Part shown: positions 1 to 64,000 of the stretch, piece after piece
Numbering within the stretch: position 1 is the stretch's first letter
How the letters are laid out: each line of letters opens with the position of its first letter
From: Squalus acanthias
Taxonomy: Eukaryota
Length of the DNA: 64,000 nucleotides
Assembly: GCA_030390025.1 (NCBI GenBank)
Contig: JASTWF010000327.1
Coordinates: 124,001-188,000 of the forward strand
Reading direction: 5' to 3'
Notes under the pieces: model-generated
The model's input: only the letters and a program-made list of their open reading frames with translations
What the model was told of the DNA's origin: nothing
Database searches by the model: none
Translations under genes and position numbers: made by a program

Positions 1-362
1 GGTGTCAGTGACTGTGGGGCTGGTTTATATCAGACAGGAGGAGATTGGTGTCAGTGACTGTGGGGCTGGTTTATATCAGACAGGAGGAGATTGGTGTCAG
101 TGACTGTGGGGTTGGTTTATATCAGACAGGAGGAGATTGGTGTCAGTGACTGTGGGGTTGGTTTATATCAGACGGGAGGAGATTGGTGTCAGTGACTGTG
201 GGGTTGGTTTATATCAGACAGGAGGAGATTGGTGTCAGTGACTGTGGGGTTGGTTTATATCAGACAGGAGGAGATTGGTGTCAGTGACTGTGGGGTTGGT
301 TTATATCAGACAGGAGGAGATTGGTGTCAGTGACTGTGGGATTGGTTTATAGCAGACAGGAG
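1..362. repeat. 46-bp minisatellite (GGTGTCAGTGACTGTGGGGYTGGTTTATATCAGACAGGAGGAGATT), about 8 copies visible, runs off the window start
   Basis: Direct 46-bp periodicity with near-identical units. Confidence 0.97.
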
Positions 363-439
363 ATTTGTGTAAATGCAGTGATGTCTCTTGCAAGGTTTTG
401 CTCTGATTGTCGGTAATGGGATCTCCTGTGTAAATAATT

Positions 440-550
440 ACAGAATCACAGCGAATTCACACTGGGGAGAGGCCGTTCACCTGCTCCATGTGTGAGAAGG
501 GATTTAATCGTTCATCCAACTTGCTGACACACCAGCGAGTTCACATGTGA
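440..550 (+). pseudogene. ZNF-A: terminal C2H2 finger remnant of a zinc-finger gene ([32 protein letters not shown])
   Basis: Manual translation gives a TGERPF linker and a C2H2 finger ending in TGA at 548-550, followed by the family 3' UTR. The upstream part is degenerate and abuts the 46-bp array. Confidence 0.85.
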
Positions 551-680
551 CTGCAGGGGTTGGATTCTGCTCTTAATCACATCCAGGACTGAACCATGTT
601 CATTCTGACAGTTGGGGTTTGTTTCTGCTGATGTTAATAACCCCAATAACTGGGCTGGAGTTTAATATTCTGGATATATA
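551..680 (+). other. Conserved ZNF-family 3' UTR element (copy truncated before AATAAA)
   Basis: Near-identical to 4300-4454 (rc), 16454-16610, 40976-41135 and 52909-53070. Confidence 0.85.
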
Positions 681-1059
681 GCTGATTGACTTGTCGGGGC
701 TGCAGTGTTCGTTTAAGAACCGCTGTCTGATCTTTCCCCTTTAATTCAGGGACTCTCATCAGAAATTATTTTACAATAAAATTATGAACTTTTATTTCAA
801 TCCTAAATTGATCTTTGGGACAAAATCTAGAATTCAGTGTCTGAAAGGTTCCGCTGATTAACATCTCCAATTAGAAAGTGCTGATTAATCCTCGCTGACA
901 ATTCTTACTGACTTGCACATTACACACAGTGGCACCTCCATTATCCACCAGAAAGAAGGGGAATGGGAATTGGTGGAGAATCGAGAGTCCCCAAATGTTG
1001 CCCCTCCCGTCTGGTACAGCAATCCCCTCGGCACGGGAATGGAGACAAGTCCAGTTATA

Positions 1060-1255
1060 GTAACGGGATGAGTTAAAGGTATTTACTCAGACGGGCGGAA
1101 GGTGGGAAGTGGTGTTCCACGGGGATCGGTGCTGGGACCACTGTTGTTCACCATTTACATGAATGATTTGGACTCGGGAATCAGAGGTACAATTTCAAAA
1201 TTTGCTGATGACACTAAATTGGGGGGTGTAGTTAATACTGAGGAAGACTGCGATA
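1060..1255 (+). mobile_element. CR1 LINE reverse transcriptase fragment
   Basis: GVPRGSVLGPLLFTIYMNDL...[11 protein letters not shown] motifs. Confidence 0.85.
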
Positions 1256-1904
1256 GCATCCTTGTAGAATTATTCAGTTGTGTTCAGTAAATAGCAGCAT
1301 CTTTTAATTTGCTTTAACTGATCACATCACTATATAGTTATGTGAAAAACAAAAATCATTAACAGCTCCTAATTTCAGAATTGCCAGATTCAAACTCCAC
1401 TTCTTCCAAGTACAATCTAACATTTCAAAAATTGTAATGGATGTAGGCGAGATATTCGGACTGTTGTCTAACACAATCCAAACACAGTGACACACAGACA
1501 GATGGGCAGGTGTAGCTTCACAGCGAATCCTTTCAAGCCTCACTAAAAAGTGGCAGACTGGCAATCCATTGTTCACTAATGGAGTTGTGATCTTTGTAAA
1601 TTAAGAAAGGAAATGCATGGGAATGTGTCAAAGAGTTGATTAACAGACTGAGGCATCATCTCCCTTTGATTTCTATTTCTGACACCAGGCAACAGAAAAA
1701 GGTCATTACAACACGACATAAACAGACTCTTCAGGTGTGAGACATCAGACTTCAGAACAACACGTCTGCCAGCTCTGGCCACAAACCTCAGTACAGTCAA
1801 CCTTTCAGCAGCTGCAGCCCTGATTAAATAACTAGTAGTTTAACATGTCTAGTAGAGCTTTTGTATTTCTATTCAAAATAGAAAAAATCTATTTCTGACA
1901 CACA

Positions 1905-2030
1905 CAAAGGTCGCTACAAACTTCCCTTAACTCCAACCCTCTGATTTCTGTTTTGTAGCCAGCTTTCCATCCATTCTGCTGCCTGGCCCTTCACTCCACA
2001 CGGCCTGACCTTGGTCATCTTCTAGATCTG
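1905..2030 (-). mobile_element. Degenerate CR1 fragment
   Basis: Similar to the minus-strand CR1 remnant at 39065-39150 (EWMERWLQ region). Confidence 0.55.
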
Positions 2031-2039
2031 ACATACTGT

Positions 2040-3135
2040 TATGGATAACAAGCTGGTCACAAAACAGAAAACAGAGAGTAGGGGTTAAGACTGGCAAAAG
2101 GTGGGAAGTGGTGTTCCACAGGGATTGGTGCTGGGATCACTGTTGTTCACCATTTACAGAAACGGTTTGGACTCGGGAATCAGAAGTACAATTTCTAAAT
2201 TTGTCGATGACAACAAATTGTGAGGTAAAGTTAATATTGAGGAAGACTGTGACAACATGCAAGAAGACATTAATAAACTAGCAGAATGGGAGTGTAATTC
2301 GCAAATGAATTTCACTATAGCTCAGTGTGAGGTGGTGTGTTTTGGTAGGAAGAATAAGGAGGCCACACACTACTGGAAAATAAGAGTCTAAATGAGGCAA
2401 AGGATCCAGGGGCACAGATACACAAATCACTAAAAGTAGCGACGCAGGTTAATGAGGCCATAACAGGAGCAAACAATGGACTGGGGCTCATTTCTAGAGG
2501 GATAGAATTGAACAGCAGAGAAGTTATGTTAAACTTGTACTGAACCTTGGTTAGACCACACTTGGCGTACAGTGCACAGTTCTGGTCTCCATATTATAAA
2601 AAGGATATAGAGGCACTGGAGAAGATGCAAAAGAGATTTGCAAGGATGATCCTAGAACTGAGAGGATATATTTATCAGGAAAGGCTGAACAGGCTGGGGC
2701 TCTTTTCTCTAGAATAAAGAGAAGGCCGATGGGTGACCTGATCGAGGTCTTTAAGATTATGAAAAGGTTATAGAGGGTGGACCTGGAGAAAATGTTTCCA
2801 CTTGTGGGGGAGTCCAAAACTACAGGTCATAAATATAACACAGTCTCTAATAAATCCAATGGGGAATTCAGGAGAAACTTCTTTACCCAAAGAGAGGTAA
2901 GAATGTGGAACGTGCTACCACAAGGAGTAGTTGAGGCGAATAGCACAGATGCATTCATGGGGAAGGTAGATAAGCACATGAGGGAGAAAGGAATAGAAGG
3001 ATATGCTAATAGGGTTCGATGAAGAGTGGTGGGAGGAGACTCGTGTGGAGCAGAAACACCGGCATTGACCAGTTGGGCCGAATGGCCTGTTCCTGTGCTG
3101 TAGACTCTGTAATTCGATGTAACTCTGTGTAACTA
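2040..3135 (+). mobile_element. 5'-truncated degenerate CR1 LINE (RT C-terminal half, 3' UTR and tail)
   Basis: Broken GVPQG/FVDD motifs, RRNFFTQR motif, CR1 3' end GGGCCGAATGGCCTG followed by a short repeat tail. Confidence 0.9.
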
Positions 3136-4454
3136 TGTCTTCTGACTCCTGACACAGCTGGAAAAGCTTTTACTATTATTACCACAATTGTGCAGCATCT
3201 TCATTTCCAAATATCTCTGAGCTTCTCTAATGGCTGCTTTTGTCTCCCTCAATTGTGGGTGATATTTGTCCCTATTCTCCTGTAAACTGAACTCACCTTG
3301 ATCTGAACTGGGTTCAATGTAAGACAGTTCGGGGAGTCAGGAATCATTCACCCCGAGACCTACGCTGGCCGGTAAAACCCCAGACGGTTCCTCAGTAAGG
3401 ATTCCTCTGGTTCCTCAGCATATATTTGTCAGGATAACAAAACCCAGCTTTCTTACCGTCCACTCCTGGAGGCCCCACTCCCTGAGCCTACAACCTTCAG
3501 CAGGGTCAGTGGTGGAGTTCCACAGCGGGAGTGATCCCAGAGTAACTGTCGGGATCGCACCCCCGTGGATGTTCCGGTCGTGTATTTTTAGTTATCCTGG
3601 TGTCTAACACACACACATCAATAAAACAGGGAATTCCTGGAAACACGCTGCAGGTCCTTCTTTATCTGGAGATCAAATGTCTGTTGTATAATTGTACCAG
3701 CAGTTAACAGGCTCCTGTGAACTCCTCCCTCTGCTATTTTAATGCAGACTTTAAAATAAATTGGTTAAACGGGTTTATTTTAAATGAGTTAATACCTGCC
3801 TTAAAATGGTAGACTCAGGACTGTCAGACAAACACGTTAAATCTTCATAGAATAATTACCACAGTCATTTTTAAACTAGAAACTTAAACCTGCCGTTTCA
3901 CTTTCAGTCAGGAACAGATCGCAGTTTTACACCAATCTCTGATTTGACAGCACGTTTCCAGCATTCACCGTTGTTCTTCCTGACTCTAAACACAGTTGTA
4001 AAGGAGCCTTCTGTTCCATGCCTAGGAGCTCTGAACCATGGAAGAGAGCGGCTGGGACACATTTCTTACACACCTCAAGATTAACCCACACGGGGACTTT
4101 GCTGTCAGTGAAGAGAGACGAGAAAGACCAAAGTGCCGTTTGCCCCTCTCAGTGTGGCCCTGAAGGACTGTGTCCAGGCTGAAGTTCTGTTCCCGCCGTA
4201 CGATCCTCCCCCAGATTGTCCTTTCTGAGCTCCAGCCAGGTGATGCTAAACACTCAGGTGGGAAAGAAGAAAATCTACAACAATGTGTTTAAAACAAAGC
4301 TGATTTATTTGACATATATCCAGAATATTAAACTCCAGCCCAGTTATAGGGGTTATTAACATCAGCAGAAACAAACCCCAACTGTCAGAATGAACATGAT
4401 TCAGTCCTGGATGTGATTAACAGCAGCAATAACAGCAGAATCCAACCCCTGCAG
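3115..4454 (-). repeat. ZNF 3' flank duplicated in inverted orientation at ~40976-42280, and partly at 52909-53298
   Basis: Reverse complement aligns by eye along the whole length, e.g. 3120 TAACTCTGTGTAACTATGTCTTCTG vs 42250 CAGAAGACATAGTTACACAGAGTTA. Includes minus-strand AATAAA at 4304-4309. Confidence 0.92.
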
Positions 4455-5375
4455 TCACTTGTGAACTTGATGGTGTCTCAGCAGGTTGGATTTCCGAATG
4501 AATCCCTTCCCACATACTGAGCAGGTGAACGGCCTCTCCCCAGTGTGAATACGTTGGTGTCCCAGCAGATCCTTTTTGCTTTTAAATCTCTTCTCACAGT
4601 CAGAACATGTAAAAGGTCTCTTATCAGAGTGAACTCGCTGGTGTCTCAGCAGGTTTGATGACCGAATGAATCCCTTCCCACACACGGAGCAGGTGAACGG
4701 CCTCTCCCCAGTGTGAGTGCGCTGGTGTACAGTGAGTTCAGATGATCGCCTGAACCCAGTCCCGCAGTGAGAGCACCTGAACGGTCTTTCGTCAGTGTGA
4801 ACAGTTTGATGGCATGTCAGTTCCCCGGAACTTTTATAGCACTTCCCACAGTCCGGGCATTTAAAAGGTCTCTCGTCAGTGTGAACTCGCCAGTGCTTCA
4901 GCAGAGTGGATGAATTAATAAATCCTTTCCCACACTCGGAGCAGGTGAAGGATCTCGCCCCAGAGTTACTACGCTGGTGTCTCAGCAGATCACTTCTGCT
5001 TTTAAATCTCTTCTCACAATCAGAACATTTAAAAGGTCTCTTATCAGTGTGAACAAGTTGGTGTGTTAGCAGGTGGGATGACTGAGTGAATCCCTTCCCA
5101 CACACGGAGCAGGTGAACGGCCTCTCCCCAGTGTGAACTCGCCGGTGTGTCAGCAGGGCGGATGACTGAGTGAATCCATTCCCACACACAGAGCAGGTGA
5201 ACGGCCTCTCCCCAGTGTGAACAAGTTGGTGTGTCAGCAGGTGGGATAACTGAGTGAATCTCTTACCACACACGGAGCAGGTGAACGGCCTCTCCTCGGT
5301 GTGAACTCGCTGGTGTCTCAGCAGGTGGGATGAACGAGTGAATCCCTTCCCACACTCAGAGCAGGTGAACGGCAT
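4455..5375 (-). CDS. ZNF-B 3' frame: C2H2 zinc-finger protein, 306 aa, 11 fingers (one lacks the last His); probably part of a frameshifted gene
   Basis: Tandem CxxC...HxxxH fingers with TGERPF linkers; the ATG lies in a linker position (SEMPF). Confidence 0.7.
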
Positions 5376-5920
5376 CTCACTGGTGTGAACTCGTGCGATG
5401 ATGCCCTGAACCTCTTCCCACAGTGAGAGCAGTTGAACAATGTGTAACCGCTGTGAATGTGCTGGTGCTCTATCAGTGTCTCAGGGCGTTTAAAGCTCTT
5501 CACCCACTCGATGCATTTAAACTCTCTCTCGTTAGTGTGAGCCCACTGATGTATCAGCAGGGCAGAGAAATAAGTGCATCTCTTGCCACAGACAGAGCAG
5601 GTGAACGGTCTCTCCCCGGTGTGATTGCACCGTTGGGTTTCCAGCTCAGACGGATATTTGAATCCTTTCCCACAATCCCCACATTTACACCGTTTCTCCC
5701 CGGTGTGACTGCGCTTGTGTCTCGACAGGCCACAGGATCGGCTGAAGCCTCGTCCACACACACAACACGTGTACGGTTTCTCCCTGCTGTGAACGGTGCT
5801 TTTTGCTTCCGCGTTCAAAGGCCGATGATATTCAGGTCCGATGAATCGAGTGACTTTGTCAGATCTTGATGCGATGTTTGGTTTGAGCTTCCCGTCTGCT
5901 AATCCTCCTCTTCTAATAGC
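5376..5920 (-). pseudogene. ZNF-B 5' part of exon: leader plus 4-5 partly degenerate fingers, out of frame with the 3' ORF
   Basis: Acceptor TTCATTTTACAG precedes 5920. About 16 nt are deleted in the finger RASS^(H)RVH near 5395. The ATG found in ZNF-E (AACATGGAAGCA) reads AACGCGGAAGCA here. Confidence 0.8.
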
Positions 5921-6224
5921 CTGTAAAATGAATTTAAAACAGGAAAAAGGGAGTGTGAGAGAGAACCCACAAAAAAACAAAGGCAGGTTGTGAAATTGAG
6001 CTCAATGAATCTGGTCATTTGTGGGGCCGGCACTAGAAAAAAGTGACCATGAAAGCTGCTGGATTGTCATAAAAACCCAACTGGTTCACTAATGTCCTTC
6101 AGAGAAGGGAATCCGCCACCCAGTCTGGGCCTACACGTGACTCTAGCCTCTATGGGAGGAGAGAGAGAGGTTGTCGTTGGGGGGGGGCGGGACGCGTGGA
6201 AGGGTCAAAAGAAAGGGTCTTTAT

Positions 6225-6478
6225 ACATCTGCAACTCGACCTGAACTTTGACAGAACCTCCAAAACCCGCGAACTCCACCACCTAGAAGGACGAGGGCAG
6301 CAGGTGTATGGGAACACCATCACCTGCCAGTTCCCCTCTAAGTCAGTACCTTCACCACACGGACTGCAGTGGTTCATGACGAAGGCTCACCACCACCTTC
6401 TCAACGGGAAACTAGCGATTGGCAACATATGCTGGCCTTGCCCGTGACGCCCAGATCCCAAGAATGAATGAAAAAAAT
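6225..6478 (+). mobile_element. 3' end of a second CR1-group LINE family ('family B') in the ZNF-B intron
   Basis: Matches the reverse complement of 35290-35580, 47455-47760 and 50840-51170 (CCTTCACCACACGGACTGCAG; TGAATG tail). Confidence 0.8.
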
Positions 6479-6699
6479 CTGTATGTGTAAAATGGATTAA
6501 AAGCCTCTAGAGAAAAACTTGTTTCTAAAACAATAGTCTTTTACATTGTAGGGACAGTGTCTGTTTAACAACCTAATCTCCCCCAGAATCCACCTCCCTT
6601 GACAGTCTCACATTGGAAATTGTTGGGTCCTCCTGGGCTCAGAAGTACTGGGGGTTAAACCCAGCAGCTTCTCCTCCATCTCCACTCCAGCTCAAACTG

Positions 6700-7110
6700 A
6701 AGCAACAAAAAGACCTGCACAGGCGGCCAGGGACCGACTTCCGCATCCAGCGCCCGCCCTGATACAAGCCGGCTCTGGATTGGCGGGTCTGCTGTGTCGA
6801 TGCCAGTTGTGGTTTCTCCTGTCTGGGGGAGGCGCTGCACCCTGGGTTTCCTGGTGCCGGGGCCCTGGCCGCACGTCCGCCGGGCCCGGCCGCTCTGATT
6901 CGGGGCCTGAGACGCGCACTCGGTGTTGCTGAGGCCGCGCTCGCCCCCGCTCAGTTTCCTGGAGCCGCACCGCGCATGCTCCCGGGACCAGCCCTTCCCG
7001 CGCCTGCGCACTGCGCCCCTGCTGATGGAGATAGGCCGTATTCGCCCGCGCGGGGCACTCTGGGTAAGGGCATCCGCCATGTTCGGTATTGTGTTTCCCT
7101 GGAGTTCCGG
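6700..7110. promoter_or_regulatory. CpG-island promoter of ZNF-B, probably bidirectional
   Basis: High CpG density; ETS-like ACTTCCG (~6738), NRF1-like GCGCATGCTC and GCGCCTGCGCA, YY1-like CGCCATGTT (~7075), plus-strand donor GG|GTAAGG (~7064). Near-identical inverted copy at 50200-50620. Confidence 0.75.
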
Positions 7111-7246
7111 TTCTGAGTTTCAGACACTTCAGTGCCAAGTGGACCAGGTGTTTAAAGCTCATTCATTGCCCTCGCTCCATGTCGCTGTTAGTTAAAGGTA
7201 CAGAGATTGATTTCCCCTCATTGTGCATCTGTTTGTGATATTTAGA

Positions 7247-7709
7247 CAAAGAAAGACTTGCATTTCTACAGCGCCTTTCAGGACCACCGGACGTCCCAAA
7301 GCGCATTACAGCCAATGAAGTAAATTTTGAAGTGCAGCCATTGTTGTAATGTGGGAAACGTAGCAGCCAATGAGCGCAGACAAGCTCCCACAAACAGCAA
7401 TGTGATAATGACCAGATAATCTGTTTCTGTGATGTTGATTGAGGGATAAATATCGGCCAGGACACCAGGGAGAACTCCCGTGTTCTTCTTCGAAATAGAG
7501 CCCTGGGATCTTTTACGTCCACCCGAAAGAGTAGACGGGACCTCAGTTCAACATCACATCCAAAAGACAGCACCTCCGACAGTGCAGCACTCCCTCAGCA
7601 CTGCACTGGAGCGTCAGCCTAGATTTCTGTGCTCAAGTCTCTGGAGTGGGAACTTCAACCCACAACCTTCTGACTCAGAGGCGAGGGTGCTACCAACTGA
7701 GCCACGGCC
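7247..7709 (-). mobile_element. tRNA-derived Deu-domain SINE (SacSINE1-like)
   Basis: rc head GGCCGTGGCTCAGTTGGTAGC (A box) with a B-box-like segment, Deu core GTGCTGCACTGTCGGAGGTGC, and L2-like tail AAATGCAAGTCTTTCTTT. The family name is from recall. Confidence 0.8.
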
Positions 7710-7755
7710 TGACACAAAGACAATGGCTCATCACTCTGCACCTATAGTAGTTAAA

Positions 7756-10700
7756 GTCAGGGTAGGGCTAGGTCACTGAGGGATGAAGGAGGCGAGTGTG
7801 CAGTGGAGAGTCAGGGTCGGGCTAGGTCACTGAGGGATGAAGGAGGCGAGTGTGCAGTGGAGAGTCAGGGTCGGGCTAGGTCACTGAGGGATGAAGGAGT
7901 CGAGTGTGCAGTGGAGAGTCACAGTCGGGCTAGGTCACTGAGGGATGAAGGAGGCGAGTGTGCAGTGGAGAGTCAGTGTAGGGCTAGGTTACTGCGGGAT
8001 GAAGGAGGCAAGTGTGCAGTGGAGAGTCAGGGTCGGGCTAGGTCACTGAGGGATGAAGGAGGCGAGTGTGCAGTGGAGAGTCAGGGTTGGGCTAGGTCAC
8101 TGAGGGATGAAGGAGGCGAGTGTGCAGTGGAGAGTCAGGTTGGGCTAGGTCACTGAGGGATGAAGGAGGTGAGTGTGCAGTGCAGAGTCAGGGTCGGGCT
8201 AGGTCACTGAGGGATGAAGGAGATGAGTGTGCAGTGGAGAGTCAGGGTAGGGCTAGGTCACTGAGGGATGAAGGAGGCGAGTGTGCAGTGGAGAGTCAGG
8301 GTAGGCTAGGTCACTGAGGGATGAAGGAGGCGAGTGTGCAGTGGAGAGTCAGGGTCGGGCTAGGTCACTGAGGGATGAAGGAGGCGAGTGTGCAGTGGAG
8401 AGTCAGGGTCGGGCTAGGTCACTGAGGGATGAAGGAGGCGAGTGTGCAGTGGAGAGTCAGGGTCGGGCTAGGTCACTGAGGGATGAAGGAGGCGAGTGTG
8501 CAGTGGAGAGTCAGGGTCGGGCTAGGTCACTGAGGGATGAAGGAGGCGAGTGTGCAGTGGAGAGTCAGGGTCGGGCTAGGTCACTGAGGGATGAAGGAGG
8601 CGAGTGTGCAGTGGAGAGTCAGGGTAGGGCTAGGTCACTGAGGGATGAAGGAGGCGAGTGTGCAGTGGAGAGTCAGGGTCGGGCTAGGTCACTGAGGGAT
8701 GAAGGAGGCGAGTGTGCAGTGGAGAGTCAGGGTCGGCTAGGTCACTGAGGGATGAAGGAGGCGAGTGTGCAGTGGAGAGTCAGGGTCGGGCTAGGTCACT
8801 GAGGGATGAAGGAGGCGAGTGTGCAGTGGAGAGTCAGGGTCGGGCTAGGTCACTGAGGGATGAAGGAGGCGAGTGTGCAGTGGAGAGTCAGGGTCAGGCT
8901 AGGTCACTGAGGGATGAAGGAGGCGAGTGTGCAGTGGAGAGTCAGGGTAGGGCTAGGTCACTGAGGGATGAAGGAGGCGAGTGTGCAGTGGAGAGTCAGG
9001 GTCGGGCTAGGTCACTGAGGGATGAAGGAGGCGAGTGTGCAGTGGAGAGTCAGGGTCGGGCTAGGTCACTGAGGGATGAAGGAGGCGAGTGTGCAGTGGA
9101 GAGTCAGGGTCGGGCTAGGTCACTGAGGGATGAAGGAGGCGAGTGTGCAGTGGAGAGTCAGGGTCGGGCTAGGTCACTGAGGGATGAAGGAGGCGAGTGT
9201 GCAGTGGAGAGTCAGGGTCGGGCTAGGTCACTGAGGGATGAAGGAGGCGAGTGTGCAGTGGAGAGTCAGGGTCGGGCTAGGTCACTGAGGGATGAAGGAG
9301 GCGAGTGTGCAGTGGAGAGTCAGGGTCGGGCTAGGTCACTGAGGGATGAAGGAGGCGAGTGTGCAGTGGAGAGTCAGGGTCGGGCTAGGTCACTGAGGGA
9401 TGAAGGAGGCGAGTGTGCAGTGGAGAGTCAGGGTCGGGCTAGGTCACTGAGGGATGAAGGAGGCGAGTGTGCAGTGGAGAGTCAGGGTCGGGCTAGGTCA
9501 CTGAGGGATGAAGGAGGCGAGTGTGCAGTGGAGAGTCAGGGTCGGGCTAGGTCACTGAGGGATGAAGGAGGCGAGTGTGCAGTGGAGAGTCAGGGTCGGG
9601 CTAGGTCACTGAGGGATGAAGGAGGCGAGTGTGCAGTGGAGAGTCAGGGTCGGGCTAGGTCACTGAGGGATGAAGGAGGCGAGTGTGCAGTGGAGAGTCA
9701 GGGTCGGGCTAGGTCACTGAGGGATGAAGGAGGCGAGTGTGCAGTGGAGAGTCAGGGTCGGGCTAGGTCACTGAGGGATGAAGGAGGCGAGTGTGCAGTG
9801 GAGAGTCAGGGTCGGGCTAGGTCACTGAGGGATGAAGGAGGCGAGTGTGCAGTGGAGAGTCAGGGTCGGGCTAGGTCACTGAGGGATGAAGGAGGCGAGT
9901 GTGCAGTGGAGAGTCAGGGTCGGGCTAGGTCACTGAGGGATGAAGGAGGCGAGTGTGCAGTGGAGAGTCAGGGTCGGGCTAGGTCACTGAGGGATGAAGG
10001 AGGCGAGTGTGCAGTGGAGAGTCAGGGTCGGGCTAGGTCACTGAGGGATGAAGGAGGCGAGTGTGCAGTGGAGAGTCAGGGTCGGGCTAGGTCACTGAGG
10101 GATGAAGGAGGCGAGTGTGCAGTGGAGAGTCAGGGTCGGGCTAGGTCACTGAGGGATGAAGGAGGCGAGTGTGCAGTGGAGAGTCAGGGTCGGGCTAGGT
10201 CACTGAGGGATGAAGGAGGCGAGTGTGCAGTGGAGAGTCAGGGTCGGGCTAGGTCACTGAGGGATGAAGGAGGCGAGTGTGCAGTGGAGAGTCAGGGTCG
10301 GGCTAGGTCACTGAGGGATGAAGGAGGCGAGTGTGCAGTGGAGAGTCAGGGTCGGGCTAGGTCACTGAGGGATGAAGGAGGCGAGTGTGCAGTGGAGAGT
10401 CAGGGTCGGGCTAGGTCACTGAGGGATGAAGGAGGCGAGTGTGCAGTGGAGAGTCAGGGTCGGGCTAGGTCACTGAGGGATGAAGGAGGCGAGTGTGCAG
10501 TGGAGAGTCAGGGTCGGGCTAGGTCACTGAGGGATGAAGGAGGCGAGTGTGCAGTGGAGAGTCAGGGTCGGGCTAGGTCACTGAGGGATGAAGGAGGCGA
10601 GTGTGCAGTGGAGAGTCAGGGTCGGGCTAGGTCACTGAGGGATGAAGGAGGCGAGTGTGCAGTGGAGAGTCAGGGTCGGGCTAGGTCACTGAGGGATGAA

Positions 10701-11382
10701 GGAGGCGAGTGTGCAGTGGAGAGTCAGGGTCGGGCTAGGTCACTGAGGGATGAAGGAGGCGAGTGTGCAGTGGAGAGTCAGGGTCGGGCTAGGTCACTGA
10801 GGGATGAAGGAGGCGAGTGTGCAGTGGAGAGTCAGGGTCGGGCTAGGTCACTGAGGGATGAAGGAGGCGAGTGTGCAGTGGAGAGTCAGGGTCGGGCTAG
10901 GTCACTGAGGGATGAAGGAGGCGAGTGTGCAGTGGAGAGTCAGGGTCGGGCTAGGTCACTGAGGGATGAAGGAGGCGAGTGTGCAGTGGAGAGTCAGGGT
11001 AGGGCTAGGTCACTGAGGGATGAAGGAGGCGAGTGTGCAGTGGAGAGTCAGGGTCGGGCTAGGTCACTGAGGGATGAAGGAGGCGAGTGTGCAGTGGAGA
11101 GTCAGGGTAGGGCTAGGTCACTGAGGGATGAAGGAGGCGAGTGTGCAGTGGAGAGTCAGGGTCGGGCTAGGTCACTGAGGGATGAAGGAGGCGAGTGTGC
11201 AGTGGAGAGTCAGGGTCGGGCTAGGTCACTGAGGGATGAAGGAGGCGAGTGTGCAGTGGAGAGTCAGGGTCGGGCTAGGTCACTGAGGGATGAAGGAGGC
11301 GAGTGTGCAGTGGAGAGTCAGGGTCGGGCTAGGTCACTGAGGGATGAAGGAGGCGAGTGTGCAGTGGAGAGTCAGGGTCGGG
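7756..11382. repeat. 54-bp minisatellite (GAGTCAGGGTCGGGCTAGGTCACTGAGGGATGAAGGAGGCGAGTGTGCAGTGGA), about 67 copies
   Basis: Exact 54-bp period; variants cluster at the left end and the core is homogeneous. Confidence 0.98.
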
Positions 11383-11423
11383 CTCGCCTCCTTCATCCCT
11401 CAGTGACCTCACTCTGCCCTGAC

Positions 11424-12060
11424 ACGCGCCCAGGGGGGCGGGATCTGACCCGCCGCTTCAGGTCGCACCCAACAGAGGCCCCGCCCCTTACTGATCAGCC
11501 CCACGTGACCCTCTCCGGCGGTCCGCACCGCGCATGCTCAGGACACACACGGTGGGACCTGTCAATCATCCACCCCTGCGTCTGCGCGCTGGGCTCCGGA
11601 GCTGCAGGCTGCTGCGCGGGACTTTCTTTGTAAAGTCGGATGTTCGTTCAGAGCCGAGATCAGTGAGAGAAAGTGAGTTTTCCCCGAGATCCGATTGAGA
11701 TCAGAGGCGGGGAGAGAATAAAGGGAAACACAAACCTGAGAGTCCGTGGATCCGGGCCCCGAGCCGAGCTTCTGCAGTTTGGCGGAGCGCACTCTAGGGA
11801 CACGTGACCCGGGCCCACCGCGTGATTGACGGGAGCTACCGACCAATAGGGAGCGAGTGGGGCGGGGCTGGAGGACCGAGCCGGCGGCGGGTCCTCCAAC
11901 CAATCGGGGAGCCAGAGGGGCGGGACTAGCGCCGGCTGATTGTCTGATCCGCGGGGCAGCGAGTTTCTCCAGTCCCTTGTTCAGGGCCCGGGGCCAGGGG
12001 AGGCTGTGGGCCTTTATTCCCCTTATTGGACACAAGGCTCTTTGGCTCACAACACACTGG
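11424..12060 (+). promoter_or_regulatory. CpG-island promoter / putative non-coding first exon
   Basis: GC boxes (CCCCGCCCC, GGGGCGGGG), E-boxes CACGTG (~11502, ~11801), CCAAT boxes (~11843, ~11900), NRF1-like CGCGCATGCTC, and donor AAA|GTGAGT at 11673. Confidence 0.65.
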
Positions 12061-12145
12061 CTCAGGTTTTAATACAGACTTTTTAAATTCATGAATAACA
12101 GCAGATAAACCCCGTGCTTCTGTGGCACAAACTTTCTAATATTTT

Positions 12146-12400
12146 ATAGAATCATAGAATGGTTACAGCACAGAAGGAGGCCATTCGGCCCGTCGAGCCC
12201 GTGCCGGCTCTCTGCAAGATCACTTCAGCTAGTCCCACTCCCCGCCCTTTCCCCACAGCCCTGCAAATTTCTTTACTTCAGATACTTATCCAATTCCCTT
12301 TTGAAAGCCATGATTGAATCTGCCTCCACCACCCTTTCAGGCATTGCATTCCAGATCCTAACCACTCTCTGCGTAAAAAAGATTCCCCTCACGCCATTAA
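12146..12400 (-). mobile_element. CR1 3' end fragment
   Basis: ATAGAATCATAGAATGG tail and GGCCATTCGGCCC terminal motif. Confidence 0.85.
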
Positions 12401-13145
12401 TCTAGTCTCATACTCTCTCTTTGCCCCTCTTATTCCCTTTTAAATCTCCTCTACATTCTATATTCAGCTTGGTTCTCTACTGTATTCTGTCATAAGCTTC
12501 ATTTTCTGTCTCATTTTAACCTCTCGATATCTTTTGTCATCGAGAGAGCTGTAGCTTTGGATGCCCCTCCTTGCCCCTTGTGGGAATGTGTTTACTCTGT
12601 ACTCGAACTATGTCCTGGTTGAAGGCCTCCCATTGTTCAATTACTGTTTTGCCTACCAATTTTTGATTCCAATCCACCTGGGTCAGATCCCTTTTTAACT
12701 CCTTCAAGTTAGCACTATGCTTGATTGTTCCTTGTTCTTTTCTGTAACTATTCTAAACCTGATGACATTATGATCAGTGTTCCTCAAATGCTCCCCCACT
12801 GAAACATTCCCCACTTGCCCCATTTCATTCCCCAGAACTAGATCCAGCACTGCTTCTTTCCTCGTTGGGCTGGAAACAGTGTTTAAGAAAGTTCTCTTGT
12901 ACACATTTCAGTAATTTCTCCCCCTCTATGTCCTTTACACTGTTACTATCGCAGTCTATATTAGGATAATTGAAGTCTTCCATTATCACTACGCCGTTGT
13001 TCCTGTATCTTTCTGTAATTTGTCTGCAAACTTGCTTCTCTCTCTCCTTCCCATTGTTTGGCGACCTATAGTATACACCCAATAGCGTAATAGCTCCTCT
13101 ATTGTTCCTTAAATCAAACCAAATTGATTCTGTTTTTGACCTCTC
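12400..13145 (-). mobile_element. CR1 ORF2 endonuclease-region fragment
   Basis: LLGVYYRSPN, VVIMEDFNYPNID and AVLDLVLGN motifs in broken frames. Confidence 0.85.
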
Positions 13146-13146
13146 A

Positions 13147-14195
13147 CATAGAATCATAGAATGGTTACAGCACAGAAGGAGGCCATTTGGCCTGTCGAGC
13201 CCATGCTGGCTCTGTGCAAGTGTACTTCAGCTAGTCAGACTCCCCCACCCTTTCCCCATAGCCCTGGGAAAAAAATTCCTTCAGGTACTTATCTAATTCC
13301 CTTTTGAAAGCCACGATTGAATCTGCCTCCACCACCCTTTCAGGCAGTGCATTCCAGATCATAACTACTCGCTGCGTAAAAAAGTTTTTCCTCATGTCGC
13401 CTTTGGTTCTTCTGCCAATTACCTTAAATCTGTGTCCTCTGGTTCTCGACCTGTCCGCCAATGGGAACAGTTTCTCTTTATCTACTCCTACCAGACCCTC
13501 GTGATTTTGAACACCTCTAAAAATCTCCTCTCAACCTTCTCTGTTCTAAGGAGAACAACCCCAGCTTCTCCAGTCTATCCACGTAACTGAAGTCCCTCAT
13601 CCCTGGAACCATTATTGTAAATCTTTTCTGCACCATCTCCAAGGCCTTCACATCCTTCCTAAAGTACAGTGTCCAGAATTGGGCTCAATACTCCAGTTGA
13701 GGCAGAACCAGTGTTTTATAAAGGTTCATCATAACTTCCTTGCTTTTGTACTCTATGCCACTATTTATGAATGGTGATTTCAAATAAAACTGTTGGACTA
13801 TAACCTGGTGTTGTGCGACCTCACTATTTATGAAACCCAGGATCCTGTATGCTTTTTTAACTGCTTTCTCAACCTGCCCTGCCACGTTAATGATTTGTGC
13901 ACATATACCCCCAGGTCTCTCTGTTCATGCACCCCCTTTAGAATTGTACCCTTTAGTTTATATTGCCTCTCCTCATTCTTTCTACCAAAATGTATCAATT
14001 CGCATCTTTCTGCATTAAATTTCATCTGCCATGTGTCCGCCCATTCCACCAGCCTGTCTATGTCCTCTTGAAGTCTATCACTATCCTCCTCACTGTTACC
14101 TATACTTCCAAGTTTTGTGTCATCTGCAAGTTTTGAAATTGTGCCCAAGTGCAAGCCATTAATATATATCAGGAAAAGCAGTGGTCCTAGTCCCT
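13147..14195 (-). mobile_element. 5'-truncated CR1 LINE (RT C-terminus to tail)
   Basis: ADDTKLG, WQMKFNAERC and MRKNFFTQRVV motifs; CR1 tail at 13147. Confidence 0.9.
13772..13821 (+). mobile_element. 50-bp insertion flanked by a 13-bp target-site duplication; Penelope-like 3' fragment suspected
   Basis: CACTATTTATGAA at 13759-13771 and 13822-13834 flanks AATAAAACTGTTGGACTATAACCTGGTGTTG. The family assignment is from recall only. Confidence 0.6.
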
Positions 14196-14430
14196 CTCCA
14201 GTGCTATAATAGTTTATTTGATCAATACTGCACCCCTCCTTTTCTCCTTTCCTATCTTTCCTGAATACCTTGTAGCTAGGAATATCGAGTTCCCAATCCC
14301 CCCTTGTTTGAGCCAGCTCTCTGTTATTGCCACTATATCATAGTCCCATGTGGGTACTTGTGCCTGCAGTTCACCAATGTTATGTACCACGCTCCGTGCA
14401 TTTACACACATGCACTCCAACTCCATCTTA
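14195..14430 (-). mobile_element. CR1 ORF2 N-terminal endonuclease fragment
   Basis: CMCVNARSV...YDIVAITESWL. Confidence 0.8.
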
Positions 14431-14599
14431 GAATGCCTCAAACCTGGCCCCTGTCTGATCCCTCCTATGTCCGAATATTAAAAATTCTTTATATAGTGAT
14501 TTTGTTTATTGCTCCTCCGGCCCCAACTTCAATGGGATGACAAAACATCTGTCCACCAATTGGGGATGTAAATGGTGGTGAATTAACCCAGAATCCTCC

Positions 14600-15000
14600 G
14601 CGAGGTGTAAAGTGCCCCATCAGTGACGACAGGAGCCCAGTGCGCCGGCGCAGTAACTGGGTGTGCTCTGAGCATGCGCAGTGCGTGTGGTGCTGTTGGA
14701 TTAGGCGGGACAGCGGCCGGGAGGCGGGAGGAGATCATGGTCGGAGATTGTGGTCGCAGGGGATGGATTGGACCAGCGCGTGAGTTTAAAAGCTTAAAAA
14801 CACCTGGTGTAGGCCTGAGGCCCCGAATAAGAGCCCACAAGCTCCGTGTTTTCCCGGTTACAGGCCCGGTCCGTGACCGCCCGGGTGATCCGGGTCACTG
14901 GCCGCCATCTTGGACAGGACGGGTCTCACGGCGCATGCGCGGTACATTGGCCAGGAACAAAGAGTGGGCGGGGCTTCAGGGTCTCTGTCAGTTTGATTGG
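14600..15000 (+). promoter_or_regulatory. CpG-island promoter / first exon of ZNF-C
   Basis: NRF1-like GCATGCGCA (~14673) and GCGCATGCGC (~14932), YY1 GCCGCCATCTTG (~14901), GC box, donor GC|GTGAGT at 14780. Homologous to 39650-40010. Confidence 0.75.
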
Positions 15001-15414
15001 ACCACATGTTTCTCCCATATTATTGGCCCCTGAAAGGGAGCCTTGTTGGGCTGATTCTTGTTTGGTGACCCTGGGGCGACCCAGTCTCACCCTATTGGTC
15101 CATCCAAAAAGGCCCAGTGACCAGGAGAGAAAACCAGCAGCTCATTAATTTTATTCTCACTCTGCACACAGCGGGTGTGGAACTGAACCCAACCAGAGTA
15201 GAGGGAGGAGAAAACTGGGAGTGGAGGAAAGAAATGTTGGAGATGGTGCGATGGGTTTGGATTTCAGCACAGGGAGGAGGGAGAGTGTGTGGGACGGGGA
15301 TTTACAGCTTTGGGGGAACAAGAGAGGAAAGAATGTTCCATAGAAACTAGAATTGTCTGTTCTGAATTTCTATCCTGTACTTACAGTGATGACTTTTCTA
15401 AACTCCTTTTATAG

Positions 15415-16453
15415 GTTATTAGAAGGGGAGGATTTACAGACTGGAAGCTCAAGCCAAACATCATGTCAAGATCTGACAGAGTCACTTGATTCATCAGGAC
15501 CTGAATATCATCGGCCTCTGAATGTGGAAGGAGAAATGTTTGTCTGTTCTGTCTGTGGGGAAAGATTTCAGTCATCAGTGTGACTGGAAAAGCACCGAGA
15601 CACACACACCCGAGTGAGAGTGTTCCAGTGCACTGACTGTGGAAAGAGCTTTAACCAGTTACACAGCCTGAAAAATCACCGCACCATTCACTGCGGGGAG
15701 AAACCGTACACGTGTTCTGTGTGTGGACGAGGCTTCAACTGATCGTCCAACCTGGAGAGATACAACGACACCCGCACCACGGACAAACTGTGGAAATGTG
15801 AGGACTGTGGGAAGGGATTCCATTACCCGTCCCAGCTGGAAATTCATCGACGCAGTCACACCGGGGAGAGGCCGTTCAGTTGCTCTCACTGCCTGAAGAC
15901 TTTCAAAGAATCATCCAATCTGTTGAAACACCAGCAAATTCACACTGGGGAGAGGCCGTTCACCTGCTCTGTGTGTGGGAAGGGATTCTCTCAGTCTTCC
16001 CACCTGCTGAAACACCAGCGAGTTCACACTGGGGAGAGACCATTCACCTGCTATATTTGTGGGAAAGGATTCACTCAGTCTTCTAACCTGTTTACACACC
16101 AGCGAGTTCACACCAGGGAGAGACCGTTCACCTGCTATATTTGTGGGAAAGGATTCACTCAGTCTTCTAACCTGCTTACACACCAGCGAGTTCACACTGG
16201 GGAGACGCCGTTCACCTGCTCTATGTGTGGGAAGGGATTCTCTGAATCCTTCCATCTACTGACACACCAGCGAGTTCACACTGACGAGAGACCATTCAGG
16301 TGCTCTCGCTGTGCGAAGACATTTGCCCGTTCATCCAACCTGAAGACACACCAGCGAATTCACACTGGGGAGAGGCCATTCACCTGCTCTGAGTGTGGGA
16401 AGGGATTCACTCAGTCATCCAACCTGCTGACACACCAGCGAGTTCACAAGTGA
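15415..16453 (+). CDS. ZNF-C exon: leader, three interrupted or degenerate fingers with in-frame TGA at 15581 and 15740, then 8 intact C2H2 fingers (15779-16453, 224 aa if begun at ACG). Coding status uncertain.
   Basis: Acceptor CTTTTATAG ends at 15414; one reading frame throughout; family 3' UTR with AATAAA at 16595. Confidence 0.65.
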
Positions 16454-16996
16454 CTGCAGGGGTTGGATTCTGCTGTTATTGCTGCTGTTAATGACATCCA
16501 GGACTGAACCATGTTCATTCTGACAGTTGGGGTTTGTTTCTGCTGATGATAACCCTATAGCAGGGCTGGAGTTTAATATTCTGGATAAATGTCAAATAAA
16601 TCGGCTTTATTTGTCCACTCAGGAAGTGTATTTAACAGAAGATGAACAAGGAAACACATCACGGCCCAATAATCCAGCTCTACATTCACAGGAGAAAGTC
16701 TGTTATCTAACTCCTCGAGTGGACAAGATCAAGAAAGATCCCAAATGTAAGAATTCCATTACACTTTTCTAAATACCTTTCAAAGACTGACCGGTTCCTG
16801 CCTTATTCTAGAATTCCCCATCCCTGTGGGAGTCGATATTGGTCAAAAACTACAAATTGTAAATTTCTAACTGCTTTTTCTCTTTCAGTGTTTCAAGCTG
16901 ACCAGGTCCTTCACTCAGAGAATCTCCAAGGAGACTCTTTGATTTAAACACAGCTCTCCCCTCTTTCATATCCGGGATTAGATTACTGGGAATTTG

Positions 16997-18072
16997 AGTA
17001 GGAGTAAATGGGTACTTTTCAGAATGGCAGGCAGTGACCAGCAGGGTACCGCAGGGTTCGGTGCTGGGACCCCAGCTGTTTACATTATATATTAATGATT
17101 TGGACGAAGGGATTAAATGTAATATCTCCAAATTTGCGGATGACACTAAATTGGGAGGCAGTGTGAACAATGAGGAGGATGCTAGGAGGCTACAGAGTGA
17201 CTTGGACAGGTTGGGTGAATGGGCAAATGTATGGCAGATGAAGTACAATGTGGATAAATGTGAGGTTATCCACTTTGGTGGTAAAAATAGAGAGGCGGAC
17301 TATTATCTGAATGGTGGCAGATTAGGGAAAGGGGAGGTGCAACGAGACCTGGGCGTCATGGTACATCAGTCACTGAAGGTGGGAATGCAAGTGCAGCAGA
17401 CAGTCAAGAAAGCAAACGGAATGATGGCCTTCATAGTAAGGGGATTTGAGTACAGGAGTAGGGAGATTATGCTGCAGTTGTACAGGGCCTTGGTGAGGCC
17501 ACATCTGGAGTATTGTGCGCAGTTTTGGTCTCCTAACTTAAGGAAGGACATTCTTGCTATTGAGGGAGTGCAGCGAAGGTTCACTAGATTGATTCCTGGG
17601 ATGGCCGGACTGACATATCAAGAAAGATTGGGTCAACTGAACTTGTATCCTCTGGAGTTCAGAAGAATGAGGGGGGATCTTATAGAGACATTTAAATTCC
17701 TGACTGGTTTAGACAAATTAGATGCGGGCAGAATGTTCCCAATGTTAGGGAAAACTAGAACCAGGGGTCACAGTCTAAGGATTAAGGGGAAGCCATTTAA
17801 GACTGAGCTGAGGAGGAACTTCTTCACCCAGAGAGTGGTGAATCTATGGAATTCTCTTCCACAGAAGGTTGTTGAGGCCAGTTCGCTAAATATATTCAAA
17901 AGGGAGTTAGATATAAAACTCACAACTAGGGGGATCAAGGGGTATGGCGAGAAAGCAGGAATGGGGTACTGAGGTAGCATGTTCAGCCATGAACGCATTG
18001 AATGGCGGTGCAGGCTCGAAGGCCCGAATGGTCTACTCCTGTACCTATTTTCTATGTTTCTATGTTTCTATG
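16997..18072 (+). mobile_element. 5'-truncated young CR1 LINE with an uninterrupted 312-aa RT C-terminal ORF
   Basis: [15 protein letters not shown] and RPHLEYC motifs; (TTTCTATG)n tail. Confidence 0.95.
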
Positions 18073-18674
18073 AATACCTGACCACTCAAATTTAAAAGGG
18101 CCCGTCAGTGATACACAGACTGAACCAATCACACAGCTCTGGCTCAGTTTGAATGATTCCTCTCTCCAGCCTGTAACCGATGAAACTTGTAACACTAAGG
18201 CTGAAATTCTACTGTCGTGTGCCGGGGGTGCAGGCAGTGCTGGGCACAGAGGGAGCAGCAAACCGGGTTCAGAGTGGGCACACTGGGTTTACCCTTGCCC
18301 TGGGTTTTCTGATGAGCTTGTCCTGGGGCCCAGTGGGCTTTCACTGCTCCGGGGTATTTCCGGGCATGTCCTCACTGCCCCTGAAATTCCCACACATTGC
18401 CCCCTGGGTGTGAGGCCAGTGCTCTGTGCCTTTAAACACTGGAGTGAAGCCGAGTCCTGCAGGCACACAGTCACCAGGAGGAGTTTCTAACCGTCCGGGC
18501 CGACCTTTTGGGGAGATTATCCCACTTTTGGGCCAGTTGTGGTTTCTTCCCATTGTCCCGTTGCTTGTTCCCTTGGATTGGATCTTTATTTGTTCCCTTT
18601 GGTTTGGTTTCAGTTTCACTGCTGGACCCACCACTCAAAGCACTTTGTCTTTGAAGGAGGCAGGACATGATTAT

Positions 18675-19160
18675 GAGGCTGTTATAAAAAGCATTCGGGA
18701 TCCTGGGCTTTATAAATAGAGGCACAGAAAGCAAGGAAGTTATGCTAAACATTTATGAATCACTGGTTAGGCCTCAGCTGGACTATTGTGTCCAATTCTG
18801 GGCACCAGGCTTTAGAAAGGATATCAAGGCCTTGGAGAGGGTGCAGAGGAGATTTACGGGAATGATGACACTGCGAGGAGGGTTGGTAACAAAAGTACAC
18901 AGATTTAAGATAATTGATAAAAGAACTAGGGGGGAGATGAGGAGAATTTTTTAATGCACAGAATGATTATGATCTGGAAGGTGGTGGAAGCAGATTCAAT
19001 CGTAACATTCAAAAGGGAATTGGATAAATACTTGAAAAGGAAAAGTTTACAGAGCTGTGGGGAAAGAGCAGGGTGTGGGACTAATTGGATAGCTCGACCA
19101 AAGAGCCAGCACAGGCACGATGGGCCGAATGGCCACCTTCTGCCCTCGATGATTCTATGA
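18675..19160 (+). mobile_element. Internally deleted CR1 3' fragment
   Basis: RPQLDYCVQFWAP, ALERVQRRFT and 3' motif GGGCCGAATGGCC. Confidence 0.85.
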
Positions 19161-19324
19161 GTAAAATATTTTCTGATTACGTTTCACAGCCGGAATTCAG
19201 CCTCGGATTCTGTGGTGAATTCCAGGCCGCATTCTTCGAACAACCAAACTTTGTTTTGTTATTCATTCTCGCTGGCAAGGTCGTCATTTATTGTCCAGCC
19301 CTAGTTGTGAAACGTAATCAGAAG

Positions 19325-22300
19325 AAATACAGTCAGTAACACAGGGCGCTGGGGGAGGGGTTACTGAGTGACAGTGTGAGGGAGCTGGATTAACATCAGT
19401 AGAGATACAGTCAGTAACACAGGGCGCTGGGGGAGGGGTTACTGAGTGACAGTGTGAGGGAGCTGGATTAACATCAGTAGAGATACAGTCAGTAACACAG
19501 GGTGCTGGGGGAGGGGTTACTGAGTGACAGTGTGAGGGAGCTGGATTAACATCAGTAGAGATACAGTCAGTAACACAGGGTGCTGGGGAGAGGGGTTACT
19601 GAGTGACCGTGTGAGGAGCTGGATTAACATCAGTAGAGATACAGACAGTAACACAGGGTGCTGGGGAGAGGGGTTACTGAGTGACAGTGTGAGGGAGCTG
19701 GATTAACATCAGTAGAGATACAGTCAGTAACACAGGTGCTGGGGGAGGGGTTACTGAGTGACGGTGCTGGATTAACATCAGTAGAGATACAGTCAGTAAC
19801 ACAGGGTGCTGGGGGAGGGGTTACTGAGTGACAGTGTGAGGGAGCTGGATTAACATCAGTACAGATACAGTCAGTAACACACGGCGCTGGGGAGAGGGGT
19901 TACTGAGTGACAGTGTGAGGGAGCTGGATTAACATCAGTAGAGATACAGTCAGTAACACAGGGTGCTGGGGGAGGGGTTACTGAGTGACAGTGTGAGGGA
20001 GCTGGATTAACATCAGTAGAGATACAGTCAGTAACACAGGGTGCTGGGGAGAGGGGTTACTGAGTGACAGTGTGAGGGAGCTGGATTAACATCAGTAGAG
20101 ATACAGTCAGTAACACAGGTGCTGGGGGAGGGGTTACTGAGTGACAGTGTGAGGGAGCTGGATTAACATCAGTACAGATACAGTCAGTAACACGGTGCTG
20201 GAGGGAGGGGTAATTGAGTGACAGTGTGAGGGAGCTGGATTAACATCAGTAGAGATACAGTCAGTAACACAGGGTGCTGGGGGAGGGGTTACTGAGTGAC
20301 AGTGTGAGGGAGCTGGATTAACATCAGTAGAGATACAGTCAGTAACACAGGGCGCTGGGGGAGAGGGGTTACTGAGTGACAGTGTGAGGGAGCTGGATTA
20401 ACATCAGTAGAGATACAGTCAGTAACACAGGGCGCTGGGGGAGGGGTTACTGAGTGACAGTGAGGGAGCTGGATTAACATCAGTAGAGATACAGTCAGTA
20501 ACACAGGGCGCTGGGGGAGGGGTTACTGAGTGACAGTGTGAGGGAGCTGGATTAACATCAGTAGAGATACAGTCAGTAACACGGTGCTGGGGGAGGGGTT
20601 ACTGAGTGACGGTGAGGGAGCTGGATTAACATCAGTAGAGATACAGTCAGTAACACAGGGTGCTGGGGGAGGGGTTACTGAGTGACAGTGTGAGGGAGCT
20701 GGATTAACATCAGTAGAGATACAGTCAGTAACACAGGGTGCTGGGGAGGGTTACTGAGTGACAGTGTGAGGGAGCTGGATTAACATCAGTAGAGATACAG
20801 TCAGTAACACAGGTCGCTGGGGAGAGGGGTTACTGAGTGACAGTGTGAGGGAGCTGGATTAACATCAGTAGAGATACAGACAGTAACACAGGGCGCTGGG
20901 GGAGGGGTTACTGAGTGACAGTGTGAGGGAGCTGGATTAACATCAGTAGAGATACAGTCAGTAACACAGGGTGCTGGGGAGAGGGGTTACTGAGTGACAG
21001 TGTGAGGGAGCTGGATTAACATCAGCACAGATACAGACAGTAACACGGTGCTGGGGGAGGGGTTACTGAGTGACAGTGTGAGGGAGCTGGATTAACATCA
21101 GTAGAGATACAGTCAGTAACACAGGGTGCTGGGGGAGGGGTTACTGAGTGACAGTGTGAGGGAGCTGGATTAACATCAGTAGAGATACAGACAGTAACAC
21201 AGGGCGCTGGGGGAGGGGTTACTGAGTGACAGTGTGAGGGAGCTGGATTAACATCAGTAGAGATACAGTCAGTAACACAGGGCGCTGGGGGAGGGGTTAC
21301 TGAGTGACAGTGTGAGGGAGCTGGATTAACATCAGTAGAGATACAGTCAGTAACACAGGGTGCTGGGGGAGGGGTTACTGAGTGACAGTGTGAGGGAGCT
21401 GGATTAACATCAGTAGAGATACAGTCAGTAACACAGGGCGCTGGGGGAGAGGGTTACTGAGTGACAGTGTGAGGAGCTGGATTAACATCAGTAGAGATAC
21501 AGTCAGTAACACAGGGCTGCTGGGGGAGGGGTTACTGAGTGACAGTGTGAGGGAGCTGGATTAACATCAGTAGAGATACAGTCAGTAACACAGGGCGCTG
21601 GGGAGAGGGGTTACTGAGTGACAGTGTGAGGGAGCTGGATTAACATCAGTAGAGATACAGTCAGTAACACAGGGCGCTGGGGGAGGGGTTACTGAGTGAC
21701 AGTGTGAGGGAGCTGGATTAACATCAGTAGAGATACAGTCAGTAACACAGGGTGCTGGGGGAGGGGTTACTGAGTGACAGTGTGAGGGAGCTGGATTAAC
21801 ATCAGTAGAGATACAGTCAGTAACACAGGGTGCTGGGGGAGGGGTTACTGAGTGACAGTGTGAGGGAGCTGGATTAACATCAGTACAGATACAGTCAGTA
21901 ACACAGGGCGCTGGGGGAGGGGTACTGAGTGACAGTGTGAGGGAGCTGGATTAACATCAGTAGAGATACAGTCAGTAACACACGGCGCTGGGGGGAGGGG
22001 TTACTGAGTGACAGTGTGAGGGAGCTGGATTAACATCAGTAGAGATACAGTCAGTAACACGGCGCTGGGGGAGGGGTTACTGAGTGACAGTGTGAGGGAG
22101 CTGGATTAACATCAGTAGAGATACAGTCAGTAACACAGGGCGCTGGGGGAGGGGTTACTGAGTGACAGTGAGGGAGCTGGATTAACATCAGTAGAGATAC
22201 AGACAGTAACACAGGGTGCTGGGGGAGGGGTTACTGTGTGACAGTGTGTGGGAGCTGGATTAACATCTGTAGAGATACAGTCAGTAACACATGGCGCTGG

Positions 22301-25300
22301 GGGAGAGGGGTTACAGAGTGACAGTATGAGGGGGATGGATTAACCTCAGTCGAGATACAATCAGTAACACAGGGCGCTGGGGGAGGGGTTACTGTATGAC
22401 CGTGAGGGAACTGGATTAACATCAGTAGAGATACAGTCAGTAACACAGGGCGCTGGGGGGAGGGGTTACTGAGTGACAGTGTGAGGGAGCTGGATTAACA
22501 TCAGTACAGATACAGACAGTAACACAGGGCGCTGGGGGAAGGGTTACTGAGTGATAGTTTGAGGGAGCTGGATTAACATCAGTAGAGATACAGACAGTAA
22601 CACAGGGTGCTGGGGGAGGGGTTACTGAGTGACAGTGTGAGGGAGCTGGATTAACATCAGTACAGATACAGTCAGTAACACGGTGCTGGAGGGAGGGGTA
22701 ATTGAGTGATAATGTGAGGGAGCTGGATTAACATCAGTAGAGATACAGTCAGTAACACACGGCGCTGGTGGGGAGGGGTTACTGAGTGACAGTGTGAGGG
22801 AGCTGGATTAACATCAGTAGAGATACAGTCAGTAACACAGGCGCTGGGGGAGGGGTTACTGAGTGACAGTGTGAGGGAGCTGGATTAACATCAGTAGAGA
22901 TACAGACAGTAACACAGGGTGCTGGGGGAGGGGTTACTGAGTGACAGTGTGAGGGAGCTGGATTAACATCAGTAGAGATACAGTCAGTAACACAGGGTGC
23001 TGGGGGAGGGGTTACTGAGTGACAGTGTGAGGGAGCTGGATTAACATCAGTAGAGATACAGTCAGTAACACAGGGTGCTGGGGGAGGGGTTACTGAGTGA
23101 CAGTGTGAGGGAGCTGGATTAACATCAGTAGAGATACAGTCAGTAACACAGGGTGCTGGGGGAGGGGTTACTGAGTGACAGTGTGAGGGAGCTGGATTAA
23201 CATCAGTAGAGATACAGTCAGTAACACAGGGTGCTGGGGAGAGGGTTACTGAGTGACAGTGTGAGGGAGCTGGATTAACATCAGTAGAGATACAGTCAGT
23301 AACACAGGGTGCTGGGGGAGGGGTTACTGAGTGACAGTGTGAGGGAGCTGGATTAACATCAGTAGAGATACAGTCAGTAACACAGGGTGCTGGGGGAGGG
23401 GTTACTGAGTGACAGTGTGAGGGAGCTGGATTAACATCAGTAGAGATACAGTCAGTAACACAGGGTGCTGGGAGAGGGGTTACTGAGTGACAGTGTGAGG
23501 GAGCTGGATTAACATCAGTAGAGATACAGTCAGTAACACAGGGTGCTGGGGGAGGGGTTACTGAGTGACAGTGTGAGGGAGCTGGATTAACATCAGTAGA
23601 GATACAGTCAGTAACACAGGGTGCTGGGGGAGGGGTTACTGAGTGACAGTGTGAGGGAGCTGGATTAACATCAGTAGAGATACAGTCAGTAACACAGGGT
23701 GCTGGGGAGAGGGGTTACTGAGTGACAGTGTGAGGGGTCTGGATTAACATCAGTACAGATACAGTCAGTAACACGGTGCTGGAGGGAGGGGTAATTGAGT
23801 GACAGTGTGAGGGAGCTGGTTTAACATCAGTACAGATACAGTCAGTAACACACGTCGCTGGGGGAGAGGGGTTACTGAGTGACAGTGTGAGGGAGCTGGA
23901 TTAACATCAGTAGAGATACAGTCAGTAACACAGGATGCTGGGGGAGCGGTTACTGTGTGACCGTGTGTGGGAGCTGGATTAACATCTGTAGAGATACAAT
24001 CAGTAACACAGGGCGCTGGGGGAGGGGTTACTGTATGACCGTGAGGGAACTGGATTAACATCAGTAGAGATACAGTCAGTAACACAGGGCGCTGGGGGGA
24101 GGGGTTACTGAGTGACAGTGTGAGGGAACTGGATTAACGTCAGTAGAGATACAGTCAGTAACACGGTGCTGGGGGAGGGGTTACTGAGTGACGGTCAGGG
24201 AGCTGGATTAACATCAGTAGAGATACAGTCAGTAACACAGGGTGCTGGGGGAGGGGTTACTGAGTGACAGTGTGAGGGAGCTGGATTAACATCAGTACAG
24301 ATACAGTCAGTAACACGGTGCTGGAGGGAGGGGTTACTGAGTGATAGTGTGAGGGAGCTGGATTAACATCAGTAGAGATACAGTCAGTGACACAGGGTGC
24401 TGGGGGACGGGTTACTGAGTGACAGTGTGAGGGAGCTGGATTAACATCAGCAGAGATACAGTCAGTAACACAGGGTGCTGGGGGAGGGGTTACTGAGTGA
24501 CAGTGTGAGGGAGCTGGATTAACATCAGTACAGATACAGTCAGTAACACAGGGTGCTGGGGGAGGGGTTACTGAGTGACAGTGTGAGGGAGCTGGATTAA
24601 CATCAGTAGAGATACAGTCAGTAACACAGGGCGCTGGGGGAGGGGTTACTGAGTGACAGTGTGAGGGAGCTGGATTAACATCAGTAGAGATACAGTCAGT
24701 AACACAGGGTGCTGGGGAGAGGGGTTACTGAGTGACAGTGTGAGGGAGCTGGATTAACATCAGTAGAGATACAGTCAGTAACACGGTGCTGGGGGAGGGG
24801 TTACTGAGTGACAGTGTGAGGGAGCTGGATTAACATCAGTACAGATACAGTCAGTAACACGGTGCTGGAGGGAGGGGTTACTGAGTGACAGTGTGAGGGA
24901 GCTGGATTAACATCAGTACAGATACAGACAGTAACACGGTGCTGGGGGAGTGGTTACTGAGTGACAGTGTGAGGGAGCTGGATTAACATCAGTAGAGATA
25001 CAGTCAGTAACACAGGGTGCTGGGGGAGAGGTTACTGAGTGACAGTGTGACGTAACTGGATTAACATCAGTAGAGATATAGTCAGTAACACAGGGTGCTG
25101 GGGGAGGCGTTACTGAGTGACAGTGTGAGTAACTGGATTAACTTCAGTTGAGATACAGTCAGTAACACAAGGTGCTGAGGGAAGGGTTACTGTGTGACAG
25201 TGTGAGGGAGCTGGATTAACATCAGTAGAGATACAGACAGTAACACAGGGTGCTGGGGAGAGGGTTACTGAGTGACAGTGTGAGGGAGCTGGATTAACAT

Positions 25301-28300
25301 CAGTAGAGATACAGTCAGTAACACGGTGCTGGGGGAGGGGTTACTGAGTGACAGTGTGAGGGAGCTGGATTAACATCAGTAGAGATACAGACAGTAACAC
25401 AGGGTGCTGGGGGAGGGGTTACTGAGTGACAGTGTGAGGAGCTGGATTAACATCAGTAGAGATACAGTCAGTAACACAGGGTGCTGGGGGAGGGGTTACT
25501 GAGTGACAGTGTGAGGGAGCTGGATTAACATCAGTAGAGATACAGACAGTAACACAGGGTGCTGGGGGAGGGGTTACTGAGTGACAGTGTGAGGGAGCTG
25601 GATTAACATCAGTAGAGATACAGTCAGTAACACAGGGTGCTGGGGGAGGGGTTACTGAGTGACAGTGTGAGGGAGCTGGATTAACATCAGTAGAGATACA
25701 GTCAGTAACACAGGGCGCTGGGGGAGAGGGGTTACTGAGTGACAGTGTGAGGGAGCTGGATTAACATCAGTAGAGATACAGTCAGTAACACAGGGCGCTG
25801 GGGGAGGGGTTACTGAGTGACAGTGTGAGGGAGCTGGATTAACATCAGTAGAGATACAGTCAGTAACACAGGGCGCTGGGGGAGGGGTTACTGAGTGACA
25901 GTGTGAGGGAGCTGGATTAACATCAGTAGAGATACAGTCAGTAACACGGTGCTGGGGGAGGGGTTACTGAGTGACAGTGTGAGGGAGCTGGATTAACATC
26001 AGTAGAGATACAGTCAGTAACACAGGGTGCTGGGGGAGGGGTTACTGAGTGACAGTGTGAGGGAGCTGGATTAACATCAGTAGAGATACAGTCAGTAACA
26101 CAGGGTGCTGGGGGAGGGGTTACTGAGTGACAGTGTGAGGGAGCTGGATTAACATCAGTAGAGATACAGTCAGTAACACAGGTCGCTGGGGGAGAGGGGT
26201 TACTGAGTGACAGTGTGAGGGAGCTGGATTAACATCAGTAGAGATACAGTCAGTAACACAGGGCGCTGGGGGAGGGGTTACTGAGTGACAGTGTGAGGGA
26301 GCTGGATTAACATCAGTAGAGATACAGTCAGTAACACAGGGTGCTGGGGAGAGGGGTTACTGAGTGACAGTGTGAGGGAGCTGGATTAACATCAGTACAG
26401 ATACAGACAGTAACACAGGTGCTGGGCGGAGGGGTTACTGAGTGACAGTGTGAGGGAGCTGGATTAACATCAGTAGAGATACAGACAGTAACACAGGGCG
26501 CTGGGGGAGGGGTTACTGAGTGACAGTGTGAGGGAGCTGGATTAACATCAGTAGAGATACAGTCAGTAACACAGGGCCTGGGGGAGGGGTTACTGAGTGA
26601 CAGTGTGAGGGAGCTGGATTAACATCAGTAGAGATACAGTCAGTAACACAGGGTGCTGGGGGAGAGGGTTACTGAGTGACAGTGTGAGGGAGCTGGATTA
26701 ACATCAGTAGAGATACAGTCAGTAACACAGGGCGCTGGGGGAGAGGGTTACTGAGTGACAGTGTGAGGAGCTGGATTAACATCAGTAGAGATACAGTCAG
26801 TAACACAGGGTGCTGGGGAGAGGGGTTACTGAGTGACAGTGTGAGGGAGCTGGATTAACATCAGTAGAGATACAGACAGTAACACAGGGCGCTGGGGGAG
26901 GGGTTACTGAGTGACAGTGTGAGGGAGCTGGATTAACATCAGTAGAGATACAGTCAGTAACACAGGGCGCTGGGGGAGGGGTTACTGAGTGACAGTGTGA
27001 GGGAGCTGGATTAACATCAGTAGAGATACAGTCAGTAACACAGGGTGCTGGGGGAGAGGGTTACTGAGTGACAGTGTGAGGGAGCTGGATTAACATCAGT
27101 AGAGATACAGTCAGTAACACAGGGCGCTGGGGGAGAGGGTTACTGAGTGACAGTGTGAGGGAGCTGGATTAACATCAGTAGAGATACAGTCAGTAACACA
27201 GGGCCTGGGGAGAGGGGTTACTGAGTGACAGTGTGAGGGAGCTGGATTAACATCAGTAGAGATACAGTCAGTAACACAGGGCGCTGGGGAGAGGGGTTAC
27301 TGAGTGACAGTGTGAGGGAGCTGGATTAACATCAGTAGAGATACAGACAGTAACACAGGGCGCTGGGGGAGGGGTTACTGAGTGACAGTGTGAGGGAGCT
27401 GGATTAACATCAGTAGAGATACAGTCAGTAACACAGGGTGCTGGGGGAGGGGTTACTGAGTGACAGTGTGAGGGAGCTGGATTAACATCAGTAGAGATAC
27501 AGTCAGTAACACAGGGTGCTGGGGGAGGGGTTACTGAGTGACAGTGTGAGGGAGCTGGATTAACATCAGTAGAGATACAGTCAGTAACACAGGGCGCTGG
27601 GGGAGGGGTTACTGAGTGACAGTGTGAGGGAGCTGGATTAACATCAGTAGAGATACAGTCAGTAACACAGGGTGCTGGGGGAGGGGTTACTGAGTGACAG
27701 TGTGAGGGAGCTGGATTAACATCAGTAGAGATACAGTCAGTAACACAGGGCGCTGGGGGAGGGGTTACTGAGTGACAGTGTGAGGGAGCTGGATTAACAT
27801 CAGTAGAGATACAGTCAGTAACACAGGGCGCTGGGGGAGGGGTTACTGAGTGACAGTGTGAGGGAGCTGGATTAACATCAGTAGAGATACAGTCAGTAAC
27901 ACAGGGTGCTGGGGGAGGGGTTACTGAGTGACAGTGTGAGGGAGCTGGATTAACATCAGTAGAGATACATTCAGTAACACAGGGCACTGGGGAAAGGGGT
28001 TTCTGAGTGACAGTGTGGGGGAGCTGGATTAACATCAGTAGAGATACAGTCAGTAACACAGGGCGCTGGGGGAGGGGTTACTGAGTGACAGTGTGAGGGA
28101 GCTGGATTAACATCAGTAGAGATACAGTCAGTAACACAGGGTGCTGGGGGAGGGGTTACTGAGTGACAGTGTGAGGGAGCTGGATTAACATCAGTAGAGA
28201 TACAGTCAGTAACACAGGTGCTGGGGGAGGGGTTACTGAGTGACAGTGTGAGGGAGCTGGATTAACATCAGTAGAGATACAGTCAGTAACACAGGCGCTG

Positions 28301-31300
28301 GGGGGAGGGGTTACTGAGTGACAGTGTGAGGGAGCTGGATTAACATCAGTAGAGATACAGTCAGTAACACAGGGCGCTGGGGGAGAGGGGTTACTGAGTG
28401 ACAGTGTGAGGGAGCTGGATTAACATCAGTAGAGATACAGTCAGTAACACAGGGTGCTGGGGGAGGGGTTACTGAGTGACAGTGTGAGGGAGCTGGATTA
28501 ACATCAGTAGAGATACAGTCAGTAACACAGGGTGCTGGGGGAGGGGTTACTGAGTGACAGTGTGAGGGAGCTGGATTAACATCAGTAGAGATACAGTCAG
28601 TAACACAGGGTGCTGGGGGAGGGGTTACTGAGTGACAGTGTGAGGGAGCTGGATTAACATCAGTAGAGATACAGTCAGTAACACAGGGTGCTGGGGGAGG
28701 GGTTACTGAGTGACAGTGTGAGGGAGCTGGATTAACATCAGTAGAGATACAGTCAGTAACACAGGGTGCTGGGGGAGGGGTTACTGAGTGACAGTGTGAG
28801 GGAGCTGGATTAACATCAGTAGAGATACAGTCAGTAACACAGGGTGCTGGGGGAGGGGTTACTGAGTGACAGTGTGAGGGAGCTGGATTAACATCAGTAG
28901 AGATACAGTCAGTAACACAGGGCTGGGGGAGGGTTACTGAGTGACAGTGTGAGGGAGCTGGATTAACATCAGTAGAGATACAGTCAGTAACACAGGGTGC
29001 TGGGGGAGGGGTTACTGAGTGACAGTGTGAGGGAGCTGGATTAACATCAGTAGAGATACAGTCAGTAACACAGGGTGCTGGGAGAGGGGTTACTGAGTGA
29101 CAGTGTGAGGGAGCTGGATTAACATCAGTAGAGATACAGTCAGTAACACAGGTGCTGGGGAGAGGGGTTACTGAGTGACAGTGTGAGGGAGCTGGATTAA
29201 CATCAGTAGAGATACAGTCAGTAACACAGGGTGCTGGGGGAGGGGTTACTGAGTGACAGTGTGAGGGAGCTGGATTAACATCAGTAGAGATACAGTCAGT
29301 AACACAGGGTGCTGGGAGAGGGGTTACTGAGTGACAGTGTGAGGGAGCTGGATTAACATCAGTAGAGATACAGTCAGTAACACAGGGTGCTGGGGGAGGG
29401 GTTACTGAGTGACAGTGTGAGGGAGCTGGATTAACATCAGTAGAGATACAGTCAGTAACACAGGTGCTGGGGGAGGGGTTACTGAGTGACAGTGTGAGGG
29501 AGCTGGATTAACATCAGTACAGATACAGTCAGTAACACAGGTGCTGGGGAGAGGGGTTACTGAGTGACAGTGTGAGGGAGCTGGATTAACATCAGTAGAG
29601 ATACAGTCAGTAACACAGGTGCTGGGGGAGGGTTACTGAGTGACAGTGTGAGGGAGCTGGATTAACATCAGTAGAGATACAGTCAGTAACACAGGGTGCT
29701 GGGGGAGGGGTTACTGAGTGACAGTGTGAGGGAGCTGGATTAACATCAGTAGAGATACAGTCAGTAACACAGGGTGCTGGGGGAGGGGTTACTGAGTGAC
29801 AGTGTGAGGGAGCTGGATTAACATCAGTAGAGATACAGTCAGTAACACAGGGTGCTGGGGGAGGGGTTACTGAGTGACAGTGTGAGGGAGCTGGATTAAC
29901 ATCAGTAGAGATACAGTCAGTAACACAGGGCGCTGGGGGAGGGGTTACTGAGTGACAGTGTGAGGGAGCTGGATTAACATCAGTAGAGATACAGTCAGTA
30001 ACACAGGGTGCTGGGGGAGGGGTTACTGAGTGACAGTGTGAGGGAGCTGGATTAACATCAGTAGAGATACAGTCAGTAACACAGGGTGCTGGGGGAGGGG
30101 TTACTGAGTGACAGTGTGAGGGAGCTGGATTAACATCAGTAGAGATACAGTCAGTAACACAGGGTGCTGGGGGAGGGGTTACTGAGTGACAGTGTGAGGG
30201 AGCTGGATTAACATCAGTAGAGATACAGTCAGTAACACAGGGTGCTGGGGGAGGGGTTACTGAGTGACAGTGTGAGGGAGCTGGATTAACATCAGTAGAG
30301 ATACAGTCAGTAACACAGGGTGCTGGGGGAGGGGTTACTGAGTGACAGTGTGAGGGAGCTGGATTAACATCAGTAGAGATACAGTCAGTAACACAGGGTG
30401 CTGGGGGAGGGGTTACTGAGTGACAGTGTGAGGGAGCTGGATTAACATCAGTAGAGATACAGTCAGTAACACAGGGCGCTGGGGGAGGGGTTACTGAGTG
30501 ACAGTGTGAGGGAGCTGGATTAACATCAGTAGAGATACAGTCAGTAACACAGGGTGCTGGGGGAGGGGTTACTGAGTGACAGTGTGAGGGAGCTGGATTA
30601 ACATCAGTAGAGATACAGTCAGTAACACAGGGTGCTGGGGGAGGGGTTACTGAGTGACAGTGTGAGGGAGCTGGATTAACATCAGTAGAGATACAGTCAG
30701 TAACACAGGTGCTGGGGGAGGGGTTACTGAGTGACAGTGTGAGGGAGCTGGATTAACATCAGTAGAGATACAGTCAGTAACACAGGGTGCTGGGGGAGGG
30801 GTTACTGAGTGACAGTGTGAGGGAGCTGGATTAACATCAGTAGAGATACAGTCAGTAACACAGGGTGCTGGGGGAGGGGTTACTGAGTGACAGTGTGAGG
30901 GAGCTGGATTAACATCAGTAGAGATACAGTCAGTAACACAGGGTGCTGGGGGAGGGGTTACTGAGTGACAGTGTGAGGGAGCTGGATTAACATCAGTAGA
31001 GATACAGTCAGTAACACAGGGTGCTGGGGGAGGGGTTACTGAGTGACAGTGTGAGGGAGCTGGATTAACATCAGTAGAGATACAGTCAGTAACACAGGGC
31101 GCTGGGGGAGGGGTTACTGAGTGACAGTGTGAGGGAGCTGGATTAACATCAGTAGAGATACAGTCAGTAACACAGGGTGCTGGGGGAGGGGTTACTGAGT
31201 GACAGTGTGAGGGAGCTGGATTAACATCAGTAGAGATACAGTCAGTAACACGGTGCTGGGGGAGGGGTTACTGAGTGACAGTGTGAGGGAGCTGGATTAA

Positions 31301-34300
31301 CATCAGTAGAGATACAGTCAGTAACACGGTGCTGGGGGAGGGGTTACTGAGTGACAGTGTGAGGGAGCTGGATTAACATCAGTAGAGATACAGTCAGTAA
31401 CACAGGGTGCTGGGGGAGGGTTACTGAGTGACAGTGTGAGGGAGCTGGATTAACATCAGTAGAGATACAGTCAGTAACACAGGGTGCTGGGGGAGGGGTT
31501 ACTGAGTGACAGTGTGAGGGAGCTGGATTAACATCAGTAGAGATACAGTCAGTAACACAGGTGCTGGAGGGAGGGTTACTGAGTGACAGTGTGAGGGAGC
31601 TGGATTAACATCAGTAGAGATACAGACAGTAACACAGGGTGCTGGGGGGAGGGTTACTGAGTGACAGTGTGAGGGAGCTGGATTAACATCAGTAGAGATA
31701 CAGTCAGTAACACAGGGTGCTGGGGGAGGGGTTACTGAGTGACAGTGTGAGGGAGCTGGATTAACATCAGTAGAGATACAGTCAGTAACACAGGGTGCTG
31801 GGGGAGGGGTTACTGAGTGACAGTGTGAGGGAGCTGGATTAACATCAGTAGAGATACAGTCAGTAACACAGGGTGCTGGGGGAGGGGTTACTGAGTGACA
31901 GTGTGAGGGAGCTGGATTAACATCAGTAGAGATACAGTCAGTAACACAGGGTGCTGGGGGAGGGGTTACTGAGTGACAGTGTGAGGGAGCTGGATTAACA
32001 TCAGTAGAGATACAGTCAGTAACACAGGGTGCTGGGGGAGGGGTTACTGAGTGACAGTGTGAGGGAGCTGGATTAACATCAGTAGAGATACAGTCAGTAA
32101 CACAGGGTGCTGGGGGAGGGGTTACTGAGTGACAGTGTGAGGGAGCTGGATTAACATCAGTAGAGATACAGTCAGTAACACAGGGTGCTGGGGGAGGGGT
32201 TACTGAGTGACAGTGTGAGGGAGCTGGATTAACATCAGTAGAGATACAGTCAGTAACACAGGGTGCTGGGGAGAGGGGTTACTGAGTGACAGTGTGAGGG
32301 AGCTGGATTAACATCAGTAGAGATACAGTCAGTAACACAGGGTGCTGGGGGAGGGGTTACTGAGTGACAGTGTGAGGGAGCTGGATTAACATCAGTAGAG
32401 ATACAGTCAGTAACACAGGTGCTGGGGAGAGGGGTTACTGAGTGACAGTGTGAGGGAGCTGGATTAACATCAGTAGAGATACAGTCAGTAACACAGGGTG
32501 CTGGGGGAGGGGTTACTGAGTGACAGTGTGAGGGAGCTGGATTAACATCAGTAGAGATACAGTCAGTAACACAGGGTGCTGGGGAGGGGTTACTGAGTGA
32601 CAGTGTGAGGGAGCTGGATTAACATCAGTAGAGATACAGTCAGTAACACAGGTGCTGGGGGAGGGGTTACTGAGTGACAGTGTGAGGGAGCTGGATTAAC
32701 ATCAGTAGAGATACAGTCAGTAACACAGGTGCTGGGGAGAGGGGTTACTGAGTGACAGTGTGAGGGAGCTGGATTAACATCAGTAGAGATACAGTCAGTA
32801 ACACAGGGTGCTGGGGGAGGGGTTACTGAGTGACAGTGTGAGGGAGCTGGATTAACATCAGTAGAGATACAGTCAGTAACACAGGGTGCTGGGGGAGGGG
32901 TTACTGAGTGACAGTGTGAGGGAGCTGGATTAACATCAGTAGAGATACAGTCAGTAACACAGGGCGCTGGGGGAGGGGTTACTGAGTGACAGTGTGAGGG
33001 AGCTGGATTAACATCAGTAGAGATACAGTCAGTAACACAGGGTGCTGGGGGAGGGGTTACTGAGTGACAGTGTGAGGGAGCTGGATTAACATCAGTAGAG
33101 ATACAGTCAGTAACACAGGGTGCTGGGGGAGGGGTTACTGAGTGACAGTGTGAGGGAGCTGGATTAACATCAGTAGAGATACAGTCAGTAACACAGGGTG
33201 CTGGGGGAGGGGTTACTGAGTGACAGTGTGAGGGAGCTGGATTAACATCAGTAGAGATACAGTCAGTAACACAGGGTGCTGGGGGAGGGGTTACTGAGTG
33301 ACAGTGTGAGGGAGCTGGATTAACATCAGTAGAGATACAGTCAGTAACACAGGGTGCTGGGGGAGGGGTTACTGAGTGACAGTGTGAGGGAGCTGGATTA
33401 ACATCAGTAGAGATACAGTCAGTAACACAGGGTGCTGGGGGAGGGGTTACTGAGTGACAGTGTGAGGGAGCTGGATTAACATCAGTAGAGATACAGTCAG
33501 TAACACAGGGTGCTGGGGGAGGGGTTACTGAGTGACAGTGTGAGGGAGCTGGATTAACATCAGTAGAGATACAGTCAGTAACACAGGGTGCTGGGGGAGG
33601 GGTTACTGAGTGACAGTGTGAGGGAGCTGGATTAACATCAGTAGAGATACAGTCAGTAACACAGGGTGCTGGGGGAGGGGTTACTGAGTGACAGTGTGAG
33701 GGAGCTGGATTAACATCAGTAGAGATACAGTCAGTAACACAGGGTGCTGGGGAGAGGGTTACTGAGTGACAGTGTGAGGGAGCTGGATTAACATCAGTAG
33801 AGATACAGTCAGTAACACAGGGTGCTGGGGGAGGGGTTACTGAGTGACAGTGTGAGGGAGCTGGATTAACATCAGTAGAGATACAGTCAGTAACACGGTG
33901 CTGGGGGAGGGGTTACTGAGTGACAGTGTGAGGGAGCTGGATTAACATCAGTAGAGATACAGTCAGTAACACAGGGTGCTGGGGGAGGGGTTACTGAGTG
34001 ACAGTGTGAGGGAGCTGGATTAACATCAGTACAGATACAGTCAGTAACACAGGGCGCTGGGGGAGGGGTTACTGAGTGACAGTGTGAGGGAGCTGGATTA
34101 ACATCAGTAGAGATACAGTCAGTAACACAGGGTGCTGGGGGAGGGGTTACTGAGTGACAGTGTGAGGGAGCTGGATTAACATCAGTAGAGATACAGTCAG
34201 TAACACAGGGTGCTGGGGGAGGGGTTACTGAGTGACAGTGTGAGGGAGCTGGATTAACATCAGTAGAGATACAGTCAGTAACACAGGGCGCTGGGGGAGG

Positions 34301-35053
34301 GGTTACTGAGTGACAGTGTGAGGGAGCTGGATTAACATCAGTAGAGATACAGTCAGTAACACAGGGCGCTGGGGGAGGGGTTACTGAGTGACAGTGTGAG
34401 GGAGCTGGATTAACATCAGTAGAGATACAGTCAGTAACACAGGTGCTGGGGGAGGGGTTACTGAGTGACAGTGTGAGGGAGCTGGATTAACATCAGTAGA
34501 GATACAGTCAGTAACACAGGGTGCTGGGGGAGGGGTTACTGAGTGACAGTGTGAGGGAGCTGGATTAACATCAGTAGAGATACAGTCAGTAACACAGGGC
34601 GCTGGGGGAGGGGTTACTGAGTGACAGTGTGAGGGAGCTGGATTAACATCAGTAGAGATACAGTCAGTAACACAGGGCGCTGGGGGAGGGGTTACTGAGT
34701 GACAGTGTGAGGGAGCTGGATTAACATCAGTAGAGATACAGTCAGTAACACAGGGTGCTGGGGAGGGGTTACTGAGTGACAGTGTGAGGGAGCTGGATTA
34801 ACATCAGTAGAGATACAGTCAGTAACACAGGGTGCTGGGGGAGGGGTTACTGAGTGACAGTGTGAGGGAGCTGGATTAACATCAGTAGAGATACAGTCAG
34901 TAACACAGGGTGCTGGGGGAGGGGTTACTGAGTGACAGTGTGAGGGAGCTGGATTAACATCAGTAGAGATACAGTCAGTAACACAGGGTGCTGGGGGAGG
35001 GGTTACTGAGTGACAGTGTGAGGGAGCTGGATTAACATCAGATACAGTCAGTA
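19325..35053. repeat. 78-bp satellite array (AGATACAGTCAGTAACACAGGGYGCTGGGGGAGGGGTTACTGAGTGACAGTGTGAGGGAGCTGGATTAACATCAGTAG), about 200 copies, 15.7 kb
   Basis: Clear ~78-bp period; variation is concentrated in the G-rich segment. Confidence 0.98.
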
Positions 35054-35289
35054 TTCTGGGCACAATCCAGCCTGAAATGCCTCAGCCTGGTCTGATGATC
35101 TGTCTCAGTGTTTGTGGCTGTTGGTTTGTGTGAACAAATATATCAGTGATTTTAATGAGACTCTTTCTGTGTCCCAGCTCCTGTAAATACTGGCTGGAAA
35201 GGGGCCGGACTCTCGGGAGGCTCCACACTGCTGGCTGCTCGTGTGTCAGTGATCTCCCATCAGATTAATGTGATTCTTTTTTCAATTGA

Positions 35290-36430
35290 TTTATTCATTC
35301 CTAGGACATGGGCATTGCCAACATTTATTGCCCATCCCTAATTGCCCTTGAAAAAGCGATGGTGAACCGCCTTCTTGAACCGCTGCAGTCCGTGTGGTGA
35401 AGGTGCTCCCACAGTGCTGTTAGGGAGGGTGTTCCAGGATTCTGACCCAGTGACGATGAAGGATCGGCGATTTCCTTCCAAGTCAGGATGTTGTGTGAAT
35501 TTGGAGGTGGTGGTGTTCCCATGCACCTGCTGCCCTTGTCCTTCTAGGTGGATGAGGTCGCGGGTTTGGGAGGTGCTGCTGAAGAATCCTTGGCGAGTTG
35601 CTGCAGTGCATCCTGTAGATGGTACACACTGCAGCCACGGTACGCCGGTGGTGGAGGGAGTGAATGTTTAAGGTGGTGGATGGGGTGCCAGTCAAGCGGG
35701 CTGCTTTGTCCTGGATGGTGTTGAGCTTCTTGAGTGTTGTTGGAGCTGCACTCATCCAGGCAAGTGGAGAGTATTCCATCACACTCCTGACTTGTGCCTT
35801 GTAGATGGTGGAAAGGCTTTGGGGAGTCAGGAGGTGAGACACTCGCCGCAGAATACCTAGCCTCTGACCTGCTCTTGTTGCCACAGTGTTTATGTGGCTG
35901 GTCTAGTTAAGTTTCTGGCCAATGGTGACCCCCAGGATGTTGATGGTGGGAGATTCAACAATGGTGATGCCATTTAATGTCAAAGGTCAGTGGTTAGACT
36001 TTCTCTTGTTGGAGATAGTCATTGCCTGGCACTTGTGTGGCACAAATGTTACTTGCCACTTATCAGACTAAGCCTGAATGTCGTTCAGGTCTTTCTGCAT
36101 GTAGGCATGGACTGGTTCATTATCTGAGGAGTTGAGAATGGAACTGAACACTGTGCAATCATCAGCGAACATCCCCACTTCTGAACTTATGATGGAGAGA
36201 AGGTCATTGATGAAGCAGCTGAAGATGGTTGGGCCTAGGACACTGCCCTGAGGAACTCCTGCAGTGATGTCCTGGGGCTGAGATGATTGGCCTCCAACCA
36301 CCACAACCATCTTCCTTTGTGCCAGGTATGACTCCAGCCAGTGGAGAGTTTCCCCCCTGATCCCCATTGACTTCAACTATGCCACACTCGGTCAAAAGCT
36401 GCCTTGATGTCAAGGGCAGTCACTCTCACC
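35290..36430 (-). mobile_element. CR1-group LINE family B, RT domain to 3' end
   Basis: [26 protein letters not shown] and IYKAQVRSVMEYSPLAW motifs. Confidence 0.9.
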
Positions 36431-37925
36431 TGGGTTTTAAAGGAAGTAGATGAGCACATTGCAGATGCCCTAACTATAATCTTCCAAAGTTCTCTCGATT
36501 CAGGAACTGTTCCTTTAGATTGGAAAATTACACATGTCACTCCACTATTTACGAATGGCGAGAGAGGGAAACCAGGGAATTATAGACCAGTTAGCCTAAC
36601 ATCTGTTGTGGGGAAATTACTAGAGTCTATAATTAAGGATAGGGTGAAGAACACCTCGGAAATTTTCAGTTGATCAGAGAGAGCCAGCATGGATTTGTGA
36701 AAGGTAGGTCATGCCTGACAAACCTGATTGATTTTTTTGAGGAGGTGACTAAAGTAGTGGACAGGGGAATGTCTATGGATGTTATTTATATGGACATCCA
36801 GAAGGCATTTGATAAAGTAAGAGACTGTTATCTAAGGTAGAAGCCCATGGAATTGAGGCAAATTATTGACCTGGTTAGGAAATTGGCTGAGCGGCAGGAG
36901 ACAGAGAGTGGGGATAATGGGCAGGTACTCTAATTGGCAGGATGTGACTAGTGCTGTCCCGCAGGGATCTGTGTTGGGGCCTCAACTATTCACAGTATTT
37001 ATTAACGACTTAGATGATGGCAAAGAAAGCCACATATCCAAATTTGCTGATGACACAAAGATAGGCGGCATTGTAGATGAAAGCATAAAATTACAAAGAG
37101 ATATCGACGGATAAAGTGAATGGGCCAAACTGTGGCAAATGGATTTCAATGTAGGCAAATGTGAGGTCATCCACTTTGGACCTAAAAAGGAGAGAACAGG
37201 GGACTTTCTAAATGGTGAAAAGCTAGAAACAGTGGAGGTCCAAAGAGACTTGGGGATCCAGGTACATAGATCATTAAAATGTCATGAACAGGTGCAGAAA
37301 TAATCAAAAAGGCTAATGGGATGCTGGCCTTTATATCTCGAGGACTAGAATACAAGGGGGTAGAAGTTATGCTGCAGCTATACAAAGCCCTGGTTAGACC
37401 ACACCTGGAGTACTGTGAGCAGTTCTGGGCACCACACCTTAGGAAGGATATATTGGCCTTGGAGGGAGTGCAGCGCAGGTTTACCAGAATGATACCCGGA
37501 CTCCAAGGGTTAAGTTACGGGGAGAGATTACACAAATTAGGGTTGTGTTCCCTAGAATTTAGAAGGTTAAGGGGTCATTTGATCGAAGTTTTCAGGATAT
37601 TAAGGGGAACAGATAGGGGAGATAGAGAGAAACTATTTCCGCTGGTTGGGGATTCTCGGACTCGGGGGAATAGTCTAAAAATTAGAGCCAGACCTTTCAG
37701 GAGTGAAATTAGGAAACACTTCTACACACAAAGGGTGGTAGAAGTTTGGAACTCTCTTCCGCAAACGGCAATTGATGCGAGATCAATTGTTAATTTTAAA
37801 TCTGAGATTCATAGATTTTTGTTACCCAAAGGTGGGTGTATGGAGTTAGGTCACAGATCAGTCATGATTGCATTGAATGGCGGAACAGGCTCGAGGGGCT
37901 AAATGGCCTACTCCTCTTCCTATAG
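36430..37925 (+). mobile_element. Degenerate 5'-truncated CR1 LINE
   Basis: GNYRPVSLTSVVGK, FADDTK and RPHLEYC in frameshifted ORFs; CR1 3' end. Confidence 0.92.
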
Positions 37926-38230
37926 ACTAGTCAGCTTAACATCGGTGGTAGGAAAAATAATGGAATACCTACTATAGGAGAAAATAGAAAAACATCGAGA
38001 ATAATGAATAGTCAGCATGGATTTCAGAAGGGAAAGTCTTGCTTGACCAACCTCATTGAATTATTTGAAGAGGTAACAGTAGACAAGGGTAATGCAGTAG
38101 ATATAATTTATCTCGATTTCCAAAAGGCCTTCGATAAGGTCCCACATAATAGGCTAATGAATAAGGTCAGAGCATGTGGAGTCAGGGGACAAATGGCAGA
38201 ATGGAGAGCTGCCTGGCTGCAAAACAGAAA
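37925..38230 (+). mobile_element. CR1 RT fragment
   Basis: SQHGFQKGKSCLTNL...YLDFQKAFDKVPH. Confidence 0.88.
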
Positions 38231-39150
38231 GCATTGTTGCTGTCAGCTTCCAGCACTCGGTCTGGCAGTGAGTTCCACATTCTCAACACTCTCTGAGTAA
38301 AGAAATCCCTCCTAAATTCTTTATTTGATCTGTTAGTGGCGATCTTATATTGCTGCACTCTTGTTCTGACTCACCCATAAGTGGAAACAGTTTCTCCACA
38401 TGTATCCTATCGAACCCCTTCATATCAATCAGGACTCCTCTTAGTCTTCTCTCTTCCAGAGAAAAGAGCCCAAGCCTGCTCAATCGTGCCCGAGGGTTGC
38501 ATCCTCTCAATTCTGGTAACGTTCTTGTAAATCTTTTCAGCATTTTCTCCAGTGCTTCAATATCCTTTGTAGTGTTGAGACCAGAACTGCTCACAGTGCT
38601 CCAACTGTGGTCTAACCAAGGTTCAATATAAATTGAACATTACCTCCCTGCTTTTGCATTATATTCCTCTAGAAATGAACCCCAGTCCTTTCTTTGCACT
38701 CTTTATGGCCTGTTCAACTTGTGTTGCTACTTTTAGCGATTTATGTGTCTGTATTCCCAGATCTCTTTGCTCCTCTGCCCCATTTATTTTCTTACCTTCT
38801 AAGGTGTAAGTGGCTTCCTTATTCCTCCTACTAAAATGAACCAGCTCACGTTTCACTACATTGAATTTTGTTGCCCACTTATCTGCCCAGTTTATGTCTT
38901 CCTACATTATGGTGCAGTCCCCCACATTATTAGTTATACCACCCAATTTGGTGCCATCTTCAAATTCTGAGTCCAAATCATCGCAAACAAAATTGGTTCC
39001 AGCAGCACAAACCGCTGTGGGACACCACCTCTCACTTTCTGCTAGTCCGAGAAACGTTCTTAAACTTCTAGCCTCTGATTTCTGCTTTGTAGCCATCTTT
39101 CCATCCATTCTGCTACCTGGCCCTTGACTCTACCTTGGGCATCTTGTAAA
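38230..39150 (-). mobile_element. Degenerate CR1 fragment
   Basis: QRDLGIQTHKSLK and LGLFSLEERRLRG motifs on the minus strand. Confidence 0.82.
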
Positions 39151-39649
39151 CCGTTCATACTGCAGACACAGTGGACCAGTGGTGGAGGGGGAGGATATTG
39201 AGTCCTGTGGCAGGGGCGCTGATGAAGTGGACTTCGCTGTCCTGTGTGTTTTGAGGTATCACTAGTGGCGTTTTTCATATCTTGCACCTTTAAAAATATT
39301 ACCACCAGCTTATTTAACCCTGTAACAACCTCTCGTGTAGGACACACAAAACATGAGGCCTCATCAGTTTTCCTCAGAACAACAGGACTGAACTCGAATT
39401 AGAAAACAGTTAGGAAACATTTAACAGTTAAACCAGACTGGGCGGGGCCTGAGGTGCGAGTTAGTAAAGTAAAAGTGGCGGCCAGCTTACTTTACACAAG
39501 ACGGAGGGCCCGGGCATTTGGATTACTGAATAATTTAAAGATTCATTTTGTTTATTGCCCCTCCGGCCCCAATCTCGATGGGATGACGAAGAATTCCGTT
39601 CACCAATTGGATCTTTCAATGGTGTTTACCCACAATCCGCTGCGTGGCA

Positions 39650-40010
39650 GAATGTGTCCCATCAATGACCACAGGAGCCCAGTGCGCAGGCGTGGAACGG
39701 GGGCAGCGCTCTGAGCATGCGCAGTGCGAGTGTTGGCTATGATCTGACGCGGAGGAGACGCTTCCGGGAGGCGGTAGGAGATTGTGGGCTCGGGGAGGAA
39801 TTGGACCCGCGGGTGGGCTGGGAAGCTTCATAAACACCCGGTGTAGGCCTCAGGCCCCCAATAAGATCCCACAGGCCCCGCGGTGACAGGCCCGACCGCC
39901 CGGGTCAGCGGGGTCACTGGCCGCCATCTTGGACAGGCCGGGATCACGGCGCATGCGCAGCCATCTTCACCAAGAACAAAGAGTGGGCGGGGCTTCAGGG
40001 TCCCAGTGAC
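39650..40010 (+). promoter_or_regulatory. CpG-island promoter of ZNF-D, paralog of 14600-15000
   Basis: Same NRF1, YY1 (GCCGCCATCTTG ~39920) and GC-box order; homology starts at ~39545. Confidence 0.72.
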
Positions 40011-40079
40011 CAGGAGAGACAATCATTGACTCATTGATTTTATTCTCACTCTGCACACAGCGGGTGTCTCACCATTTTC

Positions 40080-40975
40080 ATAAAGGATTTCAAACATCAG
40101 AGTGACTGGAAAATCACCGAGACACACACACCCGAGTGAGAGTGTTCCAGTGCACTGACTGTGGAAAGAGCTTTAACCAGTTACACAGCCTGAAAAAACA
40201 TCGCACCATTCACAGCGGGGAGAAACCGTACACGTGTTCTGTGTGTGGACGAGGCTTCAACTGATCGTCCAACCTGGAGAGACACAAGGACACCCGCACC
40301 ACGGAGAAACCGTGTAAATGTGGGGACTGTGGGAAGGGATTCAATTACCCATCCCAGCTGGAAATTCATCGGCGAATTCACACCGGAGAGAGGCCGTTCT
40401 CCTGCTCCATGTGTGGCAAGGGATTCACAGAGTTATCCAAGCTTCATATACACATGCGAATTCACACCGGGGACAGGCCGTTCCCCTGCTCCGTCTGTGG
40501 GAAGGGATTCGCTCAGTTATCCACCCTGCTGACACACCAGCGAGTTCACACTGAGGAGAGACCATTTAAATGTTCCGAGTGTGAGAAGAGTTTTAAAAGT
40601 AGAAGCGATGTCCTGACACACCAACGCACTCACACTGGGGAGAGGCCATTCACCTGCTCCGAGTGTGGCAAGGGATTCACTCAGACATCCACCCTGCGGA
40701 AACACCAGCGAGTTCACACTGGGGAGAGGCCGTTCACCTGCTCAGTGTGTGGGAAGGGATTCACCCATTCATCCCACCTGTTGACACACCGGCGAGTTCA
40801 CACCGGGGAGAGGCCGTTCACATGCTCTGTGTGTGGAAGGGGATTCACTCAAAGATCCAGCCTGCTGGCACACCAACGACTTCACACTGGGGAGAGGCCG
40901 TACACCTGCTCCGTGTGTGAGAAAGGATTTACTCGGTCAGCTAACCTGGTGACTCACCAGCGAGTTCACAAGTAA
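40080..40975 (+). CDS. ZNF-D: degenerate leader fingers with TGA at 40103 and 40262, then 8 intact C2H2 fingers (40301-40975, 224 aa if begun at ACG; first ATG at 40409 is inside finger 2). Coding status uncertain.
   Basis: Manual translation in one frame; family 3' UTR with AATAAA at 41120. Confidence 0.62.
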
Positions 40976-42280
40976 CTGCAGCGTTGGATTCTGCTGTTAT
41001 TGCTGCTGTTAATCACATCCAGGACTGAACCATGTTCATTCTGACAGTTGGGGTTTGTTTCTGCTGATGTTAATAACTCCTGTAACTGGGCTGGAGTTTA
41101 ATATTTTGGATAGATGTCAAATAAATCAGCTTTGTGTTAAACACATTGTTATAGATTTTTGTCTTTCCCACCTGAGCGTTTAGCATCACCTGGCTGGAGC
41201 TCAGAAAGGACAATCTGGGGGAGGATCGTACGGCGGGAACAGAACTTCAGCCTGGACACAGTCCTTCAGGGCCACACTGAGAGGGGCAAACGGCACTTTG
41301 GTCTTTCTCGTCTCTCTTCACTGACAGCAAAGTCCCCGTGTGGGTTAATCTTGAGGCCTGTAAGAAATGTGTCCCAGCCGCTCTCTGCCATGGTTCAGAG
41401 CTCCTAGGCACAGAACAGAAGGATCCTTTACAACTGTGTTTAGAGTCAGGAAGAACAACGGTGAATGCTGGAAACGTGCTGTCAAATCAGAGATTGGTGT
41501 CAAACTGCGATCTGTTCCTGACTGAAAGTGAAACAGGTTTAAGTTTCCAGTCTAAAAATGACTGTGGTAATTATTCTACGAAGGTTTAATGTGTTTGTGT
41601 GACAGTCCTGAGTCTACCATTATAAGGCAGGTTAAAATAAATCGGTTAAATTCTGCACTAAAATAGCAGTCGGAGGAGTTCACAGGAGCCTGTTAACTGC
41701 TGGTACAATTATACAACAGACATTTGATCTCCAGATAAAGAAGGACCTGCAGCGTGTTTCCAGGAATTCCCTGTTTTATTGGTGTGTGTGTGTTAGACAC
41801 CAGGATAACTAAAAATACACGACCCGGAACATCCACGGGGTGCGATCCCGACAGTTACTCTGGGATCACTCCCGCTGCGGAACTCCACCACTGACCCTGC
41901 TGAAGGTTGTAGGCTCAGGGAGTGGGGCCTCCAGGAGTGGACTGTAAGAAAGCTGGGTTTCAGTATCCTGACAAATATATGATGAGGAACCAGAGGAATC
42001 CTTACTGAGGAACCGTCTTACCTGCCAGCGTAGGTCTCGGGGTGAATGACTCCTGACTCCCCGAACTGTCTTACATTGAACCCAGTTCAGATCAAGGTGA
42101 GTTCAGTTTATGGGAGAATAGGGACAAATATCACCCACAATTGAGGGAGTCAAAGGCAGCCATGAGAGAGGCTAAGAGATCTTTGGAAATAAAGATGGTT
42201 CACAATTGTGGTAACAATAGTAAAAGCTTTTCCAGCTATGTCAGGAGGCAGAAGACATAGTTACACAGAGTTACATAGAT
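40976..42280 (+). repeat. ZNF 3' UTR plus flank, inverted paralog of 3115-4454
   Basis: Aligns by eye over about 1.3 kb and ends at the L2 insertion. Confidence 0.9.
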
Positions 42281-43496
42281 TCCCAAATCCGTGCCCATCT
42301 TTCCCGCAATTCCATGTTTGAATCCCTCCAATCAGGTTTCCGCCCTTGCCACAGTACCGAAATGGCTCTCATCAAAGTCACAAATGACATCCTGTGTGAC
42401 TGTGACAAAGGTAAACTATCCCTCCTCGTCCTTCTTGACTTGTCTGCAGCCTTTGACACGGTTGACCACTCCATCCTTCTCCAAGGCCTCTCCACCGTCG
42501 TCCAGCTGGGTGGGACTGCACTCGCCTGGTTCCATTCTTATCTATCTAATCGTAGCCAGAGAATCACCTGCAACGGCTTCTCTTCCCACTCCCGCATCAT
42601 TACCTCTGGTGTCCCCCAAGGATCTATCCTTGGCCCCCTCCTATTTCTCATCTACATGTTGCCCCTTGGCGACATCATCCGAAAACACAGCGTCAGTTTC
42701 CACATGAACGCTGACGACACCCAGCTCTACCTCACTACCACTTCTCTCGACCCCTCCAATGTCTCTAAATTGTCAGACTGCTTGTCCGACATCCAGTTCT
42801 GGATGAACAGAAATCTTCTCCAATTAAATATTAAGAAGACCGAAGCCATTGTTTTCGGTCCCCGCCACAAACTCCGTTCCCTAGCCACTGATCCATCCCT
42901 CTCGCTAACATCTGTCTGAGGCTGAACCACACTGTTTGCAACCTTGGTGTCATATTTGACCCTGAAATGAGCTTCCGACCACATATCTGCAGCATTACAA
43001 AGACCGCCTACTTCCACCTCCGTAACATCGCCCGTCTCCGCCCTTGCCTCAGCTCATCCGCTGCTGAAACCCTCATCCATGCCTTTGTTACCTCTAGACT
43101 TGACTATTCCAACGCACTCCTGCCTGGCCTCCCACGTTCTACCCTACGTAAACTTGAGGTAATCCAAAACTCGGCTGCCCATGTCCTAACTCGCACCAAG
43201 TCCCGTTCACCCATCACCCCTGTGCTCACTGACCTACATTGGCTCCCGGTTAAGCAGGGCCTCGATTTCAAAATTCTCATCCTTGTTTTCAAATCCCTCT
43301 ATGGCCCCGCCCCTTCCTATCTCTGTAATCTCCTTCAGCCCCACAACCCCCCGAGATATCTGCGCTCCTCTAATTCTGCACTCTTGAGCATCTCTGATTA
43401 TAATCGCTCAACCATTGCTGGCCGTGCCTTTTGTTGCCGAGGCCCTAATCTCTGGAAATCCCTGCCTAAACCTTTCTGCCTCGCTACCTCTCTTTC
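42278..43496 (+). mobile_element. L2-clade LINE RT fragment (frameshifted, YADD changed to NADD)
   Basis: QSGFRPCHSTEMAL, LDLSAAFDTVDH, ADDTQLYL, HAFVTSRLDYSN and LHWLPV motifs typical of L2. Confidence 0.92.
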
Positions 43497-44970
43497 ATAG
43501 AAACATAGAAGATAGCAGGAGTAGGCCATTCGACCCCTCGAGCCTGCTCCACCATTTAATGCGATCATGGCTGATCATCCAAATTCAGTACCCTGTCCCT
43601 GCTTTCTCCCCATATCCCTTGATCCCTTTAGTCTTAACAAATATATCCAACTCCTTCTTGAATATATTTAATGAATTGGCCTCTACTGCCTTCTGTGGTA
43701 GAGAATTCCACAGGTTCACCACTCTCTGGGTGAAGAAATTCCTCCTCATCTCTGTCTAAATGGCTTACCCCTTATCCTTAGACTGTGACCCTGGTTCTGG
43801 ACTCCCCCGCCATCGGGAACATCCTTCCTGCATCTAGTCTGTCTAGTCCTGTTAGAATTTTATAAGTTTCAATGAGATCCCCTCTCATTCTTCTAAACTC
43901 TAGCGAATATAAGCCTAATCGACCCAATCTCTCTTCATACGTCATTCCTGCCATCCCAGGTATCAGTCTGGTAAATCTTCGCTGCACTCCCTCCATGGCA
44001 AGAACATCCTTCCTCAGATAAGGCGACCAAAACTGCACACAATACTCAAGGTGTGGTCTCACCAAGGCCTTGTACAACTGCAGCAAGACATCCTTGCTCC
44101 TGTACTCGAATCCTCTCGCTATGAAGGCCAACATACCATTTGCCTTCTTAACCGCCTGCTGCACCTGCATGCTTACCTTCAGCGACTGGTGCACAAGGAC
44201 TCCCAGATTTCGTTGCACTTCCCCTTTTCCCAATCTATTGCCGTTCAGATAATAATCTGTCTTCCTGTTTTTGCCACCAAAGTGGATAACCTCGCATTTA
44301 TCCACATTATACTGCATCTGCCATGCATCTGCCCAATCACCCAACCTGTCCAAATCATACTGGAGTGTCTCTGCATCTTCCTCACAGCACACACGCCCAC
44401 CCAGCTTTGTGTCATCTGCAACCTTAGAGATATTACATCTAGTTCCCTCGTCTAGATCATTAATATATATTGTGAATAGCTGGGGTCCTAGCACCGATCC
44501 CTGTGGTACCCCACTAGTCACTGCCTGCCACTCGGAAAAAGACCCGTTTATTCCAACTCTTTGCTTCCTGTCTGCCAACCAGTTCTCTATCCAAGTCAGT
44601 ACCTTGCCCCCAATCCCATGTGCCTTAACTTTACACGCTATTCTCTTATGCGGGACCTTATCGAAAGCCTTCTGAAAGTCCAAATACAGCACATCCACTG
44701 GTTCTCCCTTATCTATTCTACCAGTTACATCCTCAAAAAATTCCAGTAGATTAGTCAGGCATGATTTCCCTTTTGTAAATCCATGTTGACTTTGTTCGAT
44801 CCTGTCTGTGTTTTCCAAGTGCTCTGCTATTACATCTTTTATAATGGACTCTAGCATTTTGCCCACTACCGATGTCAGGCTTACCGGTCTATAATTCCCC
44901 GTTTTTTCTCTACCACCTTTTTTAAATAGTGGGGTTACATTAGCTACCCTCCAATCCATGGGAACTGTTC
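43497..44970 (-). mobile_element. 5'-truncated CR1 LINE (393-aa RT ORF)
   Basis: Full RT motif set and a CATAGAAACATAG tail. Confidence 0.95.
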
Positions 44971-47444
44971 ATAGAGTCATAGTCATAGAGTTATACAGCA
45001 CAGAAAGAGGCCCTTCAGCCCATCGTGTCCACGCCGGCCATCAAGCCCTGTCTATTCTAATCCCATTTTCCAGCACTTGGTCCGTAGCCTTGTATGCTAT
45101 GGTGTTTCAAGTGCTCATCTAAATGCTTCTTGAATGTTGTGAGGTTTCCTGCCTCTACCACCCTTTCAGGCAGTGAGTTCCAGATTCCAACCACCCTCTG
45201 GGTGAAAAAGTTTTTCCTCAAATCCCCTCTAAACCTCCTGCCCCTGACCTTGAAACTATGCCCCCTGGTTATTGACCCCACTACTAAGGGGAAAAGTTCC
45301 TTTCTATCTACCCTATCTATGCCCCTCATAATTTTGTACACCTCAATCAGGTCCCCCCTCAGCCTTCTCTGCTCCAAGGAAAACAACCCCAGCCTGTCCA
45401 GTCTCTCTTCATAGCTGAAGTGCTCCAGCCCAGGTAATATCCTGGTGAATCTCCTCTGCACCCTCTCCAATGCAATCACATCCTTCCTATAGTGTGGTGA
45501 CCAGAACTGCACACAGTATTCCAGCTGTGGCCTAACTAGCATTTTGTACAGCTCCATCATAACCTCCCTGCTCTTATATTCTATGCCTCGGCTAATGAAG
45601 GCAAGTATTCCATATGCCTTTTTAACCACCTTATCTACAAGTCCTGCTGCCTTCAGGGATCTATGTACATGCACACCAAGGTCCCTCTGATCCTCTGTTC
45701 TTCCTAGGATCCTACCATTCATTGTGTATTCCCTTGCCTTGTTAGTCCTCCCAAAATGCATGACCTCACACTTTTCAGGGTTAAATTCCATTTGCCACTG
45801 TTCTGCCCATCTAACCAACCCACCTATATCGTCCTGTAGCCTAAGGATTCCCTCCTCGCTATTTACCACTCCACCAATTTTCGTGTCATCTGCGAACTTA
45901 CTGATCATACGTCCTACATTCATATCTAAATCATTAATGTACACTACAAACAGCAAAGGACCCAGCACCGATCCCTGCGGTACACCACTGGACACAGGCT
46001 TCCAGTCACAAAAACAACCTTCGACCATCACCCTCTGCCTCCTGCCACGAAGCCAATTTTGGATCCAATGTGCCAAATTGCCCTGGATCCCATGGGCTCT
46101 TACCTTCTTGACCAGTCTCCCATGTGGGACTTTGTCAAAAGCCTTACTGAAGTCCATGTAGACTACATCAACTGCACTACCCTCATCCACACACCTCGTC
46201 ACCCCCTCTCAAAATTCAATCAAATTGGTTAGACATGATCTCCCCCTGACAAAGCCATGCTGACTATCCTTGATTAACCCTTGCCTCTCCAAGTGGAGAC
46301 TAATTCTGTCCCTCAGAATTTTTTCCAATAATTTCCCTACCACTGATGTTAGGCTCACTGGCCTGTAATCCCTGGTTTATCCCTACTACCCTTCTTGAAT
46401 AATGGTACTACGTTAGCTGTTCTCCAGTCCTCTGGCACCTCCCCTGTGGCCAGAGAGGTTCTGAAAATTTGTGTCAGAGCCCCTGCAATCTCCTCCCTTG
46501 CCTCACACAGCAGCATGGGATATATCTCGTCAGGCCCTGGGGATTTATCCACTTTTAAGCCCACTAAAACCGCTAGTATCTGCTCCCTCTCAATGCTAAT
46601 TTGTTCAAGTATATCACAATCCCCCTGCCTGATTTCTATGCCTACATCGTTCTTCTCCATAGTGAACACAGATGCAAAATATTCATTTTAAACCTCACCT
46701 ACATCTTCCGGCTCTACACACAGATTGCCACTTTGGTCCCTAATGGGCTCTACTCTTTCCCTGGTTATACGCTTGCCCTTAATATACTTATAAAACACCT
46801 TGGGATTTTCCTTTATTTTGCCCGCCATTGTTTTTTCATGCCCCCTCTTCGCTCTCCTAATTCATTTTTTAAGTACCCTCCTGTACTTTCTATACTCCTC
46901 TAGGGCTTCCACTGTTTTTAGTCCTTTGTATCTGCCAAAAGCCTCCCTTTTTTTCCCTCATCCATTCTTGTATATATCTTGACATCCAGGGTTCCCTGGG
47001 TTTGTTGGTCCCACCCTTGACCTTTATGGGAACATGTTGGCGTTGTACTCTCTCTATTTCCTTTCTGAAAGACTCCCACTGCTCTGATGTGGATTTTCCT
47101 ACAAGTAGCTGATCCCAGTCCACTTTGGCCAGATCCTGCCTTATCATATTAAAATCGGCCTTCCCCCAATTTAGAACCTTTATTTCCGGTCCATCTTTGT
47201 CCTTTTCCATGACTACCTTAAATCTCACAAAATTATGGTCACTGTCACCAAAATGCTCTCCTACTGACACCTCTACCACTTGCCCGACTACATTCCCTAG
47301 AATTAGGTCCAGTACCGCCCCCTCTCTTGTTGGACTTTCCACATGCTGGCTCAAAAAGCTCTCCTGGATGCACTTTAAGAATTCCGCACCCTCTAAGCCT
47401 TTCACACTCTGACGATCCCAGTTAATATTGGGGAAGTTGAAATT
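44971..47444 (-). mobile_element. 5'-truncated CR1 LINE, same subfamily as 58349-63130
   Basis: Endonuclease C-terminus through RT and tail; near-identical to the reverse complement of ~60675-63130. Confidence 0.95.
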
Positions 47445-47449
47445 GCTCA

Positions 47450-48540
47450 CTTTTTTATTCGTATATGGGATGTGGGCGTCGCTGGCAAGGCCAGCATTTA
47501 TTGCCCATCCCTAATTGCCCTTGGGAAGGTGGTGGTGAGCCGCCTTCTTGAACCGCTGCAGTCCGTGTGGTGAAGGTACTCCCACAGTGCTGTTTGGGAG
47601 GGAGTTCCAGGATTTTGACCCAGCGACGATGAAGGATCGGCAATATACTTCTAAGTCAGGATGGTGTGTGACTTGGAGGGGAACTTGGAGGTGGTGGTGT
47701 TCACATGCACCTGCTGCCCTTGTCCTTCTAGGTGGAAGAGGTCGCAGGTTTGGGAGGTGCTGCCGAAGAAGCCTTGGCGAGTTGCTGCAGAGCATCTTGT
47801 AGATGGTACACACTGCAGCCATGGTATGCCGGTGGTGGAGGGAGTGAATGTTTAAGGTGGTGGTTGGGGTGCCAATCAAGCGGGCTGCTTTGTCCTGGAT
47901 GGAGTCAAGCTTCTTGAGTTTTATTGGAGCTGCACTCATCCAGGCAAGTGGAGAGTATTCCATCACACTCCTGACTTGTGCCTTGTAGATGATGGAAAGA
48001 CTTTGGGGAATCAGGAGGTGAGACACTCGCCGCAGAATACCCAGCCTCTGACCTGCTCTTGTTGCCACAGTATTTATGTAACTGGTCCAGTTAAGTTTCT
48101 GGTCAATGGCGACCCCCAGGATGTTGATGGGGGGGATTCGGCGATGATAATACCATTGAATCTCAAGGGGAGTTGGTTAGACTCTCGCTTGTTGGAGATA
48201 GTCATTGCCTGGCACTTCTGTGGCGCGAATGTTACCTGCCACTTATCAGCCCAAGCCTGAACGTCGTCCCGGTCCTGTTGCATGCGAGCATGGACTGCTT
48301 CATTATCTGAGGAGTTGTGAATGGCGCTGAACACTGTGCAGTCATCAGCGAACATCCCCATTGATGAAGCAGCTGAAGATGGTTGGGCCTAGGGCACTGC
48401 CCTGAGGAACTCCTGCAGCGATGTCCTGGGACTGTGATGATTGACCTTCAACCACCACAACCATCTTCCTTTGTGCTAGGTATGACTCCAGCCAGTGGAG
48501 AGTTTTCCCCCCGATTCCCATTGACTTCAGTTTTACTAGG
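47450..48540 (-). mobile_element. CR1-group LINE family B, RT C-terminus and 3' end
   Basis: GMFADDCT and ATRAGQRLGILRRV; homologous to 35290-36430. Confidence 0.9.
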
Positions 48541-48662
48541 GTTTTTCTCTCTATCTACCCTATCAACTCCTTTAATCATCTTAAACACCTCAATTAGATC
48601 ACCCCTTAATCTTCTATATTCATGGAAATACAAGCCTAGTCTATGCAACCTGTCCTCATAAT
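48540..48662 (-). mobile_element. Short CR1 fragment
   Basis: YEDRLHRLGLY...RLRGDLIEVFKMIKG. Confidence 0.8.
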
Positions 48663-48860
48663 TTACAAATGTCATCTCTGGAAGTACAGGATAGAAATTC
48701 TGAACAGACAGTTCTAGTTTCTCGGGAACATTCTTTCCTCTCTTGCCCCTCCTAAGCTGTAAGTGCCCCGTCCCACACACCCTCTCATTGCCTCATCCTC
48801 GCCGTTTGAAATCCAGATTCATCGCAGGCTCTGAATTTCTCCCTTTCTCTCCTGAAGGTG
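48662..48860 (-). pseudogene. Orphan ZNF intron 3' end (homolog of ~15200-15400), cut just before the acceptor
   Basis: rc GTGTGTGGGACGGGG...AAGAGAGGAAAGAATGTTC...GAAACTAGAA...ATTTCTATCCTGTACTT matches the ZNF-C intron. Confidence 0.75.
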
Positions 48861-49100
48861 CTGCGTGATGGTGGGGTTCGGCCTCAGTCACTGTCTGCCC
48901 TCCAGTACCTCGCCAAGTGGTAATTCTGAGCTGCGATCCTATACTGAAGCTGCTGTGTGATGGTGGGGTTCGGCCTCAGTCACTGTTTGCCCTCCAGTAC
49001 CTCGCCAAGTGGTAATTCTGAGCTTGTGAGCCTATACTGAAGGTGCTGTGTGATGGTGAGGTTCGGCCCCAGTCATTGCTAATTCTGAGCTTGTGAGCCC
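48852..49100. repeat. Tandem repeat of ~92 bp, about 2.7 copies
   Basis: CTGAAGSTGCTGYGTGATGGTG recurs at ~48852, ~48943 and ~49036. Confidence 0.85.
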
Positions 49101-49194
49101 AAACAGTGAGCTGCCAGCATTTCGACCATGGGGAGCAGCACAGCACAGCACAGCTGATTCTGTCTGGCAAAGCTGAAGCCTATAATAGCACAGC

Positions 49195-49470
49195 ATCAAC
49201 AACTTGCATTTAGATAGCGCCTTTAACACAGTAAAATGTTCCAAGGTGCTTCACAAGATCGGAATCAGTCAAAAATTGACACCGAGCCAGAGAAGGAGAC
49301 ATTAGAACTGGTGACTAAAAGCTTGGTCAAAGATCTTACGGCCTCGGCAACTGTAGGAATGGCCGCCAATGGTGGAGCAAAGGAAGTGGGGGTTGCACAA
49401 GAGGCCAGAGTTGGAGGAGCGCAGGGGTCTCTTGTAAGGTTGGAGGATGAGAATTTTAAAGGCTGAAGCC
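49195..49470 (-). mobile_element. Old L2-type LINE 3' remnant
   Basis: CAACAACTTGCATTTAGATAGCGCCTTT tail; the minus frame LRSSNSGLL...STIGG resembles the L2 C-terminus at 43360-43430. Confidence 0.65.
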
Positions 49471-49581
49471 ACCAAAATAGAAAGCAGTCTCCCCCAGTAC
49501 AGAATGTGACTCACTACTAACAGGAAGGATGTTACTTTAACTACTTTAGGTGCAGAGAGGTGAGTCATTGTCCTTGTGTCA

Positions 49582-50047
49582 GGCCGTGGCTCAGTTGGTA
49601 GCACCCTCGCCTCTGAGTCAGTAAGGGTTGTGGGGTCAAGTTCCCACTCCAGAGACTCGAGCACCAAAATGTAGGCTGACACTCCAGTGCAGTACTGCGG
49701 GAGTGCCGCACTGTCGGAGATGCTGCCTTTCGGATGAGATGTTAAACCGAGGCCCCGTCTGCTCTTTCGGGTGGACGTAAAAGATCCCAGGGCTCTATTT
49801 CGAAGAAGAGCAGGGGAGTTATCCCCGGTGTCCTGGCCAATATTTATCCCTCAATCAACATCACAGAAACAGATTACCTGGTCATTATCATATTGCTGTT
49901 TGTGGGAGCTTGCTGTGCGCAATTTGGCTGCTACGTTTCCTACATCACAACAGTGACTACACTTCAAAAAGTACTTCATTGACTTTAAAGCGCTTTTGGA
50001 CGTCCAGTGGTCGTGAAAGGTGCTATATAAATGCAAGTCTTTCTTTC
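49582..50047 (+). mobile_element. tRNA-derived Deu-domain SINE (SacSINE1-like), paralog of 7247-7709
   Basis: GGCCGTGGCTCAGTTGGTAGC head, TTTCGGATGAGATGTTAAACCGAGG core, GCTATATAAATGCAAGTCTTTCTTT tail. Confidence 0.82.
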
Positions 50048-50199
50048 TCTAAATATCACAAACAGATGCACAATAAGGGAAATCAATCTCTGTACCTTTA
50101 ACTAACAGCGACATGGAGCGAGGGAATGAATGAGCTTTAAACACCTGGTCCACTTGGCACTGAAATGTCTGAAACTCAGAACTGGAACTCCAGGGAAAC

Positions 50200-50620
50200 A
50201 CAATACCGAACATGGCGGATGCCCTTACCCAGAGTGCCCCGCGCGGGTGAATACGGCCTATCCCCATCAGCAGGGGTGCAGCGCGCAGGCGCGGGAAGGG
50301 CTGCTCCCCGGAGACCGCCTTCCTGCGCGGAGCATGCGCGGTGCGGCTCCAGGAAACTGAGCGGGGGCGAGCGCGGCCTCAGCAACACCGAGTGCGCGTC
50401 TCAGGCCCCGAATCAGAGCGGCCGGGCCCGGCGGACGTGCGGCCAGGGCCCCGGCACCAGGAAACCCAGGGTGCAGCGCCTCCCCCAGACAGGAGAAACC
50501 ACAACTGGCATCGACACAGCAGACCCGCCAATCCAGAGCCGGCTTGTATCAGGGCGGGCGCTGGATGCGGAAGTCGGTCCCTGGCCGCCTGTGTAGGTCT
50601 TTTTGTTGCTTCAGTTTGAG
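50200..50620. promoter_or_regulatory. CpG-island promoter of ZNF-E, probably bidirectional
   Basis: AACATGGCGG, NRF1-like motifs, CGGAAGT (~50568); inverted copy of 6700-7110. Confidence 0.75.
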
Positions 50621-50839
50621 CTGGAGTGGAGATGGAGGAGAAGCTGCTGGGTTTAACCCCCAGTACTTCTGAGCCCAGGAGGACCCAACAATTTCCAATG
50701 TGAGACTGTCAAGGGAGGTGGATTCTGGGGGAGATTAGGTTGTTAAACAGACACTGTCCCTACAATGTAAAAGAGTATTGTTTCAGGAACAAGTATTTCT
50801 GTAGAGGCTTTTAATCTATTTTACATACAGATTTGTTTT

Positions 50840-51175
50840 TATTCATTCATGGGGTGTGGGTGTTGCTGGCAAGGCCAGCATATGTTGCCAATCCCCAGTT
50901 TCCTCTTGAGAAGGTGATGGTGAGTCGCCTTCTTGAACCGCTGCAGTCCGTGTGGTGAAGGTGCTCCCACAATGCTGTTAGGGAGGGCGTTCCAGGATTT
51001 TCACCCAGCGATGATGTAGGAACGAATATGTCCAAGTCAGGATGGTGTGTGACTTGGTGAGGAACTTGGAGGTGGTGGTGTTCCCATACACCTTCTGCCC
51101 TGGTCCATCTAGGTGGTGGAGGTCGCGGGTTTGGGAGGTTCTGTCAAAGTTCTTGTCCAGTTGCAGATGTATAAA
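50840..51175 (-). mobile_element. Family B LINE 3' end in the ZNF-E intron
   Basis: Same position and relative orientation as 6225-6478 in ZNF-B. Confidence 0.82.
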
Positions 51176-51534
51176 ATCCTTCACCTTCGCCCCCGCCCAC
51201 CTCTCTCTCTCCCATAAATGCCGGAGTCTTGTGTTAGCCCAGACCGGATGGCGGGTTCCCATCCCTGAAGGACATTAGTGAACCTGACAGCTTTCATAGT
51301 CACTTTTTCCTAGTGCAGTCCCCACAAATGACCAGATTCATTAAGCTCAATTTCACAACCTGTCCCTGTTTTTTTCTGGGTTCTCTCTCATGCTCCCTTT
51401 TTCTTGTTTGAAATTCATTTTACAGGATATTAGAAAGGGAGGATTTGAAGACGGGAAGCTCAAACCAAACAGCACATCAAGATCTGACCGAGTCACTCAA
51501 TTAACTGGGACCTGAATATCATCCGCCTTTGAAC

Positions 51535-52908
51535 ATGGAAGCAAGAAGCAACCTTCACAGCGGGGAGAAACCGTACCCGTGTTCTTTATATGGACAAGGC
51601 TTCAGCCAACCCTCTGGCCTGTCGAAACACAAGCGAGTTCACACCGGGGACAGCCCGTTCACCTGCTCTGAGTGTGGGAAGGGATTCACTCAGTCATCCC
51701 GCCTACTGATACACCAGCGAGTTCACACCGGGGAGAGGCCGTTCACCTGCTCTGAGTGTGGGAAGGGTTTTACTCAGTCATCCCACCTACTGATACACCA
51801 GCAAGTTCACACTGGGAAGAGGCTGTTCACATGCTCTGAGTGTGGAAAGGGATTCACTCAGTCATCCGACCTTGTGAAACACCAGCGAGTTCACACTGGG
51901 GAGAGGCCATTCACCTGCCCTGTGTGTGGGAAGGGATTCAATCGTTCATCCCACCTGCTGACACACCAGCGCGTTCACACTGACGAGAGACCTTTTAAAT
52001 GCCCGGACTGTGGGAAGTGCTTCAAAAGTTCTGGGGGACTGACATGCCATCAACTTGTTCACACTGACGAGAGACCGTTCAGGTGCTCTCACTGCGGGAC
52101 TGGGTTCAGGCGATCATCTGAACTCACTGTACACCAGCGCACTCACACTGGGGAGAGGCCATTCACCTGCTCCGTGTGTGGGAAGGGATTCACTCGTTCA
52201 TCCTACCTGCTGACACACCAGCGCATTCACAGTGATGAGAGACCTTTTAAATGCCCGGACTGTGGGAAGTGCTTTAAAAGTTCTGGGGAACTGACACGCC
52301 ATCAACATCTTCACACTGACGAAAGGCCATTCAGGTGCTCTCACTGTGGGACTGGGTTCAGGCGATCATCTGACCTCACTGTACACCAGCGCACTCACAC
52401 TGGGGAGAGACCATTCACCTGTTCCGTGTGTGGGAAGGGATTCACTCAGTCATCCAACCTGCTGACACACCAGCACATTCACACTGATAAGAGACCTTTT
52501 AAATGTTCTTACTGTGAGAAGAGATTAATAAGCAAAAAGGATCTGCTGAGACACCAGCGAGTTCACACTAGGGAGAGACTGTTCACCTGCTCTGAGTGTG
52601 GGAAGGGATTCACTCGGTCATCCGACCTTCTGAAACACCAGCAAGTTCACACTGGGGAGAAGCCGTTCACCTGCTCTAAGTGTGGGAAGGGATTCACTCA
52701 GTCATCCAACCTGCTGACACACCAGCGAGTTCACACTGGGGAGAGGCCGTTCACCTGCTCTGTCTGTGGGATGGGATTCAGTCAGACAACAAACCTGCTG
52801 ACACACCAGCGAGTTCACACTGGGGAGAGGCCGTTCACCTGCTCTGAGTGTGGGAAGGGATTCACTCGGTCATCCCACCTGCTGAAACACCAGCGAGTTC
52901 ACATGTGA
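51535..52908 (+). CDS. ZNF-E: C2H2 zinc-finger protein, 457 aa, 15 intact plus 1 degenerate finger, no KRAB/SCAN/BTB domain visible
   Basis: Acceptor TTCATTTTACAG ends at 51425; ATG in AACATGG context at 51535; open frame to TGA; AATAAA at 53054. Confidence 0.88.
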
Positions 52909-53297
52909 CTGCAGGGGTTGGATTCTGCTGTTTTTGCTGCTGTTAATCACATCCAGGACTGAACCATGTTCATTCTGACAGTTGGGGTTTGTTTCTGCTG
53001 ATGTTAATGACCCCTATAACAGGGCTGGAGTTTAATATTCTGGATATATGTCAAATAAATCAGCTTTGTTTTAAACACTTTGTTGTAGATATTTTTCTTT
53101 CCCACCTGAGTGTTTAGCATCACCTGGCTGGAGCTCAGAAAGGACAATCTGGGGGAGGATCGTACGGCGGGAACAGAACTTCAGCCTGGACACAGTCCTT
53201 CAGGGCCACACTGAGAGGGGCAAACGGCACTTTGGTCTTTCTCGTCTCTCTTCACCAACAGCAAAGTCTCTGTGTGGGTTAATCTTGAGGCGTGTAA

Positions 53298-53677
53298 GGT
53301 CCAGATGATATCCACTCACGGGTGTTTAAAGAGATGGGACGGTGCTCTGTGAGCCCCTTGCCCGTATCATCAACAGCTCCATAGAGTCAGGGATTGTTCC
53401 CTGAGATTGGAAGGCAGCTCACCTCGCTCCCATTTTCCAAATCGGGGACAGATCAGAGCCGGGGAACTACAGGCCCATCAGTGTGACCTCGATCACAGGG
53501 AAGATGCTTGAAGGGATCCTGAGAGATGCTGTTTATGATCACTGGGGAAAGGGAAGGGGCCATTAGAAATACTCACACGGCTTCAGAAAACAAGGTCACG
53601 TCTACAAACTAGCTGGAGTTTTGTGAAGATGTTGATAGGTTGGTGGATGAGGGGAATCCGATTGACATTATCGACCT
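53298..53677 (+). mobile_element. Old, diverged CR1 RT fragment
   Basis: GGGAACTACAGGCCCATCAGTGTGACCTCG encodes GNYRPISVTS; a DWK motif lies upstream. Confidence 0.7.
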
Positions 53678-53901
53678 CAGGGGTGTCAAACTCATTTTCT
53701 ATGGTGGGTCTGATCCGATATCCTGTCACTTGGCGTGGGCCACATTCAGCAAAAGTTATTAAAATAGGAATAAATAAAGATAAACTATATCAGTGATTAT
53801 TTACATTTAGATTTTATTTACAGCTACTGCTGCTCCCGATCCCTGGCACCTCTCAGCTTGAACCATTGCATCAACATTTGGAGCAAGTGACTGGGCTGAG
53901 G
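53678..53901 (-). mobile_element. 3' terminal fragment of a hAT (Charlie-like) DNA transposon
   Basis: TIR-like CAGGGGTGTCAAACTC at 53678. The minus strand encodes SAQSLAPNVDAMVQAERCQGS...*, resembling GTF2IRD2/Charlie-type transposase C-termini (from recall). Confidence 0.65.
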
Positions 53902-53996
53902 CCTGTCCTGGATAAAAACATGAGGACCACTTGTCACCACAGAACCTTGTTACCCAACCTCTGACCCTGGAAGTGAATTCCACAGCATCGTCAGTG

Positions 53997-55975
53997 TCTA
54001 GTCAAGAGGAAAAAGGAAGCGTATGTAAGGATGAGAAAACAAGGTTCAGTTGGGTCGATTGAGGGGTACAAGGTAGCAAGGAATGAGCTAAAAAAAGAGC
54101 TTAGGAGAGCTAGGAGGGGGCATGAGAAGTCCTTGGCGGGTCGGATCAAGAAAAACCCCAAGGCCTTTTACTCTTATGTGAGAAATAAAAGAATGACCAG
54201 GGTGAGGGTAGGGCCGGTCAAGGACAGTAGTGGGAACTTGTGCATGGAGTCAGAAGTGATAGGAGAGGTGATGAATGAATACTTTTCGTCAGTGTTCACC
54301 GAGGAGAGGGGCCATGTTCTTGAGGATGAGAGTGTGATAAAGGTGGATAGGCTGGAGGTGGTAGATGTTCTGAGGGAAGATGTTTTAGCAATTTTGAAGA
54401 ACCTGAGGGTCGATAAGTCCCCTGGGCCAGATGGGATATATCCTAGGATTCTTTGGGAGGCAAGGGAGGAGATTGCAGAGCCTCTGGCTTTGATCTTTGG
54501 GTCCTCACTGTCCACAGGAATGGTGCCAGAGGACTGGAGAGTGGCGAATGTTGTTCCTCTCTTCAAGAAAGGAAATAGGAATGACCCTGGTAATTATAGG
54601 CCGGTTAGTCTTACTTCGGTGGTTGGTAAGATAATGGAAAAGGTCCTGAGGGATAGGATTTATGACCATTTGGAAAGGGGCAACTTAATCAGGGATAGTC
54701 AACACAGATTCGTGAAGGGTAAGTCTTGCCTAACAAATTTGATTGAATTCTTTGAGGAGGTAACTAAGTGTGTAGATGAAGGTAGAGCAGTTGATGTCGT
54801 ATACATGGATTTTAGTAAGGCGTTTGATAAGGTTCCCCATGGTCGTCTCATGAAGAAAGTAAGGAGTTGTGGGATAGAGGGAAATTTGGCCGATTGGATA
54901 AGTAACTGGCTATCTCATAGAAGGCAGAGGGTGGTGGTGGATGGAACATTTTCGGACTGGAGACCAGTTACCAGCGGTGTGCCACAGGGGTCGGTGTTGG
55001 GTCCTCTGCTGTTTGTGATTTTTATCAATGACTTGGAGGAGGGGACTGAAGGGTGGATCAGTAAATTTGCTGATGACACCAAGATTGGTGGAGTAGTGGA
55101 TGAGGTGGAGGGCTGTTGTAGGCTGCAAAGAGACATTGATAGGATGCAGAGCTGGGCCGAAAAATGGCAGATGGAATTTAACCCTGATAAGTGCGAGGTG
55201 ATTCATTTTGGTAGGGCAAATTTGAATAAGGATTACAGGGTCAACGGCAGGGTTCTGAGGAACGTGGAGGAGCAGAGGGATCTGGGGGTTCATATCCACA
55301 GATCTCTGAAGGTTGCCACTCAAGTGGATAGAGCAGTAAAGAAGGCCTATGGTGTGTTGGCGTTTATTAACAGAGGGTTTGAGTTTAAGAACCGTGAGGT
55401 TATGCTGCAACTGTACAGGACCTTGGTGAGACCACATTTGGAATATTGTGTGCAGTTCTGGTCACCTCACTATAGGAAGGACGTGGAAGCATTGGAAAGA
55501 GTGCAAAGGAGATTTACCAGGATGCTGCCTGGTTTGGGGGGGAGGTCTTATGAGGAAAGATTGAGGGAGTTGGGGCTTTTCTCTTTAGAGCGGAGGAGGA
55601 TGAGAGGCGACTTAATAGAGGTTTATAAGATGATGAGGGGGATAGATAGAGTGGATGTTCAGAGACTATTTCCTCGGGTAGAGGCAGCTGTTACAAGGGG
55701 GCATAACTATAAGGTGCATGGGGGGAGATATAGAAGGGATGTCCGAGGTAGATTCTTTACTCAGAGAGTGGTTGGGGTGTGGAATGGACTGCCTGCTGTG
55801 ATAGTGGAGTCGGACACTTTAGGAACTTTCAAGCGGTTATTGGATAAGCACATGGATCACACCAGAGTGATAGGGAGTGTGATAGCTTGATCTTGGTCTC
55901 GGACAATGCTCGGCACAACATCGAGGGCCGAAGGGCCTGTACTGTGCTGTACTGTTCTATGTTTCTATGTTTCTA
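53997..55975 (+). mobile_element. 5'-truncated young CR1 LINE with an uninterrupted 619-aa ORF2 portion containing the complete RT
   Basis: All RT motifs in one frame; (TTTCTATG)n tail. Confidence 0.96.
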
Positions 55976-56180
55976 TCACAATGACTATCGTTAATGCGGC
56001 CGATCTTCATCATCGGTGACATCACAATGACTATTGACAACATGACCGACCTGCATTACTGGTGACATCACAATGACTATTGACAACATGGATAACCTAC
56101 ATCAGCACTGACATCACAATTACTATTGTTAATGCAGCTGACCTGCATCATCGGTGACATCACAATGACTTTTGACACTG
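55975..56180. repeat. Diverged 46-bp tandem repeat (GACATCACAATGACTAT core), about 4.5 copies
   Basis: ATCACAAT recurs at ~55975, 56021, 56067, 56113 and 56159. Confidence 0.85.
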
Positions 56181-56185
56181 AACAA

Positions 56186-56296
56186 TTTAGAGTTAGTGGT
56201 TAGTGTTAGGACTAGAGGTTAGTAGTTAGGATTAGAGGTTAGTGGTTCTCCTTATGGGTTAAGATTAGGGGTTAGTGGTTTGGGGTTAGGGATAGA
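56186..56296 (+). repeat. Degenerate (TTAGGG)-like simple repeat
   Basis: Runs of GGTTAG, TTAGGG and TTAGTG variants. Confidence 0.6.
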
Positions 56297-56714
56297 AGCC
56301 ATTATTGACAATGCCAGAGTCACTAGCCTTGTCCTTTTTCATTTCATGTTTTTGAACCTCATGCAGACGAGTCACAAAACAGCCTCATGAATTGTTCATT
56401 CAAGGAACCTTCTTTCTGGCTGGAGCCTGATTTCCTCCCTTCTTTCACATTTCAACATTTCCCACAGAAAAAGACATCAGGGACATTAGACTTTGGGATT
56501 TGGGGACAAGAACAGGTGGATCCAGATGTTGCGCTGGTTGCATCCAATCATTGGCCTGCCTGAAAAGGGCTTCTGACAATAATCTGTCACCAGGCCCCAC
56601 CAGTCGCCACCTGATTCCACCATCATATCTTCATCCATTACCCGCCTTTCACCCTCACGACAGCTGGGTTCACCACCATGACCATTCCCCATACTGAGAC
56701 CCTTTGATTCCCAT

Positions 56715-58345
56715 TTGAGAAATGAGAAAGCAATAGAGCAGGATAGAGATGGGGGAAATAATAACCAGAGTGTGACAGGAAGGGACAGAATGTTTAAAAA
56801 TAAGAGTGCAACAAAAAATGGGGCCAAAACAAGGAGGAATGGTAAAAAGACAAAGTTAAAAGCTCTATATCTGAATGCACGCAGCATTCGTAACAAGATA
56901 AATGAGTTAACGGCACAAATAGATACAAATGGGTATGATCTGATCGCCATTACAGAGACGTGGTTGCAAGGTGATCAGGGCTGGGAACTGAATATTCCAG
57001 GGTATTTGACAATTCGGAAGGATAGACAGAAAGGAAAGGGAGGTGGGGTGGCTTTGTTGGTAAAGGATGGGATCAGTGCAGTGGTGAGAAGTGATACTGG
57101 CTCAGAAGATCAAGATGTAGAATCGGTTTGGGTGGAGATAAAAAATAATAAAGGAAAAAAGTCTCTGGTGGGCGTAGTCTACAGGCCCCCGGACAGTAGC
57201 AATACTGTTGGGCAGAGTATAAATCAACAAATAATGGAGTCCTGTAAAAAAGGTACGGTAATAATCATGGGTGATTTTAATCTCCATATTGATTGGACAA
57301 ATCAAATTGGCCATGGTAGCCTTGAGGAGGAGTTCATAGAGTGCATCCGGGATGGTTTCCTAGAACAGTATGTAATGGAACCGACCAGGGAGCAGGCTAT
57401 CTTGGATCTGGTACTGTGTAATGAGACAGAATTAATAAATGATCTCATAGTAAAGGATCCTCTAGGAAAGGGTGATCATAGCATGGTTGAATTTCAAATT
57501 CAGTTGGAGGGTGAGAAAGTTGTATCTCAAACCAGTGTCCTGATCTTAAACAAAGGCAATTAAAGTGGCATGAGGGCAGAACTGGCTAAAGTGGGCTGGA
57601 AAAATAAATTAAAGGGTAAGACAGTTGAAATGCAGTGGCGAACATTTAAGGAGATATTTCATAAGTCTTAACAAAAATATATTCCAGTGAGAAAGAAAGA
57701 TTTTAAGAGAAGGGAGCACCATCCGTGGCTAACTAAGAAAGTAAAGGATGGTATCAAATTGAAAACGAAGGCATACAATGTTGCCAAGATTGTTGGGAGA
57801 CCAGAGGATTGGGAAATTTTTAAAAACCAGCAAAGGATGACTAAAAAAATAATAAAGAGAGGGAAGATGAATTATGAGAGTAAACTGGCAAGAAACATTA
57901 AAACAGATAGTAAGAGCTTCTACAGGTATATAAAAAGGAAGAGGGTAGCTAAAGTAAACGTTGGTCCCTTAGAGGATGAGACTGGAGAATTAATAATGGG
58001 GAACGGGGAAATGGCAGAGACTCTGAACAAATATTTTGTATCTGTCTTCACGGTAGAAGACACTAACAACATCCCAATAATGGATAATCAAGGGATCACA
58101 GGGAGGGGGAACTAATGGCAATCACTATCACGAAGGAAATAGTACTTGGTAAAATAATGGGACTAAAAGATGACAAGTCCCCTGGACCAGATGGCCTGCA
58201 TCCCAGGGTCTTAAAAGAAGTGGCTGCAGAGATAGTAGATGCATTGGTTGCAATATACCAAAATTCCCTGGACTCTGGAGAGGTCCCAGCGGATTGGAAA
58301 ACCGCAAATGTAACACCCCTATTTAAGAAAGGAGGGAGACAGAAA
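56715..58345 (+). mobile_element. CR1 ORF2 N-terminal half (APE endonuclease and linker), disrupted and 3'-truncated
   Basis: YLNARSIRNK, IAITETWL, GVVYRPP, GDFNL and KSPGPDGLHP motifs with internal stops. Confidence 0.92.
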
Positions 58346-58348
58346 TCA

Positions 58349-61300
58349 GGAGTGCAGATCGGAACAGAGTGTTAAGCTGCGAGTTTGGTGAGTGAGGGAG
58401 TAAATCTTAAAGGTTAATCTCTTATTTTTATAAATTCTAGTCTTGTGTGCTTGCAATTAGCATTTAAATTTACTGTTTCAAGTTTTAAGTTTCTTCCAGG
58501 CTTGGGCAGGGCTTAGCAAGCTCTGTGCTGGAGAGCAGGTGAGAGTAATTAATTAAGTGGTCTAATCTGGTTCTGTAACTGCCAGAGAGCTCACTTATTT
58601 AAATCTCAGCAGTATAAATAAGGGAGGCTAGAGTGCAGTTTGTCACGGAGTGCAGATTGGAACAGAGTGTTAAGCTGCGAGTTTGGTGAGTGAGGGAGTG
58701 CGGGGAGGGAGGTGTTCCTTTCTTACATAGAAACATAGAAACATAGAAGATAGGAGCAGGAGTCGGTCATTCGGCCCCTCGAGCCTTCTCCGCCATTTAA
58801 TGAGATCATGGCTGATCATCCAAATTCAGTACCCTGTCCCTGCTTTCTCCCTATATCCCTTGATCCCTTTAGCCTTAAGAAATATATCTAACTCCTTCTT
58901 GAATATATAGAAATATAGAAGATAGGAGCATCTTTCCATCTTTGTCAGCTTCCAGGAGAGCAGGAGCTAAAAAGCTGCACAAGAGGGGACAGAGAACCAG
59001 CGGTGAGTATTTCTACAGTATTTCTACATTCCAGTCATTACAGTAAAAGTAAGGTCTCTAGTTTAGAGTAAGTACTGTTTAAAGGGAAGTAAGGTCCCTA
59101 GTGTATTTAATATTCTTTAATTTAAAGGGAGTAAATTAAGGGTAGGACATGGCAGGGCAGGTCGGTAGCGTGGAGTGCTCCTCCTGTGCTATGTTGGAAG
59201 TCAGGGACACTTTCGGTGTCCAGGGCGAACACATGTGCAGGAAGTGTCTCCAGCTGCAGCTGCTCAAAATCCGCGTTTTGGAGCTGGAGCTGCGGCTGGA
59301 GTCACTGTGGAGCATCCGCGAAGCTGAGATCTTTGTAGATAGCACGTTTAACAAGGTGGTCACACCGCAGGTAAAGAGTGCACAGGCAGACAGGGAATGC
59401 GTGACCGGCAGACAGGGAATGCGTGACCACCAGACAGAGTAAAAGAGCTAGGAAGGTAGTGCAGAAGTCCCCTGGGTCCATCTCCCTCTCCGACAGATTT
59501 TCGTTTTGGATACTGATGGGGGAGATGGTTTCTCAGGGCAATGCAGCAAGAGCCAAGTCCATGGCACTACGAGTGGCTCAGCTGCACAGGAGGGGAGGAA
59601 AAAGAGTGGCAGAGCAATAGTGATAGGGGATTCTATCGTAAGGGGAACAGATAGACGTTTCTGTGGCCGCAGACGTGACTCCAGGATGGTATGTTGCCTC
59701 CCTGGTGCCAGGGTCAAGGATGTCACTGAACGGCTGCAGGGCATTCTGAATGGGGAGGGCGAACAGTCAGAGGTCGAGGTTCACATTGGTACCAACGACA
59801 TGGGTAGAAAGAGGGATGAGGTCCTGCAACAAGAATTTAGGGAGCAAGGTAGCTGATTAAAAAGCAGGACCTCAAAGGTTGTAATCTCTGGATTACTCCC
59901 GGTGCCACGTGCTAGTGAGTATAGGAATAGAAGGATAGAGCAGATGAATGCGTGGCTAAAGAGTTGGTGCAGGAGGGAGGGCTTTAGTTTCCTGGATCAC
60001 TGGGTCTGCTTCTGGGGAAGGTGGGACCTGTACAAGTCGGACGGGTTGCACCTGAACCGGAACGGGACCAACATCCTTGCAGGGAGGTTTGCTAGTAGTT
60101 TTGGGGGGGGGGGGTGGGTTTAAACTAACTTGGCAGGGGGATGGGATACGGAGTGGAGCTATAGTAGGGGGTGATGCACAGCCAAATATAGAGGAAAAAA
60201 CAAGGCAGCCTGGAAGGCAGAGCAAATATGTAACGGCACAAGGGAGTATGGCAAGGCTGGATGGCATTAATTTTAATGCAAGGAGTCTTGCGAATAAGGC
60301 AGATGAATTGAAGGTGTTGATGAACACATGGGAGTATGATATTGTTGCTATCACAGAGACATGGTTGAGGGAGGGGCAGGACTGGCAGCTCAATATTCCG
60401 TGGTATAGAATCTTCAGACGAGACAGAGGGGGGTGTAAAAGAGGAGGGTGTGTCGCAATATTAATCAAGGAGTCAATTACTGCTGTAAGGAGGGATGATA
60501 TCTGAGCAGGTTCCTCTAATGAGGCCATATGGGTAGAACTTAAAAACAAAAAGGGGGCAAACACTTTGCTGGGAGTGTACTATAGGCCCCCAAACAGTCA
60601 GGGGGAGATAGAGGAACAGATATGCAGGCAAATCTCAGAGAAGTGTAGAAATAATAGGGTAATAATAGTAGGGGATTTCAACTTCCCCAATATTAACTGG
60701 GATAGACAGAGTGTGAAAGGCTTAGAGGGTGCGGAATTCTTAAAGTGCATCCAGGAGAGCTTTTTGAGCCAGCATGTAGAAAGTCCGACAAGAGAGGGGG
60801 TGGTACTGGACCTAATTCTAGGGAATGTAGCCGGGCAAGTGGTAGAAGTGTTAGTAGGAGGCATTTTGATGACAGTGACCATAATTCGGTGAGATTTAAG
60901 GTAGTCATGGAAAAGGACAAAGATGGACCGGAAATAAAGGTTCTAAATTGGGGGAAGGCCGATTTTAATATGATAAGGCAGGATCTGGCCAAAGTGGACT
61001 GGGATCAGCTACTTGTAGGAAAATCCACATCAGAGCAGTGGGAGTCTTTCAGAAAGGAAATAGAAAGAGTACAACGGCAACATGTTCCCGTAAAGGTCAA
61101 GGGTGGGACCAACAAGCCCAGGGAACCCTGGATGTCAAGGGATATTCAAGAATGGATTAGGAAAAAAGGGAGGCTTTTGGCAGATACAAAGGACTAAAAC
61201 AGTGGAAGCCCTAGAGGAGTATAGAAAGTGCAGGGGGGTACTTAAAAAAGAAATTAGGAGAGCGAAGAGGGGGCATGAAAAAACACTGGCGGGCAAAATA

Positions 61301-63130
61301 AAGGAAAATCCCAAGGTGTTTTATAAGTATATTAAGGGCAAGAGGATAACCAGGGAAAGAGTAGGGCTCATTAGGGACCAAAGTGGCAATCTGTGTGTAG
61401 AGCCGGAAGATGTAGGTGAGGTTTTAAATGAATATTTTGCATCTATGTTCACTATGGAGAAGGACGATGTAGGCATAGAAATCAGGCAGGGGGATTGTGA
61501 TATACTTGAACAAATTAGTATTGAGAGGGAGGAGGTACTAGCGGCTTTAGTGGGCTTAAAAGTGGATAAATCCCCAGGCCCAGACGAGATGTATCCCAGG
61601 CTGCTGTGTGAGGCAAGGGAGGAGATTGCAGGGGCTCTGACACAAATTTTCAGAACCTCTCTGGCCACAGGGAAAGTGCCAGAGGACTGGAGGACAGCTA
61701 ATGTAGTACCATTATTCAAGAAGGATAGTAGGGATAAACCAGGGAATTACAGGCCAGTGAGCCTAACATCAGTGGTAGGGAAATTATTGGAAAAAATTCT
61801 GAGGGACAGAATTAGTCTCCACTTGGAGAGGCAAGGATTAATCAAGGATAGTCAGCATGGCTTTGTCAGGGGGAGATCATGTCTGACCAATTTGATTGAA
61901 TTTTTCGAGGGGGTGACTAGGTGTGTGGATGAGGGTAGTGCAGTTGATGTGGTCTACATGGACTTCAGCAAGGCTTTTGACAAAGTCCCGCATGGGAGAC
62001 TGGTCAAGAAGGTAAGAGCCCATGGGATCCAGGGCAATTTGGCACATTGGATACAAAATTGGCTTAGTGGCAGGAGGCAGAGGGTGATGGTCGAAGATTG
62101 TTTTTGTGACTGGAAGCCTGTGTCCAGTGGTGTACTGCAGGGATCGGTGCTGGGTCCTTTGCTGTTTGTAGTGTACATTAATGATTTAGATATGAATGTA
62201 GGAGGTATGATCAGTAAGTTCGCAGATGACTGAAAATTGGTGGGGTGGTAAATAGCGAGGAGGGAATCCTCAGGCTACAGGACGATATAGACGGGTTGGT
62301 CAGATGGGCAGAACAGTGGCAAATGGAATTTAACCCTGAAAAGTGTGAGGTGATGCATTTTGGGAGGACTAACAAGGCAAGGGAATACACAATGAATGGT
62401 AGGACCCTAGGAAGGACAGAGGATCAGAGGGACCTTGGTGTGCATGTACATAGATCCCTGAAGGCAGCAGGACAGATAGATAAGGTGGTTAAAAAGGCAT
62501 ATGGGATACTTGCCTTCATTAGCCGAGGCATAGAATATAAGAGCAGGGAGGTTATGATGGAGCTGTACAAAATGCTAGTTAGGTCACAGCTGGAATACTG
62601 TGTGCAGTTCTGGTCGCCACACTACAGGAAGGATGTGATTGCACTGGAGAGGGTGCAGAGGAGATTCACCAGGATGTTACCTGGGCTGCAGCGCTTCAGC
62701 TATGAAGAGAGACTGGATAGGCTGGGGTTGTTTTCCTTAGAGCAGAGAAGGCTGAGGGGGGACCTGATTGAGGTGTACAAAATTATGAGGGGCATAGATA
62801 GGGTAGATAGAAAGGAACTTTTCCCCTTAGTAGAGGGGTCAATAACCAGGGGGCATAGTTTCAAGGTAAGGGGCAGGAGGTTTAGAGGGGATTTGAGGAA
62901 AAACCTTTTCACCCAGACGGTGGTTGGAATCTGGAACTCACTGCCTGAAAGGGTGGTAGAGGCAGGAACCCTCACAACATTCAAGAAGCATTTAGATGAG
63001 CACTTGAAACGCCATAGCATACAAGGCTATGGACCAAGTGCTGGAAAATGGGATTAGAATAGACAGGGCTTGATGGCCGGCACGTACACGATGGGCCGAA
63101 GGGCCTCTTTCAGTGCTGTATAACTCTATG
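58349..63130 (+). mobile_element. Near-full-length CR1 LINE: 5' UTR, ORF1 (Cys-rich zinc finger, leucine zipper, SGNH esterase) and ORF2 (APE and RT), with several stops and frameshifts
   Basis: ORF1 CSSC...CRKC, GDSIVRG, HIGTND and DGLHLN; ORF2 from ~60250 to 63057; CR1 3' end. Confidence 0.94.
58725..58930 (-). mobile_element. CR1 3' end fragment nested in the 5' UTR of the long CR1
   Basis: CATAGAAACATAGAAACATAG tail; similar to 43497-43670. Confidence 0.85.
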
Positions 63131-64000
63131 GGGGAAAAATTAGGTTGCGCCCCATTTGGGGCGCAAATATCGTCTGGACGCAAATATTAGCGCCTGGCGC
63201 TAATTATCGGCACTGACTGGAAACTTCACTTTTACCGCCCCGGGAGGTGAGTGGAGCGCTAAATCAGGCGCTGCACACCTGTCTTAAGGCGCAAAGGCCA
63301 AGGAGTGAGGCGCTAACTCAGAGCGCTGGCGAAGCTCATGTAATGTCAGTCAGCAATGGAACACACACACAATGGCACGGGCCAGTTCTTAAAGGGGATG
63401 GTTAATCTTGCTTTCCATCCACATCCTGTTCATTGCAGCCTTGAATCTCGGCCTGGAGAGACTTGCACATCAAATGTGCTGGAAAGAACAATGGAGAGTA
63501 CCAGGCAAAGAGCTCAGAGTGCAGCTCCCACAGTCTCTGCTAAATCGATACAAGGAATGGCAAATCAAAATGAACCTGCAAAGTGCTGCTCAGTACCCAA
63601 AACTCCTTCACACAACGTTGAATCTCTCCAGAAGTCTCTCCCTCTCTCTCTCAGAATGCGTAGTTCAAAAATGCCACCAACAATAAAAGACAGGAAGAGG
63701 CCCCCTTTAAATAGCGCCACCCCCAGCCCCACAGCGATTGATAGCGTTCCAGTCTTCTGGTCGTTGGATGCGCCAGGCGGTAAGGCAGGGGGCGCCACTC
63801 AATTTCCGCTCCGGGGCGCCACAAGGGCGTTGCACCATGGAATGACGTCACAATCTGCGCGCGCAGGTGGTCGCAGCGGTAAAGTTTAGCGCCGCCGCAC
63901 AATCTCTAGTTAAGTTCCCGAGCGGCGCAAACATCGCTGCGCCCGGGCGTTAGCGGCTTTGCGCCCCATTAGCGCCCTCTTAAGGCGCTAACGGGAGGCG
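63131..64000. mobile_element. GC-rich putative non-autonomous DNA transposon (MITE-like), cut by the window end
   Basis: Abrupt start GGGGGAAAATT; many GGCGCTA/TAGCGCC motifs; symmetric pairs TTTACCGC/GCGGTAAA and TTAAAGGGG/CCCCTTTAA around an AT-richer centre. Confidence 0.5.

Follow-up and report, generated by a model that had tools for sequence, protein, structure and literature searches.

The two TGA-interrupted fingers and the intact one between them that precede the coding arrays of ZNF-C and ZNF-D are, with moderate probability, a 5′ UTR inherited together with its stop codons by mosaic paralogs of a shark poly-C2H2 expansion. Under this explanation, ZNF-C and ZNF-D would be members of a single subfamily within a shark poly-C2H2 family of high copy number. 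The three leading fingers of its large exon would have died early, through two stops and the loss of the second His of finger 3. Translation would have shifted to the next codon, the Met of MEKPWKC, turning the dead fingers into transcribed 5′ UTR, and this leader would have been copied along with each duplication or exchange, its two TGAs coming from a common template rather than being retained for recoding. The 97% identity between the two leaders would then stem from tandem paralogs having been duplicated, or having exchanged segments, recently and in a genome that mutates slowly (the available text of PMC10587355 gives a shark mutation rate of 7e-10 per generation), with the finger arrays diverging fast. 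The layout, the control comparisons and the residues of the paralogs are observed directly; from them we infer start-site use, the transcription of ZNF-C and ZNF-D and the mechanism of exchange.

Five C2H2 units (ZNF-A to ZNF-E), the homologues of which are shark proteins, lie among LINE-like ORFs and tandem repeats in the window, by which we mean the whole 64-kb stretch of DNA that was analysed (Table 1). The finger frame of ZNF-C is open from the splice acceptor up to the first TGA (TGA1), and from the acceptor to its end it is interrupted by the two TGAs only. Vestigial finger 1 is broken by TGA1 (15581-15583), finger 2 is intact and finger 3 is broken by the second TGA (TGA2, 15740-15742); finger 3 lacks its second His in both ZNF-C and ZNF-D, and in ZNF-C the first His is also gone. 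In ZNF-B and ZNF-E the shared 5′ part of the exon is followed directly by one finger, before which two more fingers are inserted in ZNF-C and ZNF-D. Pfam recognizes eight zf-C2H2 stretches in each of the ZNF-C and ZNF-D main frames; an accessory domain is absent from the ZNF-C main frame among the Pfam rows shown, and neither KRAB nor another accessory domain appears in the best 25 Pfam rows for the exon-2 frames. The ACG of ZNF-D at 40301 has A at -3 and G at +4, as in ZNF-C, and the next in-frame ATG downstream lies at 16223 in ZNF-C and at 40409 in ZNF-D. ZNF-D has no counterpart of ~15179-15560 and therefore possesses neither the splice acceptor nor the upstream ATGs. It also lacks 14984-15112, and as a similar skip is found in sequencing runs X1, X19 and X23, this is a family variant and not private to ZNF-D.

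Table 1 Features of ZNF-C and ZNF-D and of the sister units ZNF-B and ZNF-E
Feature	Positions	Strand	Remarks
ZNF-B	4455..5945	-	Sister subfamily without the two inserted fingers; frameshifted; CGA at TGA2 site
Promoter-like CpG island, ZNF-C	14487..14983	.	Homologous to ZNF-D 39533-40002; most diverged shared non-coding segment
Polypyrimidine tract and AG acceptor of large ZNF exon	15395..15414	+	AG at 15413-15414; same acceptor aligned in ZNF-B and ZNF-E
5′ part of ZNF-C exon	15415..15535	+	Finger frame open; common to B/E subfamily, 12-17% mismatches
Out-of-frame uORF	15522..15617	+	31 codons; weak start context (T at -3, T at +4)
In-frame uORF ending at TGA1	15536..15583	+	15 codons; ZNF-C only among C and D
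Three vestigial C2H2 fingers, ZNF-C	15536..15778	+	Three Pfam zf-C2H2 stretches with TGAs as X
ACG at usual Met site of shark paralogs (MEKPWKC start)	15779..15781	+	A at -3, G at +4
ZNF-C main frame	15779..16453	+	224 codons, 8 C2H2 fingers
ZNF-C 3′ UTR	16454..16608	+	Common to all five window units; in-frame 17-codon open tail after TGA-CTG stop
ZNF-D junction	40068..40082	+	Replaces ~380 nt of ZNF-C: intron end, acceptor, 5′ exon, both uATGs
ZNF-D leader	40083..40300	+	TGA at 40103 and 40262
ZNF-D main frame	40301..40975	+	Starts ACG; 224 codons, 8 fingers, TAA stop
ZNF-D 3′ flank	41134..42197	+	96% identical to ZNF-B flank (other subfamily)
ZNF-E	51411..52908	+	Sister subfamily; ATG where ZNF-C has GTG; CAA at TGA2 site

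Several minor features of the window were recorded alongside these units. The promoter-like island of ZNF-C reaches a CpG observed/expected ratio of 0.77-0.95 (200-nt windows starting at 14600-14800), and at 14899-14945 and 39919-39960 both copies carry a GC box, CCAAT boxes, an NRF1-like palindrome and a motif resembling YY1 when read on the minus strand; transcription from the promoter may run in both directions. Within the ZNF-C intron, 15247-15402 matches 48662-48826 in reverse at 81% and is probably a repeat, and one contig from run X4 matches 15232-15343 over 112 nt with zero differences. The regions ~7750-11500 and ~21000-35100 are long tandem repeat arrays with strong GC skew, which produces spurious long ORFs.

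The initial annotation described the leader as hyper-conserved. Its count was accurate: 15580-15783 and 40102-40305 differ at 6 of 204 nucleotides without gaps (15592, 15676, 15679, 15692, 15761 and 15766). In line with its remark on the promoters and recognition helices, the promoter (74/458 mismatches and 18 gaps; p = 2e-7 against the leader), finger 1 (10/93; p = 0.010) and the finger array (about 21% diverged) are all more diverged between ZNF-C and ZNF-D. The same is true of the intron piece that these two units share (7/66 mismatches, p = 0.019) and of the intron end of ZNF-B and ZNF-E (40/347, p = 0.0003), and the greater likeness of the leader relative to the promoter, intron piece, finger 1 and B–E intron end counts against an inherited 5′ UTR. 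However, other non-coding DNA of the family is just as alike: the 3′ UTR of ZNF-C and ZNF-D (9/157 mismatches and three gaps, p = 0.20 against the leader), the 3′ flank of ZNF-D and ZNF-B past the poly(A) signal (43/1063 or 4.0%, p = 0.56 against 6/204) and the DNA upstream of ZNF-B and ZNF-E (84/1408). Mismatch in the 3′ UTR is 3.4-5.2% in the seven other pairs compared among ZNF-A to ZNF-E, and six or fewer mismatches are present in 335 of 860 overlapping 204-nt windows of the D–B flank and in 530 of 1205 of the B–E upstream DNA. Leader identity is thus higher than that of the C–D promoter and no higher than that of the 3′ UTR and 3′ flank; the proposal that the leader is former finger-coding DNA holds, and it is now most likely 5′ UTR, but the exceptional conservation ascribed to it is not supported by these controls.

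On these comparisons the units are evidently mosaics of segments of different age, and 3% lies within the range of their non-coding DNA. ZNF-D groups with ZNF-C at the leader and with ZNF-B and ZNF-E at the 3′ flank. This joining of a C-type leader to a B/E-type flank makes segment exchange between paralogs a good explanation, in line with the gene-conversion alternative offered at the outset. The C–D array differences comprise 61 of 168 nt in the recognition helices versus 93 of 504 nt in the framework; paralogous poly-ZF genes are described in the available text of PMC2604467 as diverging at DNA-contact residues and showing short conversion tracts. ZNF-B (4455-6001), though frameshifted, resembles the Heterodontus protein P0276 in unusual fingers, and the region upstream of ZNF-B and ZNF-E is also present in P0276, which together suggest an old sub-lineage.

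Both TGAs lie in the frame of the downstream fingers and at matching places in the two units (15581 and 15740 in ZNF-C, 40103 and 40262 in ZNF-D), as first reported; TGA2 is followed by TCG. To follow them in other sharks, 20 chondrichthyan proteins were scanned, giving 27 first-finger matches: eight of the B/E type, three N-terminal Met starts (MEKPWKC; P0037 from Cetorhinus, P0143 and P0195 from Heterodontus) and 16 with leader remains. Among these 16 segments, the residue at the ACG position is Met in eight, Thr in four, Ile in two and another in two, and only one (P0147, with Arg) is read in frame across the TGA2 site. The P0173 model skips the whole leader, and the remaining 13 models enter downstream of the TGA2 site, which fits a closed leader and is no proof of a stop; models entering exactly at SSNL require an AG that is absent from the TGA context. 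Off-frame translations of Heterodontus proteins were also informative, with both TGAs present in P0215 and TGA2 present in P0195, where 31 of 36 residues match ZNF-D. In Scyliorhinus P0004 the codon is TGG, for Trp, at both TGA sites. The stops are not universal, TGA1 being present in one of two and TGA2 in two of four readable copies outside the window. Dead finger 3 is found in Galeomorphii and in one squalomorph (P0018), and this, with the P0195 match, indicates that the leader is old.

The origin of each stop could be considered separately. CpG decay from CGA, which the initial annotation invoked for the stops, is plausible for TGA2, where ZNF-B has CGA and P0147 has Arg; at TGA1, where the one homologue with an open frame has Trp, no such origin was shown. 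Since the CTG that follows TGA1 encodes the conserved Leu of the finger, the leaky-looking context requires no particular explanation. At the start site, the Thr residues occur in Heterodontus and Pristiophorus, so that ACG may have been kept rather than have decayed from ATG, and ZNF-C and ZNF-D may on this basis be either start-less or weakly initiating at ACG. The ACG in both units, together with acceptor loss in ZNF-D, likewise points to start-less or weakly translated copies; weak initiation at ACG may occur in both.

The reach of these searches differed. DNA pattern scans gave zero matches in viral contigs, metagenomes and prokaryote genomes. A protein search with the leader (167-534 aa) returned 2/2 candidates, one shark, and is a weak blank, the search with the downstream finger having also returned few shark proteins, and in a profile search of representative sequences long finger arrays crowded out the other hits, leaving nine fused shark models of use. 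RefSeq annotation of the family looks unreliable: P0129, P0143, P0147, P0150, P0173, P0195, P0215, P0216, P0252 and P0276 are models in which several tandem ZNF genes are joined to one another and to repeat and antisense DNA.

In place of passive inheritance, the leader could be a selected translational control cassette, in which TGA1 leaves a uORF of 15 codons in place of the old N-terminus and so doses many ZNF proteins at once, ribosomes leaking past it or reinitiating ~195 nt downstream at a strong-context ATG and more weakly at ACG. We regard this as unlikely. Start contexts were judged against the Kozak consensus, and ZNF-C has two upstream ATGs in weak to moderate context and then no ATG in any frame until 15796, although ATG is rare in finger arrays anyway (two in the ZNF-C main frame region). 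As annotated, the ATG at 15536 opens 15 codons that end at TGA 15581, followed by CTG; the uORF is not common to ZNF-C and ZNF-D, as ZNF-D has lost it along with the other upstream ATG. In Heterodontus P0215 the first upstream ATG and TGA1 are both present, a Met standing in the off-frame part at the place matching the 15522 uORF start, but in P0173 the Met that starts the 15-codon uORF is replaced by Ile, and P0004 is open at TGA1. Further in favour of a cassette, RNA-like runs cover the leader (a weak hint) and ACG is a known near-cognate start (available text of PMC5666671); against it, 200 nt need not be fixed for the sake of a uORF, which requires just a start, a stop and spacing.

Leaders of the ATF4/GCN4 type combine a short uORF, a long spacer and a main start in strong context, and ZNF-C is alike in these respects. 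The likeness is one of sequence alone; in contrast to those leaders, the ZNF leader derives from dead fingers and its uORF is missing in ZNF-D. A fuller version of the cassette, in which an early stop in sharks made the N-terminal fingers into uORF and spacer, selected across perhaps thousands of genes, with ATG and ACG setting expression tiers and a leaky UGA-CUG terminal stop appending a common tail of 17 residues, would be a shade more doubtful still.

Selection on the leader as DNA or RNA, as a protein-binding or unmethylated CpG element of the subfamily independent of translation, is likewise improbable, at the lower end of what we would grant the cassette. Its CpG observed/expected ratio of 0.71-0.77 forms a local peak over 15600-15900 and exceeds that of the neighbouring UTR parts (0.14-0.15), the arrays (0.43-0.55) and the window (0.34). 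This richness is significant against the window average (P = 0.024) but not against array levels (P = 0.17). No CpG decay separates the ZNF-C and ZNF-D leaders, and a CpG-rich leader without such decay counts against the inherited 5′ UTR; yet in segments from Heterodontus and Carcharodon a Cys or His frequently stands for the Arg codon of dead finger 3, the outcome expected of CpG decay. Almost no synonymous change is seen in the leader, and four organisms, possibly related to one another, agree on the majority letter at every listed leader row. Against an RNA element, the two leaders fold no better than their shuffles (z = 0.46 and 0.00), and in 14400-16800 no Rfam match comes close to its gathering score.

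Programmed readthrough of both stops would give a protein with three extra fingers, the length of which (305 aa) was correctly predicted, and the frame is indeed open from acceptor to end but for the TGAs. TGA1 is UGA-C and the two sites encode Trp or Arg in some paralogs. We nevertheless consider functional double readthrough very unlikely. The six C–D leader changes comprise one synonymous and five non-synonymous, which for so few changes is compatible with neutrality (P = 0.49) and less so with an omega of 0.2 (P = 0.022), and one of the five is the loss of a zinc ligand in ZNF-C. Finger 3 lacks its second His, ZNF-D lacks an upstream ATG and TGA2 is UGA-U. The available text of PMC4615788 gives basal readthrough of 3-4% at UGA-C and values 3-6 times lower at other UGA-N, the product of which puts the double product well under 0.1%, and names UGA-CUAG, not UGA-CUGG, as the strong motif. 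Vertebrate programmed readthrough genes (UGA-CUAG; same source, available text) thus share with the units here the UGA-C at TGA1 and at the terminal stops of ZNF-A, ZNF-B, ZNF-C and ZNF-E, but here the contexts are UGA-CUGG or UGA-CUGC, TGA2 is TGA-TCGT and coding-type constraint past the stops is absent.

Recoding of UGA as selenocysteine, or its A-to-I editing to a Trp codon, is highly improbable: both stops are TGA and one Scyliorhinus paralog has TGG at both sites, but that copy is a genomic gene model, the stop sites are helix positions rather than Cys ligands (homologues have Trp, Arg or Gln codons at the UGAs and not Cys, unlike selenoproteins), no SECIS family was found at E ≤ 5 in 14400-16800 (the one Rfam match is unrelated, at E 3.4 and 17 bits versus 50) and folding gave no stable duplex around the TGAs.

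Sequencing runs were used to place the two copies within the family. Between 29 and 51% of sampled words were present in 24 runs from 11 organisms, and four runs were aligned (X1, X4, X19 and X23, with 2441, 1153, 3109 and 4301 contigs fitted; X1 and X4 are RNA by guess). Over 15571-15821, the majority in all four runs sides with ZNF-D at 11 of the 11 listed sites where ZNF-C differs, so five of the six C–D differences are private to ZNF-C. From the rows listed, ZNF-C is not significantly closer to the cross-run majority in the leader (5/204) than in the 5′ exon part (8/165; p = 0.26). None of the 40 variant rows listed of 163, each with ~96% or more of another letter in some run, falls at either TGA or at the ACG, so these codons are not replaced outright in the runs. 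Depth summed over contigs, which is no measure of copy number or expression and ranks neither genes nor parts of genes, climbs ~92-fold and 39-fold in the two RNA-like runs, and 4.6-fold and 1.9-fold in the two large DNA-like runs, between the final bin of the intron and the first bin lying wholly in the exon. This is a weak hint that the family, not specifically ZNF-C or ZNF-D, may be transcribed and spliced at the 15413-15414 acceptor; exon 1 and a splice joint were not seen among the 15 joints listed of 72. A>G places number 11 of 79 in X1, 13 of 60 in X4, 14 of 101 in X19 and 16 of 109 in X23, and because the organisms of the runs differ these counts say nothing on editing.

The organization inferred here can be set beside those of known families. 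Mammalian KRAB-ZNF and cyprinid FiNZ-ZNF genes (PMC10547256, PMC2604467) are likewise clustered paralogs with the array in one large exon, canonical linkers and helix divergence; they differ from the shark subfamily, in which the N-terminal fingers are dead and apparently untranslated and the 3′ UTR is near-identical across all units. The RefSeq shark models named zinc finger protein 239-, 271- or 850-like (P0037, P0143, P0195 and P0034, starting MEKPWKC or MEGKSTVH) have the same first finger, upstream exon remnant and 3′ tail, whereas ZNF-C and ZNF-D have ACG for the ATG, and fused models skip the leader via probably spurious introns. ORFs with five or more fingers number 703-3586 per shark assembly among the rows listed in the available part of PMC10547256, including 1851 in Carcharodon carcharias and 3586 in Scyliorhinus canicula, and neither 'shark' nor 'chondrichth' occurs in its main text. 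The available portions of PMC8455134 and PMC11603059 hold nothing on the structure of this family, and no description of the leader was found in the literature by title or abstract start, a coverage that mostly leaves out subscription papers.

On the favoured explanation, these results define the architecture of a large shark ZNF subfamily, found in the literature covered only as ORF counts, and account for the invented introns through which RefSeq fuses its genes. The state of the start codon then offers an easy way of flagging copies that may be inactive. Were the uORF or the ACG tiers functional, one shared leader would govern a very large repertoire of transcription factors in sharks; if the cassette were real in full, that repertoire would combine a hypervariable finger array with constant regulatory arms on either side, under joint translational control.

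At the other end of the transcript, the 3′ UTR shows 94-97% identity in eight pairwise comparisons that span the five units and both subfamilies, and is possibly a shared regulatory element; its folding compared with shuffles gave z = -1.44. A Carcharodon model holds an antisense translation of this 3′ UTR (27 of 37 residues). The terminal stop is TGA-CTG in ZNF-A (~548), ZNF-B (~4457, minus strand), ZNF-C (16451-16507 region) and ZNF-E (~52906), and in ZNF-D it is TAA with a 1-nt deletion. The in-frame tail past the stop runs to 17 codons, or 13 in ZNF-A through an in-frame deletion. The Heterodontus models P0150, P0173 and P0276 continue into the tail, with a sense codon in place of the stop. 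These features are suggestive of terminal readthrough, but the changes in the tail among the window copies are non-synonymous only.
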